64,000 bases of DNA from Caldisericota bacterium (GCA_024655865.1 JANLFM010000009.1:2000-65999); one strand, 5' to 3'. Shown: positions 1-64,000, counted from the stretch's first letter. Notes: generated by a model not told the origin, from the sequence alone. Program-made: numbers and translations.

Positions 1-439
1 GCCAGAGTTCCACCCTGTTATGGAGAACTGAAGCCAGGTCCTTGACCAGCTCCCGGAAATCCACGCGGGTCTCTGCGGTGAAGTAAAAGACGAACTTGGA
101 ACGATCAAAGAGGTATTCCACGGAAACCAGGTTCATGGGCAGATTGTGTTCCTTAATTTTCTCCTCGCAGATACGAAAGGCCTTCTTCTCTTCTTCCCTG
201 TTTTCCTCCATCCTCTCGATGTCTTTGCGAGTGGCCTTACGAAGCACTCGATTTACAGGCTGGGTGAGCTCGTGGGGCTGAACTTCCCTAGGCCCGTAAG
301 CCACGACCCCAATTTCTAAACCCCTCGAGGTCTGCACGATTACGTAATCTCCTGGAGCGATGTGCAGGATTCCGGGATCAAAGGTATATATTCGCCCGCC
401 TTCTCGAAAACGAACGCCAACGACTATCTTAGGTTGCAA
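1..439 (-). CDS. ricT: PSP1/YaaT-family regulatory protein RicT (runs off the left window edge)
   Basis: Not in the ORF track. Hand translation from TTG at 439 gives MQPKIVVGVRFREGGRIYTFDPG...YVIVQTSRGLEIG...EYLFDRSKFVFYFTAETRVDFRELVKDLA, the typical YaaT motifs; lies directly downstream of holB. Confidence 0.9.
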   Translation of the reverse strand, partial: MQPKIVVGVRFREGGRIYTFDPGILHIAPGDYVIVQTSRGLEIGVVAYGPREVQPHELTQPVNRVLRKATRKDIERMEENREEEKKAFRICEEKIKEHNLPMNLVSVEYLFDRSKFVFYFTAETRVDFRELVKDLASVLHNRVELW

Positions 440-1418
440 AGGGCTCGCTCCTTTCTCTGGTTTTTCTCTGGCCAAGCGATATCAATAAAGAAACAATGAG
501 CATACTCATATTTACAGTGGTATAGCTTAACTCCAGAACCTCCTCGATCTGAAAACACCCCTTAACCCAATCCTCGGCGGCTCTTTCCCCAGAGAGGCTA
601 AGGAGATTTTTTTCCTGATCAATATTGGCAATTTCCTTCACGCCCGCGCTTAAAAGCGCCAGGTCGCGCCACAGGGAAAGGAGAACTTTCAGGAAATCCG
701 TGACCGCCCTCTTCTCCTTTTCCTTGAGCAGAGCATCTGAGGCAGAGAGGGAAACGTTCCCGCTCGCTAATTGAAGCCCAGTTCCCAGGTACTTTCCCCT
801 GCGCTTCCAGTTTTCCGGCCGAGCCCAGTAAAGGGCATCCCCCATCCTGCCTGAAGCTACGCGAGAAATAACCTCTGCGTCTTCCACCTTCTTTTCTGAA
901 AGCTCCCTTAAAATCTCCTTCTGGCTGAGAAATCCAAAGGAAACGGGAAGGCAACGGGAGAGGATGGTGGGGGGTAAGAAGTGAGGGCGAGAAGTAATGA
1001 GGATGTTTACCACGGTGGAAGGCGGTTCCTCCAGGAGCTTAAGTAAAGAGTTGGCAGCCTCTGGTGTAAGGCGATCAGCCTCGTCCACGATATTCACCAC
1101 CCAGGGAGAGGAAATGGGGTTCAGGGTACTGACCTCGATCATCGTTCTGGCTCCCCCTATTTTTATGCTCTCTCCCTCTGGAAGGATCAGGTGAAGATCA
1201 GGATGTACCCCAAACTCTGCTTGTTTGCAGGATGAGCATCCGCACCCATCAAGCTTGTTCGGGCAGGCCAACGCCTGGGCAAAATGCAGGGCAAGGAACT
1301 TTTTACCCACGCCTTCCGGGCCCCAAAAAAGGTAGGAGTGGAAAGGTCTTCCGGTCTCCAGGACCCGGGACAGCATCCTTTTAGGAGCATTGTGGCCAAC
1401 TATTCTCTCGAAAAGCAC
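429..1418 (-). CDS. holB: DNA polymerase III subunit delta'
   Basis: HSYLFWGPEGVGK, Zn-binding Cys cluster, HPDLH, AANSLLKLLEEPP and TILSRC (SRC motif). Confidence 0.95.
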   Translation of the reverse strand: MLFERIVGHNAPKRMLSRVLETGRPFHSYLFWGPEGVGKKFLALHFAQALACPNKLDGCGCSSCKQAEFGVHPDLHLILPEGESIKIGGARTMIEVSTLNPISSPWVVNIVDEADRLTPEAANSLLKLLEEPPSTVVNILITSRPHFLPPTILSRCLPVSFGFLSQKEILRELSEKKVEDAEVISRVASGRMGDALYWARPENWKRRGKYLGTGLQLASGNVSLSASDALLKEKEKRAVTDFLKVLLSLWRDLALLSAGVKEIANIDQEKNLLSLSGERAAEDWVKGCFQIEEVLELSYTTVNMSMLIVSLLISLGQRKTRERSEPFAT

Positions 1419-1747
1419 TAAACGCGTTCCCAGCGATCTATTGGTATCACGAATATGGTGGCTCCTCCCACCTCCACCCTCATGGGATAGGGCATGAAGC
1501 TTCCCGGGGCGGCTGAAGTGTAAGGGGCAGGATTGATGTAATGTTCCCTGAGACTACAGCATCCCTTTATGATCTCGATTACTTCGTCCACCTTTTCGTC
1601 CTCAACCCCCAGGAAGATGGTGGAGTTTCCCTCCCGGAGAAATCCTCCGGTAGAGGCCATCTTCGTTGCCTTATGTCCTTTTTTGGTTAAACGGTAAAGG
1701 AGATTATCGACATCCTTGTCCTGAACTACAGCCATGACGAGCTTCAC
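1418..1747 (-). CDS. darA: Cyclic-di-AMP receptor DarA/PstA (PII-like, YaaQ)
   Basis: MKLVMAVVQDKD, TKMASTGGFLREGNST and VEVGGATIFV; conserved tmk-darA-holB order. Confidence 0.93.
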   Translation of the reverse strand: MKLVMAVVQDKDVDNLLYRLTKKGHKATKMASTGGFLREGNSTIFLGVEDEKVDEVIEIIKGCCSLREHYINPAPYTSAAPGSFMPYPMRVEVGGATIFVIPIDRWERV

Positions 1748-1751
1748 TTTT

Positions 1752-2387
1752 TCACCTCCTTCCCTCCGGGAAAGGACGCTTCTCTATGAGGCGCAGAACC
1801 CAGTGCCAGATGCGTTCCAGAACCTCTTCTGGTTTTCCGTTTGCTGGAACCACCTTAATCCTTTCAGGATAACGGGCGGCAAGGGCGAGGTATCCCTGGC
1901 GCACCCGACGCAAAAGCTCCAGGCCTTCACTTTCCAGCCTATCGCCCTTCACTCTCTTTAAGGTAATCTCCGGATCTAAATCAAGAACGATAGTCAAGTC
2001 GGGCATGAGTTTTTCCGTGGCCACCAGCATCACAGATTCCACCTCCTCGAGAGGGAGGCCGTGGCCCCAGCACTGATATGCCAGGGTTGAGTCCAGGTAG
2101 CGGGAGGAGATGACTACGTGGCCCTTCTCGAGCATGGGCTTAATCAGCTCCTGAACATGCTGCGCCCTGTCAGCGGCGAAGAGGAGCATTTCGGCCTTGG
2201 GACAAAGGGCGCGGTTTTCCTGAGAGAGGAGTATCCTGGCGATTTGGGAGCCGATCCCGGTTCCTCCAGGCTCCCTGGTAGTGACGACGTGATAGCCCAG
2301 AAGGCTTAAGCGTTCGGCAAGGAGCGCGGCCTGGGTACTTTTCCCAGTCCCATCGATACCCTCTAAGGTGATGAACATCCCGTTCAT
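1752..2387 (-). CDS. tmk: Thymidylate kinase
   Basis: FITLEGIDGTGKST P-loop, TREPGG, LLFAADRAQH, SRYLDSTLAYQ. Confidence 0.96.
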   Translation of the reverse strand: MNGMFITLEGIDGTGKSTQAALLAERLSLLGYHVVTTREPGGTGIGSQIARILLSQENRALCPKAEMLLFAADRAQHVQELIKPMLEKGHVVISSRYLDSTLAYQCWGHGLPLEEVESVMLVATEKLMPDLTIVLDLDPEITLKRVKGDRLESEGLELLRRVRQGYLALAARYPERIKVVPANGKPEEVLERIWHWVLRLIEKRPFPEGRR

Positions 2388-3904
2388 TTTTTTGAAGAAG
2401 AGGGGAAGATCACCACTCGCCGGAATGGTTCCTCCCCGCGGCTCTCGGAGTAAAGCCCGTATTTTTCCACCATTTCATGCTGCAGCCTGCGGATGGGAGG
2501 CGGTTCCGGTGGAAGTTCCACTGGTTGATGGGTCTTTAAGACCTTAAAAATCATCTCCTCGGTTTTTTCCATCACCCGGGAATCCCACTCCCTTTCGGGG
2601 AGGCCGTAGACTTTTCTCAGAAAGGTTCTGATCTGAGAGCTGGTATTATTCCTCAGGACGTACACGGGGACTTTCTGGGTCTCGGCTTGAATTAGAAGCT
2701 GGGGTTTGCGCTTTTCCTGGGACTTAATTGTCACTACGGCGTGAGCTTCCGACAGGTTTCTCGTGATGGTGGCAGAAAGATTCATGTCATGAATAGCCCT
2801 CTCCAAACGATCTCGGGAGACTCCATAAGGGAAGATATTGATCCGTTCAGGCTTTATAGGGCGCTGGACCGGGGCTTCAACTTCCATTTTAGGCTCCTCA
2901 GAGGGCTTTTGCTCTGCGGCCGCCTTTTTCCCTGAACGCGTGCGAATCTCCGGTTGAGGAGGGATATCCCGGAGGAGCTTGTCCACTGTCTCCGCTACAT
3001 CGTGGTGAATTACTAAGGTTTCCCGATCCTTAATTTCTACAAGTACCTCGAAGGTAGGAGGCGCCCTGCGCTCCAGCACCGTTTTCTGGGTACCACGATA
3101 ACGGGCCTCCTCGTCTGAAAGGGTGACGGCCTGGATTCCACCCACCAGGTCGCAGAGTGTAGGGTTCTGAATCAGGTTTTCCAGCGTGTTCCCGTGGGCG
3201 GTAGCTACGAGTTGAACACCACGTTCGGCGATAGTGCGCGCAGCCATCACTTCCAGTTCGCGCCCGATCTCGTCGATAATGATCACTTCCGGCATATGGT
3301 TTTCCACGGCCTCGATCATCACCTCGTGCTGCAGTTCCGGAGTGGGCACCTGCATACGCCTCGCCCTGCCGATAGCCGGATGAGGAATATCCCCGTCCCC
3401 GGCGATTTCGTTGGAAGTGTCGACCACGATTACCCTTTTGTTCAGGTCGTCTGCCAGGACGCGCGCCACTTCCCTGAGCATGGTAGTCTTGCCCACCCCG
3501 GGTTTGCCCATAAGCAGGATGCTTTTTCCAGTCTCAATCACGTCCCTGATAATATCCACGGTTCCAAAAATAGCTCTACCCACGCGCAGGGTGAGGCCAA
3601 TTATCTCGCCTCTTCTGTTCACGAGAGAGGAAATTCTATGCAGGGTACGGGTAATGCCCGCACGGTGGTCTGGGCCAAAATCCCCAATCCTGGAAACCAC
3701 GTAATTTATCTGCTCTTTGGTGACCGGTTCCTCGCTCAAATAGATATAGGAATTGGGAAAGCGAGCTTCGGGCTGCCTTCCAAGATCCAGAACCACTTCC
3801 AGGAGCTCGCTCAGTTGTTCCATACGCTCAAGTTTATCCCTGAGTTCAGGAGGAATTACCTTAAGGAGCTCGCCTAAATCATCAACGATATATTGTTTTC
3901 CCAT
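2384..3904 (-). CDS. AAA ATPase with C-terminal R3H domain (Ycf45/SpoIIIAA-like)
   Basis: GKPGVGKTT Walker A, VDTSNEIAGDGDIPHPAIG, EVIIIDEIG Walker B, C-terminal RRLQH R3H motif. Confidence 0.88.
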   Translation of the reverse strand: MGKQYIVDDLGELLKVIPPELRDKLERMEQLSELLEVVLDLGRQPEARFPNSYIYLSEEPVTKEQINYVVSRIGDFGPDHRAGITRTLHRISSLVNRRGEIIGLTLRVGRAIFGTVDIIRDVIETGKSILLMGKPGVGKTTMLREVARVLADDLNKRVIVVDTSNEIAGDGDIPHPAIGRARRMQVPTPELQHEVMIEAVENHMPEVIIIDEIGRELEVMAARTIAERGVQLVATAHGNTLENLIQNPTLCDLVGGIQAVTLSDEEARYRGTQKTVLERRAPPTFEVLVEIKDRETLVIHHDVAETVDKLLRDIPPQPEIRTRSGKKAAAEQKPSEEPKMEVEAPVQRPIKPERINIFPYGVSRDRLERAIHDMNLSATITRNLSEAHAVVTIKSQEKRKPQLLIQAETQKVPVYVLRNNTSSQIRTFLRKVYGLPEREWDSRVMEKTEEMIFKVLKTHQPVELPPEPPPIRRLQHEMVEKYGLYSESRGEEPFRRVVIFPSSSKK

Positions 3905-3957
3905 TTATTTTCAGGAGATACCTCCGTATAAAATTCTATCGCAAATCGCACTGCATT

Positions 3958-4599
3958 TTAAGGGAAGAGGACCGCGCTCTCCTGAGCGTAAAGGGCCTCC
4001 TCGATCAAACTGACAATTTTTTCCAGGTCATTAAAGGAGCGCACAAAGTCCAGGCCATCCGTATCCACCTTCAGGAGGGGCGCCCTGCGGAAGGAGCTGG
4101 CCCATTCATCGTACCTCCTGTTCAGCATAGAAAGATAATCCAGGCTCACACTTTTCTCGTAGGATCTCCCTCTGATCTGAAGGCGGTGCATCAGCGTTTC
4201 TGGAGAGGCTCTCAGATAAACCACGAGCCTCGGGGGTTGGAGACGCCTTAAGGCCAGATTGTAGAAGTGACGATAGGTTTTCCAATCGCGGGAATCCAGG
4301 AGGAGGTAAGCGAAAACCTCAGCATCCTCATATATCGTGCGGTCCATCACAGCGGGGACGTTTTTCTCCTGTAAGCTCAGGTGGCCCTTATAGCGCTCCA
4401 GAAGGAAGAACATTTGAGAATGTATGGACCAGCGCTGAGGCTCCTTATAAAAATCAGGAAGGTAAGGGTTGGATACCTCCGGCTCTTTAAAAAGCAACCA
4501 GTTCCAGCGAGAAGCGAGGATCTCGGCCAGGGTGGATTTTCCCACGGAGATATTTCCTGCTAATGCCACAAGGGGGGCTCCCTGATGCTGGGGCCTCAT
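3958..4599 (-). CDS. Deoxynucleoside kinase (Dck/Dgk family)
   Basis: GNISVGKST, NPYLPDFY, DRTIYED, RGRSYE lid. Confidence 0.9.
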   Translation of the reverse strand: MRPQHQGAPLVALAGNISVGKSTLAEILASRWNWLLFKEPEVSNPYLPDFYKEPQRWSIHSQMFFLLERYKGHLSLQEKNVPAVMDRTIYEDAEVFAYLLLDSRDWKTYRHFYNLALRRLQPPRLVVYLRASPETLMHRLQIRGRSYEKSVSLDYLSMLNRRYDEWASSFRRAPLLKVDTDGLDFVRSFNDLEKIVSLIEEALYAQESAVLFP

Positions 4600-5210
4600 T
4601 TCAGGGCCTCCTTTACGATTTTGATCACGGTCTTCCTGTCCGCCTCGCGATTGACGAAATCCAAAAAAGTGGTGTCAATGGGCAAGAGAGGGGCATCCTG
4701 GAAATCCTGGAAGAATTTTTGGTAGGTGGTGGAAAGGAGTTCCTCATACTCCTCGGTGATTAACATTTCCCCGTGCCTTGCCCGGCGCCTGATCCTTTCC
4801 ATAAGGACACTCATGGGCGCATCCAAATAGATGATCAAATTTGGTTCTTCCACGAAGGGAAGCATCTCGGCGATGATCCTGTCGTAAAGGTCTTTATCCC
4901 TGCCATTTAAATTCAATGAAGCGAAGATCAGATCCTTTTTGAAGTAGAAATCCGAAACTACGGATCTTCCCCTTTTGATGTTCTGAAGCCTCAATTGCTT
5001 GCGAAAGCGGTGTACCAAAAAGTAAAGCTGAGTGGGGAAAGAAAGGCGGGGGATATCCGCGTAGAAATCTCCCAGATAGGGGTTATTATCGGCGGGCTCA
5101 AAAAAGGCCTTCATATTGAGCTCCCAGGCTAAAATCATAGCCAGGGAGGTCTTGCCTACGCCAATTGGTCCCTCAATCGCAATGTGGTAATGGGCATCTT
5201 CCATGGTCAC
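4596..5210 (-). CDS. Deoxynucleoside kinase (Dck/Dgk family), second paralogue
   Basis: IAIEGPIGVGKTSL, NPYLGDFY, SDFYFKKDLIFA. Confidence 0.9.
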   Translation of the reverse strand: MTMEDAHYHIAIEGPIGVGKTSLAMILAWELNMKAFFEPADNNPYLGDFYADIPRLSFPTQLYFLVHRFRKQLRLQNIKRGRSVVSDFYFKKDLIFASLNLNGRDKDLYDRIIAEMLPFVEEPNLIIYLDAPMSVLMERIRRRARHGEMLITEEYEELLSTTYQKFFQDFQDAPLLPIDTTFLDFVNREADRKTVIKIVKEALK

Positions 5211-5252
5211 TGTAAGGAAAAACCCTAAGGGCAGGGTAATCGCTTTCGTTGA

Positions 5253-5708
5253 CTAAATCCAATAAAAGTTCTTCGAAATGGCCTCGTACTCTTCTTTCAG
5301 ACGCAGGTAGTGGTTATTTTCAAATTCGATTAACTTCTGCAATACCGACTTTAATTCCGGTTCCTCTTCCCTCTCCTTCCAGGAGGCATAGAAGTTTGCG
5401 GATTCCCTTTCCAGCTGAATACCTACACTCACAGCTTCTAAAGCGGTACTCTGGTTGAAAATCGACCCTTCGGGAAATTGAAAGATGGGCTTTATGAGTT
5501 CGGGATCAGGTTGAAAGGACTGACCGGCCTCTTTCTCGTACCACTGGCCGACTGTCTCCCGGTGCTTCTCCTCCTCCTCCGAAAGATCCAGGAATTTCCT
5601 TTTTCCTCCCCTGTCCTGGATCCTTTGAGAGACCTGAAGATAGAAGTCGCGAGTAGCAATTTCCTGATAAATAGCCATCTCCAGGAGTTTCCTCTTACTG
5701 AGGTTCAT
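5253..5708 (-). CDS. Ferritin-like (rubrerythrin-family) diiron protein without rubredoxin domain
   Basis: Two E-x(n)-ExxH repeats: AIYQE...EEEKH and IQLE...FENNH. Confidence 0.85.
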   Translation of the reverse strand: MNLSKRKLLEMAIYQEIATRDFYLQVSQRIQDRGGKRKFLDLSEEEEKHRETVGQWYEKEAGQSFQPDPELIKPIFQFPEGSIFNQSTALEAVSVGIQLERESANFYASWKEREEEPELKSVLQKLIEFENNHYLRLKEEYEAISKNFYWI

Positions 5709-5820
5709 CTTGTGGTTCCTCCTGCCCTTATTTTTACTTAAGATACCACATCCTGAAAAATTGCCAAGGGGGCGGTCTTGTCAGAGCTCAAATTTCTTGC
5801 TATTTAAAGGAGGAAACGAG

Positions 5821-5991
5821 GTGACAATTTTGAGCGAAAAAATTGATACTGTTCATTTTAAATTAATCGAGACTCCCAAAAAGGATCTGAAGAAGGTCTG
5901 GGATTGCAGGGACTGCTCCTCATCCTGCCAGTCAGCCTGTAAGACCAGCTGCACCCTTGCCAACCAGGTCTGCCAGAGGGAAAACGAGTAA
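5821..5991 (+). CDS. scfA: SCIFF six-cysteine ranthipeptide precursor (56 aa)
   Basis: Core CRDCSSSCQSACKTSCTLANQVC matches the SCIFF CxxCxxxCQSACKTSCxxxNQxC pattern. AGGAGG RBS just before GTG at 5821, so the track start at 5710 is too long. Confidence 0.93.
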   Translation: MTILSEKIDTVHFKLIETPKKDLKKVWDCRDCSSSCQSACKTSCTLANQVCQRENE

Positions 5992-6009
5992 ACAGGCATC
6001 CCATTTTAA

Positions 6010-7434
6010 ATGCTTGAGTTTCCCTGGAGAGAGGGCCAATTACACCTGTTCCAACTCGACGGCCACTTGCTTCTCTTTGATGTGGCTTCGTCTTCCCTTT
6101 TCCAAATAGATGAAGCAGCCTGGGCCATTCTGAAAGAAGGGAAAACCTCTCCCCTGGATGTCGCCCTGGCCAGGGCCCGGGAAAAATTCGGCCCAAAGGC
6201 GGAGGAAGCGTTTTATGAGCTGAAGCTTCTCTCTTTAAAAGGTCTGATACTGGCCCCTGATCCAGCTTTGAATGCTCAATATGCTCCATTTCCCTATCTC
6301 AAGGCCCTTTGCCTCAATTTAGCCCACGAATGTAACATGCGCTGTTCCTATTGCTTCGCAGGCCAGGGAACATATGGGGGCGAGAGAGGGCTTATGCCCC
6401 CGGAAGTGGCCAGGAAGGCAGTGGATTTCCTCCTGGAAAGATCTGGGCCCTTAAAGAGACTGGAAATCGATTTCTTTGGTGGCGAACCCCTATTGGATTT
6501 TTCCGTCCTTAAAGAGGCGGTGCTCTACGGAAAAGAGAGGGCGGAAAAGATGGGAAAGGAAATCAGGTTCACTGTAACCACAAACTGCCTCCTTCTGAGC
6601 GAACAGGTTGGGGAGTTCCTGAACAAGACGAACATGCGCGTGGTTTTGAGCATAGACGGTAGGAAAGAGGACCACGATAAAAATAGGCTCCTGATTAATG
6701 GGAAAGGGAGCCATGACCTGATCCTTTCCCGGATCAGGAAGTTTCTCTCCTCGCGCGGGGAAAAGCTCTACTACCTCAGGGGAACCTACACCGCCGAGAC
6801 GTTGAATTTCCTGGACAATGCCCTTTACTTATTCGATCTGGGTTACTCTGAGGTCTCCATGGAACCCGTAGTAGCCTTACCCAATGAGCCTTACGCCATA
6901 AGAGCGGAGCACTTGCCGGAGATCTTCCGCCAATATGAGCTCCTGGCAAAGGAGATCGACCGTCGGGAAAGGGAGGGAAGGGAACTGCACTTCTTCCATT
7001 TTGAGGTGGATACCACGGGCCTGACCTGTGTCTCCAAAAGGCTTTCAGGTTGCGGGGCCGGTGTGGAATACCTGGCTGTTACTCCCTCGGGATCCCTCTA
7101 CCCCTGCCATCAATTTGTGGGGCGCTCTGATTTTAAGATGGGCACGGTCTGGGAAGGGATCACCAACCAGGAAAAGCTTGAGGAGTTCCGACACCTTAGC
7201 TTCCTGGAGAAAGAAAACTGCCGCACCTGCTGGGCGCGATACCTCTGCTCTGGAGGGTGTCACGCCAACCACCACCTTTTAAGCGGCAATTTGAAAAAGC
7301 CGGATTTCATAGGGTGCGAGATCACGAAAAAAAGGATGGAATGCGCCCTTTATCTGAAGCTCTTACGCAGGGAAAGGGGAAAGGGAAGTGCAAAGGAGCG
7401 AACGGAAGGGCTTGAAAAGGAGTCTAATATTTAA
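6010..7434 (+). CDS. scfB: SCIFF radical SAM/SPASM thioether maturase (ScfB/CteB family)
   Basis: KALCLNLAHECNMRCSYCFA (CxxxCxxC), DFFGGEPL, SPASM GCGAG..YPCHQF..CRTCWARYLCSGGC; adjacent to the precursor. Confidence 0.95.
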   Translation: MLEFPWREGQLHLFQLDGHLLLFDVASSSLFQIDEAAWAILKEGKTSPLDVALARAREKFGPKAEEAFYELKLLSLKGLILAPDPALNAQYAPFPYLKALCLNLAHECNMRCSYCFAGQGTYGGERGLMPPEVARKAVDFLLERSGPLKRLEIDFFGGEPLLDFSVLKEAVLYGKERAEKMGKEIRFTVTTNCLLLSEQVGEFLNKTNMRVVLSIDGRKEDHDKNRLLINGKGSHDLILSRIRKFLSSRGEKLYYLRGTYTAETLNFLDNALYLFDLGYSEVSMEPVVALPNEPYAIRAEHLPEIFRQYELLAKEIDRREREGRELHFFHFEVDTTGLTCVSKRLSGCGAGVEYLAVTPSGSLYPCHQFVGRSDFKMGTVWEGITNQEKLEEFRHLSFLEKENCRTCWARYLCSGGCHANHHLLSGNLKKPDFIGCEITKKRMECALYLKLLRRERGKGSAKERTEGLEKESNI

Positions 7435-7463
7435 TCGCTTTTAACCCATTTAAAAAGAGTGTC

Positions 7464-8468
7464 ATGAATAAAGCTATTCAAACGATTGATCTTGTAAGAG
7501 AGTTCAGGGTAAAGGCAGGGAAAGACAGGGAGAATCGCGTAATTAGGGCTCTGGACGGAGTCAATTTAGAGGTAGAACAGGGGGAGCTATTTGGCCTCCT
7601 GGGACCCAACGGGGCGGGCAAGACCACCCTGATTAAGATCCTGGTTACCCTGCTTTATCCTACTTCGGGGCAAGCCTTTGTGGATGGATTGGATGTGACC
7701 AGAGATGTCCTTCCCATCCGCCAGAGGATTAATATGGTTTCGGGCGGGGAATACTCAGGATACGGCATCCTCACGGTTAGGGAGACCCTGTGGATGTTTT
7801 CCCAGTTTTACGGCATCCCTTATAAGGTAGCCTTTGAAAGAATCAACGAGCTGTTAGAGGTAGTAGGGTTAAAGTCCGAGGCCAACACCAGAGTTTCCAG
7901 ACTTTCCACCGGAATGCGTCAAAAGATGAATTTCTGCCGGGGTTTCGTCACTGGTCCAAAAATTCTTTTCCTTGACGAACCCACTCTGGGATTGGATGTG
8001 GAAGCAGCTCGAGACATCCGGGCCTACATCAAAACGTGGATGGAAAAACATCGGGACAGGACAATTCTTTTGACCACCCACTACATGGCTGAGGCAGATG
8101 AGCTCTGCGATCGGGTAGCGATCATCGACCACGGGAAGATTCTGGCCTGTGATACTCCTCAAGCCCTTAAAAAAAGGGTTTCCGGGGGCTCCATTCTGGA
8201 AATGTCCCTCTCCGGCCTCGATGAGTTAAGCTGGCTTAAGGGAAAGCCCGGGGTGAAAGGACTAACTTCCAGCTCCTCCATAGAAAAGAACCGCACCGCC
8301 CTGAAACTGGTATTGGAAAGCGAGGAGTTCGTTCCTGAAGTCATCAGGGAATTGAATCAAAGGGAAATCCCCATCCTCAGCGTGCAGTCAGTAGAACCTA
8401 CGTTAGAGGACGTCTTCCTCACTTTAGTAGGAAGAGGGTTGAGCGATGAGAATTCCACCACCCCTTGA
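7464..8468 (+). CDS. ABC exporter ATP-binding subunit (DrrA-like)
   Basis: GPNGAGKTT, LSTGMRQK, ILFLDEPT, TTHYMAEA. Confidence 0.93.
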   Translation: MNKAIQTIDLVREFRVKAGKDRENRVIRALDGVNLEVEQGELFGLLGPNGAGKTTLIKILVTLLYPTSGQAFVDGLDVTRDVLPIRQRINMVSGGEYSGYGILTVRETLWMFSQFYGIPYKVAFERINELLEVVGLKSEANTRVSRLSTGMRQKMNFCRGFVTGPKILFLDEPTLGLDVEAARDIRAYIKTWMEKHRDRTILLTTHYMAEADELCDRVAIIDHGKILACDTPQALKKRVSGGSILEMSLSGLDELSWLKGKPGVKGLTSSSSIEKNRTALKLVLESEEFVPEVIRELNQREIPILSVQSVEPTLEDVFLTLVGRGLSDENSTTP

Positions 8469-9270
8469 GCTCTTTATCCGCTCCATAATCGGCAGGGCAT
8501 ACCCCAGGGTCATTGGTGCCAACAGGGAGCTTTCCTGGCTTATTCCGGAAACCGTTCTCCCTCTTTTAGGGCTGGCAGCTTACGTTTATGTCTATCGGGC
8601 GATGAAGGCACCGACGGAATTTGTGGGATACGTGGTCTTAGGAGGCGCCATGACGGCTTACTGGTTGAATATCCTCTGGAGCATGGCCTCACAATTCTAC
8701 TGGGAGAAGGAGACAGCCAATCTGCAACTGTATATCATGGCCCCGGTTTCACCAATGGCCATCCTTTTAGGAATGGGAATCGGAGGTCTTGTCGCCAGCA
8801 CTATCCGAGCGGGAGCGGTAATTATAGTCGGAAGCCTACTTTTCGGCGTCACATACCAGGTGTCGAGCCTCGGCCTCATTCTCCTGGTTTTTTTCCTCTC
8901 CATGGTGGCCCTCTACGGCATGGGAATGCTCCTTGCTTCCCTATTCCTACTTTCGGGCAGGGAAGCCTATAATCTTTCCAATGCCCTTCAGGAACCAGTT
9001 TATCTTTTTTCCGGCTTTTATTTCCCGGTTAAGAGCCTGGGGTTCTGGGCAGCCGCCGTGGCTTCCATCATCCCCCTTACTTTAGGCCTGGACGCCATGA
9101 GACAACTGATGTTCCCTGGTGATCCCACTTTGGGGTTTCTCTCGCCCTGGGTCGAATGCGGAATACTTCTACTTCTCTGCCCCCTGTTTCTCTACCTGGC
9201 GAAAGTCGCCCTGGTAAAAATGGAGCGCGCGGCAAGAATTAAGGGCACATTGAGCTTAAGATGGCAGTGA
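8446..9270 (+). CDS. ABC-2 type exporter permease
   Basis: About six TM segments, SGFYFPV...IPLT motif; overlaps the ATPase gene. Confidence 0.88.
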   Translation: MRIPPPLELFIRSIIGRAYPRVIGANRELSWLIPETVLPLLGLAAYVYVYRAMKAPTEFVGYVVLGGAMTAYWLNILWSMASQFYWEKETANLQLYIMAPVSPMAILLGMGIGGLVASTIRAGAVIIVGSLLFGVTYQVSSLGLILLVFFLSMVALYGMGMLLASLFLLSGREAYNLSNALQEPVYLFSGFYFPVKSLGFWAAAVASIIPLTLGLDAMRQLMFPGDPTLGFLSPWVECGILLLLCPLFLYLAKVALVKMERAARIKGTLSLRWQ

Positions 9271-10142
9271 GCTTTGAAGTCCCACGCAGGGGCTCAACAC
9301 TTAAGGAAATCTGGATTCAGTTCAAGCAGGCTAGCCGCCTGGGCTGGCTGATTGAGAGCAACTGGGCTGATCCTTTCGTCTTTGCGGTTTACTCTTTGAT
9401 TCGCCCCCTTTCCACAGCCCTGATTCTGGTCTTTATGTACCTCGTGGTGGTCAGGGGTTCAACCAGCAACCCCTTTTTTGTCCACCTTTACATCGGGAAC
9501 GCCTTTTTCATGTACGCTGGAAGAGTAATGATGGGAATTTCCTACGCTATCATTGACGACCGGGAGCATTACGAGATGTTGAAGTACATTTACATTTCCC
9601 CTTTGAAGATCTTCGTCTTCCTTCTGGGTCGGGGAGTTGCCCAGGTAATTACTACCACGGTTTCCGTTCTCGTAATTTTACTATTAGGTCTCTGGCCCCT
9701 GGGCATCCGCATTCCCTGGAGTTCCCTGAATTGGCCGCTTTTCTTTATATCCTTCCCGTTAGGGATTATCGCCATTGCTTTTATGGGATACCTAATTGCT
9801 GGCCTCGCCCTGGTTATAGCTCGACACTCCTGGGCCATCGCGGACGGGGTGGGGGCGGTACTTTACGTGGTAAGCGGAGCTATTTTTCCCATAGATATTC
9901 TCCCTTCCTGGGTACAGGTTATTTCCAGGGCAATTCCTTTGACCTACTGGCTGGAGCTTCTGCGCCGCTCGCTTCTGGGCTCGTCCTTTTCTCCCTCTTT
10001 TAACACCATGCCGGATTGGGAACTCTTCCTCTGGCTTGTGGGTTTGACCGTGTTCTTTGGTTTTCTGGGCTATTTTGTTTTCCAGAGGATGAACATAGTG
10101 GCCCGAAGAAAAGGGCTCATTGACCAGACCTCGGGGTATTAA
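9261..10142 (+). CDS. ABC-2 type exporter permease (second)
   Basis: About six TM segments, SGAIFPIDILPSW..IPLTY motif; overlaps the preceding permease. Confidence 0.88.
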   Translation: MAVSFEVPRRGSTLKEIWIQFKQASRLGWLIESNWADPFVFAVYSLIRPLSTALILVFMYLVVVRGSTSNPFFVHLYIGNAFFMYAGRVMMGISYAIIDDREHYEMLKYIYISPLKIFVFLLGRGVAQVITTTVSVLVILLLGLWPLGIRIPWSSLNWPLFFISFPLGIIAIAFMGYLIAGLALVIARHSWAIADGVGAVLYVVSGAIFPIDILPSWVQVISRAIPLTYWLELLRRSLLGSSFSPSFNTMPDWELFLWLVGLTVFFGFLGYFVFQRMNIVARRKGLIDQTSGY

Positions 10143-10318
10143 GCACTGAATCTATCAATGGTGCTTGAGCGGGAAATCGGGTTCAATTAGCACCTTGGTT
10201 AGGTAAACGAGGAAGGCTATTATAGACGAACCAGTACTGCTAAAACGCCTATGATAAAATCGCTATGGTAAAGGCTAAGCCGCATTCAGCTTTAAAGCGC
10301 TGGAATAGTTCTTTGAAG

Positions 10319-10341
10319 CCCGCGGAAGAGCGGGGATTTTT
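10319..10341 (+). terminator. Possible weak intrinsic terminator
   Basis: CCCGC-GGAAGA-GCGGG stem followed by GATTTTT, between convergent genes. Confidence 0.3.
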
Positions 10342-10449
10342 GCATTAGGTACCAAGGATGCAATTGCAGGATTCAGATCACTACTTTCCCCGGACCAATA
10401 ATTGGGTCGAGTGTCTTTCATTGTGGAAAGGCAATAAGAAGAATAGAGG

Positions 10450-11964
10450 CTAATCTTTAAAAGGTAAGATTGGAACCCTAATTCCTCGTGAGAATAACCA
10501 AAAGCTCAAACCCGTAACGACAACGCCCAAGCTAACCATAATTTCAGCCAAGGGTGAACCCACCAAAAGTGGTCCTATTCCAGCGACTCCCATTCCTGTT
10601 AAAGTAAGAATACAAAATTGAGTTCGAAGTCGCTGCGTCAAAGTTGCGGTTGATGGATATGATTGCTTTAAAGCGAGTCGCGGTTTTTTGAGGAGTATTT
10701 CTGCATAAGCAATTAGGGAATAGCAAACCCCTGTTACAAAAGCTGCTAAAAATAATGAATATGGATGTTTGACCAGAATTCCAACGCTGTATCCAATTCC
10801 TAAGCTGATCAGTCCCTCCCATTTTACTCCCGAAGACTCTTGCCATAATCGTTTGGAAAAAACGAAGTGGTCTAAAACGTAAAGCAAGCCAATTGCCGGA
10901 TATACAAAAGCTTGAATTTCTAAAAATAAGCCGAAATGATCTAAAATCCCAGCTGTTGCCAATGCGGTGCCTGAGACAACTGTAATGATGGCGAACCACC
11001 TTCTCGCAACCATAGAGGTAAGTCCTGTTAAATTGGCAAGAGCTAGACCAACAGAATAAATGTTTACTACTCGGGCAGGATTCCACTGCGCAATAATCAC
11101 TAAAATTAGCCCCCACGCAGGAAAACCTATTTTTAGAAAACCTTCAATTAGACCAACATCTGGCCCCATCGAGGCTACTAAAAAGGCTCCAAAAAGCGGT
11201 AATGCAATAGCGATCGGAACAATGCTTATTAATGGGAATAAAAATGAATCAGGCGTGATACGCCTGCAAAACCTAGCGTAGTCAGATAGGAGGACAAACT
11301 GACTCGCACAGCTTCCCAGAAGCCATAGTACACCCGTGGCAAGATCTGGTTTTGGGGCTTGAACCTGACGAATTTCCATAACACCACCGGGATTAAATAG
11401 AACCAGTATACATCCCCAGATGCATAAAATAATTAACGCGCAGGCTGATACGTAATTTGTCCAGGTTAAAAATTTTCTGCCAACGATATTAGGAAAAGCA
11501 AAAAGAAAACCTATACAGGCTGTAATGAAAAACAAAACTAAACCATTTCCAGTTAGTGTAGGGGCCAAAGCCTCAAGTAATTCCATGAGGGCACGAGAAG
11601 CTACTGCAATGTGAATTCCGTACCAACCCAGACCTTGGAGAATAAGAAGAACACTAATAAAAAAACGCGATCCTGTTAGACCAAAACTCGATCGTGCAAT
11701 TACTGATGCTGGCAGTCCTAAATCGGCACCCACTGCTGCATTCATCCAGTCGAATACTAGAATAATTAGAGCAGTAAGCCCAATAATGACGATTGATTGT
11801 AAAAAAGAAAATAGCTGAGCAATCATTACGCCAACCATAATCAAAGGCACGCAAGCCATACAGCTCATATAAATTGGAACGAGCCTTACCCAGTGCAACC
11901 GACTGTGCACTGGAATTTGACTTAAAGTAAAGCCCTCTTCATGGACTAAACCTACCTTTTTCAT
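10450..11964 (-). CDS. NCS1 (cytosine/purine/hydantoin) family permease
   Basis: GLPASVIARSSFGLTGS, GWYGIH, SDYARF, NIYSVGLALANL; 12 TM plus extra C-terminal hydrophobic segments. Confidence 0.85.
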   Translation of the reverse strand: MKKVGLVHEEGFTLSQIPVHSRLHWVRLVPIYMSCMACVPLIMVGVMIAQLFSFLQSIVIIGLTALIILVFDWMNAAVGADLGLPASVIARSSFGLTGSRFFISVLLILQGLGWYGIHIAVASRALMELLEALAPTLTGNGLVLFFITACIGFLFAFPNIVGRKFLTWTNYVSACALIILCIWGCILVLFNPGGVMEIRQVQAPKPDLATGVLWLLGSCASQFVLLSDYARFCRRITPDSFLFPLISIVPIAIALPLFGAFLVASMGPDVGLIEGFLKIGFPAWGLILVIIAQWNPARVVNIYSVGLALANLTGLTSMVARRWFAIITVVSGTALATAGILDHFGLFLEIQAFVYPAIGLLYVLDHFVFSKRLWQESSGVKWEGLISLGIGYSVGILVKHPYSLFLAAFVTGVCYSLIAYAEILLKKPRLALKQSYPSTATLTQRLRTQFCILTLTGMGVAGIGPLLVGSPLAEIMVSLGVVVTGLSFWLFSRGIRVPILPFKD

Positions 11965-12127
11965 TAAACGAAATATAAACGAAATTCATTGAAACGGCCA
12001 TCCCCTTGGTAAATTGGTGTAGATATTTGACTGAGAACACAAGTGTAAAATTTTGAGAAAAAAGGTTGAAAATTGAACAATTTTCTATTATTATGAAAAA
12101 AAACAGAAAAAATGAGCCTGAGGGGAT

Positions 12128-12520
12128 ATGTCAGAAAAGGAAAAAGAGTTGTTATCAAATATTGAATTAGGAGAAAGGCTAAAGCAGCTACTTTCAGAGC
12201 GGCGGGTTTCAATTACAGAGCTTGCCGAAAAGGTGGGAATATCTCGCCCTACGCTATATCGTATTTTGGATGGAAAAAGCGATCTGAAATTAAAAGATGC
12301 AATCGCTATTGCCCGTTATCTAAATGTTCCTTTAGAGTCGTTATACGGACTCGAGGAAGAAGCTAACCCTATAGATTTGTCTAATTTAGCGGTTCACTAT
12401 GGCTTGTTTAAAAGCGAGGAAAGCAAATTAATTCAAAAAATTTATAAAAGCCTGGCCAGGAAAGAGTTAGCAAAAATTTTGCGCGAAGCCGCTGATATGC
12501 TGGATATTACCGAACCGTGA
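12128..12520 (+). CDS. XRE-family HTH transcriptional regulator
   Basis: LGERLKQLLSERRVSITELAEKVGISRPTLYRIL...IARYLNVPLESL. Confidence 0.92.
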   Translation: MSEKEKELLSNIELGERLKQLLSERRVSITELAEKVGISRPTLYRILDGKSDLKLKDAIAIARYLNVPLESLYGLEEEANPIDLSNLAVHYGLFKSEESKLIQKIYKSLARKELAKILREAADMLDITEP

Positions 12521-12557
12521 AATTTTGCAGTCGGTTTATCAACTTGAGGTGGGTTAA

Positions 12558-13022
12558 ATGAAAGGTCTGGGAGATTTGCTACAAGAGTTTTTCGCAAGGG
12601 GGGTAATTGTTGCTTTTAGGCCCATGCATTTTTGGGCTGGGCTTCTTTGCAATGTTAAGAACCATTGGTTTTGCTTTATTAATTCCAAAAACCCCTTAGA
12701 AAACCAGCGTTGGACTTTAGCCCACGAGCTTGGCCATTTTGTTTTACATAAAGAAGAAGGAGGGCACCTTTTCACTGATGGTATTTTTTGCGGTACAGAA
12801 GAAGACGCCGAGTGGCAGGCTAATTGCTTTGCAGCTGAAATATTAATGCCCCCTGAAGCAATCGAAGCCATAATTCCTTATTATTTTACAGCACAGGATA
12901 AAGTAAATCATGTAGCAATGGAGTTTAAGGTGCCCGTAAAAATGGCCGCATGGTGGTTGTTTGAGCTGGGCCATATAAATAAGAAATGCTATAGCCACCT
13001 CCAAAAATCCGTTTCCAATTAG
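12558..13022 (+). CDS. ImmA/IrrE-family Zn metallopeptidase
   Basis: RWTLAHELGHFVLH (HExxH) and EWQANCFAAEILMP; GAGGT RBS upstream. Confidence 0.92.
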   Translation: MKGLGDLLQEFFARGVIVAFRPMHFWAGLLCNVKNHWFCFINSKNPLENQRWTLAHELGHFVLHKEEGGHLFTDGIFCGTEEDAEWQANCFAAEILMPPEAIEAIIPYYFTAQDKVNHVAMEFKVPVKMAAWWLFELGHINKKCYSHLQKSVSN

Positions 13023-13105
13023 AATCTTAAATTTCGTAATTTTAAACACTATATATTTTATCTTCTTAAAGTAGTAATAATAATTTAACACTTTTGTAAA
13101 AACTA

Positions 13106-13135
13106 TTGACAAAATTTTAACTATTTTTATACAAT
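13106..13135 (+). promoter_or_regulatory. Sigma70-type promoter of the island operon
   Basis: TTGACA (13106-13111), 18 nt spacer, TACAAT (13130-13135) in very AT-rich DNA; AAGGAGG RBS before 13224. Confidence 0.7.
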
Positions 13136-13223
13136 TGATTATGGGTGATGCTTATGTGAAAGCGCAAATATAGAAAGACTTATTAATTAAGCCACGAAAC
13201 AACAAGAAGGAGGCTTTTAAAAC

Positions 13224-14270
13224 ATGTCTGAATTTCTGTATGAATATGAGCTCGGGAAAGCTGCAAAAATTCTTTGTGAGGAATTGTTCAAGTTAAAACC
13301 GGGGGAAACTTTCATAATCACTGCTGACACGGAAAGTGACAGAAGAGTTGTGGAAGCTACAGCCAGAGCCGCTTTTGCTTGTGATGCTAAACCCATGGTT
13401 GTTTATACCGCATCTCCCTTAGGAGTGGGGAAAGCAGCCGACCCAATGCTTCCTGTGCAAGCCCTCACAGCTGCCCTTATAGAGACCGATGCATGGATTG
13501 AATATAATAATGAATGGCTTTTATATTCTACTCCTTATGATGTAGCCACGGCTAAGAACCCCAAGCTCCGATATCTAAACGCTTGTGGCATGAACGCGGA
13601 TATGATGGTTAGGTTGCTTGGCAGGGTGGATTTCTCTACATTAGAGAAATTCATGATTCGTCTGGTAGAACTCACCAAGAACGCTAAACATATGCGAGTT
13701 ACCACTCCGGCCGGGACTGATGTTGAATTTGATAATGATCCAGGACACCCAGTGAATTTAGAATGTGGCAGATACGATACTCCCGGTTCCCATATGCAAC
13801 CTGGACAAATTGCATGGGCTCCAGACTTAGAAACAATCAACGGTGTTATTGTATTCGATGGATCGATAGTGCCTCCCATTGTTGGCGTTTTACAGCAACC
13901 AGTTGCGCTTCATATCAAAAATGGCACAATTGTTAAAGTTGAGGGCGGTAAAGAAGCTGCGGAATACGAAAAATGGCTAAAAAGTTTTAATCACCCTCAA
14001 ATGCTTAAGCTTGCCCATATTTCCTATGGGGTTCATCCTAACGCGCGTTTGACCGGTGACATTGTGGAAGACGAGCGAATATGGGGAGCGACAGAATGGG
14101 GTATTGGTAACGTTGGACCAATACTGATCCCCGGTGGAATTTCAGGTCCTTCCCACTCCGATGGCATTTGCCTGAACAGTTCGGTTTGGCTTGATGGAGT
14201 CCAAATCTTAGATAAAGGTGTTTTCATCGAACCCGAACTGAAAGAGATGGCGAAGAAGTTAGGGAAGTAA
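13224..14270 (+). CDS. Peptidase M29-like / NicX-like metalloenzyme ('leucyl aminopeptidase' annotation class)
   Basis: RVTTPAGTD, INGVIVFDGS, VEGGKEA, AHISYGVHPNA, EDERIWG, SHSDG. Confidence 0.75.
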   Translation: MSEFLYEYELGKAAKILCEELFKLKPGETFIITADTESDRRVVEATARAAFACDAKPMVVYTASPLGVGKAADPMLPVQALTAALIETDAWIEYNNEWLLYSTPYDVATAKNPKLRYLNACGMNADMMVRLLGRVDFSTLEKFMIRLVELTKNAKHMRVTTPAGTDVEFDNDPGHPVNLECGRYDTPGSHMQPGQIAWAPDLETINGVIVFDGSIVPPIVGVLQQPVALHIKNGTIVKVEGGKEAAEYEKWLKSFNHPQMLKLAHISYGVHPNARLTGDIVEDERIWGATEWGIGNVGPILIPGGISGPSHSDGICLNSSVWLDGVQILDKGVFIEPELKEMAKKLGK

Positions 14271-14282
14271 TAAGGAGACGTC

Positions 14283-14993
14283 ATGAGGCGCATTAAAGTA
14301 ATTGTTCCTGTTGCAACCACGATATGGAATGAACCTAACCTTGCTGAGTTAAATAAGTACAAGGATGATTCCACTTCAATCGACCTTGTCAACATCGCGA
14401 AAGGCTCTGAATCCATCGAGAACGCATTTGATGAAGCCTGGTGTGCTTTGCCCACGCTCCAGGAGGTTATGAGAGCGGAACAGGAAGGCTACGATGGAGT
14501 GATCATCTATTGCTTTGGCGACCCAAGTCTAAAAGCAGCTAAAGAAGGATTAAAAATTCCAGTCGTTGGGATCGGTGAGGCAAGCGTTTACATAGCCTCT
14601 TTAATTGGAAGAAAATTTGGTATTATTACAGCAGGTCCTCCAGAAGCAGGCCCTTACATCCTTGACAACCTGAAAGTCTACGAGTTAGATCATAAGTGCG
14701 TTGGGGTATGCTCTATAGGGATTCCAGTCCTAAGTTTGGTTGACTCCCAGGAAGAGGAGCTAAAAGCTCTACTTAAATTTGGATCCGAAATGATTGAAAA
14801 AGGTGCGGATGTACTCGTCTTGGGCTGTGGGAGTATGTATGGGGTCGCGGAAAAAGCCTCTCAGGAATTGGGTGTGCCCATTGTAGTTCCTGCTGCTGCT
14901 GCAATAAAACTATGTGAAAGCCTAATCTCGATGGGCTTGGCTCAGAGCAAAAAAGCCTACCCATTCCCGCCTCAAAAAAAGCGTTTCAGTTGA
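14283..14993 (+). CDS. Asp/Glu/hydantoin racemase family protein
   Basis: YDGVIIYCFGDP, IPVVGIGEAS, VLVLGCGSM; both catalytic Cys present. Confidence 0.9.
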   Translation: MRRIKVIVPVATTIWNEPNLAELNKYKDDSTSIDLVNIAKGSESIENAFDEAWCALPTLQEVMRAEQEGYDGVIIYCFGDPSLKAAKEGLKIPVVGIGEASVYIASLIGRKFGIITAGPPEAGPYILDNLKVYELDHKCVGVCSIGIPVLSLVDSQEEELKALLKFGSEMIEKGADVLVLGCGSMYGVAEKASQELGVPIVVPAAAAIKLCESLISMGLAQSKKAYPFPPQKKRFS

Positions 14994-15034
14994 AGATCAA
15001 GAACGAAAATTGAAATATAAGGAGGAGTTTTAAA

Positions 15035-16744
15035 GTGATCAATTGGAAGAAACATTTCGTATTGGTACTCAGTTTAGCCCTCTCATTAGTGCTTATAACA
15101 TCCTGTACTGCGCCCAGTCCTACCCCTACATCTTCATTACCAACACCAACTAGCGCAGCATCTCCCACTTCTTCCACCACTGCGCCACCGAGAGAGAAGA
15201 TGGTGCGCGTTGCGCAAGGTTTCCCGGTATACATTGACCCAGGAGTAGCTATTGATAACGTATCGAATGTTTGCGTTGTAAATTTCTATGACCCCCTGTT
15301 GACTATCGATGAAAACGGTGATCCTCAACCAAAAGTGGCCGAAAGCTGGAAATTTGATCCCGATACACTTACTTATACTTTAAAGATAAGGAAGGGGATT
15401 AAGTTCCACAACGGAGATGAGCTAAAAGCCAGCGATGTTGTTTTTAGCTTAAAGCGATTGATTGATATGGGCGAGGGCTGGGGGTATTTGTTCCGTGGGG
15501 TAGTGAAAGAGGTTTCGGCCCCGGATGCAGAGACGGTAAAGATCGCTTTAGAGCGTCCAGTAGGGCCATTTTTGTTCTATCTTGAGCACGTGGCCGTGCT
15601 CAATGAGAAGCAGGTGATGGAGAACGCTCAAAAAGAAGGTCCCTATGGAGAGTTTGGCGATTACGGCAAGAGTTGGCTGCTCACGCATGATGCTGGTTCT
15701 GGGCCCTATATGGTTAAAGAGGTTAAGCTTGAGGAACATGTGATTGGCATTCGCAACCCAAATTATTGGCAGGAGATAGATAAGGATGCCCCTGATTCCT
15801 TCAAGATCATCGGCACTACAGAGCCGGTTACAGTACGCACCCTGATGGCTAAGAAGGAACTGGAGATCTCCGACGAATGGCAGCCTACAGAAAATTACGA
15901 TGCTATGAGCAAGCTGCCTGGCGTGAAAATAGCCAATTTAAGAACAGGGGCACCGTTAATGCTCATGTTTAACACATCAAAGCCGCCACTGGACGATGTG
16001 CACTTCCGTCGGGCTGTAATGTACGTATTTGATTATGCTGTGTGTCAGGAGCAAATCCTGCCTACTGCGGAGCGTGCGCGGGGACCGATAAGCCCTATTA
16101 TCCCAGGCAGTGACCCAACATTGCCTCTGTTGGAAAGAAATGTTGAGAAGGCAAAAGCCGAGTTGGCACAATCTAAGTATGCGGGGCAACTGGATCAATA
16201 CCCTATCGAGTTCTGGTGGAATTCTGTAGTTCCTGATCAAGAAAAGATCGCTTTGCTCCTACAAAGCAACTGCGCGGAAATCGGTATCAAGGTGAATGTT
16301 GTAAAAAGTAGCTGGACCCAGTTCATAGATGCAGCTGCGAAACCAGATACTACTCCACACATATTTCCCGTGATCCACTCCTCTATTACATATCCTGAAG
16401 CTGGGTCACTCTTGTACCAAATTTATCATTCTAATACCCGGGGTACGTTCTTTAATATGCACTGGTTCGATGATACCACCCAAGCCGAAATTGACTCGAT
16501 GCTCGAGGATGCTCTTGCCACTCTTGATAAAAATGAACGCTATGAGAAGTACAAAGCGATTATCAGGAAAATAATGGACCTGGCGCCGGATATCGTTGCC
16601 GTGGAGATGCCTCAGCGTCATGCTTACCAAGCAGAATACCTGATGTGGCCAACCGCGAAAGCGGCCGAGACAGGCGGAAAGATTTGCCTTTTGCCCGAAT
16701 TACGCATGCAATTCAAAGACATGAGGTTCATCGGTGGAGAATGA
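15035..16744 (+). CDS. Peptide ABC transporter substrate-binding lipoprotein (SBP family 5)
   Basis: Lipobox LITSC, P/T/S tether, AESWK..IRKGIKFHNGDELKASDVVFSL, GSGPY, PLDDVHFRRA. Confidence 0.93.
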   Translation: MINWKKHFVLVLSLALSLVLITSCTAPSPTPTSSLPTPTSAASPTSSTTAPPREKMVRVAQGFPVYIDPGVAIDNVSNVCVVNFYDPLLTIDENGDPQPKVAESWKFDPDTLTYTLKIRKGIKFHNGDELKASDVVFSLKRLIDMGEGWGYLFRGVVKEVSAPDAETVKIALERPVGPFLFYLEHVAVLNEKQVMENAQKEGPYGEFGDYGKSWLLTHDAGSGPYMVKEVKLEEHVIGIRNPNYWQEIDKDAPDSFKIIGTTEPVTVRTLMAKKELEISDEWQPTENYDAMSKLPGVKIANLRTGAPLMLMFNTSKPPLDDVHFRRAVMYVFDYAVCQEQILPTAERARGPISPIIPGSDPTLPLLERNVEKAKAELAQSKYAGQLDQYPIEFWWNSVVPDQEKIALLLQSNCAEIGIKVNVVKSSWTQFIDAAAKPDTTPHIFPVIHSSITYPEAGSLLYQIYHSNTRGTFFNMHWFDDTTQAEIDSMLEDALATLDKNERYEKYKAIIRKIMDLAPDIVAVEMPQRHAYQAEYLMWPTAKAAETGGKICLLPELRMQFKDMRFIGGE

Positions 16745-16770
16745 AAAGTTAAATCAGGAATAATTCTGCG

Positions 16771-16800
16771 AGGAGGAGGAGGCCGTCGCCCCCTCCTCCT
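16771..16800 (+). promoter_or_regulatory. Intra-operon stem-loop after the SBP gene
   Basis: AGGAGGAGG...CCTCCTCCT inverted repeat with no U-tract; probably an mRNA-stabilising or processing hairpin. Confidence 0.55.
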
Positions 16801-16827
16801 TAAATTAGAACGAAAGGGGTTTAATGT

Positions 16828-17916
16828 ATGATCCAAATTGAACGAATGGTTCGCAACTTGTGTGAAATGGTTCAGATTCCAAGTGAATCTGGTGAAGAAC
16901 AGGAGTTTATCAAGTACCTTGCCAGGAAGTTTGCTGATGATTTAGGCGCAAAATGCTATATCGATGACTACGGGAACCTTATTGCCAAGATTCCTGCTCG
17001 CTCATGTAGTAGCATGAGCCCTCTATTCTTCGCCATGCATGCAGATACTGTCAAACCCGGGAAGGGGATTCAACCTAAAGTGGTCAATGATTTTGTGTGC
17101 TCCAGTGGAGACACGATCTTAGGGGCAGACTGCAAGGCCGGAATTGCCGAGTTCATTGAGGCGGTTAAATCTGCTGATCGTTATCCTCCTTTAGAAGTTG
17201 TAATTACCAGAGAAGAGGAAATTGGTTTTGGGGGAGCTAAACATTTGGATTTTAACCAGATCACCGCCAAACAAGGTTTCCTATTAGACATGGATGCCCT
17301 TGATGCGATTGTTGTTGGTGGCCCTTCTCATATGCTCATCGATATCGAGATCACAGGCAAAGCCGCTCATGCCGGAATGGAACCAGAAAAGGGGATATCC
17401 GCAATAAAAGCGGCTGCTAACGCAATAGCTATTATCAAAGATGGGCGCATCGATGCGGAAACTACATCCAACATCGGCATCATTCAGGGCGGTCTAATCA
17501 GGAACGGAGTTCCGGAGAGAGTAACTATCAAGGCAGAAGCTCGTAGCTTAAACCACGAAAAGTGCCTCGCAGTGAGTCAGATCATAAAAGATGCTTTTGA
17601 AGTCTGCGCCAGAGCGATAGGAGCGAAGGCTGAGGTAGTCCTAAATCTTGCTTACAAGGCTACCCGCATTCCTGAGGACAGCCCAATGGTGAAAATCGCT
17701 CGTGAAGCTCTGGAAAGCGTGGGCATCCATCCGCGGACAATAGTAATTACCGGAGGATTAGAATCAGCAATTTACAACGAAAAAGGTATTCAAACTGTAC
17801 CACTGGGCAACGGGGTTAAAGACGAGCATTCCACGTCTGAAAGAGTAGCCATTTCTGATATGCAGACGGTGGTCCGGGTTTTGCATTATGTTTTCAATCA
17901 TTTTTGCAAAAGCTGA
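16828..17916 (+). CDS. M20 family peptidase T-like metallopeptidase
   Basis: HADTV, LGADCKAG, REEEIG, GKAAHAGMEPEKGISAI, EHSTSE. Confidence 0.9.
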   Translation: MIQIERMVRNLCEMVQIPSESGEEQEFIKYLARKFADDLGAKCYIDDYGNLIAKIPARSCSSMSPLFFAMHADTVKPGKGIQPKVVNDFVCSSGDTILGADCKAGIAEFIEAVKSADRYPPLEVVITREEEIGFGGAKHLDFNQITAKQGFLLDMDALDAIVVGGPSHMLIDIEITGKAAHAGMEPEKGISAIKAAANAIAIIKDGRIDAETTSNIGIIQGGLIRNGVPERVTIKAEARSLNHEKCLAVSQIIKDAFEVCARAIGAKAEVVLNLAYKATRIPEDSPMVKIAREALESVGIHPRTIVITGGLESAIYNEKGIQTVPLGNGVKDEHSTSERVAISDMQTVVRVLHYVFNHFCKS

Positions 17917-17925
17917 AATTTAAAA

Positions 17926-18441
17926 ATGGAAATCTTAAATGTCATTCAGGGTCGACGTAGCATAAGAAGATACCGGCCTGATCCCGTAAGTGTGGATCAA
18001 TTACAAGCCCTTGTTTCAGAAGCAGGGATCTGGGCACCTTCTGCTGGTAATACGCAAACATGGCGGTTTGCTGTAATTACAAACTCATTATTGCTGCATA
18101 AAATAAAATTGGTTAGCCCAGGGCTTTTAGGTTCCCCTCCCGCATTGATTGTAATTTGTCAAGATCTGGAAGAGGCCCAACTGAAAGGCGGATCATTAGG
18201 GCCCCAATTCTTAGCAATCGCAGATGCTGCTATGGCTGCGCAGAACATTATGCTCTACGCCCATGCTCTTGGTCTTGGAACCTGTGTAATTGCATCCTTT
18301 CACCGAGAAGCATTGCAAGCAATCCTTGGTTTACCCCGTTCAATTGCTCCAATTTTTATAGTATCGGTTGGTTATCCAGAGTGTACACCAAGAACCCCAA
18401 TTCGAAAGAAGGACGTGATTTGGTTCAATGAATACAAATAG
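17926..18441 (+). CDS. Nitroreductase-fold flavoprotein, cyclodipeptide oxidase subunit A (AlbA)-like
   Basis: RRSIRRY, APSAGNTQTW, GLGTC nitroreductase motifs; VSPGLLGSPPALIVIC resembles AlbA FSPGVLGTPAFFVVAC (recalled); overlaps a DUF6092 gene. Confidence 0.8.
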   Translation: MEILNVIQGRRSIRRYRPDPVSVDQLQALVSEAGIWAPSAGNTQTWRFAVITNSLLLHKIKLVSPGLLGSPPALIVICQDLEEAQLKGGSLGPQFLAIADAAMAAQNIMLYAHALGLGTCVIASFHREALQAILGLPRSIAPIFIVSVGYPECTPRTPIRKKDVIWFNEYK

Positions 18442-18754
18442 GGATCAGCGGACAAAACAGATTTATCAGCAGCTTATTGAGTTAATTTGTTACATAATTG
18501 TTAGCGCTCGCAATTTAGTCCAGGAACCAAAACTATACGGGCCTTTACGGATGATTGATGTTGCGGGAAGACTAGTCGACATATTAAGTTGTGAAGACAT
18601 CGAATTTCCTCTTTTACCAGTTTTCCGCAAACACATTGAAACCGCAAAGGATAGTATTATCGAAGGAGAAGCTTCTTTCGCTGCAAATTTAGAGTCTTTG
18701 GTATCTGATGTGATATCTGTTTTGGCTAACAGTCAAAAGGAGGGTACCCTGTGA
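18428..18754 (+). CDS. DUF6092 family protein, cyclodipeptide oxidase subunit B (AlbB)-like
   Basis: YIIVSARNLVQEPKLYGPLRMID matches the AlbB pattern YLLSSGRGLLEEPADYGIYRCTD (recalled); 108 aa, helical. Confidence 0.8.
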   Translation: MNTNRDQRTKQIYQQLIELICYIIVSARNLVQEPKLYGPLRMIDVAGRLVDILSCEDIEFPLLPVFRKHIETAKDSIIEGEASFAANLESLVSDVISVLANSQKEGTL

Positions 18755-19776
18755 AACTTGGGCCATTTATTCTCCGTCGCCTTTTATTGAGCATTTTTGT
18801 TCTTATTGGCTTATCGATAGTTATCTTTATTTTAGCTCGCGTAGTTCCCGGTGATCCAGCCCGGCTAGCTTTAGGACCAAGAGCGCCAGAAGATGTGGTT
18901 GAACAACTCCGCAAGGAATTACACATGGACAAGTCTTTACCGGAACAATATTGGATTTGGTTGACAAATGCCCTTCGTGGCGACCTTGGTAAATCGCTGG
19001 TGACTAAGCGCCCAGTGATTGAGGATATAAAAGAATACCTTCCTGCTACCTTGGAATTAGTCTTCTTTACTGCTATTTTCATGGTTTTCTTTGCTATTCT
19101 CCTTGGTACTCTTGCGGCCAGATATAAAGACAGGTGGGTAGACGGCGTGATTCGCATTTTCTCTTACATTGGCGTTTCTATTCCTGCATTCGTTTTAGCA
19201 GTGTTCTTTATCCTGATTTTCGGTTATGCTTGGCCAATTTTGCCGGTACTTGGTCGTTTGGGCTCTCAGTTCACTGTGGCAAGGGTTACAGGATTTATGA
19301 TTTTGGACTCCATGCTTGCGGGAAATTGGACTGCAGCTTGGAATGCATTTACGCACTTGATTTTGCCCGCAATCGCCTTGGCACTCGGTGGCACATTTCA
19401 AGAAGCCAGAATTACTCGTTCCAGCATGGTTGATAACTTGTCCAAAGATTTCATTGCTGCAGAAAGAGGGTATGGAATTCCTGAAAGGAGAATCATGTTT
19501 AAATATCTGCTTAAGCCCTCATTGATTCCGACAGTTTCTGTAATGGGAATGGATATTGCAGCGACGATAGGCAACGCCTTTTTGGTCGAGATGATTTTCA
19601 ACTGGCCAGGCATTTCCCGTTACGGAATCAACGCTATGCTTTTTAAAGACTTGAACGCGATCTCGGGGGTAGTGCTGATAATAGGGTTAATCTTTGCACT
19701 CACCAATATCGTCGTTGATATTATTGTTGCTTTTCTGGATCCTCGTGTCCGTTTGGGCGGAATAAGGGGGCAATAA
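18751..19776 (+). CDS. Peptide ABC transporter permease (DppB-like)
   Basis: VPGDPA, GDLGKS, PATLEL, HLILPA, VEMIFNWPGI, DPRVR. Confidence 0.94.
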   Translation: MKLGPFILRRLLLSIFVLIGLSIVIFILARVVPGDPARLALGPRAPEDVVEQLRKELHMDKSLPEQYWIWLTNALRGDLGKSLVTKRPVIEDIKEYLPATLELVFFTAIFMVFFAILLGTLAARYKDRWVDGVIRIFSYIGVSIPAFVLAVFFILIFGYAWPILPVLGRLGSQFTVARVTGFMILDSMLAGNWTAAWNAFTHLILPAIALALGGTFQEARITRSSMVDNLSKDFIAAERGYGIPERRIMFKYLLKPSLIPTVSVMGMDIAATIGNAFLVEMIFNWPGISRYGINAMLFKDLNAISGVVLIIGLIFALTNIVVDIIVAFLDPRVRLGGIRGQ

Positions 19777-19777
19777 T

Positions 19778-20692
19778 ATGGCCAATAAAAATTTTCTGGC
19801 AGTAACTGTTGAAAAGCCTCGAGAAAAGGGAAAGTGGCACAGGTTTTGGGATAGGGTATCTCGATACTGGTACCACTTTTCTCGCAATAAACTTTCCGTC
19901 GTGGGATTGGCGATTGTCGTTTTGGTGATTATACTAGCCATTTTTGCTCCTTTGGTAACGCCTTACCCTGAACATGCAGGCCCATTTGTCGACTATAAAA
20001 ATGCTGGTCAGCCTCCTAGCGCTAAGTATTGGCTTGGAACTGATCCCATCGGCAGAGATATCTTTTCTCGGATAATCTTTGCCTTCCGTGGTGCCCTGGT
20101 TATGTCAATTCTGGTTTTAGCAATCGCCGTACCAGTTGGTACTGTTTTTGGCCTTCTGGCTGGGTTTTATCATGGGACGATTATAGATACCGTTATTATG
20201 CGCATTTCAGACATATTCCTCTCCGTCCCCTCTCTTGTTCTTGCTCTGGCCATCGCTGCAGTGCTTAAGCCAAACCTAATGAATTCCATGATTGCGGTCA
20301 CAGTAATGTGGTGGCCATGGTATACGCGCCTTGTTTATGGTATGGCTTCCTCAATTCGAAACGATTATTTTGTAATTGCAGCAGAGTTGAGTGGAGCGAG
20401 CAAATTCCACATTATTTTCCGCGAAATTTTGCCCAATTGCCTTTCTCCTGTTTTCACGAAAATGGCCTTAGATGTGGGATGGGTGATTTTGATTGGTGCT
20501 TCGCTGAGCTTCGTAGGACTCGGGGAACAACCACCTACGCCAGCGTTAGGCCAGATGGTATCGGATGGCGCTAGGTATTTACCCCAGCTTTGGTGGATGA
20601 GCGTTTTTCCAGCTCTGGCTATAATCATCGTAATTTTAGGTTTTAATCTTTTTGGAGATGGAATTCGGGATATGTTGCAGTCTTCCCGTTAA
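19778..20692 (+). CDS. Peptide ABC transporter permease (DppC-like)
   Basis: WLGTDPIGRDIFSRI, EILPN, SLSFVGLG, FNLFGDGIRD. Confidence 0.94.
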   Translation: MANKNFLAVTVEKPREKGKWHRFWDRVSRYWYHFSRNKLSVVGLAIVVLVIILAIFAPLVTPYPEHAGPFVDYKNAGQPPSAKYWLGTDPIGRDIFSRIIFAFRGALVMSILVLAIAVPVGTVFGLLAGFYHGTIIDTVIMRISDIFLSVPSLVLALAIAAVLKPNLMNSMIAVTVMWWPWYTRLVYGMASSIRNDYFVIAAELSGASKFHIIFREILPNCLSPVFTKMALDVGWVILIGASLSFVGLGEQPPTPALGQMVSDGARYLPQLWWMSVFPALAIIIVILGFNLFGDGIRDMLQSSR

Positions 20693-20715
20693 ATGGCCTA
20701 AAGAGAGGAGCGCTA

Positions 20716-21702
20716 ATGGACGATAAGACCTTACTCGAGATAAAGGATCTTCATGTTTGGTACAAAGTTTATGGAGGCTACCTAAAGGTTCTTCATGGAG
20801 TGAATTTTTTAGTGCGTAAAGGAGAGCGAGTGGGACTAGTAGGGGAAGCCGGGTGCGGCAAAACTACTACCATGAAATCGATCCTGCAAATTCTTCCGCC
20901 AGGTGACTCTCGCATTCCTAAGGGAGAAATAATTTATAAGGGGAAGGATATCTTGAAAATGAGCTTTGGCGAGCTTCAAAGGCTTCGCTCCAAAGAGGTT
21001 GCCATGATCTTTCAAGACCCGACTGCTGCCCTGAACCCAGTTTTCACAATAGGAGCTCAAATCGGGGACGTCGTCAGATATTCAATCGCCTTAGAAGAGA
21101 AGAGAGTTAAGAAAGAAAAAATTAAAACGCTGTCAGCTAGGGCTCTAAAAGAGGTTTACATGCCAGACCCTGAGAGAATCTTAACGAACTACCCCTTTCA
21201 GTTGAGTGGTGGCATGCGACAGAGGGTTTGTATTGCAATGTCCATTTCCTCTCCTCGAAACCTGCTCATCGCTGATGAACCCGGAACATCCCTGGACGTT
21301 ACAATTCAGGACCAGATCCTTCGCCTCCTAAAGGAGATTGTGGAGAAGCAAGGGACCTCTATCATTTTAATCACCCACTCTCTGGGCGTTGCCCGGGAAA
21401 TGACTGACAGGATATACGTGATGTATGCGGGGACAATCGTGGAAACCGCTCCCGCCAAAGACCTTTTTAAGAATCCGGTGCATCCATATACCAGAGGTCT
21501 ACTGGCCTCCGTTCCTAAAATATCCGGAGGGGGAATAGCCCGGGGCATTCCAGGAAGAATCCCGGATTACCTGAATCCTCCACCTGGCTGCCGATTCCAG
21601 CCAAGGTGCGAATACGCTACTCCTTCTTGCCAGGAGAAACCGCCTCAATTGTTCGAGATTGATAAAGACCACTTTGTAGCATGTTATTTGGCTCAGAGGT
21701 GA
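20716..21702 (+). CDS. Peptide ABC transporter ATP-binding subunit (DppD-like)
   Basis: GEAGCGKT, YPFQLSGGMRQR, IADEP, HPYT, GCRFQPRC. Confidence 0.94.
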   Translation: MDDKTLLEIKDLHVWYKVYGGYLKVLHGVNFLVRKGERVGLVGEAGCGKTTTMKSILQILPPGDSRIPKGEIIYKGKDILKMSFGELQRLRSKEVAMIFQDPTAALNPVFTIGAQIGDVVRYSIALEEKRVKKEKIKTLSARALKEVYMPDPERILTNYPFQLSGGMRQRVCIAMSISSPRNLLIADEPGTSLDVTIQDQILRLLKEIVEKQGTSIILITHSLGVAREMTDRIYVMYAGTIVETAPAKDLFKNPVHPYTRGLLASVPKISGGGIARGIPGRIPDYLNPPPGCRFQPRCEYATPSCQEKPPQLFEIDKDHFVACYLAQR

Positions 21703-21707
21703 ATGCA

Positions 21708-22706
21708 ATGACTCAACAGGGAAATAGTGAAATCTTGAAAGTCGTAAATTTGAAAAAGTACTTCCGCATTGGCAAGGATAAGAGGGGTCCGATTTACGTT
21801 CGTGCTGTCGATGGGGTAAGCTTCAATGTCAAATATGGTGAGACTCTGGGATTAGTAGGAGAATCTGGTTCTGGGAAGAGCACGATCGCTTATACAGTTG
21901 TGGGAATGTATCGCCCGACATCAGGACAAATTCTTTTTAAGAATCAGAATATCGGCATGGAAGCAGTGAGGAGGCCATTGTCCCTTAAAAAGGAAATCCA
22001 GATCGTTTTTCAAGACCCGGGATCCTCTCTTAATCCAAGGCAAACAATTGAACAAATTTTAAGGCTGCCTCTTAAGCTTCACACCAACACGCCAAAGAAA
22101 CAACTTAAAGAAAAAATGATTGAGCTTCTGGAAAAGGTTGAACTTCCTGCGGATTATCTGTACAAATCACCCCCATCCATCGGTGGTGGGGAAAAACAAA
22201 TGGTGGCCATTGCCAGAGCTCTGGCCCCTAACCCCTCCCTGATTGTTCTTGACGAACCCACTTCCGCTTTGGATGTCTCAGTGCAGGCAAAGATCATCAA
22301 TAAACTAATGGATCTGCAAAAAGAACTGAACTTAACCTATTTGTTCATCACCCATGACCTGAGCCTGATGAGAAATGTAGCGAACAGAATCGCAATCATG
22401 TATCTGGGAAAAATTTGCGAGGTTGCTGATGCCGCCACCTTCTTTGAAAAGCCTCTCCACCCCTATACCCAGATGCTCATCTCCTCGGTGCCTGTGGTTA
22501 CCGAAGAGGAGGAGAGACTAAAGCCCAAGAAGGTCGTGTCTATAGGGGAAATCCCCAGCCCTGTCAACATTCCACCGGGATGCAGTTTCCATCTGAGGTG
22601 CCCATATAAAATGCCGATCTGCTCGGAGGTTGATCCCGAGATGAAAGAGGTTGCTCCTGAACACATTGTTAGGTGTCATCTTTTCGGGAAACAGGCAAGT
22701 GGATAG
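21708..22706 (+). CDS. Peptide ABC transporter ATP-binding subunit (DppF-like)
   Basis: [38 protein letters not shown]. Start moved to the ATG at 21708 after GAGGTG. Confidence 0.93.
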
Positions 22707-22720
22707 GAGGCGGATAAATA

Positions 22721-23470
22721 GTGCAAAGGAAAATTCTCTACATAGAACCCGTTGTGAGCAATATGGCAGCTTCCTGGAAAGAGTATCTATCAAAATTTAT
22801 TTCCCCGGAGACGGAACTTGAGGTAACTTCTCTGCCCGAAGGTCCCAGGCATCTGGAATATTATTCTTACGGATCGCTGGTCGTGCCTCAACTTTTAAAA
22901 ATTATAAGAAAAGCGGAAAGAGAAAATTTCGATGGGGCAATCATCGGGTGCTTTTACGATCCTGGTTTAAGGGAAGCCCGAGAAATCGCAGAGCAATTAG
23001 TGGTTACTGCTCCCGCTGAAGCTTCAATGCATATTGCTTCTACCTTGGGGCAGCGCTTTTCCATAATCGTTACAGAAAATAAAACTGTACCTCTCATGAG
23101 GGAGAATGTCATTAAATACGGGTTTTTGGATCATTTAGCATCCTTCCGGGCCCTTGGCATGGGGGTTCTGGAGCTCCAAGTTGATCCGGAGGAAACCAAA
23201 AGGAGAATCGTGCGGGCCGCGGAGCAAGCCATAGAGCAAGATGGAGCGGAAGTCATCATCCTCGGTTGTACTATTCAATTCGGGTTCTATCAGGAATTGC
23301 AGGGTACTTTAAGAGTTCCGGTAATAGACGTTGCCTGTGCTGCCTTGAATTATGCTGAATTCCTCATAGATTTGAAGGATAAACACGGCTGGTATTTTAA
23401 CAAGAAGAACGAGTATCTTCCACCTCCAAGAGAAGAAATAGAAGCCTGGAAACTTTCAGAGTTATTTTAA
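22721..23470 (+). CDS. Asp/Glu/hydantoin racemase family protein (second)
   Basis: FDGAIIGCFYDPGLREARE, AEVIILGCT, VPVID; both catalytic Cys present. Confidence 0.9.
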   Translation: MQRKILYIEPVVSNMAASWKEYLSKFISPETELEVTSLPEGPRHLEYYSYGSLVVPQLLKIIRKAERENFDGAIIGCFYDPGLREAREIAEQLVVTAPAEASMHIASTLGQRFSIIVTENKTVPLMRENVIKYGFLDHLASFRALGMGVLELQVDPEETKRRIVRAAEQAIEQDGAEVIILGCTIQFGFYQELQGTLRVPVIDVACAALNYAEFLIDLKDKHGWYFNKKNEYLPPPREEIEAWKLSELF

Positions 23471-23590
23471 ATACTTTTGATGCAAAATTTTTTGCCCCAC
23501 GGATTACTTCTGCTCCTGAGAAAAAAGACCCCTCGGTTAAATCTTGATCGAGACCTCATGATTATTGAAAACGGAGAAAAATAGGGCCCT

Positions 23591-24514
23591 TTGATAAGAG
23601 AAAATGGATCCTTGAGGTTTAAGATCTTAAAACCTTTTCCCAATTTAAAGAGTTTTCTCGGGGATTTATTGCTGCTTCTGGCGGCTATGATCTGGGGAAT
23701 GGGTTATGTTGCAAGGAGGATTGGAAGCCTGGAAGCCCCGCCATTCACTTTTAATGGATTGCGGTTTTTGATCGGAGCGGTTGTCTTAATTCCTCCTCTT
23801 TTTATCAAAGGAATTAAAAATCAATTGAGAGCTCAGGAGATCTATGCCGGGATTATTACCGGTTTCTGCCTCTGTATCGGGACAAATTTGCAACAAATTG
23901 GCCTAAAGTGGACTGACGCGGGAAAGGCCGGCTTCATTACAGGTTTGTATGTTGTCTTGGTTCCCGTTATCGGGCTTTTCCTGGGAAGGAAAGTCAATCT
24001 TTTTAATTCAATTGGAATTCTTTTTGCGCTTTCTGGCCTTTTTTTCCTGAGTCCCTGGCAAGGGGGATCAATAAATCAGGGGGATTTAATCATGATCCTT
24101 TGTGCCCTAATTTACGCAATTTATATTATCATTGTTGGAAAATTCTCCCCGGAATGCAACCCTTTGGGTTTTTCCTTTGTTACCTTTTTATCCTGCGGGA
24201 TACTGAGCCTCTTCCCAGGAGTTTTTGAAAGATCCCAGTGGGGGACCCTCCAGGAGGTAATTTGGCCCCTGTTATATTCCGGGCTTTTTGCGGTGGGAAT
24301 TGCATATTCTTTGCAGGTTACGGCACAAAAATTGACCCTTCCCAACCATGCTGCGATTATAATGAGCCTTGAGGCGGTTTTTGCGGTCATATTTGGGGTT
24401 TTGATACTTCAGGAAAATCTGAGTCCACGGGAATTGATTGGGTGCTTTTTGATGCTTTCCAGTTTTGTCGTTGTCCAGGGGGACAAACTTAGAGGGAACT
24501 TTGAATTGAAGTAA
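23591..24514 (+). CDS. EamA/DMT family transporter
   Basis: AAMIWG..RFLIG, AGFITGLYVVLVP, SLEAVFA; ten TM segments. Confidence 0.9.
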   Translation: MIRENGSLRFKILKPFPNLKSFLGDLLLLLAAMIWGMGYVARRIGSLEAPPFTFNGLRFLIGAVVLIPPLFIKGIKNQLRAQEIYAGIITGFCLCIGTNLQQIGLKWTDAGKAGFITGLYVVLVPVIGLFLGRKVNLFNSIGILFALSGLFFLSPWQGGSINQGDLIMILCALIYAIYIIIVGKFSPECNPLGFSFVTFLSCGILSLFPGVFERSQWGTLQEVIWPLLYSGLFAVGIAYSLQVTAQKLTLPNHAAIIMSLEAVFAVIFGVLILQENLSPRELIGCFLMLSSFVVVQGDKLRGNFELK

Positions 24515-24637
24515 CTTTCAGGCCAACTTTCCTCTGAATTTTTTAAATTTTTTGCCCTTTGCATTTTTCCGGAGTGGGTTTACATTTACCAGACTTTACT
24601 TTATCTTAAATAAAATCTAAAATTTTAAACAAGAGAT

Positions 24638-25621
24638 ATGCTGCTCTTTATAAGAGGGCAAGAAATTTCTCAGATTCTGACGATGACAGAGGCCATCAAG
24701 GCAGTGGAGGATGGGTTTCTCTCACTTTATCAAGGCAAGGTGTTGATGCCTCAAAGGACGGTCCTGAATACCGGAATCAACGACGGTACCCTCCTCACTA
24801 TGCCAGTTTTAGTCGCAAGCGATTCCCCCTCTATGGCGGTCAAAGTGATCACAGTCTATCCTCAGAACCCCGTACTTTTCAGCCTCCCCGCAATTCAGGG
24901 TCTTGTTATTCTTTATGATCCGGAAAAGGGAAAGCCCCTTGCTATCATCGATGGTGCTGCCTTAACCGCTATCAGGACTGGATCTGCAGGAGGGGTAGCA
25001 GCCAAATATCTGGCACGGCAGGATTCCCGGACAGTTACCCTTTTCGGTGTGGGAGCCCAGGGGGAGACTCAGCTTGAGGCCGTTTGCACCGTTTGCCTCA
25101 TTAAGAAGGCTTTTATCATCACGAACAATGATCCTCGCGAGCGACCTTTCCTTGAAAAAATGAAAGAAAAATTAGGTATTGAGCTCATTCTCACCGGGGA
25201 TAAAAAATCAGCCCTGGAGCAGTCGGACATCGTAATCACGGCTACTAATTCTCGCATTCCCCTTTTCGATGGAAGGTGGGTAAGACCGGGGACGCATATC
25301 ACGGCCATTGGTTCTTACAAACCAGATTTCAGGGAGCTGGATACAGAAACCATTAAAAGAAGCCGGATCTTCGTTGACAGCCTGGATGCTGCAAAAGAAG
25401 AGGCGGGCGATTTAATTATCCCCGTCTCCGAAGGAGCAATTACCTGGGACTCCGTCGCTGGAGAAATTGGGGCGGTGATTGCAGGAGAGATTCCCGGAAG
25501 AAAGAGCGAGAAGGAGATAACCCTGTTCAAATCGGTAGGCCTGGCGGTACAGGATGCCGTTGTGGCCCAGGAGATATACCGGAGAGCACTAAAGGCTGGA
25601 CTGGGAACAAAATTAGATTAG
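24638..25621 (+). CDS. Ornithine cyclodeaminase/mu-crystallin family; probable Delta1-pyrroline-2-carboxylate reductase
   Basis: LTAIRTG, GVGAQG, PGTHITAIGS, ITLFKSVGLAVQD; adjacent to a Cys/Thr proline-racemase-family gene. Confidence 0.85.
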   Translation: MLLFIRGQEISQILTMTEAIKAVEDGFLSLYQGKVLMPQRTVLNTGINDGTLLTMPVLVASDSPSMAVKVITVYPQNPVLFSLPAIQGLVILYDPEKGKPLAIIDGAALTAIRTGSAGGVAAKYLARQDSRTVTLFGVGAQGETQLEAVCTVCLIKKAFIITNNDPRERPFLEKMKEKLGIELILTGDKKSALEQSDIVITATNSRIPLFDGRWVRPGTHITAIGSYKPDFRELDTETIKRSRIFVDSLDAAKEEAGDLIIPVSEGAITWDSVAGEIGAVIAGEIPGRKSEKEITLFKSVGLAVQDAVVAQEIYRRALKAGLGTKLD

Positions 25622-25632
25622 GAGGGAGAAAC

Positions 25633-26661
25633 TTGGAGATCACCTGGAAACCGCCGAAGGACTGGATGAAGATCAAGACCATAGACGCCCACGCAGCTGG
25701 GGAACCCCTGAGAGTTATAGTTGAGGGTTATCCCCCTATTCCGGGAAAGACCATCCTGGAAAAGAGGCGATATCTCAAAGAGAACCTGGATTTTCTGCGC
25801 ACTGCCTTGATGTGGGAACCTCGGGGGCACGCCGACATGTACGGCGCAATTATCACAGAACCCGTGAGCCGGGAAAGCGATGTAGGGGTGATTTTCTTGC
25901 ATAACGAAGGGTACAGCACAATGTGCGGACACGGGGTGATCGCCTTAGCCACCGTCCTCCTTGAGACCGGGATAATCGAAAAGGAAGGGGATAATCCGGT
26001 GATCAAAATGGACACACCGGCTGGTCTGGTGACTGCGGTGGCACACAGGGAGGGAGGCGGGGTTAAAGAAGTTTCCTTCCAGAATGTTCCCTCCTTCCTC
26101 TATTTGAGGGATCAGGTTGTGGAAGTCCCGGGAATTGGTAAAGTGAAATACGATGTGGCTTTCGGAGGAGCCTTTTACGCCTTTGTGAATGCTGAGGAAA
26201 TTGGGATCGGGTTGGGCCCGGAGGATTTCCGCCAGCTGATCGATAAAGGTATGCGCATAAAGCATGCGGTCATGGATTCCGTGCCCATCCGGCATCCCTT
26301 TGAGGATGATTTAAGCTTCCTCTACGGGACGATCATTGTGGGCAAAGCGCAGGAGCCTGAACACCACAGCAGGAACGTTTGCATTTTCGCTAACGGAGAA
26401 GTAGACCGCTCTCCCACCGGGACAGGGGTGAGCGCACGCGCAGCGATCCATCATTTCAAGGGAGAGTTAAAAATGAATGAGCCCTTTACCGTGGAAAGTA
26501 TTATCGGTACCTGTTTTACAGGGAAAGCAGTCGACAAAACCAAATTTGGTCCTTATGATGCGGTGATCCCCGAAGTAACCGGAAGTGCCTCCATCGTCGG
26601 GCTTTGTGAGTGGTGTATTGACCCACAGGACCCGTTGCGCCACGGCTTTATTCTCCGTTAA
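25633..26661 (+). CDS. Proline racemase family, Cys/Thr dyad; probable trans-3-hydroxy-L-proline dehydratase
   Basis: IDAHAAGEP, EPRGHADMYG, STMCGHG (Cys) and DRSPTGTG (Thr in place of the second Cys). Confidence 0.88.
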   Translation: MEITWKPPKDWMKIKTIDAHAAGEPLRVIVEGYPPIPGKTILEKRRYLKENLDFLRTALMWEPRGHADMYGAIITEPVSRESDVGVIFLHNEGYSTMCGHGVIALATVLLETGIIEKEGDNPVIKMDTPAGLVTAVAHREGGGVKEVSFQNVPSFLYLRDQVVEVPGIGKVKYDVAFGGAFYAFVNAEEIGIGLGPEDFRQLIDKGMRIKHAVMDSVPIRHPFEDDLSFLYGTIIVGKAQEPEHHSRNVCIFANGEVDRSPTGTGVSARAAIHHFKGELKMNEPFTVESIIGTCFTGKAVDKTKFGPYDAVIPEVTGSASIVGLCEWCIDPQDPLRHGFILR

Positions 26662-26800
26662 GCGGTTACAGAATAAATTGAAAATCGTGGTAAACTACTT
26701 TTGATTTCCTCATACCGGGATGAAAGGAGGGGAGAAAAGGCAACAAATTCTTGATGTCCTCTAAAAGTAACCTAAAAAAGGAGGTAAATGGAGGAAGGGC

Positions 26801-28009
26801 ATGAAGAAAACTATAGTTTGGTTGTTAATTAGTGTTTTGTCAGTGGCGCTTTTAATCACCGGGTGCGCACAGCCGAGCACTCCCACTCCAACTGCAACCA
26901 CAAGTGCTTCTCCCACCCCTACACCTGCGGAAACAATCAAGATCGGACTTCAGGCGCCATTAACCGGTAATTTTGCCGCTGAAGGCCAGTGGGCCAAGCA
27001 GTGCGTCGAGGTAGCTGCTGATCTGATCAACCAAAAAGGCGGCATTTTAGGAAAAAAGGTTGAGATTGTCATTGCAGATGACGGTTCCAACCCCAAGGAT
27101 AGTGCTCTGGCCGCCCAGAAACTGATCTCCCAGGGCCTGAAGGAAGTGATCGCTTCCTACGGTTCCTCAGTTACCGCTCCTGCCGCTGACCTCTATGATG
27201 CCAATAAGGTCGTCTCCGTGGGTTACGGTTGCACTGCTGTCCGTCTGACCATGGAGAAGCAGCGTCCCTACTTCTTCCGCACAGCCGGGCGTGATGACAC
27301 CCAGTCCGAATTCTTCGCCAAATTTGCGGTGGAAGTTCTTAAGGCCAAACGCATTGCCATCATGCACGACAACCAGGACTACGGAAAGGGAGTTGCGGAA
27401 GACGCCAAAAAATACCTCCAACCATATATCGATAAAGGAGAGTGTGAAATCGTCTATTACGATGCCATAACTCCTGGGGAAAGTGACTACTCCGCAGTGG
27501 TCAGCCAGATAAAAGAGATCAACCCAGATGTCTGGTTCTTCACCGCCTACTACCCTGAAGCGGCTCTGCTGCTTAAGCAAGCGCGTCAAGCGGGAGTAAC
27601 CTGCACCTTTGTGGGCAATAACTCCGTTCCTACTCCTGAGTTCGAGAAGATTGCGGGTGTGGATGTCATCAAGGGGTCTATCCACCTCAACGAGCCCATG
27701 CCCCAATTCTTGACCACCCCCGAAGCTAAGGAATTCATGGAGGCCTACAAAGCGAAATACAATGAACTTCCAGGGTCTATCTGGGCAGTTTACGCCGCTG
27801 ACGCCTTGAACGCCCTGGCAGCCGCTATTGAGAAGGCTGGAAGCACTGATCCCGATGCTGTTGCCAATGCTATGCGCACCATGACCGATGCCAAGGGTAT
27901 TACTGGACCCTTGATGTTTACCGAGCGCGGTGACCGCAAGAACATCCCTTACTATGCTTACATTTATAACGAAGAGGGTAAATTAGAGCTCTACTGGCCT
28001 AAAGATTAA
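26801..28009 (+). CDS. Branched-chain-type amino acid ABC substrate-binding lipoprotein (LivK-like)
   Basis: Lipobox LITGC, IKIGLQAPLTG, INQKGGILG, FFRT...DDTQ, GITG. Confidence 0.92.
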   Translation: MKKTIVWLLISVLSVALLITGCAQPSTPTPTATTSASPTPTPAETIKIGLQAPLTGNFAAEGQWAKQCVEVAADLINQKGGILGKKVEIVIADDGSNPKDSALAAQKLISQGLKEVIASYGSSVTAPAADLYDANKVVSVGYGCTAVRLTMEKQRPYFFRTAGRDDTQSEFFAKFAVEVLKAKRIAIMHDNQDYGKGVAEDAKKYLQPYIDKGECEIVYYDAITPGESDYSAVVSQIKEINPDVWFFTAYYPEAALLLKQARQAGVTCTFVGNNSVPTPEFEKIAGVDVIKGSIHLNEPMPQFLTTPEAKEFMEAYKAKYNELPGSIWAVYAADALNALAAAIEKAGSTDPDAVANAMRTMTDAKGITGPLMFTERGDRKNIPYYAYIYNEEGKLELYWPKD

Positions 28010-28032
28010 AGGTTAAAGAGGAAGGCCCGCGC

Positions 28033-28944
28033 ATGCGCATATTCCTTGAACAGTTCCTCAACGGCCTTACCATAGGCTCTTTTTACGCCCTCGTAGCTCT
28101 GGGCTATTCCATGGTTTACGGGGTGATGAAGCTGATTAACTTCGCACACGGCGACCTCTTCGCGCTTGGCAGTTACTTGGGCTACACAGTCCTTGTGATC
28201 GGTGCGGGCTGGATAACTCAAGTTTTGGGAGTCTGGGGCGGTGTGGCAGTAGCTCTCACTGCGGCGATGCTCGGAATTGGCATAGCCGGTTTGGTAGTGG
28301 AGCGGATTGCCTACCGCCCCGTCTATAAAGCAGGTCGCCTTCCCCTCGTGGTCTCAGCTCTGGGAATGTCCATTTTTATCTCCAACGGGATCATGGCTAT
28401 CTGGGGCCCCCGCTTTCAGGCATATCCCCCCGATGCCATCCCTTCCGCTATCCTTTCCTTCGGTGATATCAAAATCACCGTGATTAAATTGGTTACCCTC
28501 ATTGTTTCTCTGGGATTGATGGCCCTAATCTACTGGATGGTAGAGAAAACCCTGTTTGGTGCCGCGGTGCGCGCCACAGCTCTGGACAGGGACACGGCCA
28601 CCCTGATGGGGATAGATTTCCGGAAGATCATCCTTTTTGTCTTCTTTGTAGGACCAGCTCTGGGTGCTATGGCGGGTGTGTTCGCTGGTTTGAACTACGG
28701 GCGCATCATCTTCAACCTGGGATGGACCTACGGCTTAAAAGCTTTTACCGCCACTATCCTGGGAGGAATTGGGAACATTCCCGGCGCAATGATCGGTGGA
28801 TTACTCCTGGGAGTAATGGAATCCCTATTTGAGGGATTTGTTTCTGGAGCCTGGAAAAGCGTTTTCGTTTTCCTGGTCTTAATTGCTATTTTGATCGTCA
28901 GGCCTACTGGCTTGATCGGCGAAAAGGTCGCGGAGAAAGTGTAA
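28033..28944 (+). CDS. livH: Amino acid ABC permease LivH
   Basis: NGLTIGSFYALVALGYSMVYGVMKLINFAHG, GGIGNIPGA, RPTGLIG. Confidence 0.92.
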   Translation: MRIFLEQFLNGLTIGSFYALVALGYSMVYGVMKLINFAHGDLFALGSYLGYTVLVIGAGWITQVLGVWGGVAVALTAAMLGIGIAGLVVERIAYRPVYKAGRLPLVVSALGMSIFISNGIMAIWGPRFQAYPPDAIPSAILSFGDIKITVIKLVTLIVSLGLMALIYWMVEKTLFGAAVRATALDRDTATLMGIDFRKIILFVFFVGPALGAMAGVFAGLNYGRIIFNLGWTYGLKAFTATILGGIGNIPGAMIGGLLLGVMESLFEGFVSGAWKSVFVFLVLIAILIVRPTGLIGEKVAEKV

Positions 28945-28947
28945 ACT

Positions 28948-30861
28948 ATGGCTGATGTAACCCGTAAAGTAACCCAGAGAATTCTGAACTCCCAAAAAAG
29001 CAGAAAAATGCCCGTCAAAATCGCACCGGTTCAGCTCGTTCTCCTGGCCGCGGTAATCGTTCTTCTGATCGCTTTTCCCTTTTTCCCTTTTGTGAACAAT
29101 TACTGGATCGACGTCGGCTTCTTTGTTGGTATATATGTTCTTCTGGGTTTGAGCTTGAACATCGTTTTAGGCGAGGTTGGACTCTTCGATTTAGGGCACG
29201 CAGCTTTTTATGCCATCGGGGCCTACACCACGGGTATTCTCTATGTGAAACTGCACGTTCCTATCCTGGCCCTGCTTCCCATTAGCGCCATTGTCGCTGG
29301 CGGTTTTGCTTATCTAGTGACCTCCCCCATTATCCATCTCAGAGGTGACTATCTCTGCATTGTAACCATTGGTATCGGAGAGATTGTGCGCATCACTGCT
29401 CTGAACAATCCTTTTGGATTGACCAATGGCCCAAACGGGGTCACAGGAATAGGTAATCCGGATTTGGGCCTTTTTGCCATTCGTACACCTACCCACTTTT
29501 ATTACTACATCTGGGTGATCATTGCCCTGGTGATCATTGGCCTTTTAAACCTCCAGAAGTCCAGGGTGGGCCGTGCCTGGAACTTTATCCGGGAGGACGA
29601 AATTGCTGCTGAGGCCAATGGCATCGATGTCCGTTCTTACAAGTTATTGGCTTTCGTTTTAGGAGCTGCCTTGGCAGGTATTGCAGGAAACATCTACGCC
29701 TCCAAGATGATGGTCATCTCCCCTGATAACTTCACATTTATGGAATCGTGCTTGCTTTTCTGCATTGTGCTTTTGGGTGGATTAGGTTCAATTCCCGGAA
29801 ATATGTTAGGAGCAGCCGCGATTGTAATATTCCCGGAGATCTTCCGGCAGTTCGCCAGTTATAAGCTCCTCTTCTTCGGAGCGGCTCTGGTGGTAATGAT
29901 GATTTTCCGTCCGGGTGGAATCTGGCCAAGGAGGAGGGAGGGTGTAGGCTTCCGCGGTCTGGGCATTTCCGGCTTGCCCAAAGATGAAAACGAGTTTCTG
30001 CTGAAAATTCCCAAGGAAGCGGTGCTCGTTCCCCACGGAGCGGACCCTGCCCAGAGCACAACTGTAAAAGCCGAGGTAGCCCAGGAAAAAACAATCAATA
30101 ATATAGTGCTCGAGACCCAGAATGTGACCATGCAGTTCGGCGGTCTCGTGGCCGTTAATCACTTCGACCTGAAAATCAGGGAAGGAAAGATTACCTCCTT
30201 AATTGGCCCGAACGGCGCCGGCAAGACCACTCTCTTCAACGTGATCACAGGAATCTACCGCCCTACTACCGGCAAGGTTATTTTTATGGGCAAGGATATT
30301 ACTGGACTTAAACCGCATACCATCATTGCCAAAGGAATCGCCCGTACCTTCCAGAACATTCGCCTCTTCCCCTCACTGACTTGCATCGAAAACGTAATGT
30401 CCGGTCCCCACTGCCATGCTCACAGCGGCACATGGTCCTCAATTTTACGCCTCCCGGTTCAGAAGAAAGAAGAGCGCAAGATCTTGGAGATCGCCTCTTA
30501 TCGTTTAAACCAGGTAGGCCTCTGGGAGTACAGGAATGAGCTGGCAAAAAACCTCCCCTACGGCAAGCAGAGACTTCTGGAAATTGCCCGAGCCCTGGCC
30601 ACAAGCCCTAAACTCCTTGTTTTGGACGAACCCTCCTCCGGTTTAAACGATAAGGAAACTGAGGAGTTAATGGAATTCCTGAAAAGTTTGATTACCGAAG
30701 GATTCACCCTTCTTTTAATCGAGCACGATATGAACGTGGTGATGGGAATCTCTGATTGGGTGACCGTGATGGACATGGGCTCCAAAATTGCGGAAGGCCC
30801 ACCCTCAGAAATCTACAACAACCCCAGGGTTATTGAAGCTTACCTGGGGAAGGAGGAGTGA
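28948..30861 (+). CDS. Fused LivM permease / LivG ATP-binding protein
   Basis: N-terminal LRGDYLCIVTIG..GEIVR permease; C-terminal FGGLVAV, GPNGAGKTT, LPYGKQR, LDEP; one open frame. Confidence 0.92.
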   Translation: MADVTRKVTQRILNSQKSRKMPVKIAPVQLVLLAAVIVLLIAFPFFPFVNNYWIDVGFFVGIYVLLGLSLNIVLGEVGLFDLGHAAFYAIGAYTTGILYVKLHVPILALLPISAIVAGGFAYLVTSPIIHLRGDYLCIVTIGIGEIVRITALNNPFGLTNGPNGVTGIGNPDLGLFAIRTPTHFYYYIWVIIALVIIGLLNLQKSRVGRAWNFIREDEIAAEANGIDVRSYKLLAFVLGAALAGIAGNIYASKMMVISPDNFTFMESCLLFCIVLLGGLGSIPGNMLGAAAIVIFPEIFRQFASYKLLFFGAALVVMMIFRPGGIWPRRREGVGFRGLGISGLPKDENEFLLKIPKEAVLVPHGADPAQSTTVKAEVAQEKTINNIVLETQNVTMQFGGLVAVNHFDLKIREGKITSLIGPNGAGKTTLFNVITGIYRPTTGKVIFMGKDITGLKPHTIIAKGIARTFQNIRLFPSLTCIENVMSGPHCHAHSGTWSSILRLPVQKKEERKILEIASYRLNQVGLWEYRNELAKNLPYGKQRLLEIARALATSPKLLVLDEPSSGLNDKETEELMEFLKSLITEGFTLLLIEHDMNVVMGISDWVTVMDMGSKIAEGPPSEIYNNPRVIEAYLGKEE

Positions 30862-30862
30862 A

Positions 30863-31609
30863 ATGGGCACACTCCTTTCCGTGGAAAACCTCGTCGTGAA
30901 CTATGGTGCGGTGGAAGCTTTAAAGGGAATTTCCCTGGAAATGCAAGAGGGAGACATTGTGGCTGTTCTGGGGGCAAACGGTGCCGGTAAGACTACCCTG
31001 CTTAAAGCTATCTCCCGCCTGGTTCACATTAGAAGCGGGACGATCAAATTAAGAGGTGAAGATTTAAGCAAGTTTCCTGCTCATCAGCTGGCAAGCATAG
31101 GGGTGGCTCACGTTCCTGAAGGGAGAAAAGTTTTCGCCACCCTGACAGTAGAAGAAAATTTAAACTTAGGTACCTGGGGGGTACGAAACCAGATCAATGC
31201 CCAGGAGATTCAGAAGACCAAGGAGTGGATTTTCCGCCTCTTCCCCGTTCTCAGGGAAAGAAGAAGGCAGCTTGCCGGAACCCTATCCGGTGGAGAACAG
31301 CAGATGCTGGCAATTGGTAGGGGGCTGATATCCAAGCCCAAAATTCTGCTTCTTGATGAGCCCTCATTGGGCCTGGCACCAATTTTAGTACAGGAGATAT
31401 TCCGGGTGATCAGACAGATCCACGATGAGGAAGGAGTTTCCATACTGCTCGTGGAACAAAATGCCCGCAAAGCTCTTGGTGTGGCCCGGTACGGTTACAT
31501 ACTGGAGACCGGGAAGATTGCCATTCACGGTCCCGCAGCACAACTTAAAGAGGACGAGCGCGTAAAAGCCGCTTATCTCGGTGGAACTCGCGTTCAACCA
31601 GCAAAATAG
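30863..31609 (+). CDS. livF: Amino acid ABC ATP-binding protein LivF
   Basis: GANGAGKTT, VPEGRKVF, LSGGEQQMLAIGR, LVEQNA. ATG at 30863 follows AGGAGG. Confidence 0.93.
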   Translation: MGTLLSVENLVVNYGAVEALKGISLEMQEGDIVAVLGANGAGKTTLLKAISRLVHIRSGTIKLRGEDLSKFPAHQLASIGVAHVPEGRKVFATLTVEENLNLGTWGVRNQINAQEIQKTKEWIFRLFPVLRERRRQLAGTLSGGEQQMLAIGRGLISKPKILLLDEPSLGLAPILVQEIFRVIRQIHDEEGVSILLVEQNARKALGVARYGYILETGKIAIHGPAAQLKEDERVKAAYLGGTRVQPAK

Positions 31610-31627
31610 TTGATTGGAATGCAAATG

Positions 31628-31665
31628 AACCAAAAAGGGCCAGCTTGAGCTGGCCCTTTTTGGTT
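31628..31665. terminator. Bidirectional intrinsic terminator
   Basis: Perfect 17-bp inverted repeat AACCAAAAAGGGCCAGC-TTGA-GCTGGCCCTTTTTGGTT between convergent genes. Confidence 0.92.
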
Positions 31666-31677
31666 TGCGGATTCAGG

Positions 31678-32541
31678 CTACTTCGTCCCGTAATTATGAG
31701 TGATTTCCACAGTCTTTTCCTCCAGGTTTTCCGTGATGTATATCGCATAGAACTGAGCCTGAGATGGAGACTGTAGCATCACCACGTAGGTTCTCGCCCC
31801 ATCCTCGTCGGTTTCCTCATGGTCAAAAACCTTGACGAACTCCGGAGGAGTGTTTACCTGATAATAAGTTTTGACTTTCTCATAAGAATCCGTGGTCGAA
31901 AGCCTAACCATGGTCCAGTTGGCCTCCTGACCATTGGGTCCGATTCCACTCCACTGGCCTGTATCCAGGACTTCCGCACCGGGATAGGGTTTCACTTTCC
32001 CGGTTTCTGGTGCACCAGTGGTGGGGGTTTCCCCAGCCTTGCCCACTGAGTGGTTGATGGAAACCACGTTTTCCTCAGACAAGGCAATGATGAAATTAAC
32101 CCAGGTATCCTCAGAAGGGGACTGGGCGTAAACTACGAATGTTTTTTGGCCGTCTTCTCCCGTTGTTTCAGCACTGCTTATGGTTTTCCATTCAGCGGGG
32201 ACGATCCCCTGGTAATAACCCTTAACCTTCTCATAGGGATCGTTGGTGGTTAAAAAGTAAACGGTGACGGTGCCCTTTTGACCGGAGGGGCCGGTATCCG
32301 AAGTAACTACCTTGCTTACCTGGTTAGCTCCAGGATACGGAGGGAAGGCTTCCTCTCCTTGAGGTGGGGGCGTTAATGTAGGTTTCTGGGTGAGGGAGGG
32401 AGAGGTCGAAGGTGGAGGTGGTGGCGTAGCAGTCTCTGTTGCCGGGGGTGAAGAAGGGCTTGAAGGAGCTGGGCCACCGCATCCTATAAGCGTCAGGGCA
32501 AGAACCAAAATTCCCGCCAGTAAAAAAATTAACTTTTTCAT
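31678..32541 (-). CDS. Hypothetical lipoprotein with Pro-rich tether and two tandem ~100-aa domains
   Basis: Lipobox LIGC, P/S/T linker, repeated PYPGA...T.D.YEKVK.YYQ...EDG..T.VV..QSPS. Confidence 0.85.
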   Translation of the reverse strand: MKKLIFLLAGILVLALTLIGCGGPAPSSPSSPPATETATPPPPPSTSPSLTQKPTLTPPPQGEEAFPPYPGANQVSKVVTSDTGPSGQKGTVTVYFLTTNDPYEKVKGYYQGIVPAEWKTISSAETTGEDGQKTFVVYAQSPSEDTWVNFIIALSEENVVSINHSVGKAGETPTTGAPETGKVKPYPGAEVLDTGQWSGIGPNGQEANWTMVRLSTTDSYEKVKTYYQVNTPPEFVKVFDHEETDEDGARTYVVMLQSPSQAQFYAIYITENLEEKTVEITHNYGTK

Positions 32542-32633
32542 TTTTTTCCTCCTTGCCTGATATTATTTATTATTCTACTAAAGCCTTGGATTGTAAAATT
32601 TCTCAAGATAAGGATAAGGAAAGAGGGTCAAAA

Positions 32634-33998
32634 ATGAAAATTACGCCATTAGGGGCGGCAGGAGAGGTAACCGGTTCCTCCTTTCTTGTGGAATCCGGAG
32701 AAAAAAAATTTCTTGTTGATTGCGGTCTCTTCCAGGGAGATCCGGAGTCTGAGGAGCGCAACAGGAGCTTTTCCTTTGACCCCAGGGAAATTGAGACCGT
32801 TTTTTTGACCCACGCACACTTAGATCACTGTGGCCGTCTCCCATTGCTTTTCAAGAAAGGCTTCCGGGGAAAGATTTACAGCACGAAGGCCACCCGGGAT
32901 TTAGCCCAGTTTATTCTCCTGGATGCTGCTAAGGTACAGGAAGAGGATTTCTTAAGACAATCCAGAAAGAAGAAAAGGGCAGGGGAGGAGGCTCTTCCCC
33001 CTTTGTATTCGGAAGGGGACGTGCTCTTCTCCCTGGCACTCTTTTCCTCTGTTCCCTACAATTCCCCGATTCCTTTAAGCAGCAATTTAAAGGTCACCTT
33101 CCGTCAGTCCGGACACGTTCTGGGTTCGGCTTTCCTCATTTTTGAGGAAAAGGGAAAAAGGGTAGTTTTCTCCGGTGACCTGGGCAACCCTCACCGTAAC
33201 GTAGTACCTGATCCGGACCTTCCTCCGGAATGCGACCTGGTATTCTGCGAATCCACCTACGGGGATCGCTCGCACAAGACCCTGGAAGAATCCATCGAGG
33301 AGCTCAAGGAGGCCATTAACTGGGCTTACAACGCCGGAGGAAATGTGGCCATTCCTTCTTTCGCTCTGGAGCGAGCTCAGGATGTCCTCTACTACCTTCG
33401 TAATTTGAGAGAGGAAAAGCAGGTTCCCCAAAATCCAGTTTTCCTGGATAGTCCTCTTTCTATTAATCTCACGGAGGTCTATCAGCACTACATTGAGGAA
33501 CTGGACGAGGAGTTGCGCGCTCTGATTTCTCAAGGAAAGGATCCCTTTCATTTTCCCGGCTTAGAATTTACTCCCACTGTGGAACAATCCCGGGCGATCA
33601 ACCAGAAGAACAGGATAATTGTGATCGCCGGAAGCGGGATGTGTCAGGGAGGAAGGATCCTCCATCATCTAAAGCACAACCTCTGGCGAGAGGATTCGGC
33701 AATTGTTTTCGTGGGCTATCAAGCCCGCTACACCCTGGGAAGGGCAATAGTGGACGGTGCTAAAAAGGTGCACATCTTTGGCGAGCCCATCGCCGTAAAA
33801 GCAAGGATCTATACCATTAACGGATTCAGCGCTCATGGAGATCAAAGAGTCCTGCTTGGCTGGCTTAAAAGCACGGGAAGGGCGGAAGTTATTTTAATTC
33901 ACGGGGAAGAGAATTCGGCCTTCTCTTTGGCCACAGAGCTCAAAGCCACGAACCGCTCAGTAAAAATTGCGGAGCAGGGAAGGGTTTATGAAATTTGA
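32634..33998 (+). CDS. Metallo-beta-lactamase/beta-CASP ribonuclease
   Basis: MKITPLGAAGEVTGS, THAHLDH, ESTYG, GSGMCQGGR, FSAHGD; start taken at ATG 32634. Confidence 0.93.
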   Translation: MKITPLGAAGEVTGSSFLVESGEKKFLVDCGLFQGDPESEERNRSFSFDPREIETVFLTHAHLDHCGRLPLLFKKGFRGKIYSTKATRDLAQFILLDAAKVQEEDFLRQSRKKKRAGEEALPPLYSEGDVLFSLALFSSVPYNSPIPLSSNLKVTFRQSGHVLGSAFLIFEEKGKRVVFSGDLGNPHRNVVPDPDLPPECDLVFCESTYGDRSHKTLEESIEELKEAINWAYNAGGNVAIPSFALERAQDVLYYLRNLREEKQVPQNPVFLDSPLSINLTEVYQHYIEELDEELRALISQGKDPFHFPGLEFTPTVEQSRAINQKNRIIVIAGSGMCQGGRILHHLKHNLWREDSAIVFVGYQARYTLGRAIVDGAKKVHIFGEPIAVKARIYTINGFSAHGDQRVLLGWLKSTGRAEVILIHGEENSAFSLATELKATNRSVKIAEQGRVYEI

Positions 33999-34488
33999 AT
34001 CCCTTAAAGGAAGGTTAATTGTGGGAGTGATTGGGGAGAGGGAAGCCTCGCGGAAAAACTACCTCCTTGCTTTGAGCCTGGGAAGGGGGTTGGCCCAAAA
34101 AGGAGCGATTTTGATCACCGGCGGCTTAGGAGGCGTAATGGAAGCCGCATCGAGAGGCGCCAAAGAAGAGGGAGGGGTCACTTTAGGAATTCTCCCGGGA
34201 GATAATCCTGAAGAAGCCAACCCCTGGGTAGACGTGCCCATCGTTACAGGAATGGGAGAGGCGCGCAACCTGATTATCGTACGCACTGCCAGGGTGATCG
34301 TGGCCATAGGCGGGGAATTCGGGACGCTTTCGGAGATGGCCTTTGCCTTGAAGATGAGGAAGCCAGTGATTTCCCTGAATTCCTGGATTCCAGAAAGGGA
34401 GAGAGTAAAAGCGGAGACACTTTATCCTGTTTCTACTGTGGAAGAGGCAGTATCCCTGGTCTGGAAGTTGTCCGGCCTTACGGGGTAG
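33988..34488 (+). CDS. LOG-like Rossmann-fold protein (TIGR00725 type)
   Basis: TGGLGGVMEAASRGA, TGMGEARN, GGEFGTLSE. Confidence 0.88.
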   Translation: MKFESLKGRLIVGVIGEREASRKNYLLALSLGRGLAQKGAILITGGLGGVMEAASRGAKEEGGVTLGILPGDNPEEANPWVDVPIVTGMGEARNLIIVRTARVIVAIGGEFGTLSEMAFALKMRKPVISLNSWIPERERVKAETLYPVSTVEEAVSLVWKLSGLTG

Positions 34489-34490
34489 TT

Positions 34491-35912
34491 TTATTCTCTT
34501 AAGAGGAGTTCCTTAAGGATCCGGTTTAAAATCTCGGGATTGGCTTTACCCCCGGAGAGCTTCATTACTTTCCCCACGAAAAATCCGAAGAGCTGTTCTT
34601 TCCCCTGTCGATACTGGCTAACCTGATCGGGATTCTCCTTGATTACTTCCTCCGCCCATTTTTTAATCAGCACAGGATCGGAAATCTGAGCGAGACCCCT
34701 TCTCTCGATGATTTCCCGGGCACCATCACCGGTCTGGAGCATTTCCTCGATTACCATCTTTCCTATCTTGGAGGAGATAGTTCCCTCCTTGAGAACCGTC
34801 AGAAATTCCACCAACCCTTCTGGAGAAAGAGGGACCTCAATGATGCTCAGGTTTCTGGCGTTCAGGTATTTCATTACTTCGGAGAGGAGCCAGTTGGCTA
34901 CTTCTTTGCCCGGTGCCCCCAGAGAAAGGCAGGAATCGAAAAAGTTGGCCAGTTCGGGGTTATTGGCGATAGTAGCGGCCTCTTGTGGAAAAAGCCCCAG
35001 CTCCTTGTACCTTTTTCTTTTATCTTCGGGCAGCTCGGGCATGCGACTCCTTACCTCCTCTATCCAGGGAGGGTCAATTTTTAAAGGAACCAGGTCTGGT
35101 TCAGGGAAGTAGCGGTAGTCCTCGGCTTCCTCCTTGGTCCTCATAGAAAGGGTGACTCCGGCACGCTCGTCATAATGCCTGGTTTCCTGAATCACCTGCC
35201 CCTTTTCTTTGAGAACCTCCTCTTGCCTTTTTATTTCGTATTCCAGCGCTTTCCTAACGGAATGGAAGGAATTCAGGTTTTTGATCTCGGTTCTTGTTCC
35301 TCTCTCAAGGGAGATGTTTACATCACAGCGCAGCGCGCCCTCCTCCATATTAGCCGTGGATACCCCAAGGGTGCGCAGGATGGAGCGCAGTTCCATGAGA
35401 TAAAGGGTAGCTTCCTGGGGGGAGGAGATATCCGGCCGAGAGACGATCTCTAAAAGCGGTACCCCGGAACGGTTGAAGTCAATCAGGGAGTAGCCGCTAG
35501 TGCGCGATATGCTCTCGCCATGAATCATTTTGGCTGTATCCTCTTCCATGTGTACTCTCTGGATGCCGATTCTCTTTTCCCCCTCCTCGGTCTCAATGAT
35601 TAAATAACCGTTCCGAGAGAATGGGAGATCGTACTGCGAAATTTGATAACCCTTGGGAAGGTCAGGGTAAAAGTAATTTTTCCTGTGAAACTGGGAAAAG
35701 GGCTGAATCTCGCAGTGCAGTGCTAAGGCCACAGCGATGGTGTATTCCACCGCCTGGCGATTCAAAACGGGAAGCGAACCGGGAAGCCCTAAACAGACCG
35801 GGCAGACTAGAGTGTTAGGTTCTGCTTTGAACTCCACGGGACAGGAGCAGAACATCTTGCTCCGGGTCTTCAGCTGGACATGAACTTCCAATCCGATCGT
35901 GGGCTTAAGCAC
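34491..35912 (-). CDS. gatB: Asp/Glu-tRNA amidotransferase subunit B
   Basis: [40 protein letters not shown]. Confidence 0.98.
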
Positions 35913-37374
35913 TTAACTCCTCCACAATGGGCGGTTTGAGGTTTGAGAGCCCTGATTCCCTTTCAAAAAGGTAAGAGGCCTTAAATATCAGGGACTCCGA
36001 TAAGGCAGGGCCCACAATTTGCATCCCAACGGGCAAGCCGTTTTTCAAAGCAATAGGGATGGAGATGGCGGGCAGGCCGGCCAGGCTGATAGGAATGGTA
36101 TAAAGATCGGACATGTACATAGACAGGGGGTCCTGGACTTTTTCCCCTAATTTAAAGGGCAGAGTGGGGGACGTGGGTAGGGCAATCAGGTCTACTTTGC
36201 GGAAAGCCTTCTGGAAATCCTGGCTAATCAGGGTGCGCACTTTTTGCGCTTTCACGTAGAAGGCGTCCCGGTACCCCAAAGAAAGGGCGAAAGTTCCCAG
36301 CATAATCCTCCTTTTGACCTCAGCTCCGAACCCCTCGCCCCTCGTTTTCTTGTAAAGGGAGATAAGGTTCTCTTCACCTTTGGCTCTCAACCCAAAGCGG
36401 ATGCCATCGTATCGGGCCAGGTTTGCAGAGGCCTCGGCGGGAGCAATCAGGTAATAGGTGGGAATCCCGTAGGAGGCGTGGGGCAAGGAGACCTCTTCAA
36501 TCGCGAAACCAGCGCGCTCAAAAATCTCGAGCGCATCCTCAAAGGCTTCTTTAACTTCAGGAGTCAATCCTTCCTGGAGCAGGTCCCAGGGAACGCCGAT
36601 GCGCAGGGTTCCTACTGGGGAATCCAGTTCTTTTGAATAGGAGGGCACAGGCTCCGGTAACGAGGTAGAGTCGCGAGGATCGTGCCCAGAAATCACTTCC
36701 GTGAGCAGAGCAAGGTCAGGCACATTGCGGGCGAATGTGCCGATCTGATCAAGAGAAGAGGCGAAGGCCACCAGTCCGTAGCGAGAGACTCGGCCATAGG
36801 TGGGCTTCATTCCGAAAATGCCGCAGAAGCTCGCGGGCTGGCGCACGGAACCCCCCGTGTCTGATCCCAGGGCGAGAAAAACCTGGTAGGAGGCCACGCT
36901 TGTCGCAGATCCCCCAGATGATCCCCCGGGAACCCTCTCTATGTCCCAGGGATTTGCCGTTTTGAAGAAGGCTGAATTCTCAGTAGAGGAGCCCATGGCG
37001 AACTCATCGCAGTTAGTTTTACCGATAATAATCGCACCCGCGCGCTCCAGCTTCTCCACCACAGTAGCGTCATAAGGAGGAAGAAAATTTTCCAGGATCC
37101 GGGACCCACAGGTGGTCGTCATCCTGCGCGTGCAGATGTTGTCTTTTACAGCAACGGGAATCCCGGCAAGGGGACCGACTTCCTCTCCCTTTTTGAGCTT
37201 TTCCTCGAGCATTAGAGCTTTTGCCAGTGCACCTTCGGGATCGAGTACAAGAAAGGAACGTAGCTTTCCCTCTAATTTCTGGGCCCATTCGAGCGTTGCT
37301 TGAATGACCTCGACAGGGGATAAATTTCTCTCCCGGATTTCCTTCAGGATCTTATGAGCTGGTTGGAAGATCAA
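35905..37374 (-). CDS. gatA: Asp/Glu-tRNA amidotransferase subunit A
   Basis: Amidase signature [33 protein letters not shown]. Confidence 0.98.
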
Positions 37375-37663
37375 TCCTCTGCCTCCAGGATAGTGGGAAT
37401 TTTGAAAAATCCTGATTCTTCTTCCGGGGCGTTCTTTAGAGCTTCCTCTCTGGGAAGCGTGGGACCAGGATTATCCTCACGCATCACGTTGTAGAGGGGA
37501 AGGATGCCGGAAGTGGGGGGGACGTTTTCCGTGTCCAGCTCGGAAATCCGGGCGAAATGATCGAGGAGCTCTACCATCTGCTGGTAAAATTGCTTTAACT
37601 CCTCCTCGGAAAATTCCAGACGGGCAAGGTGAGCGATGTGCTTTACGATTTCTAAAGTGATCT

Positions 37664-37667
<4 letters not shown>
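37371..37667 (-). CDS. gatC: Asp/Glu-tRNA amidotransferase subunit C
   Basis: HIAHLARL, NVMRED, LKNAP..FFKIP; directly upstream of gatA. Confidence 0.95.
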
Positions 37668-41389
<3,722 letters not shown>

Positions 41390-41403
<14 letters not shown>

Positions 41404-43459
41404 GATTTCCTCCTCGTTTTTTGATTATCCTTGCGTCTCCTATTAAAACTCCTTTTTCCAGGAGGAATACCGGGTTTAAATCCATCTCCTCAATTTCGGG
41501 GTAAAGGAAGGGCATAAGGGAGACTTTTATAAGGAGATCGATTAAAGACTCCAGATCGCAGGGTTTCTGTCCTCTTGCCCCCCTCAGGATTTGGGAAAGT
41601 TTTGTTCCTTCGACCAGAGAGAAAGCATCTTCCCGGTCCAGCGGTGCTAATTTTAAGGAGAGATCCCGCACGATCTCGGTGAAAATTCCCCCCAGGCCGA
41701 AAGCGACCACGGGACCAAACTGTGGATCCCGGTAAATCCCTACTAAAGCCTCATGGAGCGGATGGATCATGGGGAAAAGGGTGACCCCTAAAAAACGCAT
41801 TCCTGCGGCTACTTCCTTTAACCTGCGGAAACTATCTTGAGCACCAGCCTGATCCCTGATGTTGAGGATAACGCCTCCCAGGTCTGATTTATGGATAACG
41901 TCCGGCGAGACCACCTTCATCACCACGGGGTAACCTATTTCCTCTGCAGCCTCTGAGACTTCCTCCTCGTCCCTTGCGAAGCGAAACTCGGGAACAGGTA
42001 GGCTATTTTCTTTGAGAAATTGGAACACTTCGGGCTCCAGCTCGGGAAATTTCCAGCTTATCCCTTTTCTTTTAGGTTCAGGCGGGGGCAAGGGCTCCTT
42101 TATTTTTGCCTTTCGCGCTTCGTACTCGCTCATCCAGTAAATTACCTTGATCGCTCTTTCCCCGGTGAGGAAATTGGGAATCCCGTTCTGCTTCAGGAAG
42201 CGCACTCCCTCTTCCACGGTTTTTCCCGCAAGGAAACTGGCCAGGATCGGTTTCCCGGTTTCCCGAAAGGCATCCACAATCCCGCGCGCCAGGGCTACGG
42301 AATCCAGGAAAGGCGTACCTACGTTGATGGCAATCGCGGCATCATAGCCTGGAAACTCGCCGGTTTCTGTTAATCCCAAAATCAGGCTGCGGCGGAAGTT
42401 CTCCTCCGTCCCCTCAACGGTCAAATCCACAGGGTTTTTCAGGGAGCACCTCTCGGAAAGGATCTGTCCTAACTTTTCCTTCAGGGGAGGCGTTGGTTCT
42501 GAGACTTCCAGGCCAAGCTCTTCCGCTTTGTCCGCAGTGAGCACTCCCGGTCCTCCAGAGTTTGTGACGATAAAGACCCTCTTTCCTTTCACGGAGGGAA
42601 GGGTGGAGAATCCCTTGCAGAGGTCGAACATTTCCTCAATTCCTTCCACACGGATGGCACCGGTCTCTTTGATAGCAGCGTCGAAGACCTCATCCGATCC
42701 TGCCATGGAGCCCGTGTGAGACAGAGTAGCCCTTTGCCCGGCCTGTGATTTTCCAGATTTGATCACCACCAGAGGTTTACGCTGGGAAACCTTTCTCATG
42801 GCCTCAAGGAGTTTCCTCCCCCTCCTGGCGCTTTCCAGATAAAGGGCGACCACCCTGGTTTCAGGGTCCTCTCTCAAGTAGTCCAAAAGTTCAAGATCAT
42901 CGATATCAGCACCGTTCCCGTAGCTCACGAATTTAGAAAAGCCCAGCCCCTGTTCCTCTGCCCAGGAAAGTACTGCTCCTCCTAAGGCTCCGCTTTGGGA
43001 GATGAAAGCCGTGCATCCTGAAGGGGGTCTGGTTTCCAGGGTGGCGAAAAGTTTGTGGCTTGTATTCACGATTCCCGCGCAGTTGGGCCCCACAAAGCGT
43101 AGGGAGTACTTTTTGGCAATTCTGAGGAGCTCTTTTTCCCCCTCCACGTTCCCGATTTCCGAAAAGCCCGCGGAAATGATCACAGCATCTTTCACGCCGT
43201 TTTTGCCGCAATCCTCAAGCACTTCCTTCACAGTAAAAGCAGGGGAGGCGATGACCACTAAATCCAGCTCTTCCCCGATTTCCCCCGCGGAGCGAAAGCC
43301 GGGGACTGATAATGCTCCTTGGCCTTTAGGATTCAAGGCGTAGACTTTCTCAAAACCGCCCTCTAAGAGCTGCTTGATTAAAAAGTAACCCAATTTGCCC
43401 TCGGAGACCGAACCTGCTACAGCCACCGAGCGGGGGTAGAAAAGTTCTTTAAAGCTCAT
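41390..43459 (-). CDS. ADP-forming acyl-CoA synthetase (fused alpha/beta ACD)
   Basis: PRSVAVAG, GPNCAG, SQSGA, SHTGSMAG phospho-His, HKSD, DLNP. Confidence 0.93.
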
Positions 43460-44070
43460 AATTCCAGATTATAACCTGCTTTCAGGGCAAAGAGGTTCCT
43501 TGAGGTGAACCGCTTAAAGCGATTCTTCAGAGCTTCCTCCACAGCGGAAAAGGTTACCACTTTTCCCAGAGAGGTTCTCCTCAGGGCGATCCCTAAAAGG
43601 AAGATATTGTCAGGAGCCGGGTTTCCTTCAAAATCAGCGAGGAGGGAGGGAGAGACAACGATGAATTTCCCCTGAGCGGTTTGAACCTGTTCCTTAACCA
43701 CCTCTAATTCCGGATAGAAGGCCTGGCCGAGCATAACCGCGGTGGGCGCCCAGATATAGTCCCAGAGGAGGAAATCCCCTCCGGGCTTCAAATACCTGAC
43801 AGCTTTCAGGGACTCCGAGCGCTCCATGGCCAATACCAGGTGGGCACCCTTTTCTGGAATGGCTGGCCCCACGAGGTCCTTTCCAATCCTGAGCTGGGCT
43901 TTTACGAAGCCTCCCCTCTGGGCCATGCCTTTTGTGGGGTAGAAATTCACGGGGATACCCTGAAGGTTAACGGCCTGGGAGACGATTTCCCCGATTGTCA
44001 GGATTCCCTGTCCACCCACTCCCACAAGATAGATGTTGTAGGGATATTCTGGATTCCCGATCGCTTGCAT
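43456..44070 (-). CDS. iorB: Indolepyruvate:ferredoxin oxidoreductase subunit beta
   Basis: GVGGQGIL, GMAQRGG, NIFLLG. ATG at 44070 follows GAGGAGG, so the track start is too long. Confidence 0.9.
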   Translation of the reverse strand: MQAIGNPEYPYNIYLVGVGGQGILTIGEIVSQAVNLQGIPVNFYPTKGMAQRGGFVKAQLRIGKDLVGPAIPEKGAHLVLAMERSESLKAVRYLKPGGDFLLWDYIWAPTAVMLGQAFYPELEVVKEQVQTAQGKFIVVSPSLLADFEGNPAPDNIFLLGIALRRTSLGKVVTFSAVEEALKNRFKRFTSRNLFALKAGYNLEL

Positions 44071-44072
44071 GA

Positions 44073-45950
44073 TCAGGCCTCCTCTCTTTCTAAGGCCTTG
44101 TACCCGCAGGTGAAAAGGCACAACCCGCACCCGTTGCATAAAGTCTGGTCTATTTCCATAGCCTTTTCCCCGATGCTCAGGGCCGGGCACCCCGTAATCG
44201 TGAGACACGATTTGCAGAGGGTGCACTTTTCTGGATTTACCTGTACTTTTCCTGTCCTTTCCCCTCTCCTCATAGCCTGGATGGCGCACTCCCTGCGGGC
44301 AAGGATCACCTTCACTCCTTCTAACTTCAGGGCCTTTAAGATAATTTCGCTCATCTTCCGGTAATCGTAGGGATCCACCACCCAGAAATTCTCTACCCCT
44401 AATCCGGGAATCAATTTCTCCAGATCTACCCTTCTTGATCCTTGAGGCAAAAATTTTTCACTGGTCCCGGGATTGAACTGCATTCCGGTCATGGCTGTCC
44501 AGCCGTTATCCATGACGATTAAGGTGAGGGGAACCTGATATTGGATGGCGTTGATTAAAGGGGGAATGCCCGCGTGGAAAAAGGTGGAATCGCCGATCGT
44601 GGCGATCACTGGTGAATTTATGCCCGCATGCACATAACCCTGGGCGATGCCAATGCTTGCTCCCATGGAGACCTCGTTCCAGACAGTGTTAAAAGGGGGG
44701 TTCATCCCCAGAATTGTGCACCCGATGTCTCCGGTAACCATTACCTGATCCTTTTTAAAACCGGCTTTTCTAATTCCGTTATTTATGGCCATGAAAGTTC
44801 CGCGATGAGGGCAACCTGCACAGACGGTGATCGGACGAGGAGCTGCCAGCTTTTCTGCCTGAATTCCGTAAAAAAGCTCAGGGGGAATCTTGAGGCCAAG
44901 GGCAGCGCTGATCCCGAATAATACCTCGCGCACGCTGTAATCCCCGATGCGCTCTAAAGTTCCGTCCAGTTTCCCCACGATCTTTCTTCTAAGCCCCAGT
45001 TTGTGGGCGAGGAGGATCAGGTTCTTCTCCATGTAAGGTTCCAGTTCCTCTAAGACCAGGATCAATTCGGAGTTTTCAAGAAGGAGCTTGGCCTCCTCTT
45101 CCGGGAAGGGATTGACCGAAACCACCTTCAAAATTGAGACCTCCTCAGGATCCAGCCCAAATTGAGAAGCCAGAAGAAGCCCCTCTTCCAGGTAAGAGTA
45201 GGAGACACCGCTAGCCAGAATTCCCAATTTGCCCCTTTTCTTGGAGAGCGAAAGTTCGTTCAGCCTCATTTCCCTGACGAGCTCTTTTGATTTTTCCAGG
45301 CGCTGGATCAGGTCCCTGTGCTGGGCCATGCAGATTAGAGCTCCGGCTTTGGTATACTTCTGGATATCCCTTTCGAGGAGAATCTCCCTTTCCAGGGGGA
45401 GGTAATATGGTAACTCCAGCTCCACCGGGGCATGGGATTGAGAAACTGCTGTGGTTAGCCTCAGAAAAACAGGGCTTTTTGTTTTCTCTGACAGTTCGAA
45501 GGCTTTGGGCACAAGTAGATAGGCTTCTTTAACGGAACACGCCTCGAGCATGGGGAGGTCGGACATAAAAGCGAAGCCCCTGGTATCCTGCTCGGCCATC
45601 CCCGCGCTCACTCCGGGGTCATCGGCCACATAAATCACCAGGCCCCCGTTGATTCCCGAGTAGGCTATGGAGATAACGGAATCGAAAGCCACATTCAAAC
45701 CTGACATCTTCATGGTTACGAGAGCCCTCTGACCTGCCCAGGCTGCTCCCGCTGCGATCTCAAAGGCCACTTTTTCGTTTGTGCTCCACTCCACATGGAC
45801 CCCTTTTTCCTTCCAGAGTTCCGGATGGGAAAGGAGGAAACCAATAGCTTCTGAGGATGGGGTTCCTGGATATCCTGTGATTACTTTCGCTCCGGCCCTG
45901 AGTGCTCCCAGCGCCAGAGCCTCATTCCCGGTGACGATTTCTTTGCTCAA
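44073..45950 (-). CDS. iorA: Indolepyruvate:ferredoxin oxidoreductase subunit alpha
   Basis: GYPGTPSSE, CAGCPHR, GDIGC, GDSTFFH TPP motif, C-terminal 2x[4Fe-4S] domain. Confidence 0.94.
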   Translation of the reverse strand: MSKEIVTGNEALALGALRAGAKVITGYPGTPSSEAIGFLLSHPELWKEKGVHVEWSTNEKVAFEIAAGAAWAGQRALVTMKMSGLNVAFDSVISIAYSGINGGLVIYVADDPGVSAGMAEQDTRGFAFMSDLPMLEACSVKEAYLLVPKAFELSEKTKSPVFLRLTTAVSQSHAPVELELPYYLPLEREILLERDIQKYTKAGALICMAQHRDLIQRLEKSKELVREMRLNELSLSKKRGKLGILASGVSYSYLEEGLLLASQFGLDPEEVSILKVVSVNPFPEEEAKLLLENSELILVLEELEPYMEKNLILLAHKLGLRRKIVGKLDGTLERIGDYSVREVLFGISAALGLKIPPELFYGIQAEKLAAPRPITVCAGCPHRGTFMAINNGIRKAGFKKDQVMVTGDIGCTILGMNPPFNTVWNEVSMGASIGIAQGYVHAGINSPVIATIGDSTFFHAGIPPLINAIQYQVPLTLIVMDNGWTAMTGMQFNPGTSEKFLPQGSRRVDLEKLIPGLGVENFWVVDPYDYRKMSEIILKALKLEGVKVILARRECAIQAMRRGERTGKVQVNPEKCTLCKSCLTITGCPALSIGEKAMEIDQTLCNGCGLCLFTCGYKALEREEA

Positions 45951-46062
45951 GAAATGCCCTCCGAATTAAGGTTTCTATCGCTAACAGACTATTACAAGTC
46001 TAAGGATTTTTGGAATCAATAGTCAACACCCAGGGGCGCTACTTTAGGGGTATAAAAGGGGA

Positions 46063-46815
46063 TCAGCCTAAGGATAAACCTCCGTCGATGATAAAAACCT
46101 GCCCGGTGATATAGGATGCCCGTGAGGAAGCCAGGAAACAAACTAGATCGGCTACCTCCTGGGCCTGACAGGCCCGTGAGAGAGGAATTCGACCAAGGTA
46201 TTTTTCCCTTAGGGAGGAAGGAAGGCTGAAGGTCATTTCCGTTTCCACAAATCCAGGAGCTACAACATTGACCAGAATCTGGCGGCGGGCTAACTCCCTG
46301 GCCAGAGAGCGAGAAAACCCCACGATTCCTTGCTTACAAGCAGCGTAAATGCTTTGTCCCGCTGAACCGATAACACCAATAACGGAGGAAATATTGATGA
46401 TCCTTCCCTCCTGCTGGCGAAGGAGATATCTGAGTGAAGCGCGGGTAGTGTAAATTGTGCCAAGAAGGTTAACTTCAACCTGGCGAGCGATTTCCTCCTC
46501 CGGAGCTTTAAGGAGCAAGTTATCCAGGGAGAGGCCAGCATTGTTCACAAGAATGTCCAGGCGGCCAAAGTGATTCATCACTCCCTGGAGCATGACCTCC
46601 ACTTCCTTGGGTCGGGAGACATCGGCTCGGAAAGCCCGGGCTTCTTTGCTTTCTTTCAATAAAGAGGCTACCACCTCCTGGGCTTCTTTCTCGTGAGAAC
46701 AAAAATTAATAGCAACCCGGGCTCCTTCTTTCCCTAAGGATAAAGCGATAGCTTTTCCGATCCCCCTTGAGGCACCTGTCACTAAGGCTACTTTTCCTTC
46801 AAGACCTAATTCCAT
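46063..46815 (-). CDS. fabG: 3-oxoacyl-ACP reductase
   Basis: TGASRGIG, NNAG, YAACK, VAPGFVETEM; inside the FAS cluster. Confidence 0.92.
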   Translation of the reverse strand: MELGLEGKVALVTGASRGIGKAIALSLGKEGARVAINFCSHEKEAQEVVASLLKESKEARAFRADVSRPKEVEVMLQGVMNHFGRLDILVNNAGLSLDNLLLKAPEEEIARQVEVNLLGTIYTTRASLRYLLRQQEGRIINISSVIGVIGSAGQSIYAACKQGIVGFSRSLARELARRQILVNVVAPGFVETEMTFSLPSSLREKYLGRIPLSRACQAQEVADLVCFLASSRASYITGQVFIIDGGLSLG

Positions 46816-48051
46816 TTAATCCTCGAATCTCCTTAAAATTAAGCAGGCATTATGCCCTCCGAAACCATAAGAAAGCTTCATGGCGCATTTGACCTCCTTA
46901 AAAATGGCTGTTTGGGGAACATAATTAAGGTCGCAATCTGGATCTGGATTCTCCAGGTTAATCGTGGGAGGGATGATGTTCTTTTCCAGGGGAAGAAGAG
47001 TGGCGATAGTCTCCACAGCCCCTGCGGCTCCCAGGAGGTGACCGATCATACTTTTAGTAGAGCTCACCGGTATGGCATAGGCCTGATCACGGAAGACCTC
47101 CTTTAAGACCATAGTCTCAATCTTGTCATTTAGAGGGGTCGAGGTACCATGGGCATTGATGTAGTCAATCTCCTCAATGGAGAGCGCCGCTTCTTTTAAA
47201 GCCTTTCTGATCATGCGAACCACCGCCTGTCCGGAAGGCTCCGGCGCGGTGATATGATAAGCATCTGTAGAGCAGGCATAACTGAGGATCTCAGCGTAGA
47301 TGTGAGCTCCCCTCTCTAATGCGCTCTCCAGGGACTCCAGGATGAGGATTCCTGCGCCCTCTCCCATGACGAAGCCGTCTCGGTAGAGGTCAAAAGGGCG
47401 GGAGGCTTTCTGGGGTTCCTCATTTCTGAAAGAGAGGGCCTTCATATTGGCAAAAGCTGCCATTGCTAAAGGAACGATGGGAGCTTCGGCCCCTCCGGTG
47501 ATGATCAGGCGTGCTTGTCCCCGCTTAATCGCCTGGTAGGCCTCTCCTAAAGCATGAAGGGAGCTGGCACAGGCGGTGACAGGGACGGAGGAGTAGCCTT
47601 GAGCCCGAAAGTGTATAGCGATCTGCGCGCAGGCGGCATTAACGATCATCATAGGAACCAGGAAAGGGCTCACCCGCTCTGAACCCCTCTGGGAAAGAAT
47701 TTCCTGCTGAGCCACAAGGGTTCCTAATCCTCCCACACCGGAGCTTACAATCACCCCAACATCCTCTCCTCCTTCACGGAGATTAGCATCATGGGCTGCC
47801 TGGATCGCTGCAGCCAGGGCGAATTGGGTAAAACGATCCAGTCTATTAGCTTCCTTTGAAGAGAAATAGTCTTTCCAGCAAAAATCTTTCACCTCGGAGG
47901 CGATGCGCACCGGAAAGGAAGAGGGATCGAAGAGGGAGATCCGGGTAACGCCCGAGTGACCCCGGATCAGATTCTCCCAGAAATCTTCCTTGTTCTGGCC
48001 TATGCTGGTGATGACCCCGATCCCGGTGATAACCACGCGCTTATAATCCAT
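46816..48051 (-). CDS. fabF: 3-oxoacyl-ACP synthase II
   Basis: TACASS, NAHGTST, GHLLGAAG, GFGGHN. Confidence 0.96.
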   Translation of the reverse strand: MDYKRVVITGIGVITSIGQNKEDFWENLIRGHSGVTRISLFDPSSFPVRIASEVKDFCWKDYFSSKEANRLDRFTQFALAAAIQAAHDANLREGGEDVGVIVSSGVGGLGTLVAQQEILSQRGSERVSPFLVPMMIVNAACAQIAIHFRAQGYSSVPVTACASSLHALGEAYQAIKRGQARLIITGGAEAPIVPLAMAAFANMKALSFRNEEPQKASRPFDLYRDGFVMGEGAGILILESLESALERGAHIYAEILSYACSTDAYHITAPEPSGQAVVRMIRKALKEAALSIEEIDYINAHGTSTPLNDKIETMVLKEVFRDQAYAIPVSSTKSMIGHLLGAAGAVETIATLLPLEKNIIPPTINLENPDPDCDLNYVPQTAIFKEVKCAMKLSYGFGGHNACLILRRFED

Positions 48052-48302
48052 TAAGCCCTATCCTCTAAAGCCTTCTTCAAATAATCCACGGTCTCCTGGA
48101 CGGTTTTAATCTTTCCCGCATCGGAATCGGGGATTTTAATCTGAAAAGCGTCCTCAATGGCCATCACCAGATCCACCACATCCAGGGAGTCGGCGTTCAA
48201 GTCCTCCTGATAGCGAGCCTGAGGAGTTACCCTCTCGATTTCCACTCCCAAGCGTTCAGCCACAACTTCTTTTACCTTTTGTAAAATTTCTTGCTCTTGC
48301 AT
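48051..48302 (-). CDS. acpP: Acyl carrier protein
   Basis: DLNADSLDVVDLVMAIE. Confidence 0.95.
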   Translation of the reverse strand: MQEQEILQKVKEVVAERLGVEIERVTPQARYQEDLNADSLDVVDLVMAIEDAFQIKIPDSDAGKIKTVQETVDYLKKALEDRA

Positions 48303-48329
48303 TTTTTATCCTCCTTTGGCTGTTGATCT

Positions 48330-49250
48330 TTAGACCGGTACCGTTTCTTTTTGATAGACTTCTTCTACTGATAGGGCTCGAATCCCAGGCAGGGTCTTCT
48401 TGACCAGTCCTGTGAGAACGGCCTTCGGCCCTAATTCCCACATATCTTCTACCCCCAATAGGTGTAGTGTCCTTAAAATTCCTACCCAATTTACTGGATG
48501 ATCGATTTGGAAGGTGAGGGCTTCCCGAATAACCTCTTTGTCCCTGGTGGGTTGGAGGTTGGCGTTCAGCACCACAGGAAGGCGAGCATCTCTTAAGGAA
48601 ATTTTTTCCAGTTCCTTAGAGAACCGCTGGGCTACTTCAGCCATCATGGAGGAATGGAAAGGGGCGGAGACGGGAAGAAACTTAACGAATCGAGCTCCCT
48701 TTACCATGGCTATCTCCTGTGCCCTCTGTAATGCAGTTAATTCCCCGGAAAGGACTACCTGTTCTGGAGAGTTGATGTTGGCCAGCTCTATTTTCCCAAA
48801 AGAGCAAGCTTCCTCCACCACCTCTTCTGTTTTTTCTTTACAAAGACCTATAATTGCTAACATCCCTCCTGGTATTTCTGCCATTGCTTCCTTCATTAAA
48901 AGGCCCCGCCTGTGAACCAGCCATAAACCTTCCTCTAAATCCAGAGCCCCGCTTAAAACCAGAGCTGAAAACTCCCCTAAACTATGACCGCTGAGGAAGT
49001 CCGGTTGCACCCCTTCTTGCAGGAGGAACCGGGCCCAGGCCACAGAAACCATAAGGATAGCGGGCTGAGCGTTTTCAGTAGAAGTCAGTTCTTCTTCCTT
49101 TCCTTCTCCTGTTAAGGCATAAAGTGGAAAACCCAAGACTTCATCAGCTCTCTCGAAGATTTCCCGGGCCAAGGGGTAAACCCGCTCCACCTTTTTTGTC
49201 ATTCCAACATATTGGGAACCTTGTCCCGGGAAAAGAAATGCACAGGTCAT
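48330..49250 (-). CDS. fabD: Malonyl-CoA:ACP transacylase
   Basis: FPGQGSQ, GHSLGE, VSAPFHS. Confidence 0.96.
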   Translation of the reverse strand: MTCAFLFPGQGSQYVGMTKKVERVYPLAREIFERADEVLGFPLYALTGEGKEEELTSTENAQPAILMVSVAWARFLLQEGVQPDFLSGHSLGEFSALVLSGALDLEEGLWLVHRRGLLMKEAMAEIPGGMLAIIGLCKEKTEEVVEEACSFGKIELANINSPEQVVLSGELTALQRAQEIAMVKGARFVKFLPVSAPFHSSMMAEVAQRFSKELEKISLRDARLPVVLNANLQPTRDKEVIREALTFQIDHPVNWVGILRTLHLLGVEDMWELGPKAVLTGLVKKTLPGIRALSVEEVYQKETVPV

Positions 49251-49251
49251 C

Positions 49252-50163
49252 TTACTCCTCCTCTCCTACAATTTCTAAGATAATTTCTCTTACTGGCTTG
49301 ATCTCCTTAATCAATCCCGCTATCGCTCCTGCCATCACGGAGCCGTTCTCTACATCTCCCTCCACAGTGGCCATCCTCAGCCTCCCTTGGCCCAAGAGGT
49401 CCAGTTCCTCAGGAGAAGCTCCTGCCCTTTCCTTTTCTGCGTAGATGCGCGAGAAAGCATTTTTGATTACGCGCACGGGGTGACCAGTGGAGTAGCCAGT
49501 GACCACGGTATCCCGGTCTCCAGCTTTAAGGATTCTGGCCTTGTAAAGAGGATGCACCTCGCACTCTGCGGAACAGATGAAGCGCGTACCCACCTGTATG
49601 CCTGAGGCACCCAGGGCCAAAGCGGCCCGAAAACCTCTATTGTCAGCGATCCCTCCTGCGGCGATGACGGGGATTTTTACGGCGTCGACAACCTGGGGCA
49701 CTAAGCAGAAAGTACTAACGTCCCCTACGTGTCCACCAGATTCCCACCCCTCGGCTACCACTGCATCCACTCCCTGCCTCTCAAGCCTTCTGGCCAATGA
49801 AACGGAGGCCAGAACAGGGATCACTTTAATTCCTCTGGTTTTGAGCTCCTCAATATACGGTGAGGGATTTCCTCCTCCGAAGAAAACAACCGGAACCCAC
49901 TCTTCCAGGATGACCTTGATGGCTTCCTCAACAGTTGGAGAAAGAAGGACTATATTCGCCCCAAAAGGTTTGCTGGTAAGTTTTTTAGTCTCCTGGATCT
50001 GCTGACGAAAGAGCTCCGGGGGCATATTTCCTGCTGCCAGTACACCTAACCCTCCTGCTTCAGAAACGGCCGCTGCCAGACGGGGAGAGGAGACCCACGC
50101 CATACCTCCCTGGATGACAGGATAAGTTATGTCAAGAAGATGACAAAGCTTATTCTCGCTCAT
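49252..50163 (-). CDS. fabK: Enoyl-ACP reductase II
   Basis: IQGGMAWV, EGWESGGH, AAGGIAD, GHPVR; start taken at ATG 50163. Confidence 0.94.
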   Translation of the reverse strand: MSENKLCHLLDITYPVIQGGMAWVSSPRLAAAVSEAGGLGVLAAGNMPPELFRQQIQETKKLTSKPFGANIVLLSPTVEEAIKVILEEWVPVVFFGGGNPSPYIEELKTRGIKVIPVLASVSLARRLERQGVDAVVAEGWESGGHVGDVSTFCLVPQVVDAVKIPVIAAGGIADNRGFRAALALGASGIQVGTRFICSAECEVHPLYKARILKAGDRDTVVTGYSTGHPVRVIKNAFSRIYAEKERAGASPEELDLLGQGRLRMATVEGDVENGSVMAGAIAGLIKEIKPVREIILEIVGEEE

Positions 50164-51157
50164 TTTTTCCTCCCGACCAGCGAAGAACTGCTCCGCCCCA
50201 GGTAAAGCCGGCTCCAAAACCTAAAAGGAGCAGAAGATCGCCATCCTTGATTTTTCCTTCCCTTAAACTCTGGGAAAGGGTGAGGGGAATAGAAGCCGCA
50301 GAGGTATTCCCGATCGTCTCCAAAGAAAGAAGAACTTTTTCCATGGGGAAGCCTAAACGGGAGGCCACGGATTGGATGATACGGATATTTGCCTGATGAG
50401 GAAGAAGCCAGTCGATCTCCTTTAAATCCAAACCCGCCCTGCGCGTTGCTTCGAGACCGGAGAGGACCATTTTCTCCACAGCCCATTTAAAAACCAGACT
50501 CCCGTCCATCTTGATGTAGTGGAGCTTCTTTTCCACTGTTTCCAGAGAAGCCGGGAGATGGGAACCACCAGCGGGAAGCTCTAAATATTGGCCTCCTGTC
50601 CCGTCCGCTCCCAGGTAGAAGGAGAGGAGTTGGCTTTCACCATCTGTTCTTTCCAGAACCATAGCACCTGCTCCATCTCCCATGAGAACGCAGGTGGTTC
50701 TGTCCTTCATGTCGATAAACTTAGAAAGAGTCTCTGCTCCGATAACCAGAGCTCTCTGGAAGAGGCCATTTTCGATAAACTGGGAAGCGCAAGCTAAAGC
50801 ATAGATAAAACCGGAACAACCGGCAGAGATATCGAAAGCAGCAGCTTTCTTTGCCCTGAGCTTCTCCTGCACGGTGCAAGCTGTGGATGGAAAAAGGCGA
50901 TCCGGGGTGGCGGTGGCAACGATAATAAGATCAATTTCATCTGCCTTTAGGTTACTCTTCTTTAAGGCTTCTTGAGCTGCGAGAGTAGCAATGTCAGAGG
51001 TAGCCATGCCGTCCCGCACGAAGCGCCGCTCCCTGATCCCGGTGCGAGTCCTGATCCATTCGTCTGTTGTCTCCACATACTGTTCGAAGTAAAAATTGTT
51101 ATAAACGTCCTCTGGCAAGTAAGAGCCGAGTCCTAAGACTGAAGTTCCGTAGCTCAT
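50150..51157 (-). CDS. fabH: 3-oxoacyl-ACP synthase III
   Basis: AGCSGF, PHQAN, GNTSAAS catalytic triad. Confidence 0.96.
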   Translation of the reverse strand: MSYGTSVLGLGSYLPEDVYNNFYFEQYVETTDEWIRTRTGIRERRFVRDGMATSDIATLAAQEALKKSNLKADEIDLIIVATATPDRLFPSTACTVQEKLRAKKAAAFDISAGCSGFIYALACASQFIENGLFQRALVIGAETLSKFIDMKDRTTCVLMGDGAGAMVLERTDGESQLLSFYLGADGTGGQYLELPAGGSHLPASLETVEKKLHYIKMDGSLVFKWAVEKMVLSGLEATRRAGLDLKEIDWLLPHQANIRIIQSVASRLGFPMEKVLLSLETIGNTSAASIPLTLSQSLREGKIKDGDLLLLLGFGAGFTWGGAVLRWSGGKNERE

Positions 51158-51615
51158 TTAATCACCGCTAAAAGTTGGGCGGAGGCCACAAGCTCCCCCT
51201 GCACATGGATAGTGCTTTGACAGATCCCGGCATTTTCATGGTTGTGAGTCAAACGGCTCGTGATCACCAGCTGGTCTCCGGGGTACACGGGGCGGTGGAA
51301 GCGGGCTTTCTCCACTCCCCCCAAGAGGACCTCCTTTCCCTGGGATCCCTCCGCGCTCAGGAGGGCAATAGCCGCTACTTGAGCCATGGCCTCAAGGAGA
51401 ATGACACCGGGTACAATGGGGTGTCCCGGAAAGTGACCATTAAGGAAAGACTCGTTAATGGTCACGTTTTTAATCCCCTGGGCGTATTTTCCAGGCTCTA
51501 TTTCCACTATCCTATCCACGAAGAGAAAGGGAGGACGGTGGGGTAAAATTTTCATAATCTCTACTACATTCAGGGCCATGGGTTCCTCCTGTTCTTTTAA
51601 TTTTTTTGACGCCAA
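51154..51615 (-). CDS. fabZ: 3-hydroxyacyl-ACP dehydratase
   Basis: LPHRPPFLFVD, GHFPGHPIVPGVILLEAMAQ. Confidence 0.95.
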   Translation of the reverse strand: MASKKLKEQEEPMALNVVEIMKILPHRPPFLFVDRIVEIEPGKYAQGIKNVTINESFLNGHFPGHPIVPGVILLEAMAQVAAIALLSAEGSQGKEVLLGGVEKARFHRPVYPGDQLVITSRLTHNHENAGICQSTIHVQGELVASAQLLAVIK

Positions 51616-51745
51616 CGAACAGGTAGAAAGTTTCTCTTTAGAGGGGATTTCAATGATGACTTATCTCTTCGCCATGCTGGGAAAAGAGCCGAGATTCGCT
51701 TGGAGCTTATTCCATGGTGATCAATGGGGATAAGTTAAAGAATTT

Positions 51746-52642
51746 TTAAGGGTTCAACTTATCCAGGATTTCCTGGTGACTTCTGTGCACTAAATAAATT
51801 CCCACAAGCACGCAAATCCCAGCAAAGACCTGCTTGAAGGAGAGAGGCTCCCCTAATAAAGGCCAGGCCAGGATGCCGGTGAGCAATGGCTGTCCTAACA
51901 TGGTAGGGGAAACAAGGGAGGCAGGAAGGTGTCCTAAAGCGTAATTCAGAGACATCCAGCCAATCACCTGAGTGAAAACGCCGAAGCCCAGGAAGGAGAG
52001 GTAACTCTTTAAAGGATAACCAGTGAAGGATTGCCCGGAGATTAAAACCACCAGGGTTAAAAGGACTGTGGAACTCAAGGCCGCGATCCAGAAGTAGCTC
52101 AAGGAGTCCAGATATTCCCTTCCTTTTTGAGTGAGGAGCCAGTAAGCAGCGTAGAAGAAACCGGCAAGAAGTCCTAAAAAGGAGCCTATGCCAATGGCGC
52201 TACTCCTTTTAAGGTCTATCCCCAAGAGGAAAGCTGCTCCTGAAAGGGCGAGGATTACTCCTATCCAGAATCGGGGTTTTAGCCTGCGGCGGAAAATGAG
52301 CACCGTACCCAGTCCTACCCAGAGGGGAGCCGTGTTCGCCAGCAGCGTAGGGTTAACTACTTCCCCCATCATCACACCAGTAGTCCATAATCCGAGATCA
52401 CAGGCAAAAGCCAAACCGCCAAGGAGCGCAAGGATAACCCCTTTCCGGGAAGGCCTGGTATGAGAGTTCACTCTTTTTAAAAAGGGAAGGGCCATAAGGA
52501 CTGTGGCGATAGCCATGCGGTAAAAGCCGGTGACAATCCCAGGAGCATTGGCCCAGCGTACAAAGAAGGCCGCCATACTGAGCGCTAAAACCCCGACGAT
52601 CAGGGAGGTATAAATCAGGGTTTTGGATGAATTCCTACCCAT
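51746..52642 (-). CDS. EamA/DMT family transporter
   Basis: Ten TM segments, FYRMAIA, LGQPLL, GEPLS. The first 17 aa of the track ORF are transposase-derived, so the start is moved to ATG 52642. Confidence 0.88.
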   Translation of the reverse strand: MGRNSSKTLIYTSLIVGVLALSMAAFFVRWANAPGIVTGFYRMAIATVLMALPFLKRVNSHTRPSRKGVILALLGGLAFACDLGLWTTGVMMGEVVNPTLLANTAPLWVGLGTVLIFRRRLKPRFWIGVILALSGAAFLLGIDLKRSSAIGIGSFLGLLAGFFYAAYWLLTQKGREYLDSLSYFWIAALSSTVLLTLVVLISGQSFTGYPLKSYLSFLGFGVFTQVIGWMSLNYALGHLPASLVSPTMLGQPLLTGILAWPLLGEPLSFKQVFAGICVLVGIYLVHRSHQEILDKLNP

Positions 52643-52649
52643 ATCGTGT

Positions 52650-53060
52650 CTAAACGCTTTCCAGGTGCTCTTCAATAGTTCCATCGGCCTCATACCCTGA
52701 TTACGGTATCCCTGATGTGGTTTCTCTGTATTATAGTAGATCGGTCACTGATTCCACTACCTCCTCTTATGCCCTCCACTTCGCCTGTGGGAAGAACTCA
52801 TCCAGGATGGCCCTGTTGAAGTACTCGATGAATCCATTGGTCTGGGGATAGGCACATGGGTGTTACGATGCTCTATTCCATTTAAGACCAGATAGGGTTA
52901 GTGAGGGTGGGCGTCCTTTCTTTCAGAACTCCTTGCCGTTGTCCGTTAGGATAGCGGATACCAGGATCCTCGCCCCTTAAAGAAAGGCAGTACCTGACTG
53001 TGGAAGAGAAAAATAGCGGCTTCCGAAGCACACTTCACGAAAACTGCGGAAGCCGATGAA
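52650..53060 (-). mobile_element. Degenerate IS481-family transposase remnant
   Basis: Frameshifted, stop-interrupted fragments QVLPFF / ILTDNGKEF* / LNGIEHR / PQTNGFIEYFNRAILDEFF / YYNTEKPHQGYRNQG form the rve integrase core and C-terminus. Ends are approximate. Confidence 0.85.
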
Positions 53061-53181
53061 TTCTCTTCTAATTCCTATTTTGCAAGAGATACCATCTATC
53101 GGCGGGAAGGACTTTCTGAAGAATTATCTTCGAGCTTCTCAGCAAGAGGGCAATCGGGAAAAGAAAGGTCAGGCCCGCATT

Positions 53182-54699
53182 TTACCTGCTTGTCTGGACG
53201 TACAACTCGAACACCCGCCGAAAATGAAAACCGTAGATCGCCAATGTAATAGCTGTGGCGAAAGCCCGCGGTCGATGAAATAGGGTCCAGCGAGCGATCC
53301 GCCAGAACTGCATCCGTTCCACGCCGCGAATGCCCAGCCTGTAGATAGCGCGGAGGAAAGCTTGAATGTACTGCGGGGCAGACCTCCAGTCAATGAGCGT
53401 CTTGAGCCCCGGCACTTGATAATCTTGCAGGAACGTGCGAATTCGCTCGTAATACGCTTTTGGAGCATAGATCTGTTGCAAAATGTAATGGTAACCACGC
53501 AGAAGTACCGAGAGATTCATCACGGGAACAATGTTCGTGGTACCATCCACGTTATCTCCGGATGACCCACCCGCCAAACGGTTCTCCCCCTTTAACCGTT
53601 GGTACAGACGAGTGCCTGGCAGAGCCTGCAAAAGTCCTACCATCGCCGTTACGATGCCGCTCTTCTGGATTAATTCCACCTGCCGCTGAAAAATGGAAGG
53701 GGGATCGTTGTCGAACCCTACAATAAATCCTCCTTGTACCTGCATACCCGCTCGGTGAATGCGCTTTACGCTCTCCACCAGATCCCGGCCTCTGTTCTGA
53801 AGCTTTCCACACTCGATCAGGCTATGTTCCTCCGGTGTTTCAATACCGATAAAGACCATATGAAACCCGGCCTCCACCATCATACGCATCAAATCGTCGT
53901 CATCTGCCAAATCGATCGTGGCCTGAGTGTAAAAGGACATCATCCTCTTTTTCTCCTTGCGCCACCGAATTAAAGCAGGAAGCAGATCATTCTTCACCTG
54001 CTGCCGAGCACCGATAAAGTTATCATCGACAAAAAATACGCTACCGCGCCACCCCAGGGAATAAAGAGCATCCAGCTCGGCGATGACCTGGGCCGTAGTC
54101 TTTGTCCGTGATTTACGACCAAACATAGCGGTAACGTTGCAAAACTCACAATTGTATGGGCAGCCGCGAGAGAATTGAACGCTCATGGAGTTATATTGAT
54201 GGAGGTCAAGCAATTGCCAGAGAGGGATGGGCGACTGGCGAATGTCCGGGAATTCTCCACTGGTATACACTCGCCGAGTCTCCCCACTTTCGAGATCCTT
54301 GAGAAATTCAGGCAGGGTTGACTCAGCCTCATTCAATACGAAGGTATCGACCTTATCAAACTGCTCCCAATCTCCCATGAACAAAGGACCTCCAGCCACC
54401 ACCTTGACCCCGGCGGCATGACAGCGGTCGATGACCTGAGCGGCGGATTCCCTTTGCACGACCATGGCACTGATCATAACCAGATCCGCCCAGGCCAGAT
54501 CCTCATCGTTTAAAGCACGAACATTGAGATCCACCAATTTTTTGGGCCAATCTGCTGGCATCAGGGCGGCAACGGTGAGAAGACCCAATGGGGGCGATGC
54601 GGCTTTCTTTCCGATGAAATGAAGAGCGTGCTTGAAACTCCAGAAAGTGTCAGGAAACTCAGGGTATACCAGCAGGACATTAAAACGCTTTTTTCCCAA
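53182..54699 (-). CDS. B12-binding domain radical SAM protein (DUF4070 type)
   Basis: YPEFPDTFWSF, PPLGLLTVAA, SRGCPYNCEFC, FFVDDNFIG, GFIVGFDND. Confidence 0.9.
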   Translation of the reverse strand: MGKKRFNVLLVYPEFPDTFWSFKHALHFIGKKAASPPLGLLTVAALMPADWPKKLVDLNVRALNDEDLAWADLVMISAMVVQRESAAQVIDRCHAAGVKVVAGGPLFMGDWEQFDKVDTFVLNEAESTLPEFLKDLESGETRRVYTSGEFPDIRQSPIPLWQLLDLHQYNSMSVQFSRGCPYNCEFCNVTAMFGRKSRTKTTAQVIAELDALYSLGWRGSVFFVDDNFIGARQQVKNDLLPALIRWRKEKKRMMSFYTQATIDLADDDDLMRMMVEAGFHMVFIGIETPEEHSLIECGKLQNRGRDLVESVKRIHRAGMQVQGGFIVGFDNDPPSIFQRQVELIQKSGIVTAMVGLLQALPGTRLYQRLKGENRLAGGSSGDNVDGTTNIVPVMNLSVLLRGYHYILQQIYAPKAYYERIRTFLQDYQVPGLKTLIDWRSAPQYIQAFLRAIYRLGIRGVERMQFWRIARWTLFHRPRAFATAITLAIYGFHFRRVFELYVQTSR

Positions 54700-54827
54700 T
54701 TATCAATGCCTCCAGTCGTCTAGTTGATACAGTATTAACTAGACAAGTGAAAGTGTCAAACATTCCCCTGCTGAACTATTTTCATTTCGAATTTTATGTG
54801 AGACAACACGGGGTTTTTAAAATTTCC

Positions 54828-55238
54828 CTACTTGAAGTCCAGAGCCCGGAGCATTTTGGCGTAATTCAAGGTGCGGTTCAACTTCCCGCCGGGGATTCTT
54901 GCTCTTGTTTTTACCAGGTAGTAGTAGAGCCCGCTTTCGTTTGTTTCTCCAATCAAAGTGGCGCCAATCAGTCGCTCTTTCTCATCCAGAAACACTCGTC
55001 GGTAAATGCCGGTTTTGGGGTTGAAGTAGGCATAGGTCAAAGGAGCGTCCTCCCGGTTATAACCTACTACGGCTACTTCGCTCCCGAAAATGTTGGTGAT
55101 ATTGTGCTTCAAGCTTCCCTCGTACTTGAAATCCAGCCCCAGTATGCTTTTGGCGGCAGCCTCTCCCTGCTCCACAGCGGTGAACCAGTTCCCCCGAATC
55201 ACGGATTTCCCGGTGATAAAGTCCTTCCCCCGGGTGCA
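54828..55238 (-). pseudogene. C-terminal fragment of an FAD/NAD(P)-dependent oxidoreductase
   Basis: CTRGKDFITGKSVIRGNWFTAVEQGEAAAKSILG...RLIGATLIG starts immediately after an in-frame stop; no N-terminal Rossmann domains upstream. Confidence 0.72.
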
Positions 55239-55353
55239 CTATTATAGAATATGAGCTTGGAGAGTTTGTCCGTTTTGGGACTTCTCTTTGCGCCACCTCT
55301 TGGAAAAGTTGAAGAAGCCTCACTCTAAAAGTGGAGGTTGTCCTTGAGCCATC

Positions 55354-56037
55354 TTAAGGCCACCATTGCGGTTCAGGGACGATCAAATAACCTTCCGGCT
55401 CCACCTTGAACCCAGCCCTTTTAATCCCTAAGACGAACTCCTGGGCATTCTCTTTCACGTCGAATACTGCAGTGGACTGGTATGGTGGTGCGGAGGGGTC
55501 GATAAGCGTCTTGATCCGCTCGGGGTCAAGTAAGGAGAGAAAAAAACCATGGGAGGCAACAGGGTAGTAGACGTTTTTGTTCTGATCCAGGAGCACGAGC
55601 TGCCTCCAGTCTGGAGGTCGTGCGTCCCAGGAGAGGGAGCGGGTTGAAAGCTCCAGGATGAGGTATTTTCCTCTGGGAACGGAAGGGGCGTTATAGCCTT
55701 TTGGTAGATCCTTGGTGAAAGTGGCTTTTTCTACTTTCCAGACCAGACGGTTCACCTCTAATTCAGGCTTAGCGTTATAGGTTTGCTCGAGTGGTGTGAG
55801 TGTAGGGGAGGGAAGAACGAAAGGTGGTTGAGTTGGCGAAGGCGTGGGACTGGGAGAGAAGGAGGGTAAGGGCGAAGCCGTAGACCCGGGCGGCGTGAGA
55901 GTAGGAAAGATAGTGGGTGACCCTGGTTCCGTGCAGGAAGAGATAAGAAGCACCAAAAGGAGTATCAGGGCTAAAAGCCCTCTTTTTACCGTTTTATTTG
56001 TTTTCTTGAACTCTTTTTTGACCATTCTGACCCTCAT
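55354..56037 (-). CDS. Lipoprotein with Pro/Thr tether and a beta-rich (DUF4352-like) domain
   Basis: Lipobox LISSC, PSPTPSPT linker, GKYLILEL..LLDQNKNVY..AVFDV. Confidence 0.7.
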   Translation of the reverse strand: MRVRMVKKEFKKTNKTVKRGLLALILLLVLLISSCTEPGSPTIFPTLTPPGSTASPLPSFSPSPTPSPTQPPFVLPSPTLTPLEQTYNAKPELEVNRLVWKVEKATFTKDLPKGYNAPSVPRGKYLILELSTRSLSWDARPPDWRQLVLLDQNKNVYYPVASHGFFLSLLDPERIKTLIDPSAPPYQSTAVFDVKENAQEFVLGIKRAGFKVEPEGYLIVPEPQWWP

Positions 56038-56216
56038 TGCTTTCTCACCTCCATGTTATAAGGAGCTCGTTACAGTTGAATAGTGCCGTCGTTTTGAAAT
56101 AATTGTACCTTAAAATTAAGTTTTGATTCTCGTGCTCCTTCTCCTGCGTTCTTGGTTGCGATTATTCAAATGAGCATCGCAGAGAATTCCAGAAACCACA
56201 GAGTCGCAATTGTGGC

Positions 56217-56540
56217 TTATACAAGATCATAATGAACCATGATTGCTCTCTGGTTCCCTATCCCTGAAGGACAAAGAAAAGAGCCAGGAAACAGTAACGC
56301 CAAGAACCATAACCAAAAAGCGGGCAAGCCAGATGTGAATTGTGCACAGTTTTCTCCTGAGGGCCCTTTTTCCTCAAGGTGAGGAATCCCAGGATAAGGA
56401 GTAATCCGCCTACCAGAGCAAAGGATTTGTGGGGAGCCACAAATCCGGTCATCCTCCTCCTGGAAAGCATAGGGAAAAGAGCATATAAGAGAGCCAGGGA
56501 ACCAAGAACCATCAATGACGCCTGAAAAGGCCTTTTTCAT
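56217..56540 (-). pseudogene. Small membrane protein gene, probably frameshifted
   Basis: GGAG RBS + ATG (MKKAFSGV) in one frame; two hydrophobic helices continue in another frame from 56515. Confidence 0.35.
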
Positions 56541-56568
56541 CTTCAGCTCCTTAATAAAGTTTAGAACC

Positions 56569-57696
56569 TCAGGATTTTCTCTTTTTCTGCAGAGCGTTTA
56601 TCTCTTGAAGCACGCGGGGGACAATTTCCTGAGCCCTTACCTTTCTGAAAACGCCAGAGGCTCTTGAAGGGTCAATCCGCCACAGGCTCCAGAGGGCGTG
56701 CTGGCGCAGGAGGGATGGGGAATCGTAGGCGAAGGGTTCAATCAATTCAAAAAGAGATCGATCCCTCAGGTTGCCCGCTACCACGATAGCGTTCCTTTTT
56801 AAGAGAGTGAGGGCTTTCCCCTTGAAGGTGTGTCCGGAAAAAATCCTGCGGAACTTTTCCTCGTCCATAAGGAGCACTTCCTCAATAGGAATAAACAATC
56901 CAGGTCCAGATTCTGGTTGCAGCTTGACCTTTTTCCATTCCCTGTTGTAAGGGCAAACGTCCTGGCATGTGGAACACCCGAAAAGGCGCGCCCCCATAAG
57001 CTCGCGCACCCTCATGGGAAGGATACCGTCATAATGGAGGGAGAAGTAATCCAGACAGAGGTCAGGCCGGATCTGATAGGGCTTCCTGATAGCGCCTGTG
57101 GGGCAGGCATCCAGGCAGAGCCTGCAATCTCCACACATGCTTTCTTTCTCCTCCTTAAATTCCCCAACCTCAGCGCTAATTAGCAGTTCTCCCAGAAGGA
57201 AATGGGATCCCCATTTTTCAGAGTAAAGCAAGCTGTTCTTGCCCCTCCATCCAATCCCCGCAAGTTCCGCCCAGGTCTTTTCCAGAAGTCTCCCTTCCAC
57301 AAAGACCTTCGCTTTTAATTGGGGGAAGGTTACTACAAGCTCGGCCTTGATCTTCCTTAATTTGTCCTTAAGCAGTCCGTACCAGTCGAGGGCGCAGAAG
57401 GGGGCGATTACCCCGGAAGGGAGTTCCGGTTTTTCTTGGGCGGGCAGGGAATATGGTTGGGCGAAGCAGAGGACACTTTTGGCCCAGGGATAAATAGTGC
57501 GGGGATCCTGAAGAGCGGGAAGGTCCTTTTCTGACCAACTCAGGGCGCTCGGGAAATGGCCCTTTCGGAAGAGCTCTCTTAAAATTAAAACCTTTTCCCC
57601 AAGATCTCTTAAAGGAAGAGCCTTCAGGGCCAGACCATATTTTTCGGCGAGTTCGCTCGCTCTCTCAAGGATTTCTACTTCTGACAGCGGGGACAG
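56569..57696 (-). CDS. queG: Epoxyqueuosine reductase QueG-like Fe-S/cobalamin protein with HEAT-like C-terminus; probable CTG start
   Basis: AGIGWRGKNSL, GSHFLLGEL, CGDCRLCLDACPTGA, GCSTCQDVCPYN, RNAIVVAGN. The frame stays open 132 codons upstream of the track start and contains DPRTIYPWAKSV. Confidence 0.8.
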   Translation of the reverse strand: MSPLSEVEILERASELAEKYGLALKALPLRDLGEKVLILRELFRKGHFPSALSWSEKDLPALQDPRTIYPWAKSVLCFAQPYSLPAQEKPELPSGVIAPFCALDWYGLLKDKLRKIKAELVVTFPQLKAKVFVEGRLLEKTWAELAGIGWRGKNSLLYSEKWGSHFLLGELLISAEVGEFKEEKESMCGDCRLCLDACPTGAIRKPYQIRPDLCLDYFSLHYDGILPMRVRELMGARLFGCSTCQDVCPYNREWKKVKLQPESGPGLFIPIEEVLLMDEEKFRRIFSGHTFKGKALTLLKRNAIVVAGNLRDRSLFELIEPFAYDSPSLLRQHALWSLWRIDPSRASGVFRKVRAQEIVPRVLQEINALQKKRKS

Positions 57697-58481
57697 AAGT
57701 AGGTCCCCCTTCCTTCAATTTCAATTCTTACGATTTTTGTTCCGCAGCGGGGGCAGGGCTCTCCCTCCTTGCCGTGAACGTTGAGGAATTCCCTGATTTC
57801 GCCGCGTACCCTATCTCCCATTCTTTTCCGGGCTTCCTCCGTCCCCCAGCGCAGGGTGTCCAGGATGCACTTGTAAAGGAAATCCTTTTCCCTCTCTGAG
57901 AGCTCCCTCGCAGGTCTTGAGGGAGAAATCCTGGCGCAGAAAAGGATCTCATCGGAATAGGCATTACCGATCCCGGCAAGGAACTTCTGCTCCATAAGAG
58001 CGAACTTCACGGTGCCCCGAAACTTCTGGAGCACCTCGCTTAAATATTCTGGTGTAAAAGCTGGGTCGAAAGGCTCAGGCCCTAATTCCTTGAGCTCTTT
58101 GGTTTTCTCAAGTTCTCCCGGAGGAATGAAGTAGAGCTTCATCCACCCCCTCTGGTCAATGAAGTGGATCTCCTGCCCTTCCTTAAAGGAAAGCACAGCG
58201 CAGGTTCCCTTCTCGACCGGTGCCCCGGCAGGTTTTAAGTCCAGCTCCCCTTCGAGCATCAAATGGATCAAAAGAGCCGCCCCGCTTTCAAAGTGGAGCA
58301 CGGTATACTTTCCCCTCCGCGCTATGGCGCTCACTTTCTCTCCCTTGAGGGCCTCCTCCACAAGTTCCGGGGAGGGCTTGCCCACGGATCTCTTTAAAAA
58401 CTTGAGATCAGCGACCTCAAAACCCAGGATTCTCTTTTCCAGGTTGGATTTTACAACTTCTAAATCAGGGAGCTCCGGCAT
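57675..58481 (-). CDS. mutM: Fpg/Nei-family DNA glycosylase/AP lyase
   Basis: MPELPD, RRGKY, H2TH GIGNAYSDEIL, Zn finger CPRC...FCPRCQ. Confidence 0.92.
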   Translation of the reverse strand: MPELPDLEVVKSNLEKRILGFEVADLKFLKRSVGKPSPELVEEALKGEKVSAIARRGKYTVLHFESGAALLIHLMLEGELDLKPAGAPVEKGTCAVLSFKEGQEIHFIDQRGWMKLYFIPPGELEKTKELKELGPEPFDPAFTPEYLSEVLQKFRGTVKFALMEQKFLAGIGNAYSDEILFCARISPSRPARELSEREKDFLYKCILDTLRWGTEEARKRMGDRVRGEIREFLNVHGKEGEPCPRCGTKIVRIEIEGRGTYFCPRCQK

Positions 58482-58489
58482 ATCTCCTC

Positions 58490-59737
58490 CTAAAACAGGC
58501 TAATTTGAGTGGGTTCAGGAGGGGTCTTTTCCTCCTCCGCATCCAGGAAGATTTCGATTTTGCCGTAGTTACCATCGTATCCCGGGATGATTTTCACCTT
58601 GCCCTCACGCATTGAGGCAATAGCCCTGGCCAGCGAGAGGGAGGTCATTTTCTCCAAATAAGAGACGGGAGCATCGAGGAGCACGGCGAGCTCGTTGGAA
58701 AAGGTCTGCACCAATTTCAGGTATTCGTTCTGGACGGCCACGCTTTCCGGGGCCTTTTTTAGTACCTGGGCGATAATCTCATCTAAGGGAATCAACCTTT
58801 TATAGGGAATGGCGTTCTCCGGCTCAAAGCCGTCCTTGCGGTCTGCCAGGTCCTCGACCCTGTGCATCACTCCCACGGTCAGGGGCTTCCTGCATACCGG
58901 ACAGATCAGGTTATGCTTGCGCGCTTCCTCCGGGGACATGAGCACGTTGCAGAAGCGATGGCCGTCGAAATGATATTTCCCTTCCTCCGGGAAGAACTCA
59001 ATCGTGAAGAGGAATTTCGACCGATCTTTATTCTGGAGAACCCTTCTGATTTCATAAAAGTCCATTTTCTCAGAAAAGACGTTGGCCTCCCGTCCCAGCT
59101 TAGAAGGAGAATGAGCGTCGGAGTTGGAAATAAGGGTTACCCTGTCCAGAGCACTGAGCCTCCAGTTCATGGGAGGGTCTGAGGAGAGACCGGTCTCAAT
59201 GGCGAAGACCTCGGAAGAAGCCTCCCCGAAACACTCCTCAATGGAGTCAAATCCTGAGCGGGAGCCAAAAAGGGAGAACCAGGGAGTCCAGGCGTGAGCG
59301 GGCACAATATAAGCATCGGAGGAAATATCCTTCACTATTTTCAAAAGATCCAGGGCGGAAATGGAGAGAGCCGGGCGCCCATCCACGGAAAGGGAATTGA
59401 AGCGCCTGAGGCGCTGATTTATGCGCAGGGAGACCTCAAGCGAAGGGGAGAAAATCAAGTTATGCATTTTGTGGGCTTTGCCATCCACCTGGAAGAAATT
59501 GGCCACCTCTGCTGTGAGCATGAAGTAGACTCCCTGGAACTCGTAAAGGCCATTCAGGTCCGAGGGTTTGAGCTTCTCTTTGAGTTCCAGAAACCAGGCA
59601 GGGTGAGTGAAATCCCCGGTGCCTAAAAGGCTAATCCCTTTAAGCTTCGCCCAGCGAGCCATGTGTTCCAGGCCCATATCGCTGGACGTGCCCCGGCTGT
59701 ATCTGGAATGAAGATGGAAGTCACAAACAAAACGCAC
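58490..59737 (-). CDS. Endonuclease Q family protein (PHP + Zn finger)
   Basis: DFHLHSRYS, GTGDFTHP, PAHAWTPW, ETGLSSD, NSDAHS, EGKYHFDGHR, CPVC, PGYDG. Confidence 0.9.
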   Translation of the reverse strand: MRFVCDFHLHSRYSRGTSSDMGLEHMARWAKLKGISLLGTGDFTHPAWFLELKEKLKPSDLNGLYEFQGVYFMLTAEVANFFQVDGKAHKMHNLIFSPSLEVSLRINQRLRRFNSLSVDGRPALSISALDLLKIVKDISSDAYIVPAHAWTPWFSLFGSRSGFDSIEECFGEASSEVFAIETGLSSDPPMNWRLSALDRVTLISNSDAHSPSKLGREANVFSEKMDFYEIRRVLQNKDRSKFLFTIEFFPEEGKYHFDGHRFCNVLMSPEEARKHNLICPVCRKPLTVGVMHRVEDLADRKDGFEPENAIPYKRLIPLDEIIAQVLKKAPESVAVQNEYLKLVQTFSNELAVLLDAPVSYLEKMTSLSLARAIASMREGKVKIIPGYDGNYGKIEIFLDAEEEKTPPEPTQISLF

Positions 59738-59951
59738 AATAAAAGTTTATCACGGTTTGAATTATTGGTGAAAATTTCCCCGAAAATTAGATTCCTGAAA
59801 GTGGTGGCTCAGGCACTGCTTCCTTTCCGCCCTTTTTTATTTTAATTTTTTAAACTTTCATTTCCTTGTCCGAGAAAACTCTGCCCTTGTTTGAGTTTGC
59901 GCTCTGGTCCTCTTCTTTCCTTACGGTTCACTTTATCCTTTTTCCTTCTCC

Positions 59952-59980
59952 TTGAAGTAAGCCCGGAACTAATTTATAAT
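59952..59980 (+). promoter_or_regulatory. Sigma70-type promoter of the tRNA gene
   Basis: TTGAAG, 17 nt spacer, TATAAT, ending 13 nt before the tRNA. Confidence 0.75.
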
Positions 59981-59993
59981 CGAAAGCGCTTCC

Positions 59994-60089
59994 GGAGAGG
60001 TGGCTGAGTTGGCTGAAGGCACTCGCCTGGAAAGCGAGTAGACGGGGTTAAAACTCGTCTCGCGGGTTCGAATCCCGCCCTCTCCGCCA
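59994..60089 (+). tRNA. tRNA-Ser (anticodon GGA)
   Basis: Acceptor stem GGAGAGG/CCTCTCC, anticodon arm CTCGC-CT-GGA-AA-GCGAG, long variable arm, GGTTCGAATCC T-loop, encoded CCA. Confidence 0.97.
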
Positions 60090-60340
60090 GTTTCATCCCT
60101 TTTATAAAAGAGAACACGACAACTTCGTGCTCCCTCTCCGATTTTCATCCACATTCCCTGTATTTATGGTCTTCCTTTTTAATAATTAACGAAAAAGCCG
60201 AGCTATCCTCTATTTTACGGAGCGAGTGAGGAAACCGGGCGCAGAGGAATTCTCCGGGAGGTTTTAATTCTTTTAAGGAGAGAGAGGCTTTTTCAGTCCC
60301 TTTGAATGCTAAAATTATAAAAAACATCTGGAGGTGCAGC

Positions 60341-61108
60341 GTGGAGTTAGAAAAGGAGTTTCGCTCGCTCAGGCGTTTTAACCTCGTGATGTTCTTTCTG
60401 CATTTGATCCAGGGCGTTGCCATGCTCTTTATCAGCCGTGATTTCAGACTTCCTATAACCACAAACTACCTGAGCTATGATGTTGGAGCAAAGAGGCTGA
60501 TCACGGCAACTATGCCCCTGTTTCAGGTTCCTTTTGTCTGGCTGGTAGTCATCTTTCTTTTTCTCTCCGCCCTTGCCCATTTGCTTATCGCCACTGTGTA
60601 CAACAGGCGTTACAACGAGGATTTAACCCGGGGGATGAACAGGATGCGCTGGTTCGAGTACGCTCTTTCCGCTTCCACAATGATGGTGGCCATCGCCATG
60701 CTCGTGGGAATTTACGACCTCGGCAGCCTGATCATGGTCTTTTCCCTGGTGGCGCTGATGAACCTAATGGGCCTGATGATGGAAATCCACAATCAGACCA
60801 CTCAGAGGACGAACTGGACCAGTTTCTACATCGGGTCGTTTGCCGGCCTTATCCCCTGGGTGGTAGTGGCCATTTTCTTCTGGGCAGCTAATTACTACGG
60901 TTTTGGGAAAATCCCTGCCTTTGTTTACGCCATTTACGGCTCGATCTTCGTCTTCTTTAACTGCTTCGCCATAAATATGGTCTTGCAGTACAAAAAAGTG
61001 GGCAAATGGAGGGACTACCTTTTCGGGGAGAAGGTTTATGTGATCTTGAGTTTGGTGGCCAAATCGGCTCTGGCCTGGCAGGTCTTTGCGGGAGCCCTGC
61101 GGCCATAA
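60341..61108 (+). CDS. heR: Heliorhodopsin
   Basis: LRRFN..LHLIQG, SALAH, NRMRWFEYALSAS, FFNCFAINM.LQY, YVILSLVAKSALAWQVF with the retinal-binding Lys; GGAGG RBS before GTG 60341. Confidence 0.95.
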   Translation: MELEKEFRSLRRFNLVMFFLHLIQGVAMLFISRDFRLPITTNYLSYDVGAKRLITATMPLFQVPFVWLVVIFLFLSALAHLLIATVYNRRYNEDLTRGMNRMRWFEYALSASTMMVAIAMLVGIYDLGSLIMVFSLVALMNLMGLMMEIHNQTTQRTNWTSFYIGSFAGLIPWVVVAIFFWAANYYGFGKIPAFVYAIYGSIFVFFNCFAINMVLQYKKVGKWRDYLFGEKVYVILSLVAKSALAWQVFAGALRP

Positions 61109-61181
61109 AAGGAAGAAGAGAACCGTCTACCTTTTCGTTCTTCAATTCCCCATTTGCCAAGAACCAGCCTGTCCCTCATTT

Positions 61182-61910
61182 TTACTCGAACTTTCTTCGC
61201 AGGAGCCCGAAGGCGGGATAAATGAAGATCAGGGAGAAGCCGACTAGCACCAGGGCGTCTATCAGCACGGAATAAATTGAGCCACCGGTGAAAGAATACC
61301 TCAATCCCTCAACCGTATATGTGAGAGGCATGAGATAAGCGATATACTGTAAGGCTTTAGGCATTGCGGAAACAGGGTAAACAACGCCACAGAGGAAAAT
61401 CATCACGAACCGGGGCAAGTTGAGTAAAGTTTGAGCTTCGAACACCTCCTTCACGGAAACGCAGAGCAAAGCCCCTAATGCGGCGAAAGTAAAAAGAGAG
61501 GGGAGTACGATCAAAATCAGGTAGAGTACCTGAGGATGGGCTCCCAGGATAATAGCTGATCCTGTAGTAACCACCGTTGTCATCAACAGTCCGAAGAGCG
61601 CACCTCCCAGTATCTTTCCTAAGAGAACGGCGGGCAAGCTAACAGGAGCAAGAAGCAGCCTTTCCAAGGAACCCAACCTGAGCTCGAAATTGATCACCAC
61701 GGCTTCAGCGGCCGTGGTGCTGAAGAGAATAGTCATCGCTACCAATCCGGGCAGTAACTCCTCGAAACTCTTTGGATTTCTCAGGTAGAAAGCAAGGATC
61801 CAGACAACAGGAAAGGCAATCCCCCAGCTGATAGCGGGAGGCTTGAGGTAGTAGGTCCTCATGTCCTTTAAAACGATGTAAAAGATGGCCCTGAGATTAT
61901 CCCGACGCAT
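61182..61910 (-). CDS. ABC-2 type exporter permease
   Basis: PGLVAMTILF, LERLLLAPVS, CGVVYPVSAMP, PLTYTVEGLR. Confidence 0.9.
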   Translation of the reverse strand: MRRDNLRAIFYIVLKDMRTYYLKPPAISWGIAFPVVWILAFYLRNPKSFEELLPGLVAMTILFSTTAAEAVVINFELRLGSLERLLLAPVSLPAVLLGKILGGALFGLLMTTVVTTGSAIILGAHPQVLYLILIVLPSLFTFAALGALLCVSVKEVFEAQTLLNLPRFVMIFLCGVVYPVSAMPKALQYIAYLMPLTYTVEGLRYSFTGGSIYSVLIDALVLVGFSLIFIYPAFGLLRRKFE

Positions 61911-62922
61911 TTGTTCTTTTTTCCTTTTCCACCCTCATCACCGTGGGGCTCAAGCCAGTGATCTTGATGAAGGCGTCCTCGAGGGTGGGCTTAATGCTGT
62001 TAACCGAAAGTACCTCCAATCCTTTTTCTTTTGAGAACTCAAGCACGCTCTGGAACACAAAGGAAGGGATGCCCCCGTAAATCCTGATTTTCGTTTCCTC
62101 TACCGGGACCACTTTAAGTTCTGGGAGCCTTTGGGATAAGTCCTTGACAAACTGGTAATCCCCCTTTTTGAAAGAGAATTCGATAATGGACTCCTCCTCG
62201 GCTACGGCTTTTAAGGAATCAGGGGTGCCGACTTTTAAGATTTTCCCCCTCAAAAGTATAGCCACCCGATCGCAGAGGAAGTCTGCTTCTTCAAGGTAAT
62301 GGGTTGTGAGGAAAATGGTAATCCCCTGTTCTCTGAGATTATGGATCAGGTTGCGCAGGGAGTGAGCGGCGAGCACGTCCAGACCGGCTGTAGGCTCGTC
62401 CAGAAAAAGGATTTGGGGTTCATGTACCAGAGCGGAAGCGATAGTTAAAGAGCGCTTCATGCCCCGGGATAAAGTTCTAAAAAGGCTATTTTTTCGCTCG
62501 AAGAGCCCGAACATTTTAAGCAGGGCTTCCACCCTCTTCCTGCGCTGGCTTCGGGGGACGCCGAAAAGCTGGGCCATGAAAAGCAGGTTATCGAAAGCTG
62601 AAAGCTCATCATAGAGATTGGAGATTTCCGGAACAACTCCAATGTGTTTTTTGATCTCCAGGATTTTAGAGCTGACTTCCAGGCCAAGGACTGAGACTTC
62701 TCCGCTTGTTGGCTTGGAAAGCCCGGTGATGGTCCTGATGGTCGTGGTTTTCCCAGCTCCATTGGGTCCCAGAAAGCCGAAGATCTCGCCCTTTTCCACT
62801 TCAAAGCTAATGTGGTCCACGGCCAGGGTTTCCCCATAATATTTTGTCAATCCCGATACCTGAATTGCTTTCTGATTATTCATTTGGGTATGCCGGGTGC
62901 TTCCTGCGTTTGATTTTTCCAT
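61897..62922 (-). CDS. ABC exporter ATP-binding subunit (DrrA-like)
   Basis: GPNGAGKTT, LSRGMKR, LDEPTAGLD, TTHYLEEA; alternative start at 62883. Confidence 0.92.
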   Translation of the reverse strand: MEKSNAGSTRHTQMNNQKAIQVSGLTKYYGETLAVDHISFEVEKGEIFGFLGPNGAGKTTTIRTITGLSKPTSGEVSVLGLEVSSKILEIKKHIGVVPEISNLYDELSAFDNLLFMAQLFGVPRSQRRKRVEALLKMFGLFERKNSLFRTLSRGMKRSLTIASALVHEPQILFLDEPTAGLDVLAAHSLRNLIHNLREQGITIFLTTHYLEEADFLCDRVAILLRGKILKVGTPDSLKAVAEEESIIEFSFKKGDYQFVKDLSQRLPELKVVPVEETKIRIYGGIPSFVFQSVLEFSKEKGLEVLSVNSIKPTLEDAFIKITGLSPTVMRVEKEKRTNASG

Positions 62923-63114
62923 CCTTTTTACTTCTTCTTCTTCATCACTTGCGCCAGAGCTTTGGTAGGATCAGAGAAACAATTGTTCTAAATGCACAGC
63001 TCCTGCTTGTAGAGCATACATCAATCCTGATGGTTTAGGTGATGTGGGTAGAAGATGCTGGTCGTAGCGAGAATTCATAGCGATCCCGAAGCTGCAATCG
63101 GTTTCGCCATATTT

Positions 63115-63513
63115 TTAGTCTAGCCGCTCGGTATGGTCGACAAGCCTACCTTCGAGATAAGCGCTCACTGCATCGTCAATATTTGGGATATCCGTGATGA
63201 TCGGTTGGATACCGGCGTCTTTCATATTTTCGTATGCCCCTGCGCCCATCCCTCGGGCAAGCAGGACCTGACAGTCAGCAATTGCCGCCGCCATGAGTGC
63301 GTGCCGGGATTGTGATTCAGCACCGAAGCCATGTCCGCGAGGACTGGTTTCCTCGACATGAGGCTCGCTTCGGAATTGCGCATGCCCTAACTTCTCTCGC
63401 TTCTCACGTGCGACAATCTTTCCGTTCTCTATGGTAATAACAACATAGAAAGGTGCTCGTCCGAAATGCTGACTTATGGTTATTCCATCCTCTGATACCG
63501 CTGCGATTTTCAT
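63115..63513 (-). CDS. NifB/NifX-family (dinitrogenase FeMo-cofactor-binding-like) protein
   Basis: MKIAAVS..ISQHFGRAPFY, His-containing insert, GMGAGAY. Confidence 0.88.
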   Translation of the reverse strand: MKIAAVSEDGITISQHFGRAPFYVVITIENGKIVAREKREKLGHAQFRSEPHVEETSPRGHGFGAESQSRHALMAAAIADCQVLLARGMGAGAYENMKDAGIQPIITDIPNIDDAVSAYLEGRLVDHTERLD

Positions 63514-63668
63514 TTTTTCTTTTCTCTCCTTTACTTTTTATTTAAGTTGGCTTTAAGCCAAAAAGACCGAGTTCGTGAGCTTACGCTTAGTTTGCCATCA
63601 GAGATAGTGCCAGAAATTGAATAGATCTCCTTCAATTTTAGCTGTCAACGATGGCTGTTTCATAATTG

Positions 63669-64000
63669 TCAGGCTTTTCCTGGCTGACCCCCGCTGTGGG
63701 CATTGTTCCCGGGAAGGTGAGAAACGATCAGCACCGGGCAATAGGCGCGCCGGGAAACGCTTTCAGCGGTATTGCCTAATAAAACATCCCAGATGTTGCG
63801 GCGGCTATGCGAACCCAAAACAATCAAATCGGCATCCACATCCAAGGCCGCTTTGTTGATCTCCTTTACCGCATTCCCATGGCGGATCAGCGTTCCAGCC
63901 TGAATTCCCCGCTCCCTTGCTTCAGCAGCCAATTTTTGAAGCTTCCGTTCGGCTTCTGCCTGGGAGTCAACCCACAAATCCGTTTCTTTCTCACCCGAGG
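63669..64000 (-). CDS. Universal stress protein (5' end outside the window)
   Basis: ADLIVLGSH..LLGNTAESVSRRAYCPVLIV; frame open to the window edge. Confidence 0.85.
   Translation of the reverse strand, partial: SGEKETDLWVDSQAEAERKLQKLAAEARERGIQAGTLIRHGNAVKEINKAALDVDADLIVLGSHSRRNIWDVLLGNTAESVSRRAYCPVLIVSHLPGNNAHSGGQPGKA

Follow-up and report, generated by a model that had tools for sequence, protein, structure and literature searches.

The locus raises the question of what a bacterium would do with a pair of genes resembling those of the cyclodipeptide oxidase (CDO) AlbA/AlbB when the pair lies among genes for an importer, two racemases and two peptidase-fold enzymes. Within the 64,000 nucleotides of Caldisericota DNA that were analysed (the window), 11 consecutive open reading frames fill positions 13224-23470 of the plus strand, with intergenic gaps of -22 to +83 nt (Table 1). 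This bears out the tightly packed operon described in an earlier note on this DNA, the family calls of which were all right, although the limits it set at these positions proved too narrow, as the conserved block is wider and extends over 10450-24514, including an NCS1 permease, an XRE/M78 regulator pair and an EamA transporter. Catabolism of diketopiperazines (DKPs) is, on the sequence comparisons set out below, the best single reading of this block, one that is held tentatively and at somewhat less than an even chance; the gene set recurs in many anaerobes, both bacteria and archaea, and may serve to degrade cyclic dipeptides that resist proteases.

Table 1. Features of the conserved block, with the matches from which they are named
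Feature	Position	Strand	Basis
NCS1-family permease (cytosine/purine/uracil/allantoin type)	10450..11964	-	Pfam Transp_cyt_pur E 2.5e-20; divergent from operon
XRE-type HTH regulator	12128..12520	+	HTH_3 E 3.4e-12
M78 (IrrE/ImmA-like) metalloprotease domain protein	12558..13022	+	Peptidase_M78 E 2.7e-19
Sigma-70-like promoter match	13106..13135	+	TTGACA-18-TACAAT, 11/12 positions; upstream of operon
NicX-family (M29-fold) metalloenzyme, 348 aa (ORF 1)	13224..14270	+	NicX 7cn3, PF26233, Foldseek
Racemase 1, allantoin/hydantoin-racemase type (ORF 2)	14283..14993	+	PF01177 (Asp_Glu_race) E 8e-42
Family-5 substrate-binding lipoprotein (SBP; ORF 3)	15035..16744	+	SBP_bac_5 E 3e-67
PepT-like M20 metallopeptidase (ORF 4)	16828..17916	+	TIGR01883, 282.9 bits vs cut-off 274.25
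CDOA, AlbA-like nitroreductase-fold flavoprotein subunit (ORF 5)	17926..18441	+	Nitroreductase E 1e-31; AlbA match
CDOB, AlbB-like DUF6092 subunit (ORF 6)	18428..18754	+	PF19585, E 5e-20, 71.9 bits vs cut-off 28.7
DppB- and DppC-type permeases (ORFs 7 and 8)	18751..20692 (18751-19776, 19778-20692)	+	BPD_transp_1 with BPD_transp_1_N and with OppC_N
DppD- and DppF-type ATPases (ORFs 9 and 10)	20716..22706 (20716-21702, 21681-22706)	+	ABC_tran + oligo_HPY in both
Racemase 2, allantoin/hydantoin-racemase type (ORF 11)	22721..23470	+	PF01177 (Asp_Glu_race) E 1e-37
EamA-family transporter	23591..24514	+	EamA E 8e-44

The flanking genes recur around related loci. The NCS1 family is found directly before the NicX-like gene in four of 79 such loci (L004, L006, L007 and L013), all of which also have an M78 gene, and in three of them (L006, L007 and L013) the XRE and M78 pair stands ahead of the NicX-like gene. 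The NCS1 protein, for which the PDB offers no relative at E<=0.01 and so no solved transporter of recognisable similarity, is probably an accessory transporter, and the M78 protein is probably the partner of the XRE regulator. EamA possibly belongs to the conserved unit, as it follows the racemase in L007 in the same position as in the window. The promoter that the earlier note called clear is the best sigma-70-like site within 12000-27000, yet the total of such sites there (23) is close to the 22.5 expected from shuffles, so the putative promoter is to be taken as a consensus match only.

The operon had been thought to be built around the AlbA/AlbB-like pair, but in the related loci the part of anchor falls to the NicX-family gene together with the importer. 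Across the 79 NicX-like loci an SBP gene is present in 49, a racemase gene in 37 and one for an M20 peptidase in 21, against only 19 with CDOA and 17 with both CDO genes. Where the locus is at least 12 kb long (n=51), 47 hold at least one of the SBP, racemase, M20 and CDO genes, with the AlbA/AlbB-like pair present in 15 and CDO genes absent from 36. Co-conservation in other genomes, on which the earlier note had staked its interpretation, was nonetheless found: the order NicX-like, M20, CDOA, CDOB, SBP, DppBCDF, racemase recurs across several bacterial and archaeal phylum labels, being repeated in full in L007, L010, L011, L013, L019, L035 and L046. Within the window's own phylum the M20 gene is directly upstream of CDOA-CDOB in all seven of the other DUF6092 loci fetched, with a NicX-like gene upstream in six of the seven.

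Searches of the local Pfam and NCBIfam libraries gave no match for the NicX-like protein, and in the PDB it has a single relative by sequence, NicX (7cn3; E 2.5e-14, or 5.2e-19 with a profile). The family PF26233, named 'NicX', is precomputed on all 120 of its listed homologues. Foldseek places NicX first and then the M29 peptidases PepS, AmpT and AmpS (E 3.5e-13 to 3.8e-9), a similarity at the level of the fold, and thus the earlier label of M29/NicX-like was apt; the M29 aminopeptidase family PF02073 itself scores 15.3 bits (E 0.0093, residues 9-61 only), below its cut-off of 27. Residues H265, H311 and D313 are invariant in the homologue alignment A1 and align with H265, H318 and D320 of NicX, which we take to be its Fe(II) ligands. 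The AF2 model is of middling quality (pLDDT 69.8), with values under 50 near the proposed metal site. A dioxygenase role was considered and is implausible, as neither a haem-copper oxidase (COX1) nor a cytochrome bd oxidase was seen in the genome and the host is probably anaerobic. The protein is proposed to be an amide or ring hydrolase.

The CDO pair, though not the anchor of these loci, is AlbA/AlbB-like in both subunits. The AlbA structures 8uc3_A (1.6e-24) and 9exv_A (1.1e-22) are the top two of the 55 PDB matches of CDOA, a minimal nitroreductase-fold protein, and CDOB matches AlbB chains only (9exv_C, 1.9e-5; 8uc3_D, 0.013), with the two genes overlapping by 14 nt. The arginines that bind the FMN phosphate, R24 and R28 of AlbA, align with R10 and R14 of CDOA, and AlbB residues E33, P34, Y37 and R41 are conserved in CDOB in a gapless alignment, E33, Y37 and R41 being invariant in all 19 NicX-linked CDOBs. 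It is known that Tyr37 of AlbB is catalytic and that the Y37F change abolishes AlbAB activity (PMC11055893), and judged by these invariant residues the CDO machinery appears intact. Two further AlbA residues differ. S54, the alteration of which to Ala lowers activity 62-fold, aligns with G41 of CDOA, and C115, the cysteine of the covalent 8-alpha-S-cysteinyl FMN, which is found only in CDOAs linked to a cyclodipeptide synthase (CDPS), sits in an insertion that CDOA does not have (PMC11055893).

Both racemases belong to the allantoin/hydantoin branch of PF01177 by their two cysteine motifs and best structural matches. Racemase 1 finds 3qvj first in the PDB (1.7e-34), with CFGDP and LGCG aligned and conserved, as does racemase 2 (1.6e-27), with CFYDP and LGCT aligned and the fungal epimerase OpaE also among its matches (2.7e-18); the motif cysteines are presumably the catalytic ones.

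The family-5 SBP, two permeases and two oligo_HPY ATPases make up a Dpp/Opp-type ABC importer. The SBP carries a lipoprotein signal, a lipobox-like LITSC with a Pro/Thr-rich linker after it. An ABC system with such an extracytoplasmic binding lipoprotein is an importer and the operon linked to it hence catabolic, so the direction proposed earlier, degradation rather than synthesis, is upheld. In DppA, Asp408 and Arg355 hold the charged termini of the dipeptide (PMC8566422). The window SBP, in an alignment with DppA of 22% identity, has Phe in the R355 column and Thr in that of D408, which makes it improbable that the protein binds ordinary linear dipeptides; the Arg is missing from 50 of the 51 locus SBPs and the Asp from 40, whereas an unrelated Dpp-like SBP in L011 retains both. 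Among family-5 proteins for non-peptide ligands, too, the DppA anchors can be missing.

Taken together, 10450-24514 would be a conserved island for taking up and degrading cyclic amides that stem from peptides and are small, uncharged and of mixed stereochemistry, the likeliest being 2,5-diketopiperazines, possibly those that contain Pro or Hyp. The surface lipoprotein, as its family, lipoprotein signal and missing anchors suggest, would pass the substrate to DppBCDF, and the two Cys/Cys racemases, judged by family and cysteines, would epimerise the ring alpha-carbons. The NicX-family enzyme may then hydrolyse the ring amide or a product amide at its conserved His-His-Asp metal site. Cyclodipeptide oxidases proper assemble into filaments and use O2 to dehydrogenate 2,5-diketopiperazines between C-alpha and C-beta; the AlbA/AlbB-like flavoenzyme might either carry out this dehydrogenation with some anaerobic acceptor or reduce dehydro forms; from known dehydroamino-acid chemistry a dehydro residue would give a hydrolytically labile ring and a 2-oxoacyl product. 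The PepT-like M20 peptidase would cleave the linear product, with the XRE and M78 proteins probably regulating and the NCS1 and EamA carriers accessory. DKPs resist common peptidases and are cleaved by hydantoin- and dihydropyrimidine-hydrolysing strains, with cyclo(D-Ala-D-Ala) escaping attack (Perzborn 2013), thus racemases would be useful.

Links to amino-acid products argue for DKP catabolism. A set of ProRac, DAO, FAD-FeS and DHDPS-family genes, which we take to be the 4-hydroxyproline catabolic set, lies beside NicX-like-SBP-Dpp genes in L038, L040 and L045, M24 (prolidase-type) peptidases occur in five related loci, genes for 2-oxoacid:ferredoxin oxidoreductases adjoin the CDO genes in L030, L036 and L042, and the window itself has OCD and ProRac-like genes 1.2 kb downstream. 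The genome invests in such genes, its 1.8 Mb encoding four NicX-like modules and some eight PF01177 racemases. No biosynthetic source was found, which extends to the genome what the earlier note had observed in the window: neither CDPS (PF16715) nor the NRPS condensation domain (PF00668) was matched in a search of the full genome (1.82 Mb, 96.18% complete). Against DKP catabolism, DKP chemistry is proven, among the families present, for the CDO alone, and since its genes are missing from most NicX-like loci it is optional. All characterised CDOs use O2 (PMC11055893), for which the host has no terminal oxidase that was seen, so both the acceptor and the direction of the reaction may differ here, and Gly at S54 and the absent Cys115 count against it as well. 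The loss of the DppA anchors is not specific, and the low identity of the SBP to DppA and the poorly modelled metal site weigh in the same direction.

The related loci also carry families associated with five-membered cyclic amides, namely DUF917/S-Me-THD-like (8 loci), HyuA (4), HyuB (3), AroM (5), NCS1 (4), CN_hydrolase (3) and PucR (5), and the C22 module of the window's genome includes a DUF917 gene. The substrates could therefore be cyclic ureides or amides with a five-membered ring that resemble hydantoin, for example 5-substituted hydantoins, compounds like allantoin or lactams of the oxoproline type, although we think this unlikely. On that reading the racemases would be true hydantoin racemases, with the NicX-like enzyme opening the ring and the M20 protein acting as decarbamoylase. 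The racemases do match allantoin/hydantoin racemases best (3qvj, 5lfd, 2eq5), an NCS1 permease is conserved upstream, and hydantoin/allantoin-like substrates, rather than diketopiperazines, are what Andreas et al. 2024 themselves suggest (PMC11055893). However, neither a hydantoinase, of the dihydropyrimidinase type or HyuAB, nor an N-carbamoyl-amino-acid amidohydrolase is among the 11 operon proteins, the PepT-like M20 protein reaching only 46 bits with the hydantoinase/carbamoylase model TIGR01879, the cut-off of which is 204. A hydantoin has one stereocentre, against two racemases here and up to three in related loci, the hydroxyproline links and M24 peptidases suit peptides better, and the NCS1 protein resembles no solved transporter.

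Unusual linear di- or tripeptides that ordinary peptidases handle poorly are a further candidate, again a doubtful one; examples are peptides that contain D-residues, are rich in Pro or Hyp or are N-blocked, with necromass, cell wall or collagen-like proteins as their source. Cleavage would fall to the two peptidase-fold enzymes and action on D-residues, whether released or bound, to the racemases, leaving a side role for the CDO-like enzyme. Such substrates would fit a Dpp/Opp-type transporter with oligo_HPY ATPases, the closest solved SBPs, which bind peptide, murein-peptide, glutathione and opine, the PepT-like M20 peptidase and M29-fold enzyme of the operon, and the M24 peptidases and hydroxyproline genes of related loci. 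They fit less well with the missing anchors for carboxylate (Arg) and amino group (Asp) in most SBPs, or with racemases of the ring-substrate branch, which reach aspartate racemases at only E 8e-4 and TIGR00035 at 0.0034, and they leave no role for the conserved AlbB-type catalytic tyrosine.

EamA carriers are often exporters, a point in favour of biosynthesis. A cluster that makes some secondary metabolite, either a modified peptide or a hydantoin, is what Andreas et al. suggest as their second option and is in keeping with characterised CDOs being tailoring enzymes (PMC11055893). It is nevertheless very improbable given the genome's lack of matches to CDPS and the condensation domain, an ABC system that imports, partner genes for peptidases and catabolism, and four paralogous modules in so small a genome.

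A literature search found no published DKP catabolic pathway with defined genes, in agreement with the earlier note, the interpretation of which is, as a whole, partly supported. The class of neighbourhood is not new, as Andreas et al. 2024 (PMC11055893) already describe CDOs without CDPS alongside PF01177 racemases, Dpp/Opp, EamA and peptidases. They report that CDPS is lacking in 88% of 274 CDO clusters, some of them in anaerobes, and that the clusters are enriched in PF01177 racemases, DUF917, AroM, Dpp/Opp ABC transporters, EamA and peptidases, and the window operon is of the same class as these 'CDO-like' clusters. The passages of that paper on these clusters do not name the NicX/M29 family as a recurrent partner, although its supplementary operon table may already list such genes, nor do they discuss the lost termini anchors of the SBP or propose DKP catabolism.

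Individual parts of the block resemble better known systems. NicX, the 2,5-dihydroxypyridine 5,6-dioxygenase of Pseudomonas putida, is both sole PDB sequence relative and top fold match of the window protein, at 20% identity in the structural alignment, but its context is nicotinate degradation whereas the window gene is beside a peptide-type importer. With AlbA/AlbB of Streptomyces noursei (8uc3) and the Nocardiopsis CDO (9exv) the window pair shares overlapping genes, the FMN-phosphate arginines and the four AlbB residues, and it differs from them in Cys115 and S54, in a genome with no CDPS partner or terminal oxidase seen, and in lying within an operon for import and peptidases. The E. coli Dpp dipeptide permease has the same five-component architecture and families, and differs at R355 and D408 of DppA. 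The hydantoinase process (hydantoin racemase, hydantoinase, carbamoylase and an Mhp1-type permease) uses the same racemase branch followed by two hydrolytic steps and, as in the window, has an NCS1 permease to hand; in place of a recognised hydantoinase or carbamoylase, the window operon has a peptide-family ABC importer and a CDO pair.

The operon in this window most likely takes up small, uncharged, amino-acid-derived cyclic amides through its importer and breaks them down. It consists of eleven ORFs with an intergenic spacing of -22 to +83 nt, in which Pfam and NCBIfam recognise two Asp/Glu/hydantoin-racemase proteins, a family-5 solute-binding protein (SBP), an M20 peptidase, a nitroreductase-fold protein, a DUF6092 protein and two Dpp/Opp permeases, with both Dpp/Opp-type ATPases carrying the oligo_HPY domain of Pfam. 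The M20 peptidase scores 282.9 bits with the PepT-like NCBIfam model TIGR01883, above the model's cut-off of 274.25. In the PDB the two best matches of the nitroreductase are AlbA-type chains (1.6e-24 and 1.1e-22) and the DUF6092 protein matches AlbB chains only; the two are called here CDOA and CDOB, after cyclodipeptide oxidase (CDO). Both racemases match 3qvj best (1.7e-34 for the first, 1.6e-27 for the second) and also 5lfd and 2eq5 (allantoin/hydantoin racemases), and both keep the two cysteine motifs in alignment; OpaE, a fungal epimerase of cyclic peptides, is matched too, and aspartate racemases are reached at 8e-4 only.

The first gene of the operon has no match in the local Pfam/NCBIfam libraries. 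Its product matches NicX in the PDB (7cn3, 2.5e-14), and PF26233, precomputed and named 'NicX' in the Atlas output, lies on all 120 of the NicX-like homologues listed. NicX is also the top fold match of the predicted AlphaFold structure, followed by the M29 peptidases PepS, AmpT and AmpS; this model, from a 13-row alignment, has a mean pLDDT of 69.8, with values under 50 for residues 179-194 and for 279-317, among them H311 and D313, and is thus used for the fold match only. The acidic residues that are invariant in the NicX-like protein include D212, E240, E244 and E282-E284. The family, PDB and fold matches therefore make the earlier note's description of the genes an accurate one. The 'clear promoter' it described does score best among the consensus matches of the region, but such sites are no commoner there than in shuffles.

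Features of the window and of the related modules on other contigs of the host genome
Sequence	Feature	Coordinates (strand)	Remark
Window	Rubrerythrin gene	5253-5708 (-)	
Window	Radical-SAM/4Fe-4S protein, then ABC ATPase and two ABC-2 permeases	6010-10142 (+)	
Window	NCS1 permease	10450-11964 (-)	
Window	XRE regulator	12128-12520	
Window	M78 protein	12558-13022	
Window	Promoter consensus match	13106-13135	11 of 12 positions
Window	Operon	13224-23470 (+)	
Window	EamA	23591-24514	
Window	OCD/mu-crystallin gene adjoining proline-racemase-family gene	24638-26661	
Window	Liv-type amino-acid ABC importer	26801-31609	After the OCD/proline-racemase pair
Window	287-aa ORF	31678-32541 (-)	No Pfam match at E<=1e-6
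C28 (L084)	Racemase and NicX-like N-terminus		
C20 (L003)	NicX-like C-terminus, CDOA, CDOB, SBP (two ORFs), DppBCDF, M20		
C20 (L003) with C28 (L084)	Second CDO module, with its SBP	L003 12785-14477, L084 2-811	SBP read in two different frames, as ORFs of 317 aa and 229 aa
C22 (L083)	Region with two NicX-like modules	C22:143001-163000	
C22 (L083)	Module one: NicX-like, SBP, DppBCDF, racemase, unknown gene, DUF917/S-Me-THD-like gene		
C22 (L083)	Module two: NicX-like, M20, two racemases		Other strand
C22 (L083)	283-aa protein, in module one	12119-12970	No Pfam match
C22 (L083)	DUF917/S-Me-THD-like gene	12967-14073	

With the NicX-like protein as anchor, 160 relatives in one-genome-per-species contigs yielded 79 loci that were kept, and iterated profiles, started from the window's proteins, were run against their ORFs. 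The loci are labelled Atribacterota, Caldisericota, Coprothermobacterota, Aerophobetes, Bipolaricaulota, Thermotogae, Bacillota, Spirochaetota, Bathyarchaeia, Hadarchaeota and Sulfolobales. The SBP is present in 49 of the 79 (36 of the 51 that are 12 kb or longer), a racemase in 37 (27 of the 51), M20 in 21 (13), CDOA in 19 (15) and CDOB in 17 (14). At least one of these five occurs in 47 of the 51 long loci, the others (L004, L039, L050 and L069) having none of them, and seven loci (L007, L010, L011, L013, L019, L035 and L046) have the order NicX-like, M20, CDOA, CDOB, SBP, DppBCDF, racemase. The gene set is thus co-conserved, where a lack of co-conservation in other genomes had been named in the earlier note as a ground for giving up its reading. 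The neighbourhood of DUF6092, a check that it had also proposed, is consistent with this, with M20-CDOA-CDOB in all seven other DUF6092 loci of the window's phylum and the NicX-like gene upstream in six, the contig of the seventh being 4.7 kb long and beginning at M20; the seven are probably in part the same records as NicX-anchored loci, the gene maps being identical to some, so that neither count is independent of the other. The operon had been thought to be built around the AlbA/AlbB pair, but the true conserved anchor is the NicX-family gene together with the importer, the CDO pair being a frequent add-on.

The conserved block spans 10450-24514, since the NCS1, XRE, M78 and EamA genes of the window recur in related loci: L007 runs XRE, M78, NCS1(-), NicX-like, M20, CDOA, CDOB, SBP, DppBCDF, racemase, EamA, and L013 and L006 start NCS1(-), XRE, M78, NicX-like. 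The NCS1 permease has no PDB relative at E<=0.01, so no verdict is offered on its identity as an Mhp1-like hydantoin carrier. At least two NicX-like ORFs are found in 33 of the 79 loci, usually in tandem (e.g. L010, L014, L018, L022, L029) and of about 348 and 324-350 aa, the window's operon being single-copy; these tandem pairs hint that the enzyme is hetero-oligomeric in many lineages. L018 and L029 lie on complete chromosomes.

The host genome (1.82 Mb, completeness 96.18%) has three further NicX-like modules, a second CDO module broken over the ends of contigs C28 and C20 and two modules on C22 that are without CDO genes. The divided SBP of C20 looks like the result of a frameshift or an assembly error, or like a pseudogene. 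There are about eight PF01177 racemase matches in the 1.8 Mb. No cyclodipeptide synthase (CDPS), NRPS condensation domain, haem-copper oxidase or cytochrome bd oxidase was matched in this 96.18%-complete genome, which carries to the whole genome the absence of CDPS and NRPS that the earlier note had seen in the window. The host is likely to be anaerobic, given that no terminal oxidase was matched and that rubrerythrin and radical-SAM genes are present in the window. The nearest named relatives of its GatB are labelled Coprothermobacterota (64-65% identity), and the closest syntenic loci are labelled Caldisericota, Coprothermobacterota and Thermodesulfobiota. The G+C content is 0.40-0.46 over 10001-24000 against 0.48-0.54 in the flanks on both sides, and DUF6092 has a patchy distribution, with 8 of the phylum's 93 genomes (the host included) having it; either observation would agree with an island gained by lateral transfer. 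A search of sequencing runs returned no RNA runs and a best DNA run with 0.28 of the sampled words (others at most 0.19), it is silent on expression and habitat.

In E. coli DppA, according to the accessible part of PMC8566422, D408 binds the dipeptide at its amino end and R355 at its carboxylate. DppA (K-12 record) was aligned with the window SBP, which carries a lipoprotein signal, its C22 paralogue and 51 locus SBPs of at least 450 aa. Unlike DppA, the window SBP has Phe in the R355 column and Thr in the D408 column; its identity to DppA is 22%, the flanking motifs nonetheless align consistently. Among the locus SBPs the R355 column holds Leu, Val, Ile, Phe or Tyr in 50 of 51, and 40 of 51 have no Asp in the D408 column, 33 of those 40 having His. 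The sole SBP to keep both Arg and Asp belongs to a separate transporter in L011, 7.5 kb from the NicX-like gene, and serves as an internal control. These residues argue against ordinary zwitterionic dipeptides as ligand and would fit an uncharged one, the identity of which they leave unspecified; an ordinary dipeptide permease is weakened as a candidate by the missing DppA anchors.

Neighbours of the cyclic-amide type in the related loci include DUF917/S-Me-THD-like genes (8 loci), HyuA (4), HyuB (3), AroM (5), NCS1 (4), CN_hydrolase (3) and PucR regulators (5), and point to cyclic amides in general. ProRac, DAO, FAD-FeS oxidoreductase and DHDPS-family genes, which we take to be a 4-hydroxyproline catabolic set, stand beside NicX-like-SBP-Dpp in L038, L040 and L045, and a 2-oxoacid:ferredoxin oxidoreductase (POR/POR_N, TPP_enzyme_C/PFO_beta_C) is found within a few genes of the NicX-like and CDOA/CDOB genes in L030, L036 and L042 (one labelled Syntrophobacterales, two Bathyarchaeia); both kinds of neighbour point to amino-acid products. 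M24 peptidases occur in five related loci. In the window the OCD and proline-racemase-family genes together look like a hydroxyproline-to-proline pair, the best NCBIfam model of the latter being trans-3-hydroxy-L-proline dehydratase at 402.8 bits, below the cut-off of 540.

Within the cyclic amides, 2,5-diketopiperazines (DKPs) are ranked first as substrate class, a real possibility that is still somewhat short of an even chance. The CDO family has proven chemistry on the DKP ring only, two or more ring racemases suit a two-centre substrate, the operon has two peptidase-fold hydrolases in place of a hydantoinase and a carbamoylase, and relatives are linked to proline, hydroxyproline and 2-oxoacid genes. 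The ranking also draws on Perzborn 2013, in the accessible part of which DKPs arise spontaneously from peptides and resist common peptidases, and strains hydrolysing hydantoins and dihydropyrimidines do attack DKPs, with cyclo(D-Ala-D-Ala) spared. Substrates of the hydantoin kind, which Andreas et al. (PMC11055893) favour as far as that text is accessible, would account for the type of racemase and are unlikely here, the operon having no recognised hydantoinase or carbamoylase. Unusual linear peptides, with a PepT-like peptidase and a peptide-type importer in their favour and the absent clamps for dipeptide termini against them, seem rather improbable. A biosynthetic cluster is rejected as very improbable, because no CDPS or NRPS condensation domain is matched in the 96.18%-complete genome and the ABC system works inwards, as an importer. 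Part of the probability goes to none of these readings.

If DKPs are the substrate, the CDO pair would, with some anaerobic electron acceptor, create a dehydro residue in the ring, going by known dehydroamino-acid chemistry, and the enamide/acyl-imine form of that residue would be hydrolysed to a 2-oxoacyl product and an amide; M20 and the NicX-like enzyme would complete the breakdown. The pair may instead run reductively. For the NicX-like protein, a true dihydroxypyridine dioxygenase was set aside in view of the peptide-type importer context and of the lack of a COX1 or cytochrome bd oxidase match, which in a genome 96% complete is not proof of absence.

Taken jointly, these parts may form the first genetically defined DKP-eating pathway, a multi-copy cassette of NicX-like hydrolase, O2-free AlbA/AlbB-like pair and paired racemases, and this we regard as possible, with considerable doubt. 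The NicX-family proteins of anaerobes would then be metal-dependent hydrolases of cyclic dipeptides or of oxidised ring-opened products and not dioxygenases, the AlbA/AlbB-like flavoenzymes would activate the ring without O2 by C-alpha to C-beta dehydrogenation, leading to 2-oxoacids, and the paired ring racemases would undo abiotic D/L scrambling. The cassette is found in several copies per genome and in loci labelled with anaerobic bacterial and archaeal phyla; if the joint reading is true, it would be a main recycling route for protease-resistant, racemised peptide debris in these anaerobes.

The earlier note knew of no characterised pathway of this kind, and in open-access PubMed Central/bioRxiv no DKP hydrolase, DKP catabolic gene cluster or gene-level pathway was found. 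The same sources gave nothing relevant on NicX/M29 in anaerobes, synthetic chemistry only for DUF917 with thiohydantoin, and, since 2024, no other paper linking cyclodipeptide oxidase and hydantoin. The locus is a compact, testable eleven-gene set which, if confirmed, would give functions to three poorly understood families of anaerobes (the NicX-like proteins, the DUF6092 pairs and the orphan 'hydantoin' racemases) and could be an enzyme source for stereoselective cyclic-dipeptide processing.

The neighbourhood class is already published (Andreas et al. 2024, PMC11055893). Beyond the description in the accessible part of that paper are the NicX-family anchor with its importer, the binding proteins without dipeptide-termini clamps, and the links to hydroxyproline and 2-oxoacid catabolism in related loci. 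The same part gives non-CDPS 'CDO-like' enzymes as 88% of the family and poses their natural role as an open question. It describes AlbB Y37 as the probable catalytic base (Y37F is inactive), AlbB E33, P34 and R41 as strongly conserved, the FMN phosphate as held by AlbA R24 and R28, AlbA S54A as lowering activity 62-fold, and covalent FMN on AlbA C115 as found only in CDPS-linked enzymes. As in AlbB, the window CDOB aligns gap-free at E33, P34, Y37 and R41, of which E33, Y37 and R41 are shared by all 19 proteins compared (the window's own and 18 relatives from NicX-like loci). As in AlbA, R24/R28 have counterparts in R10/R14 of the window CDOA; unlike AlbA, S54 aligns with Gly41 and the insertion bearing C115 is missing. 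On these residues the window pair falls into the non-CDPS CDO-like group already published, with the AlbB-type catalytic tyrosine intact and a flavin predicted to be non-covalent.
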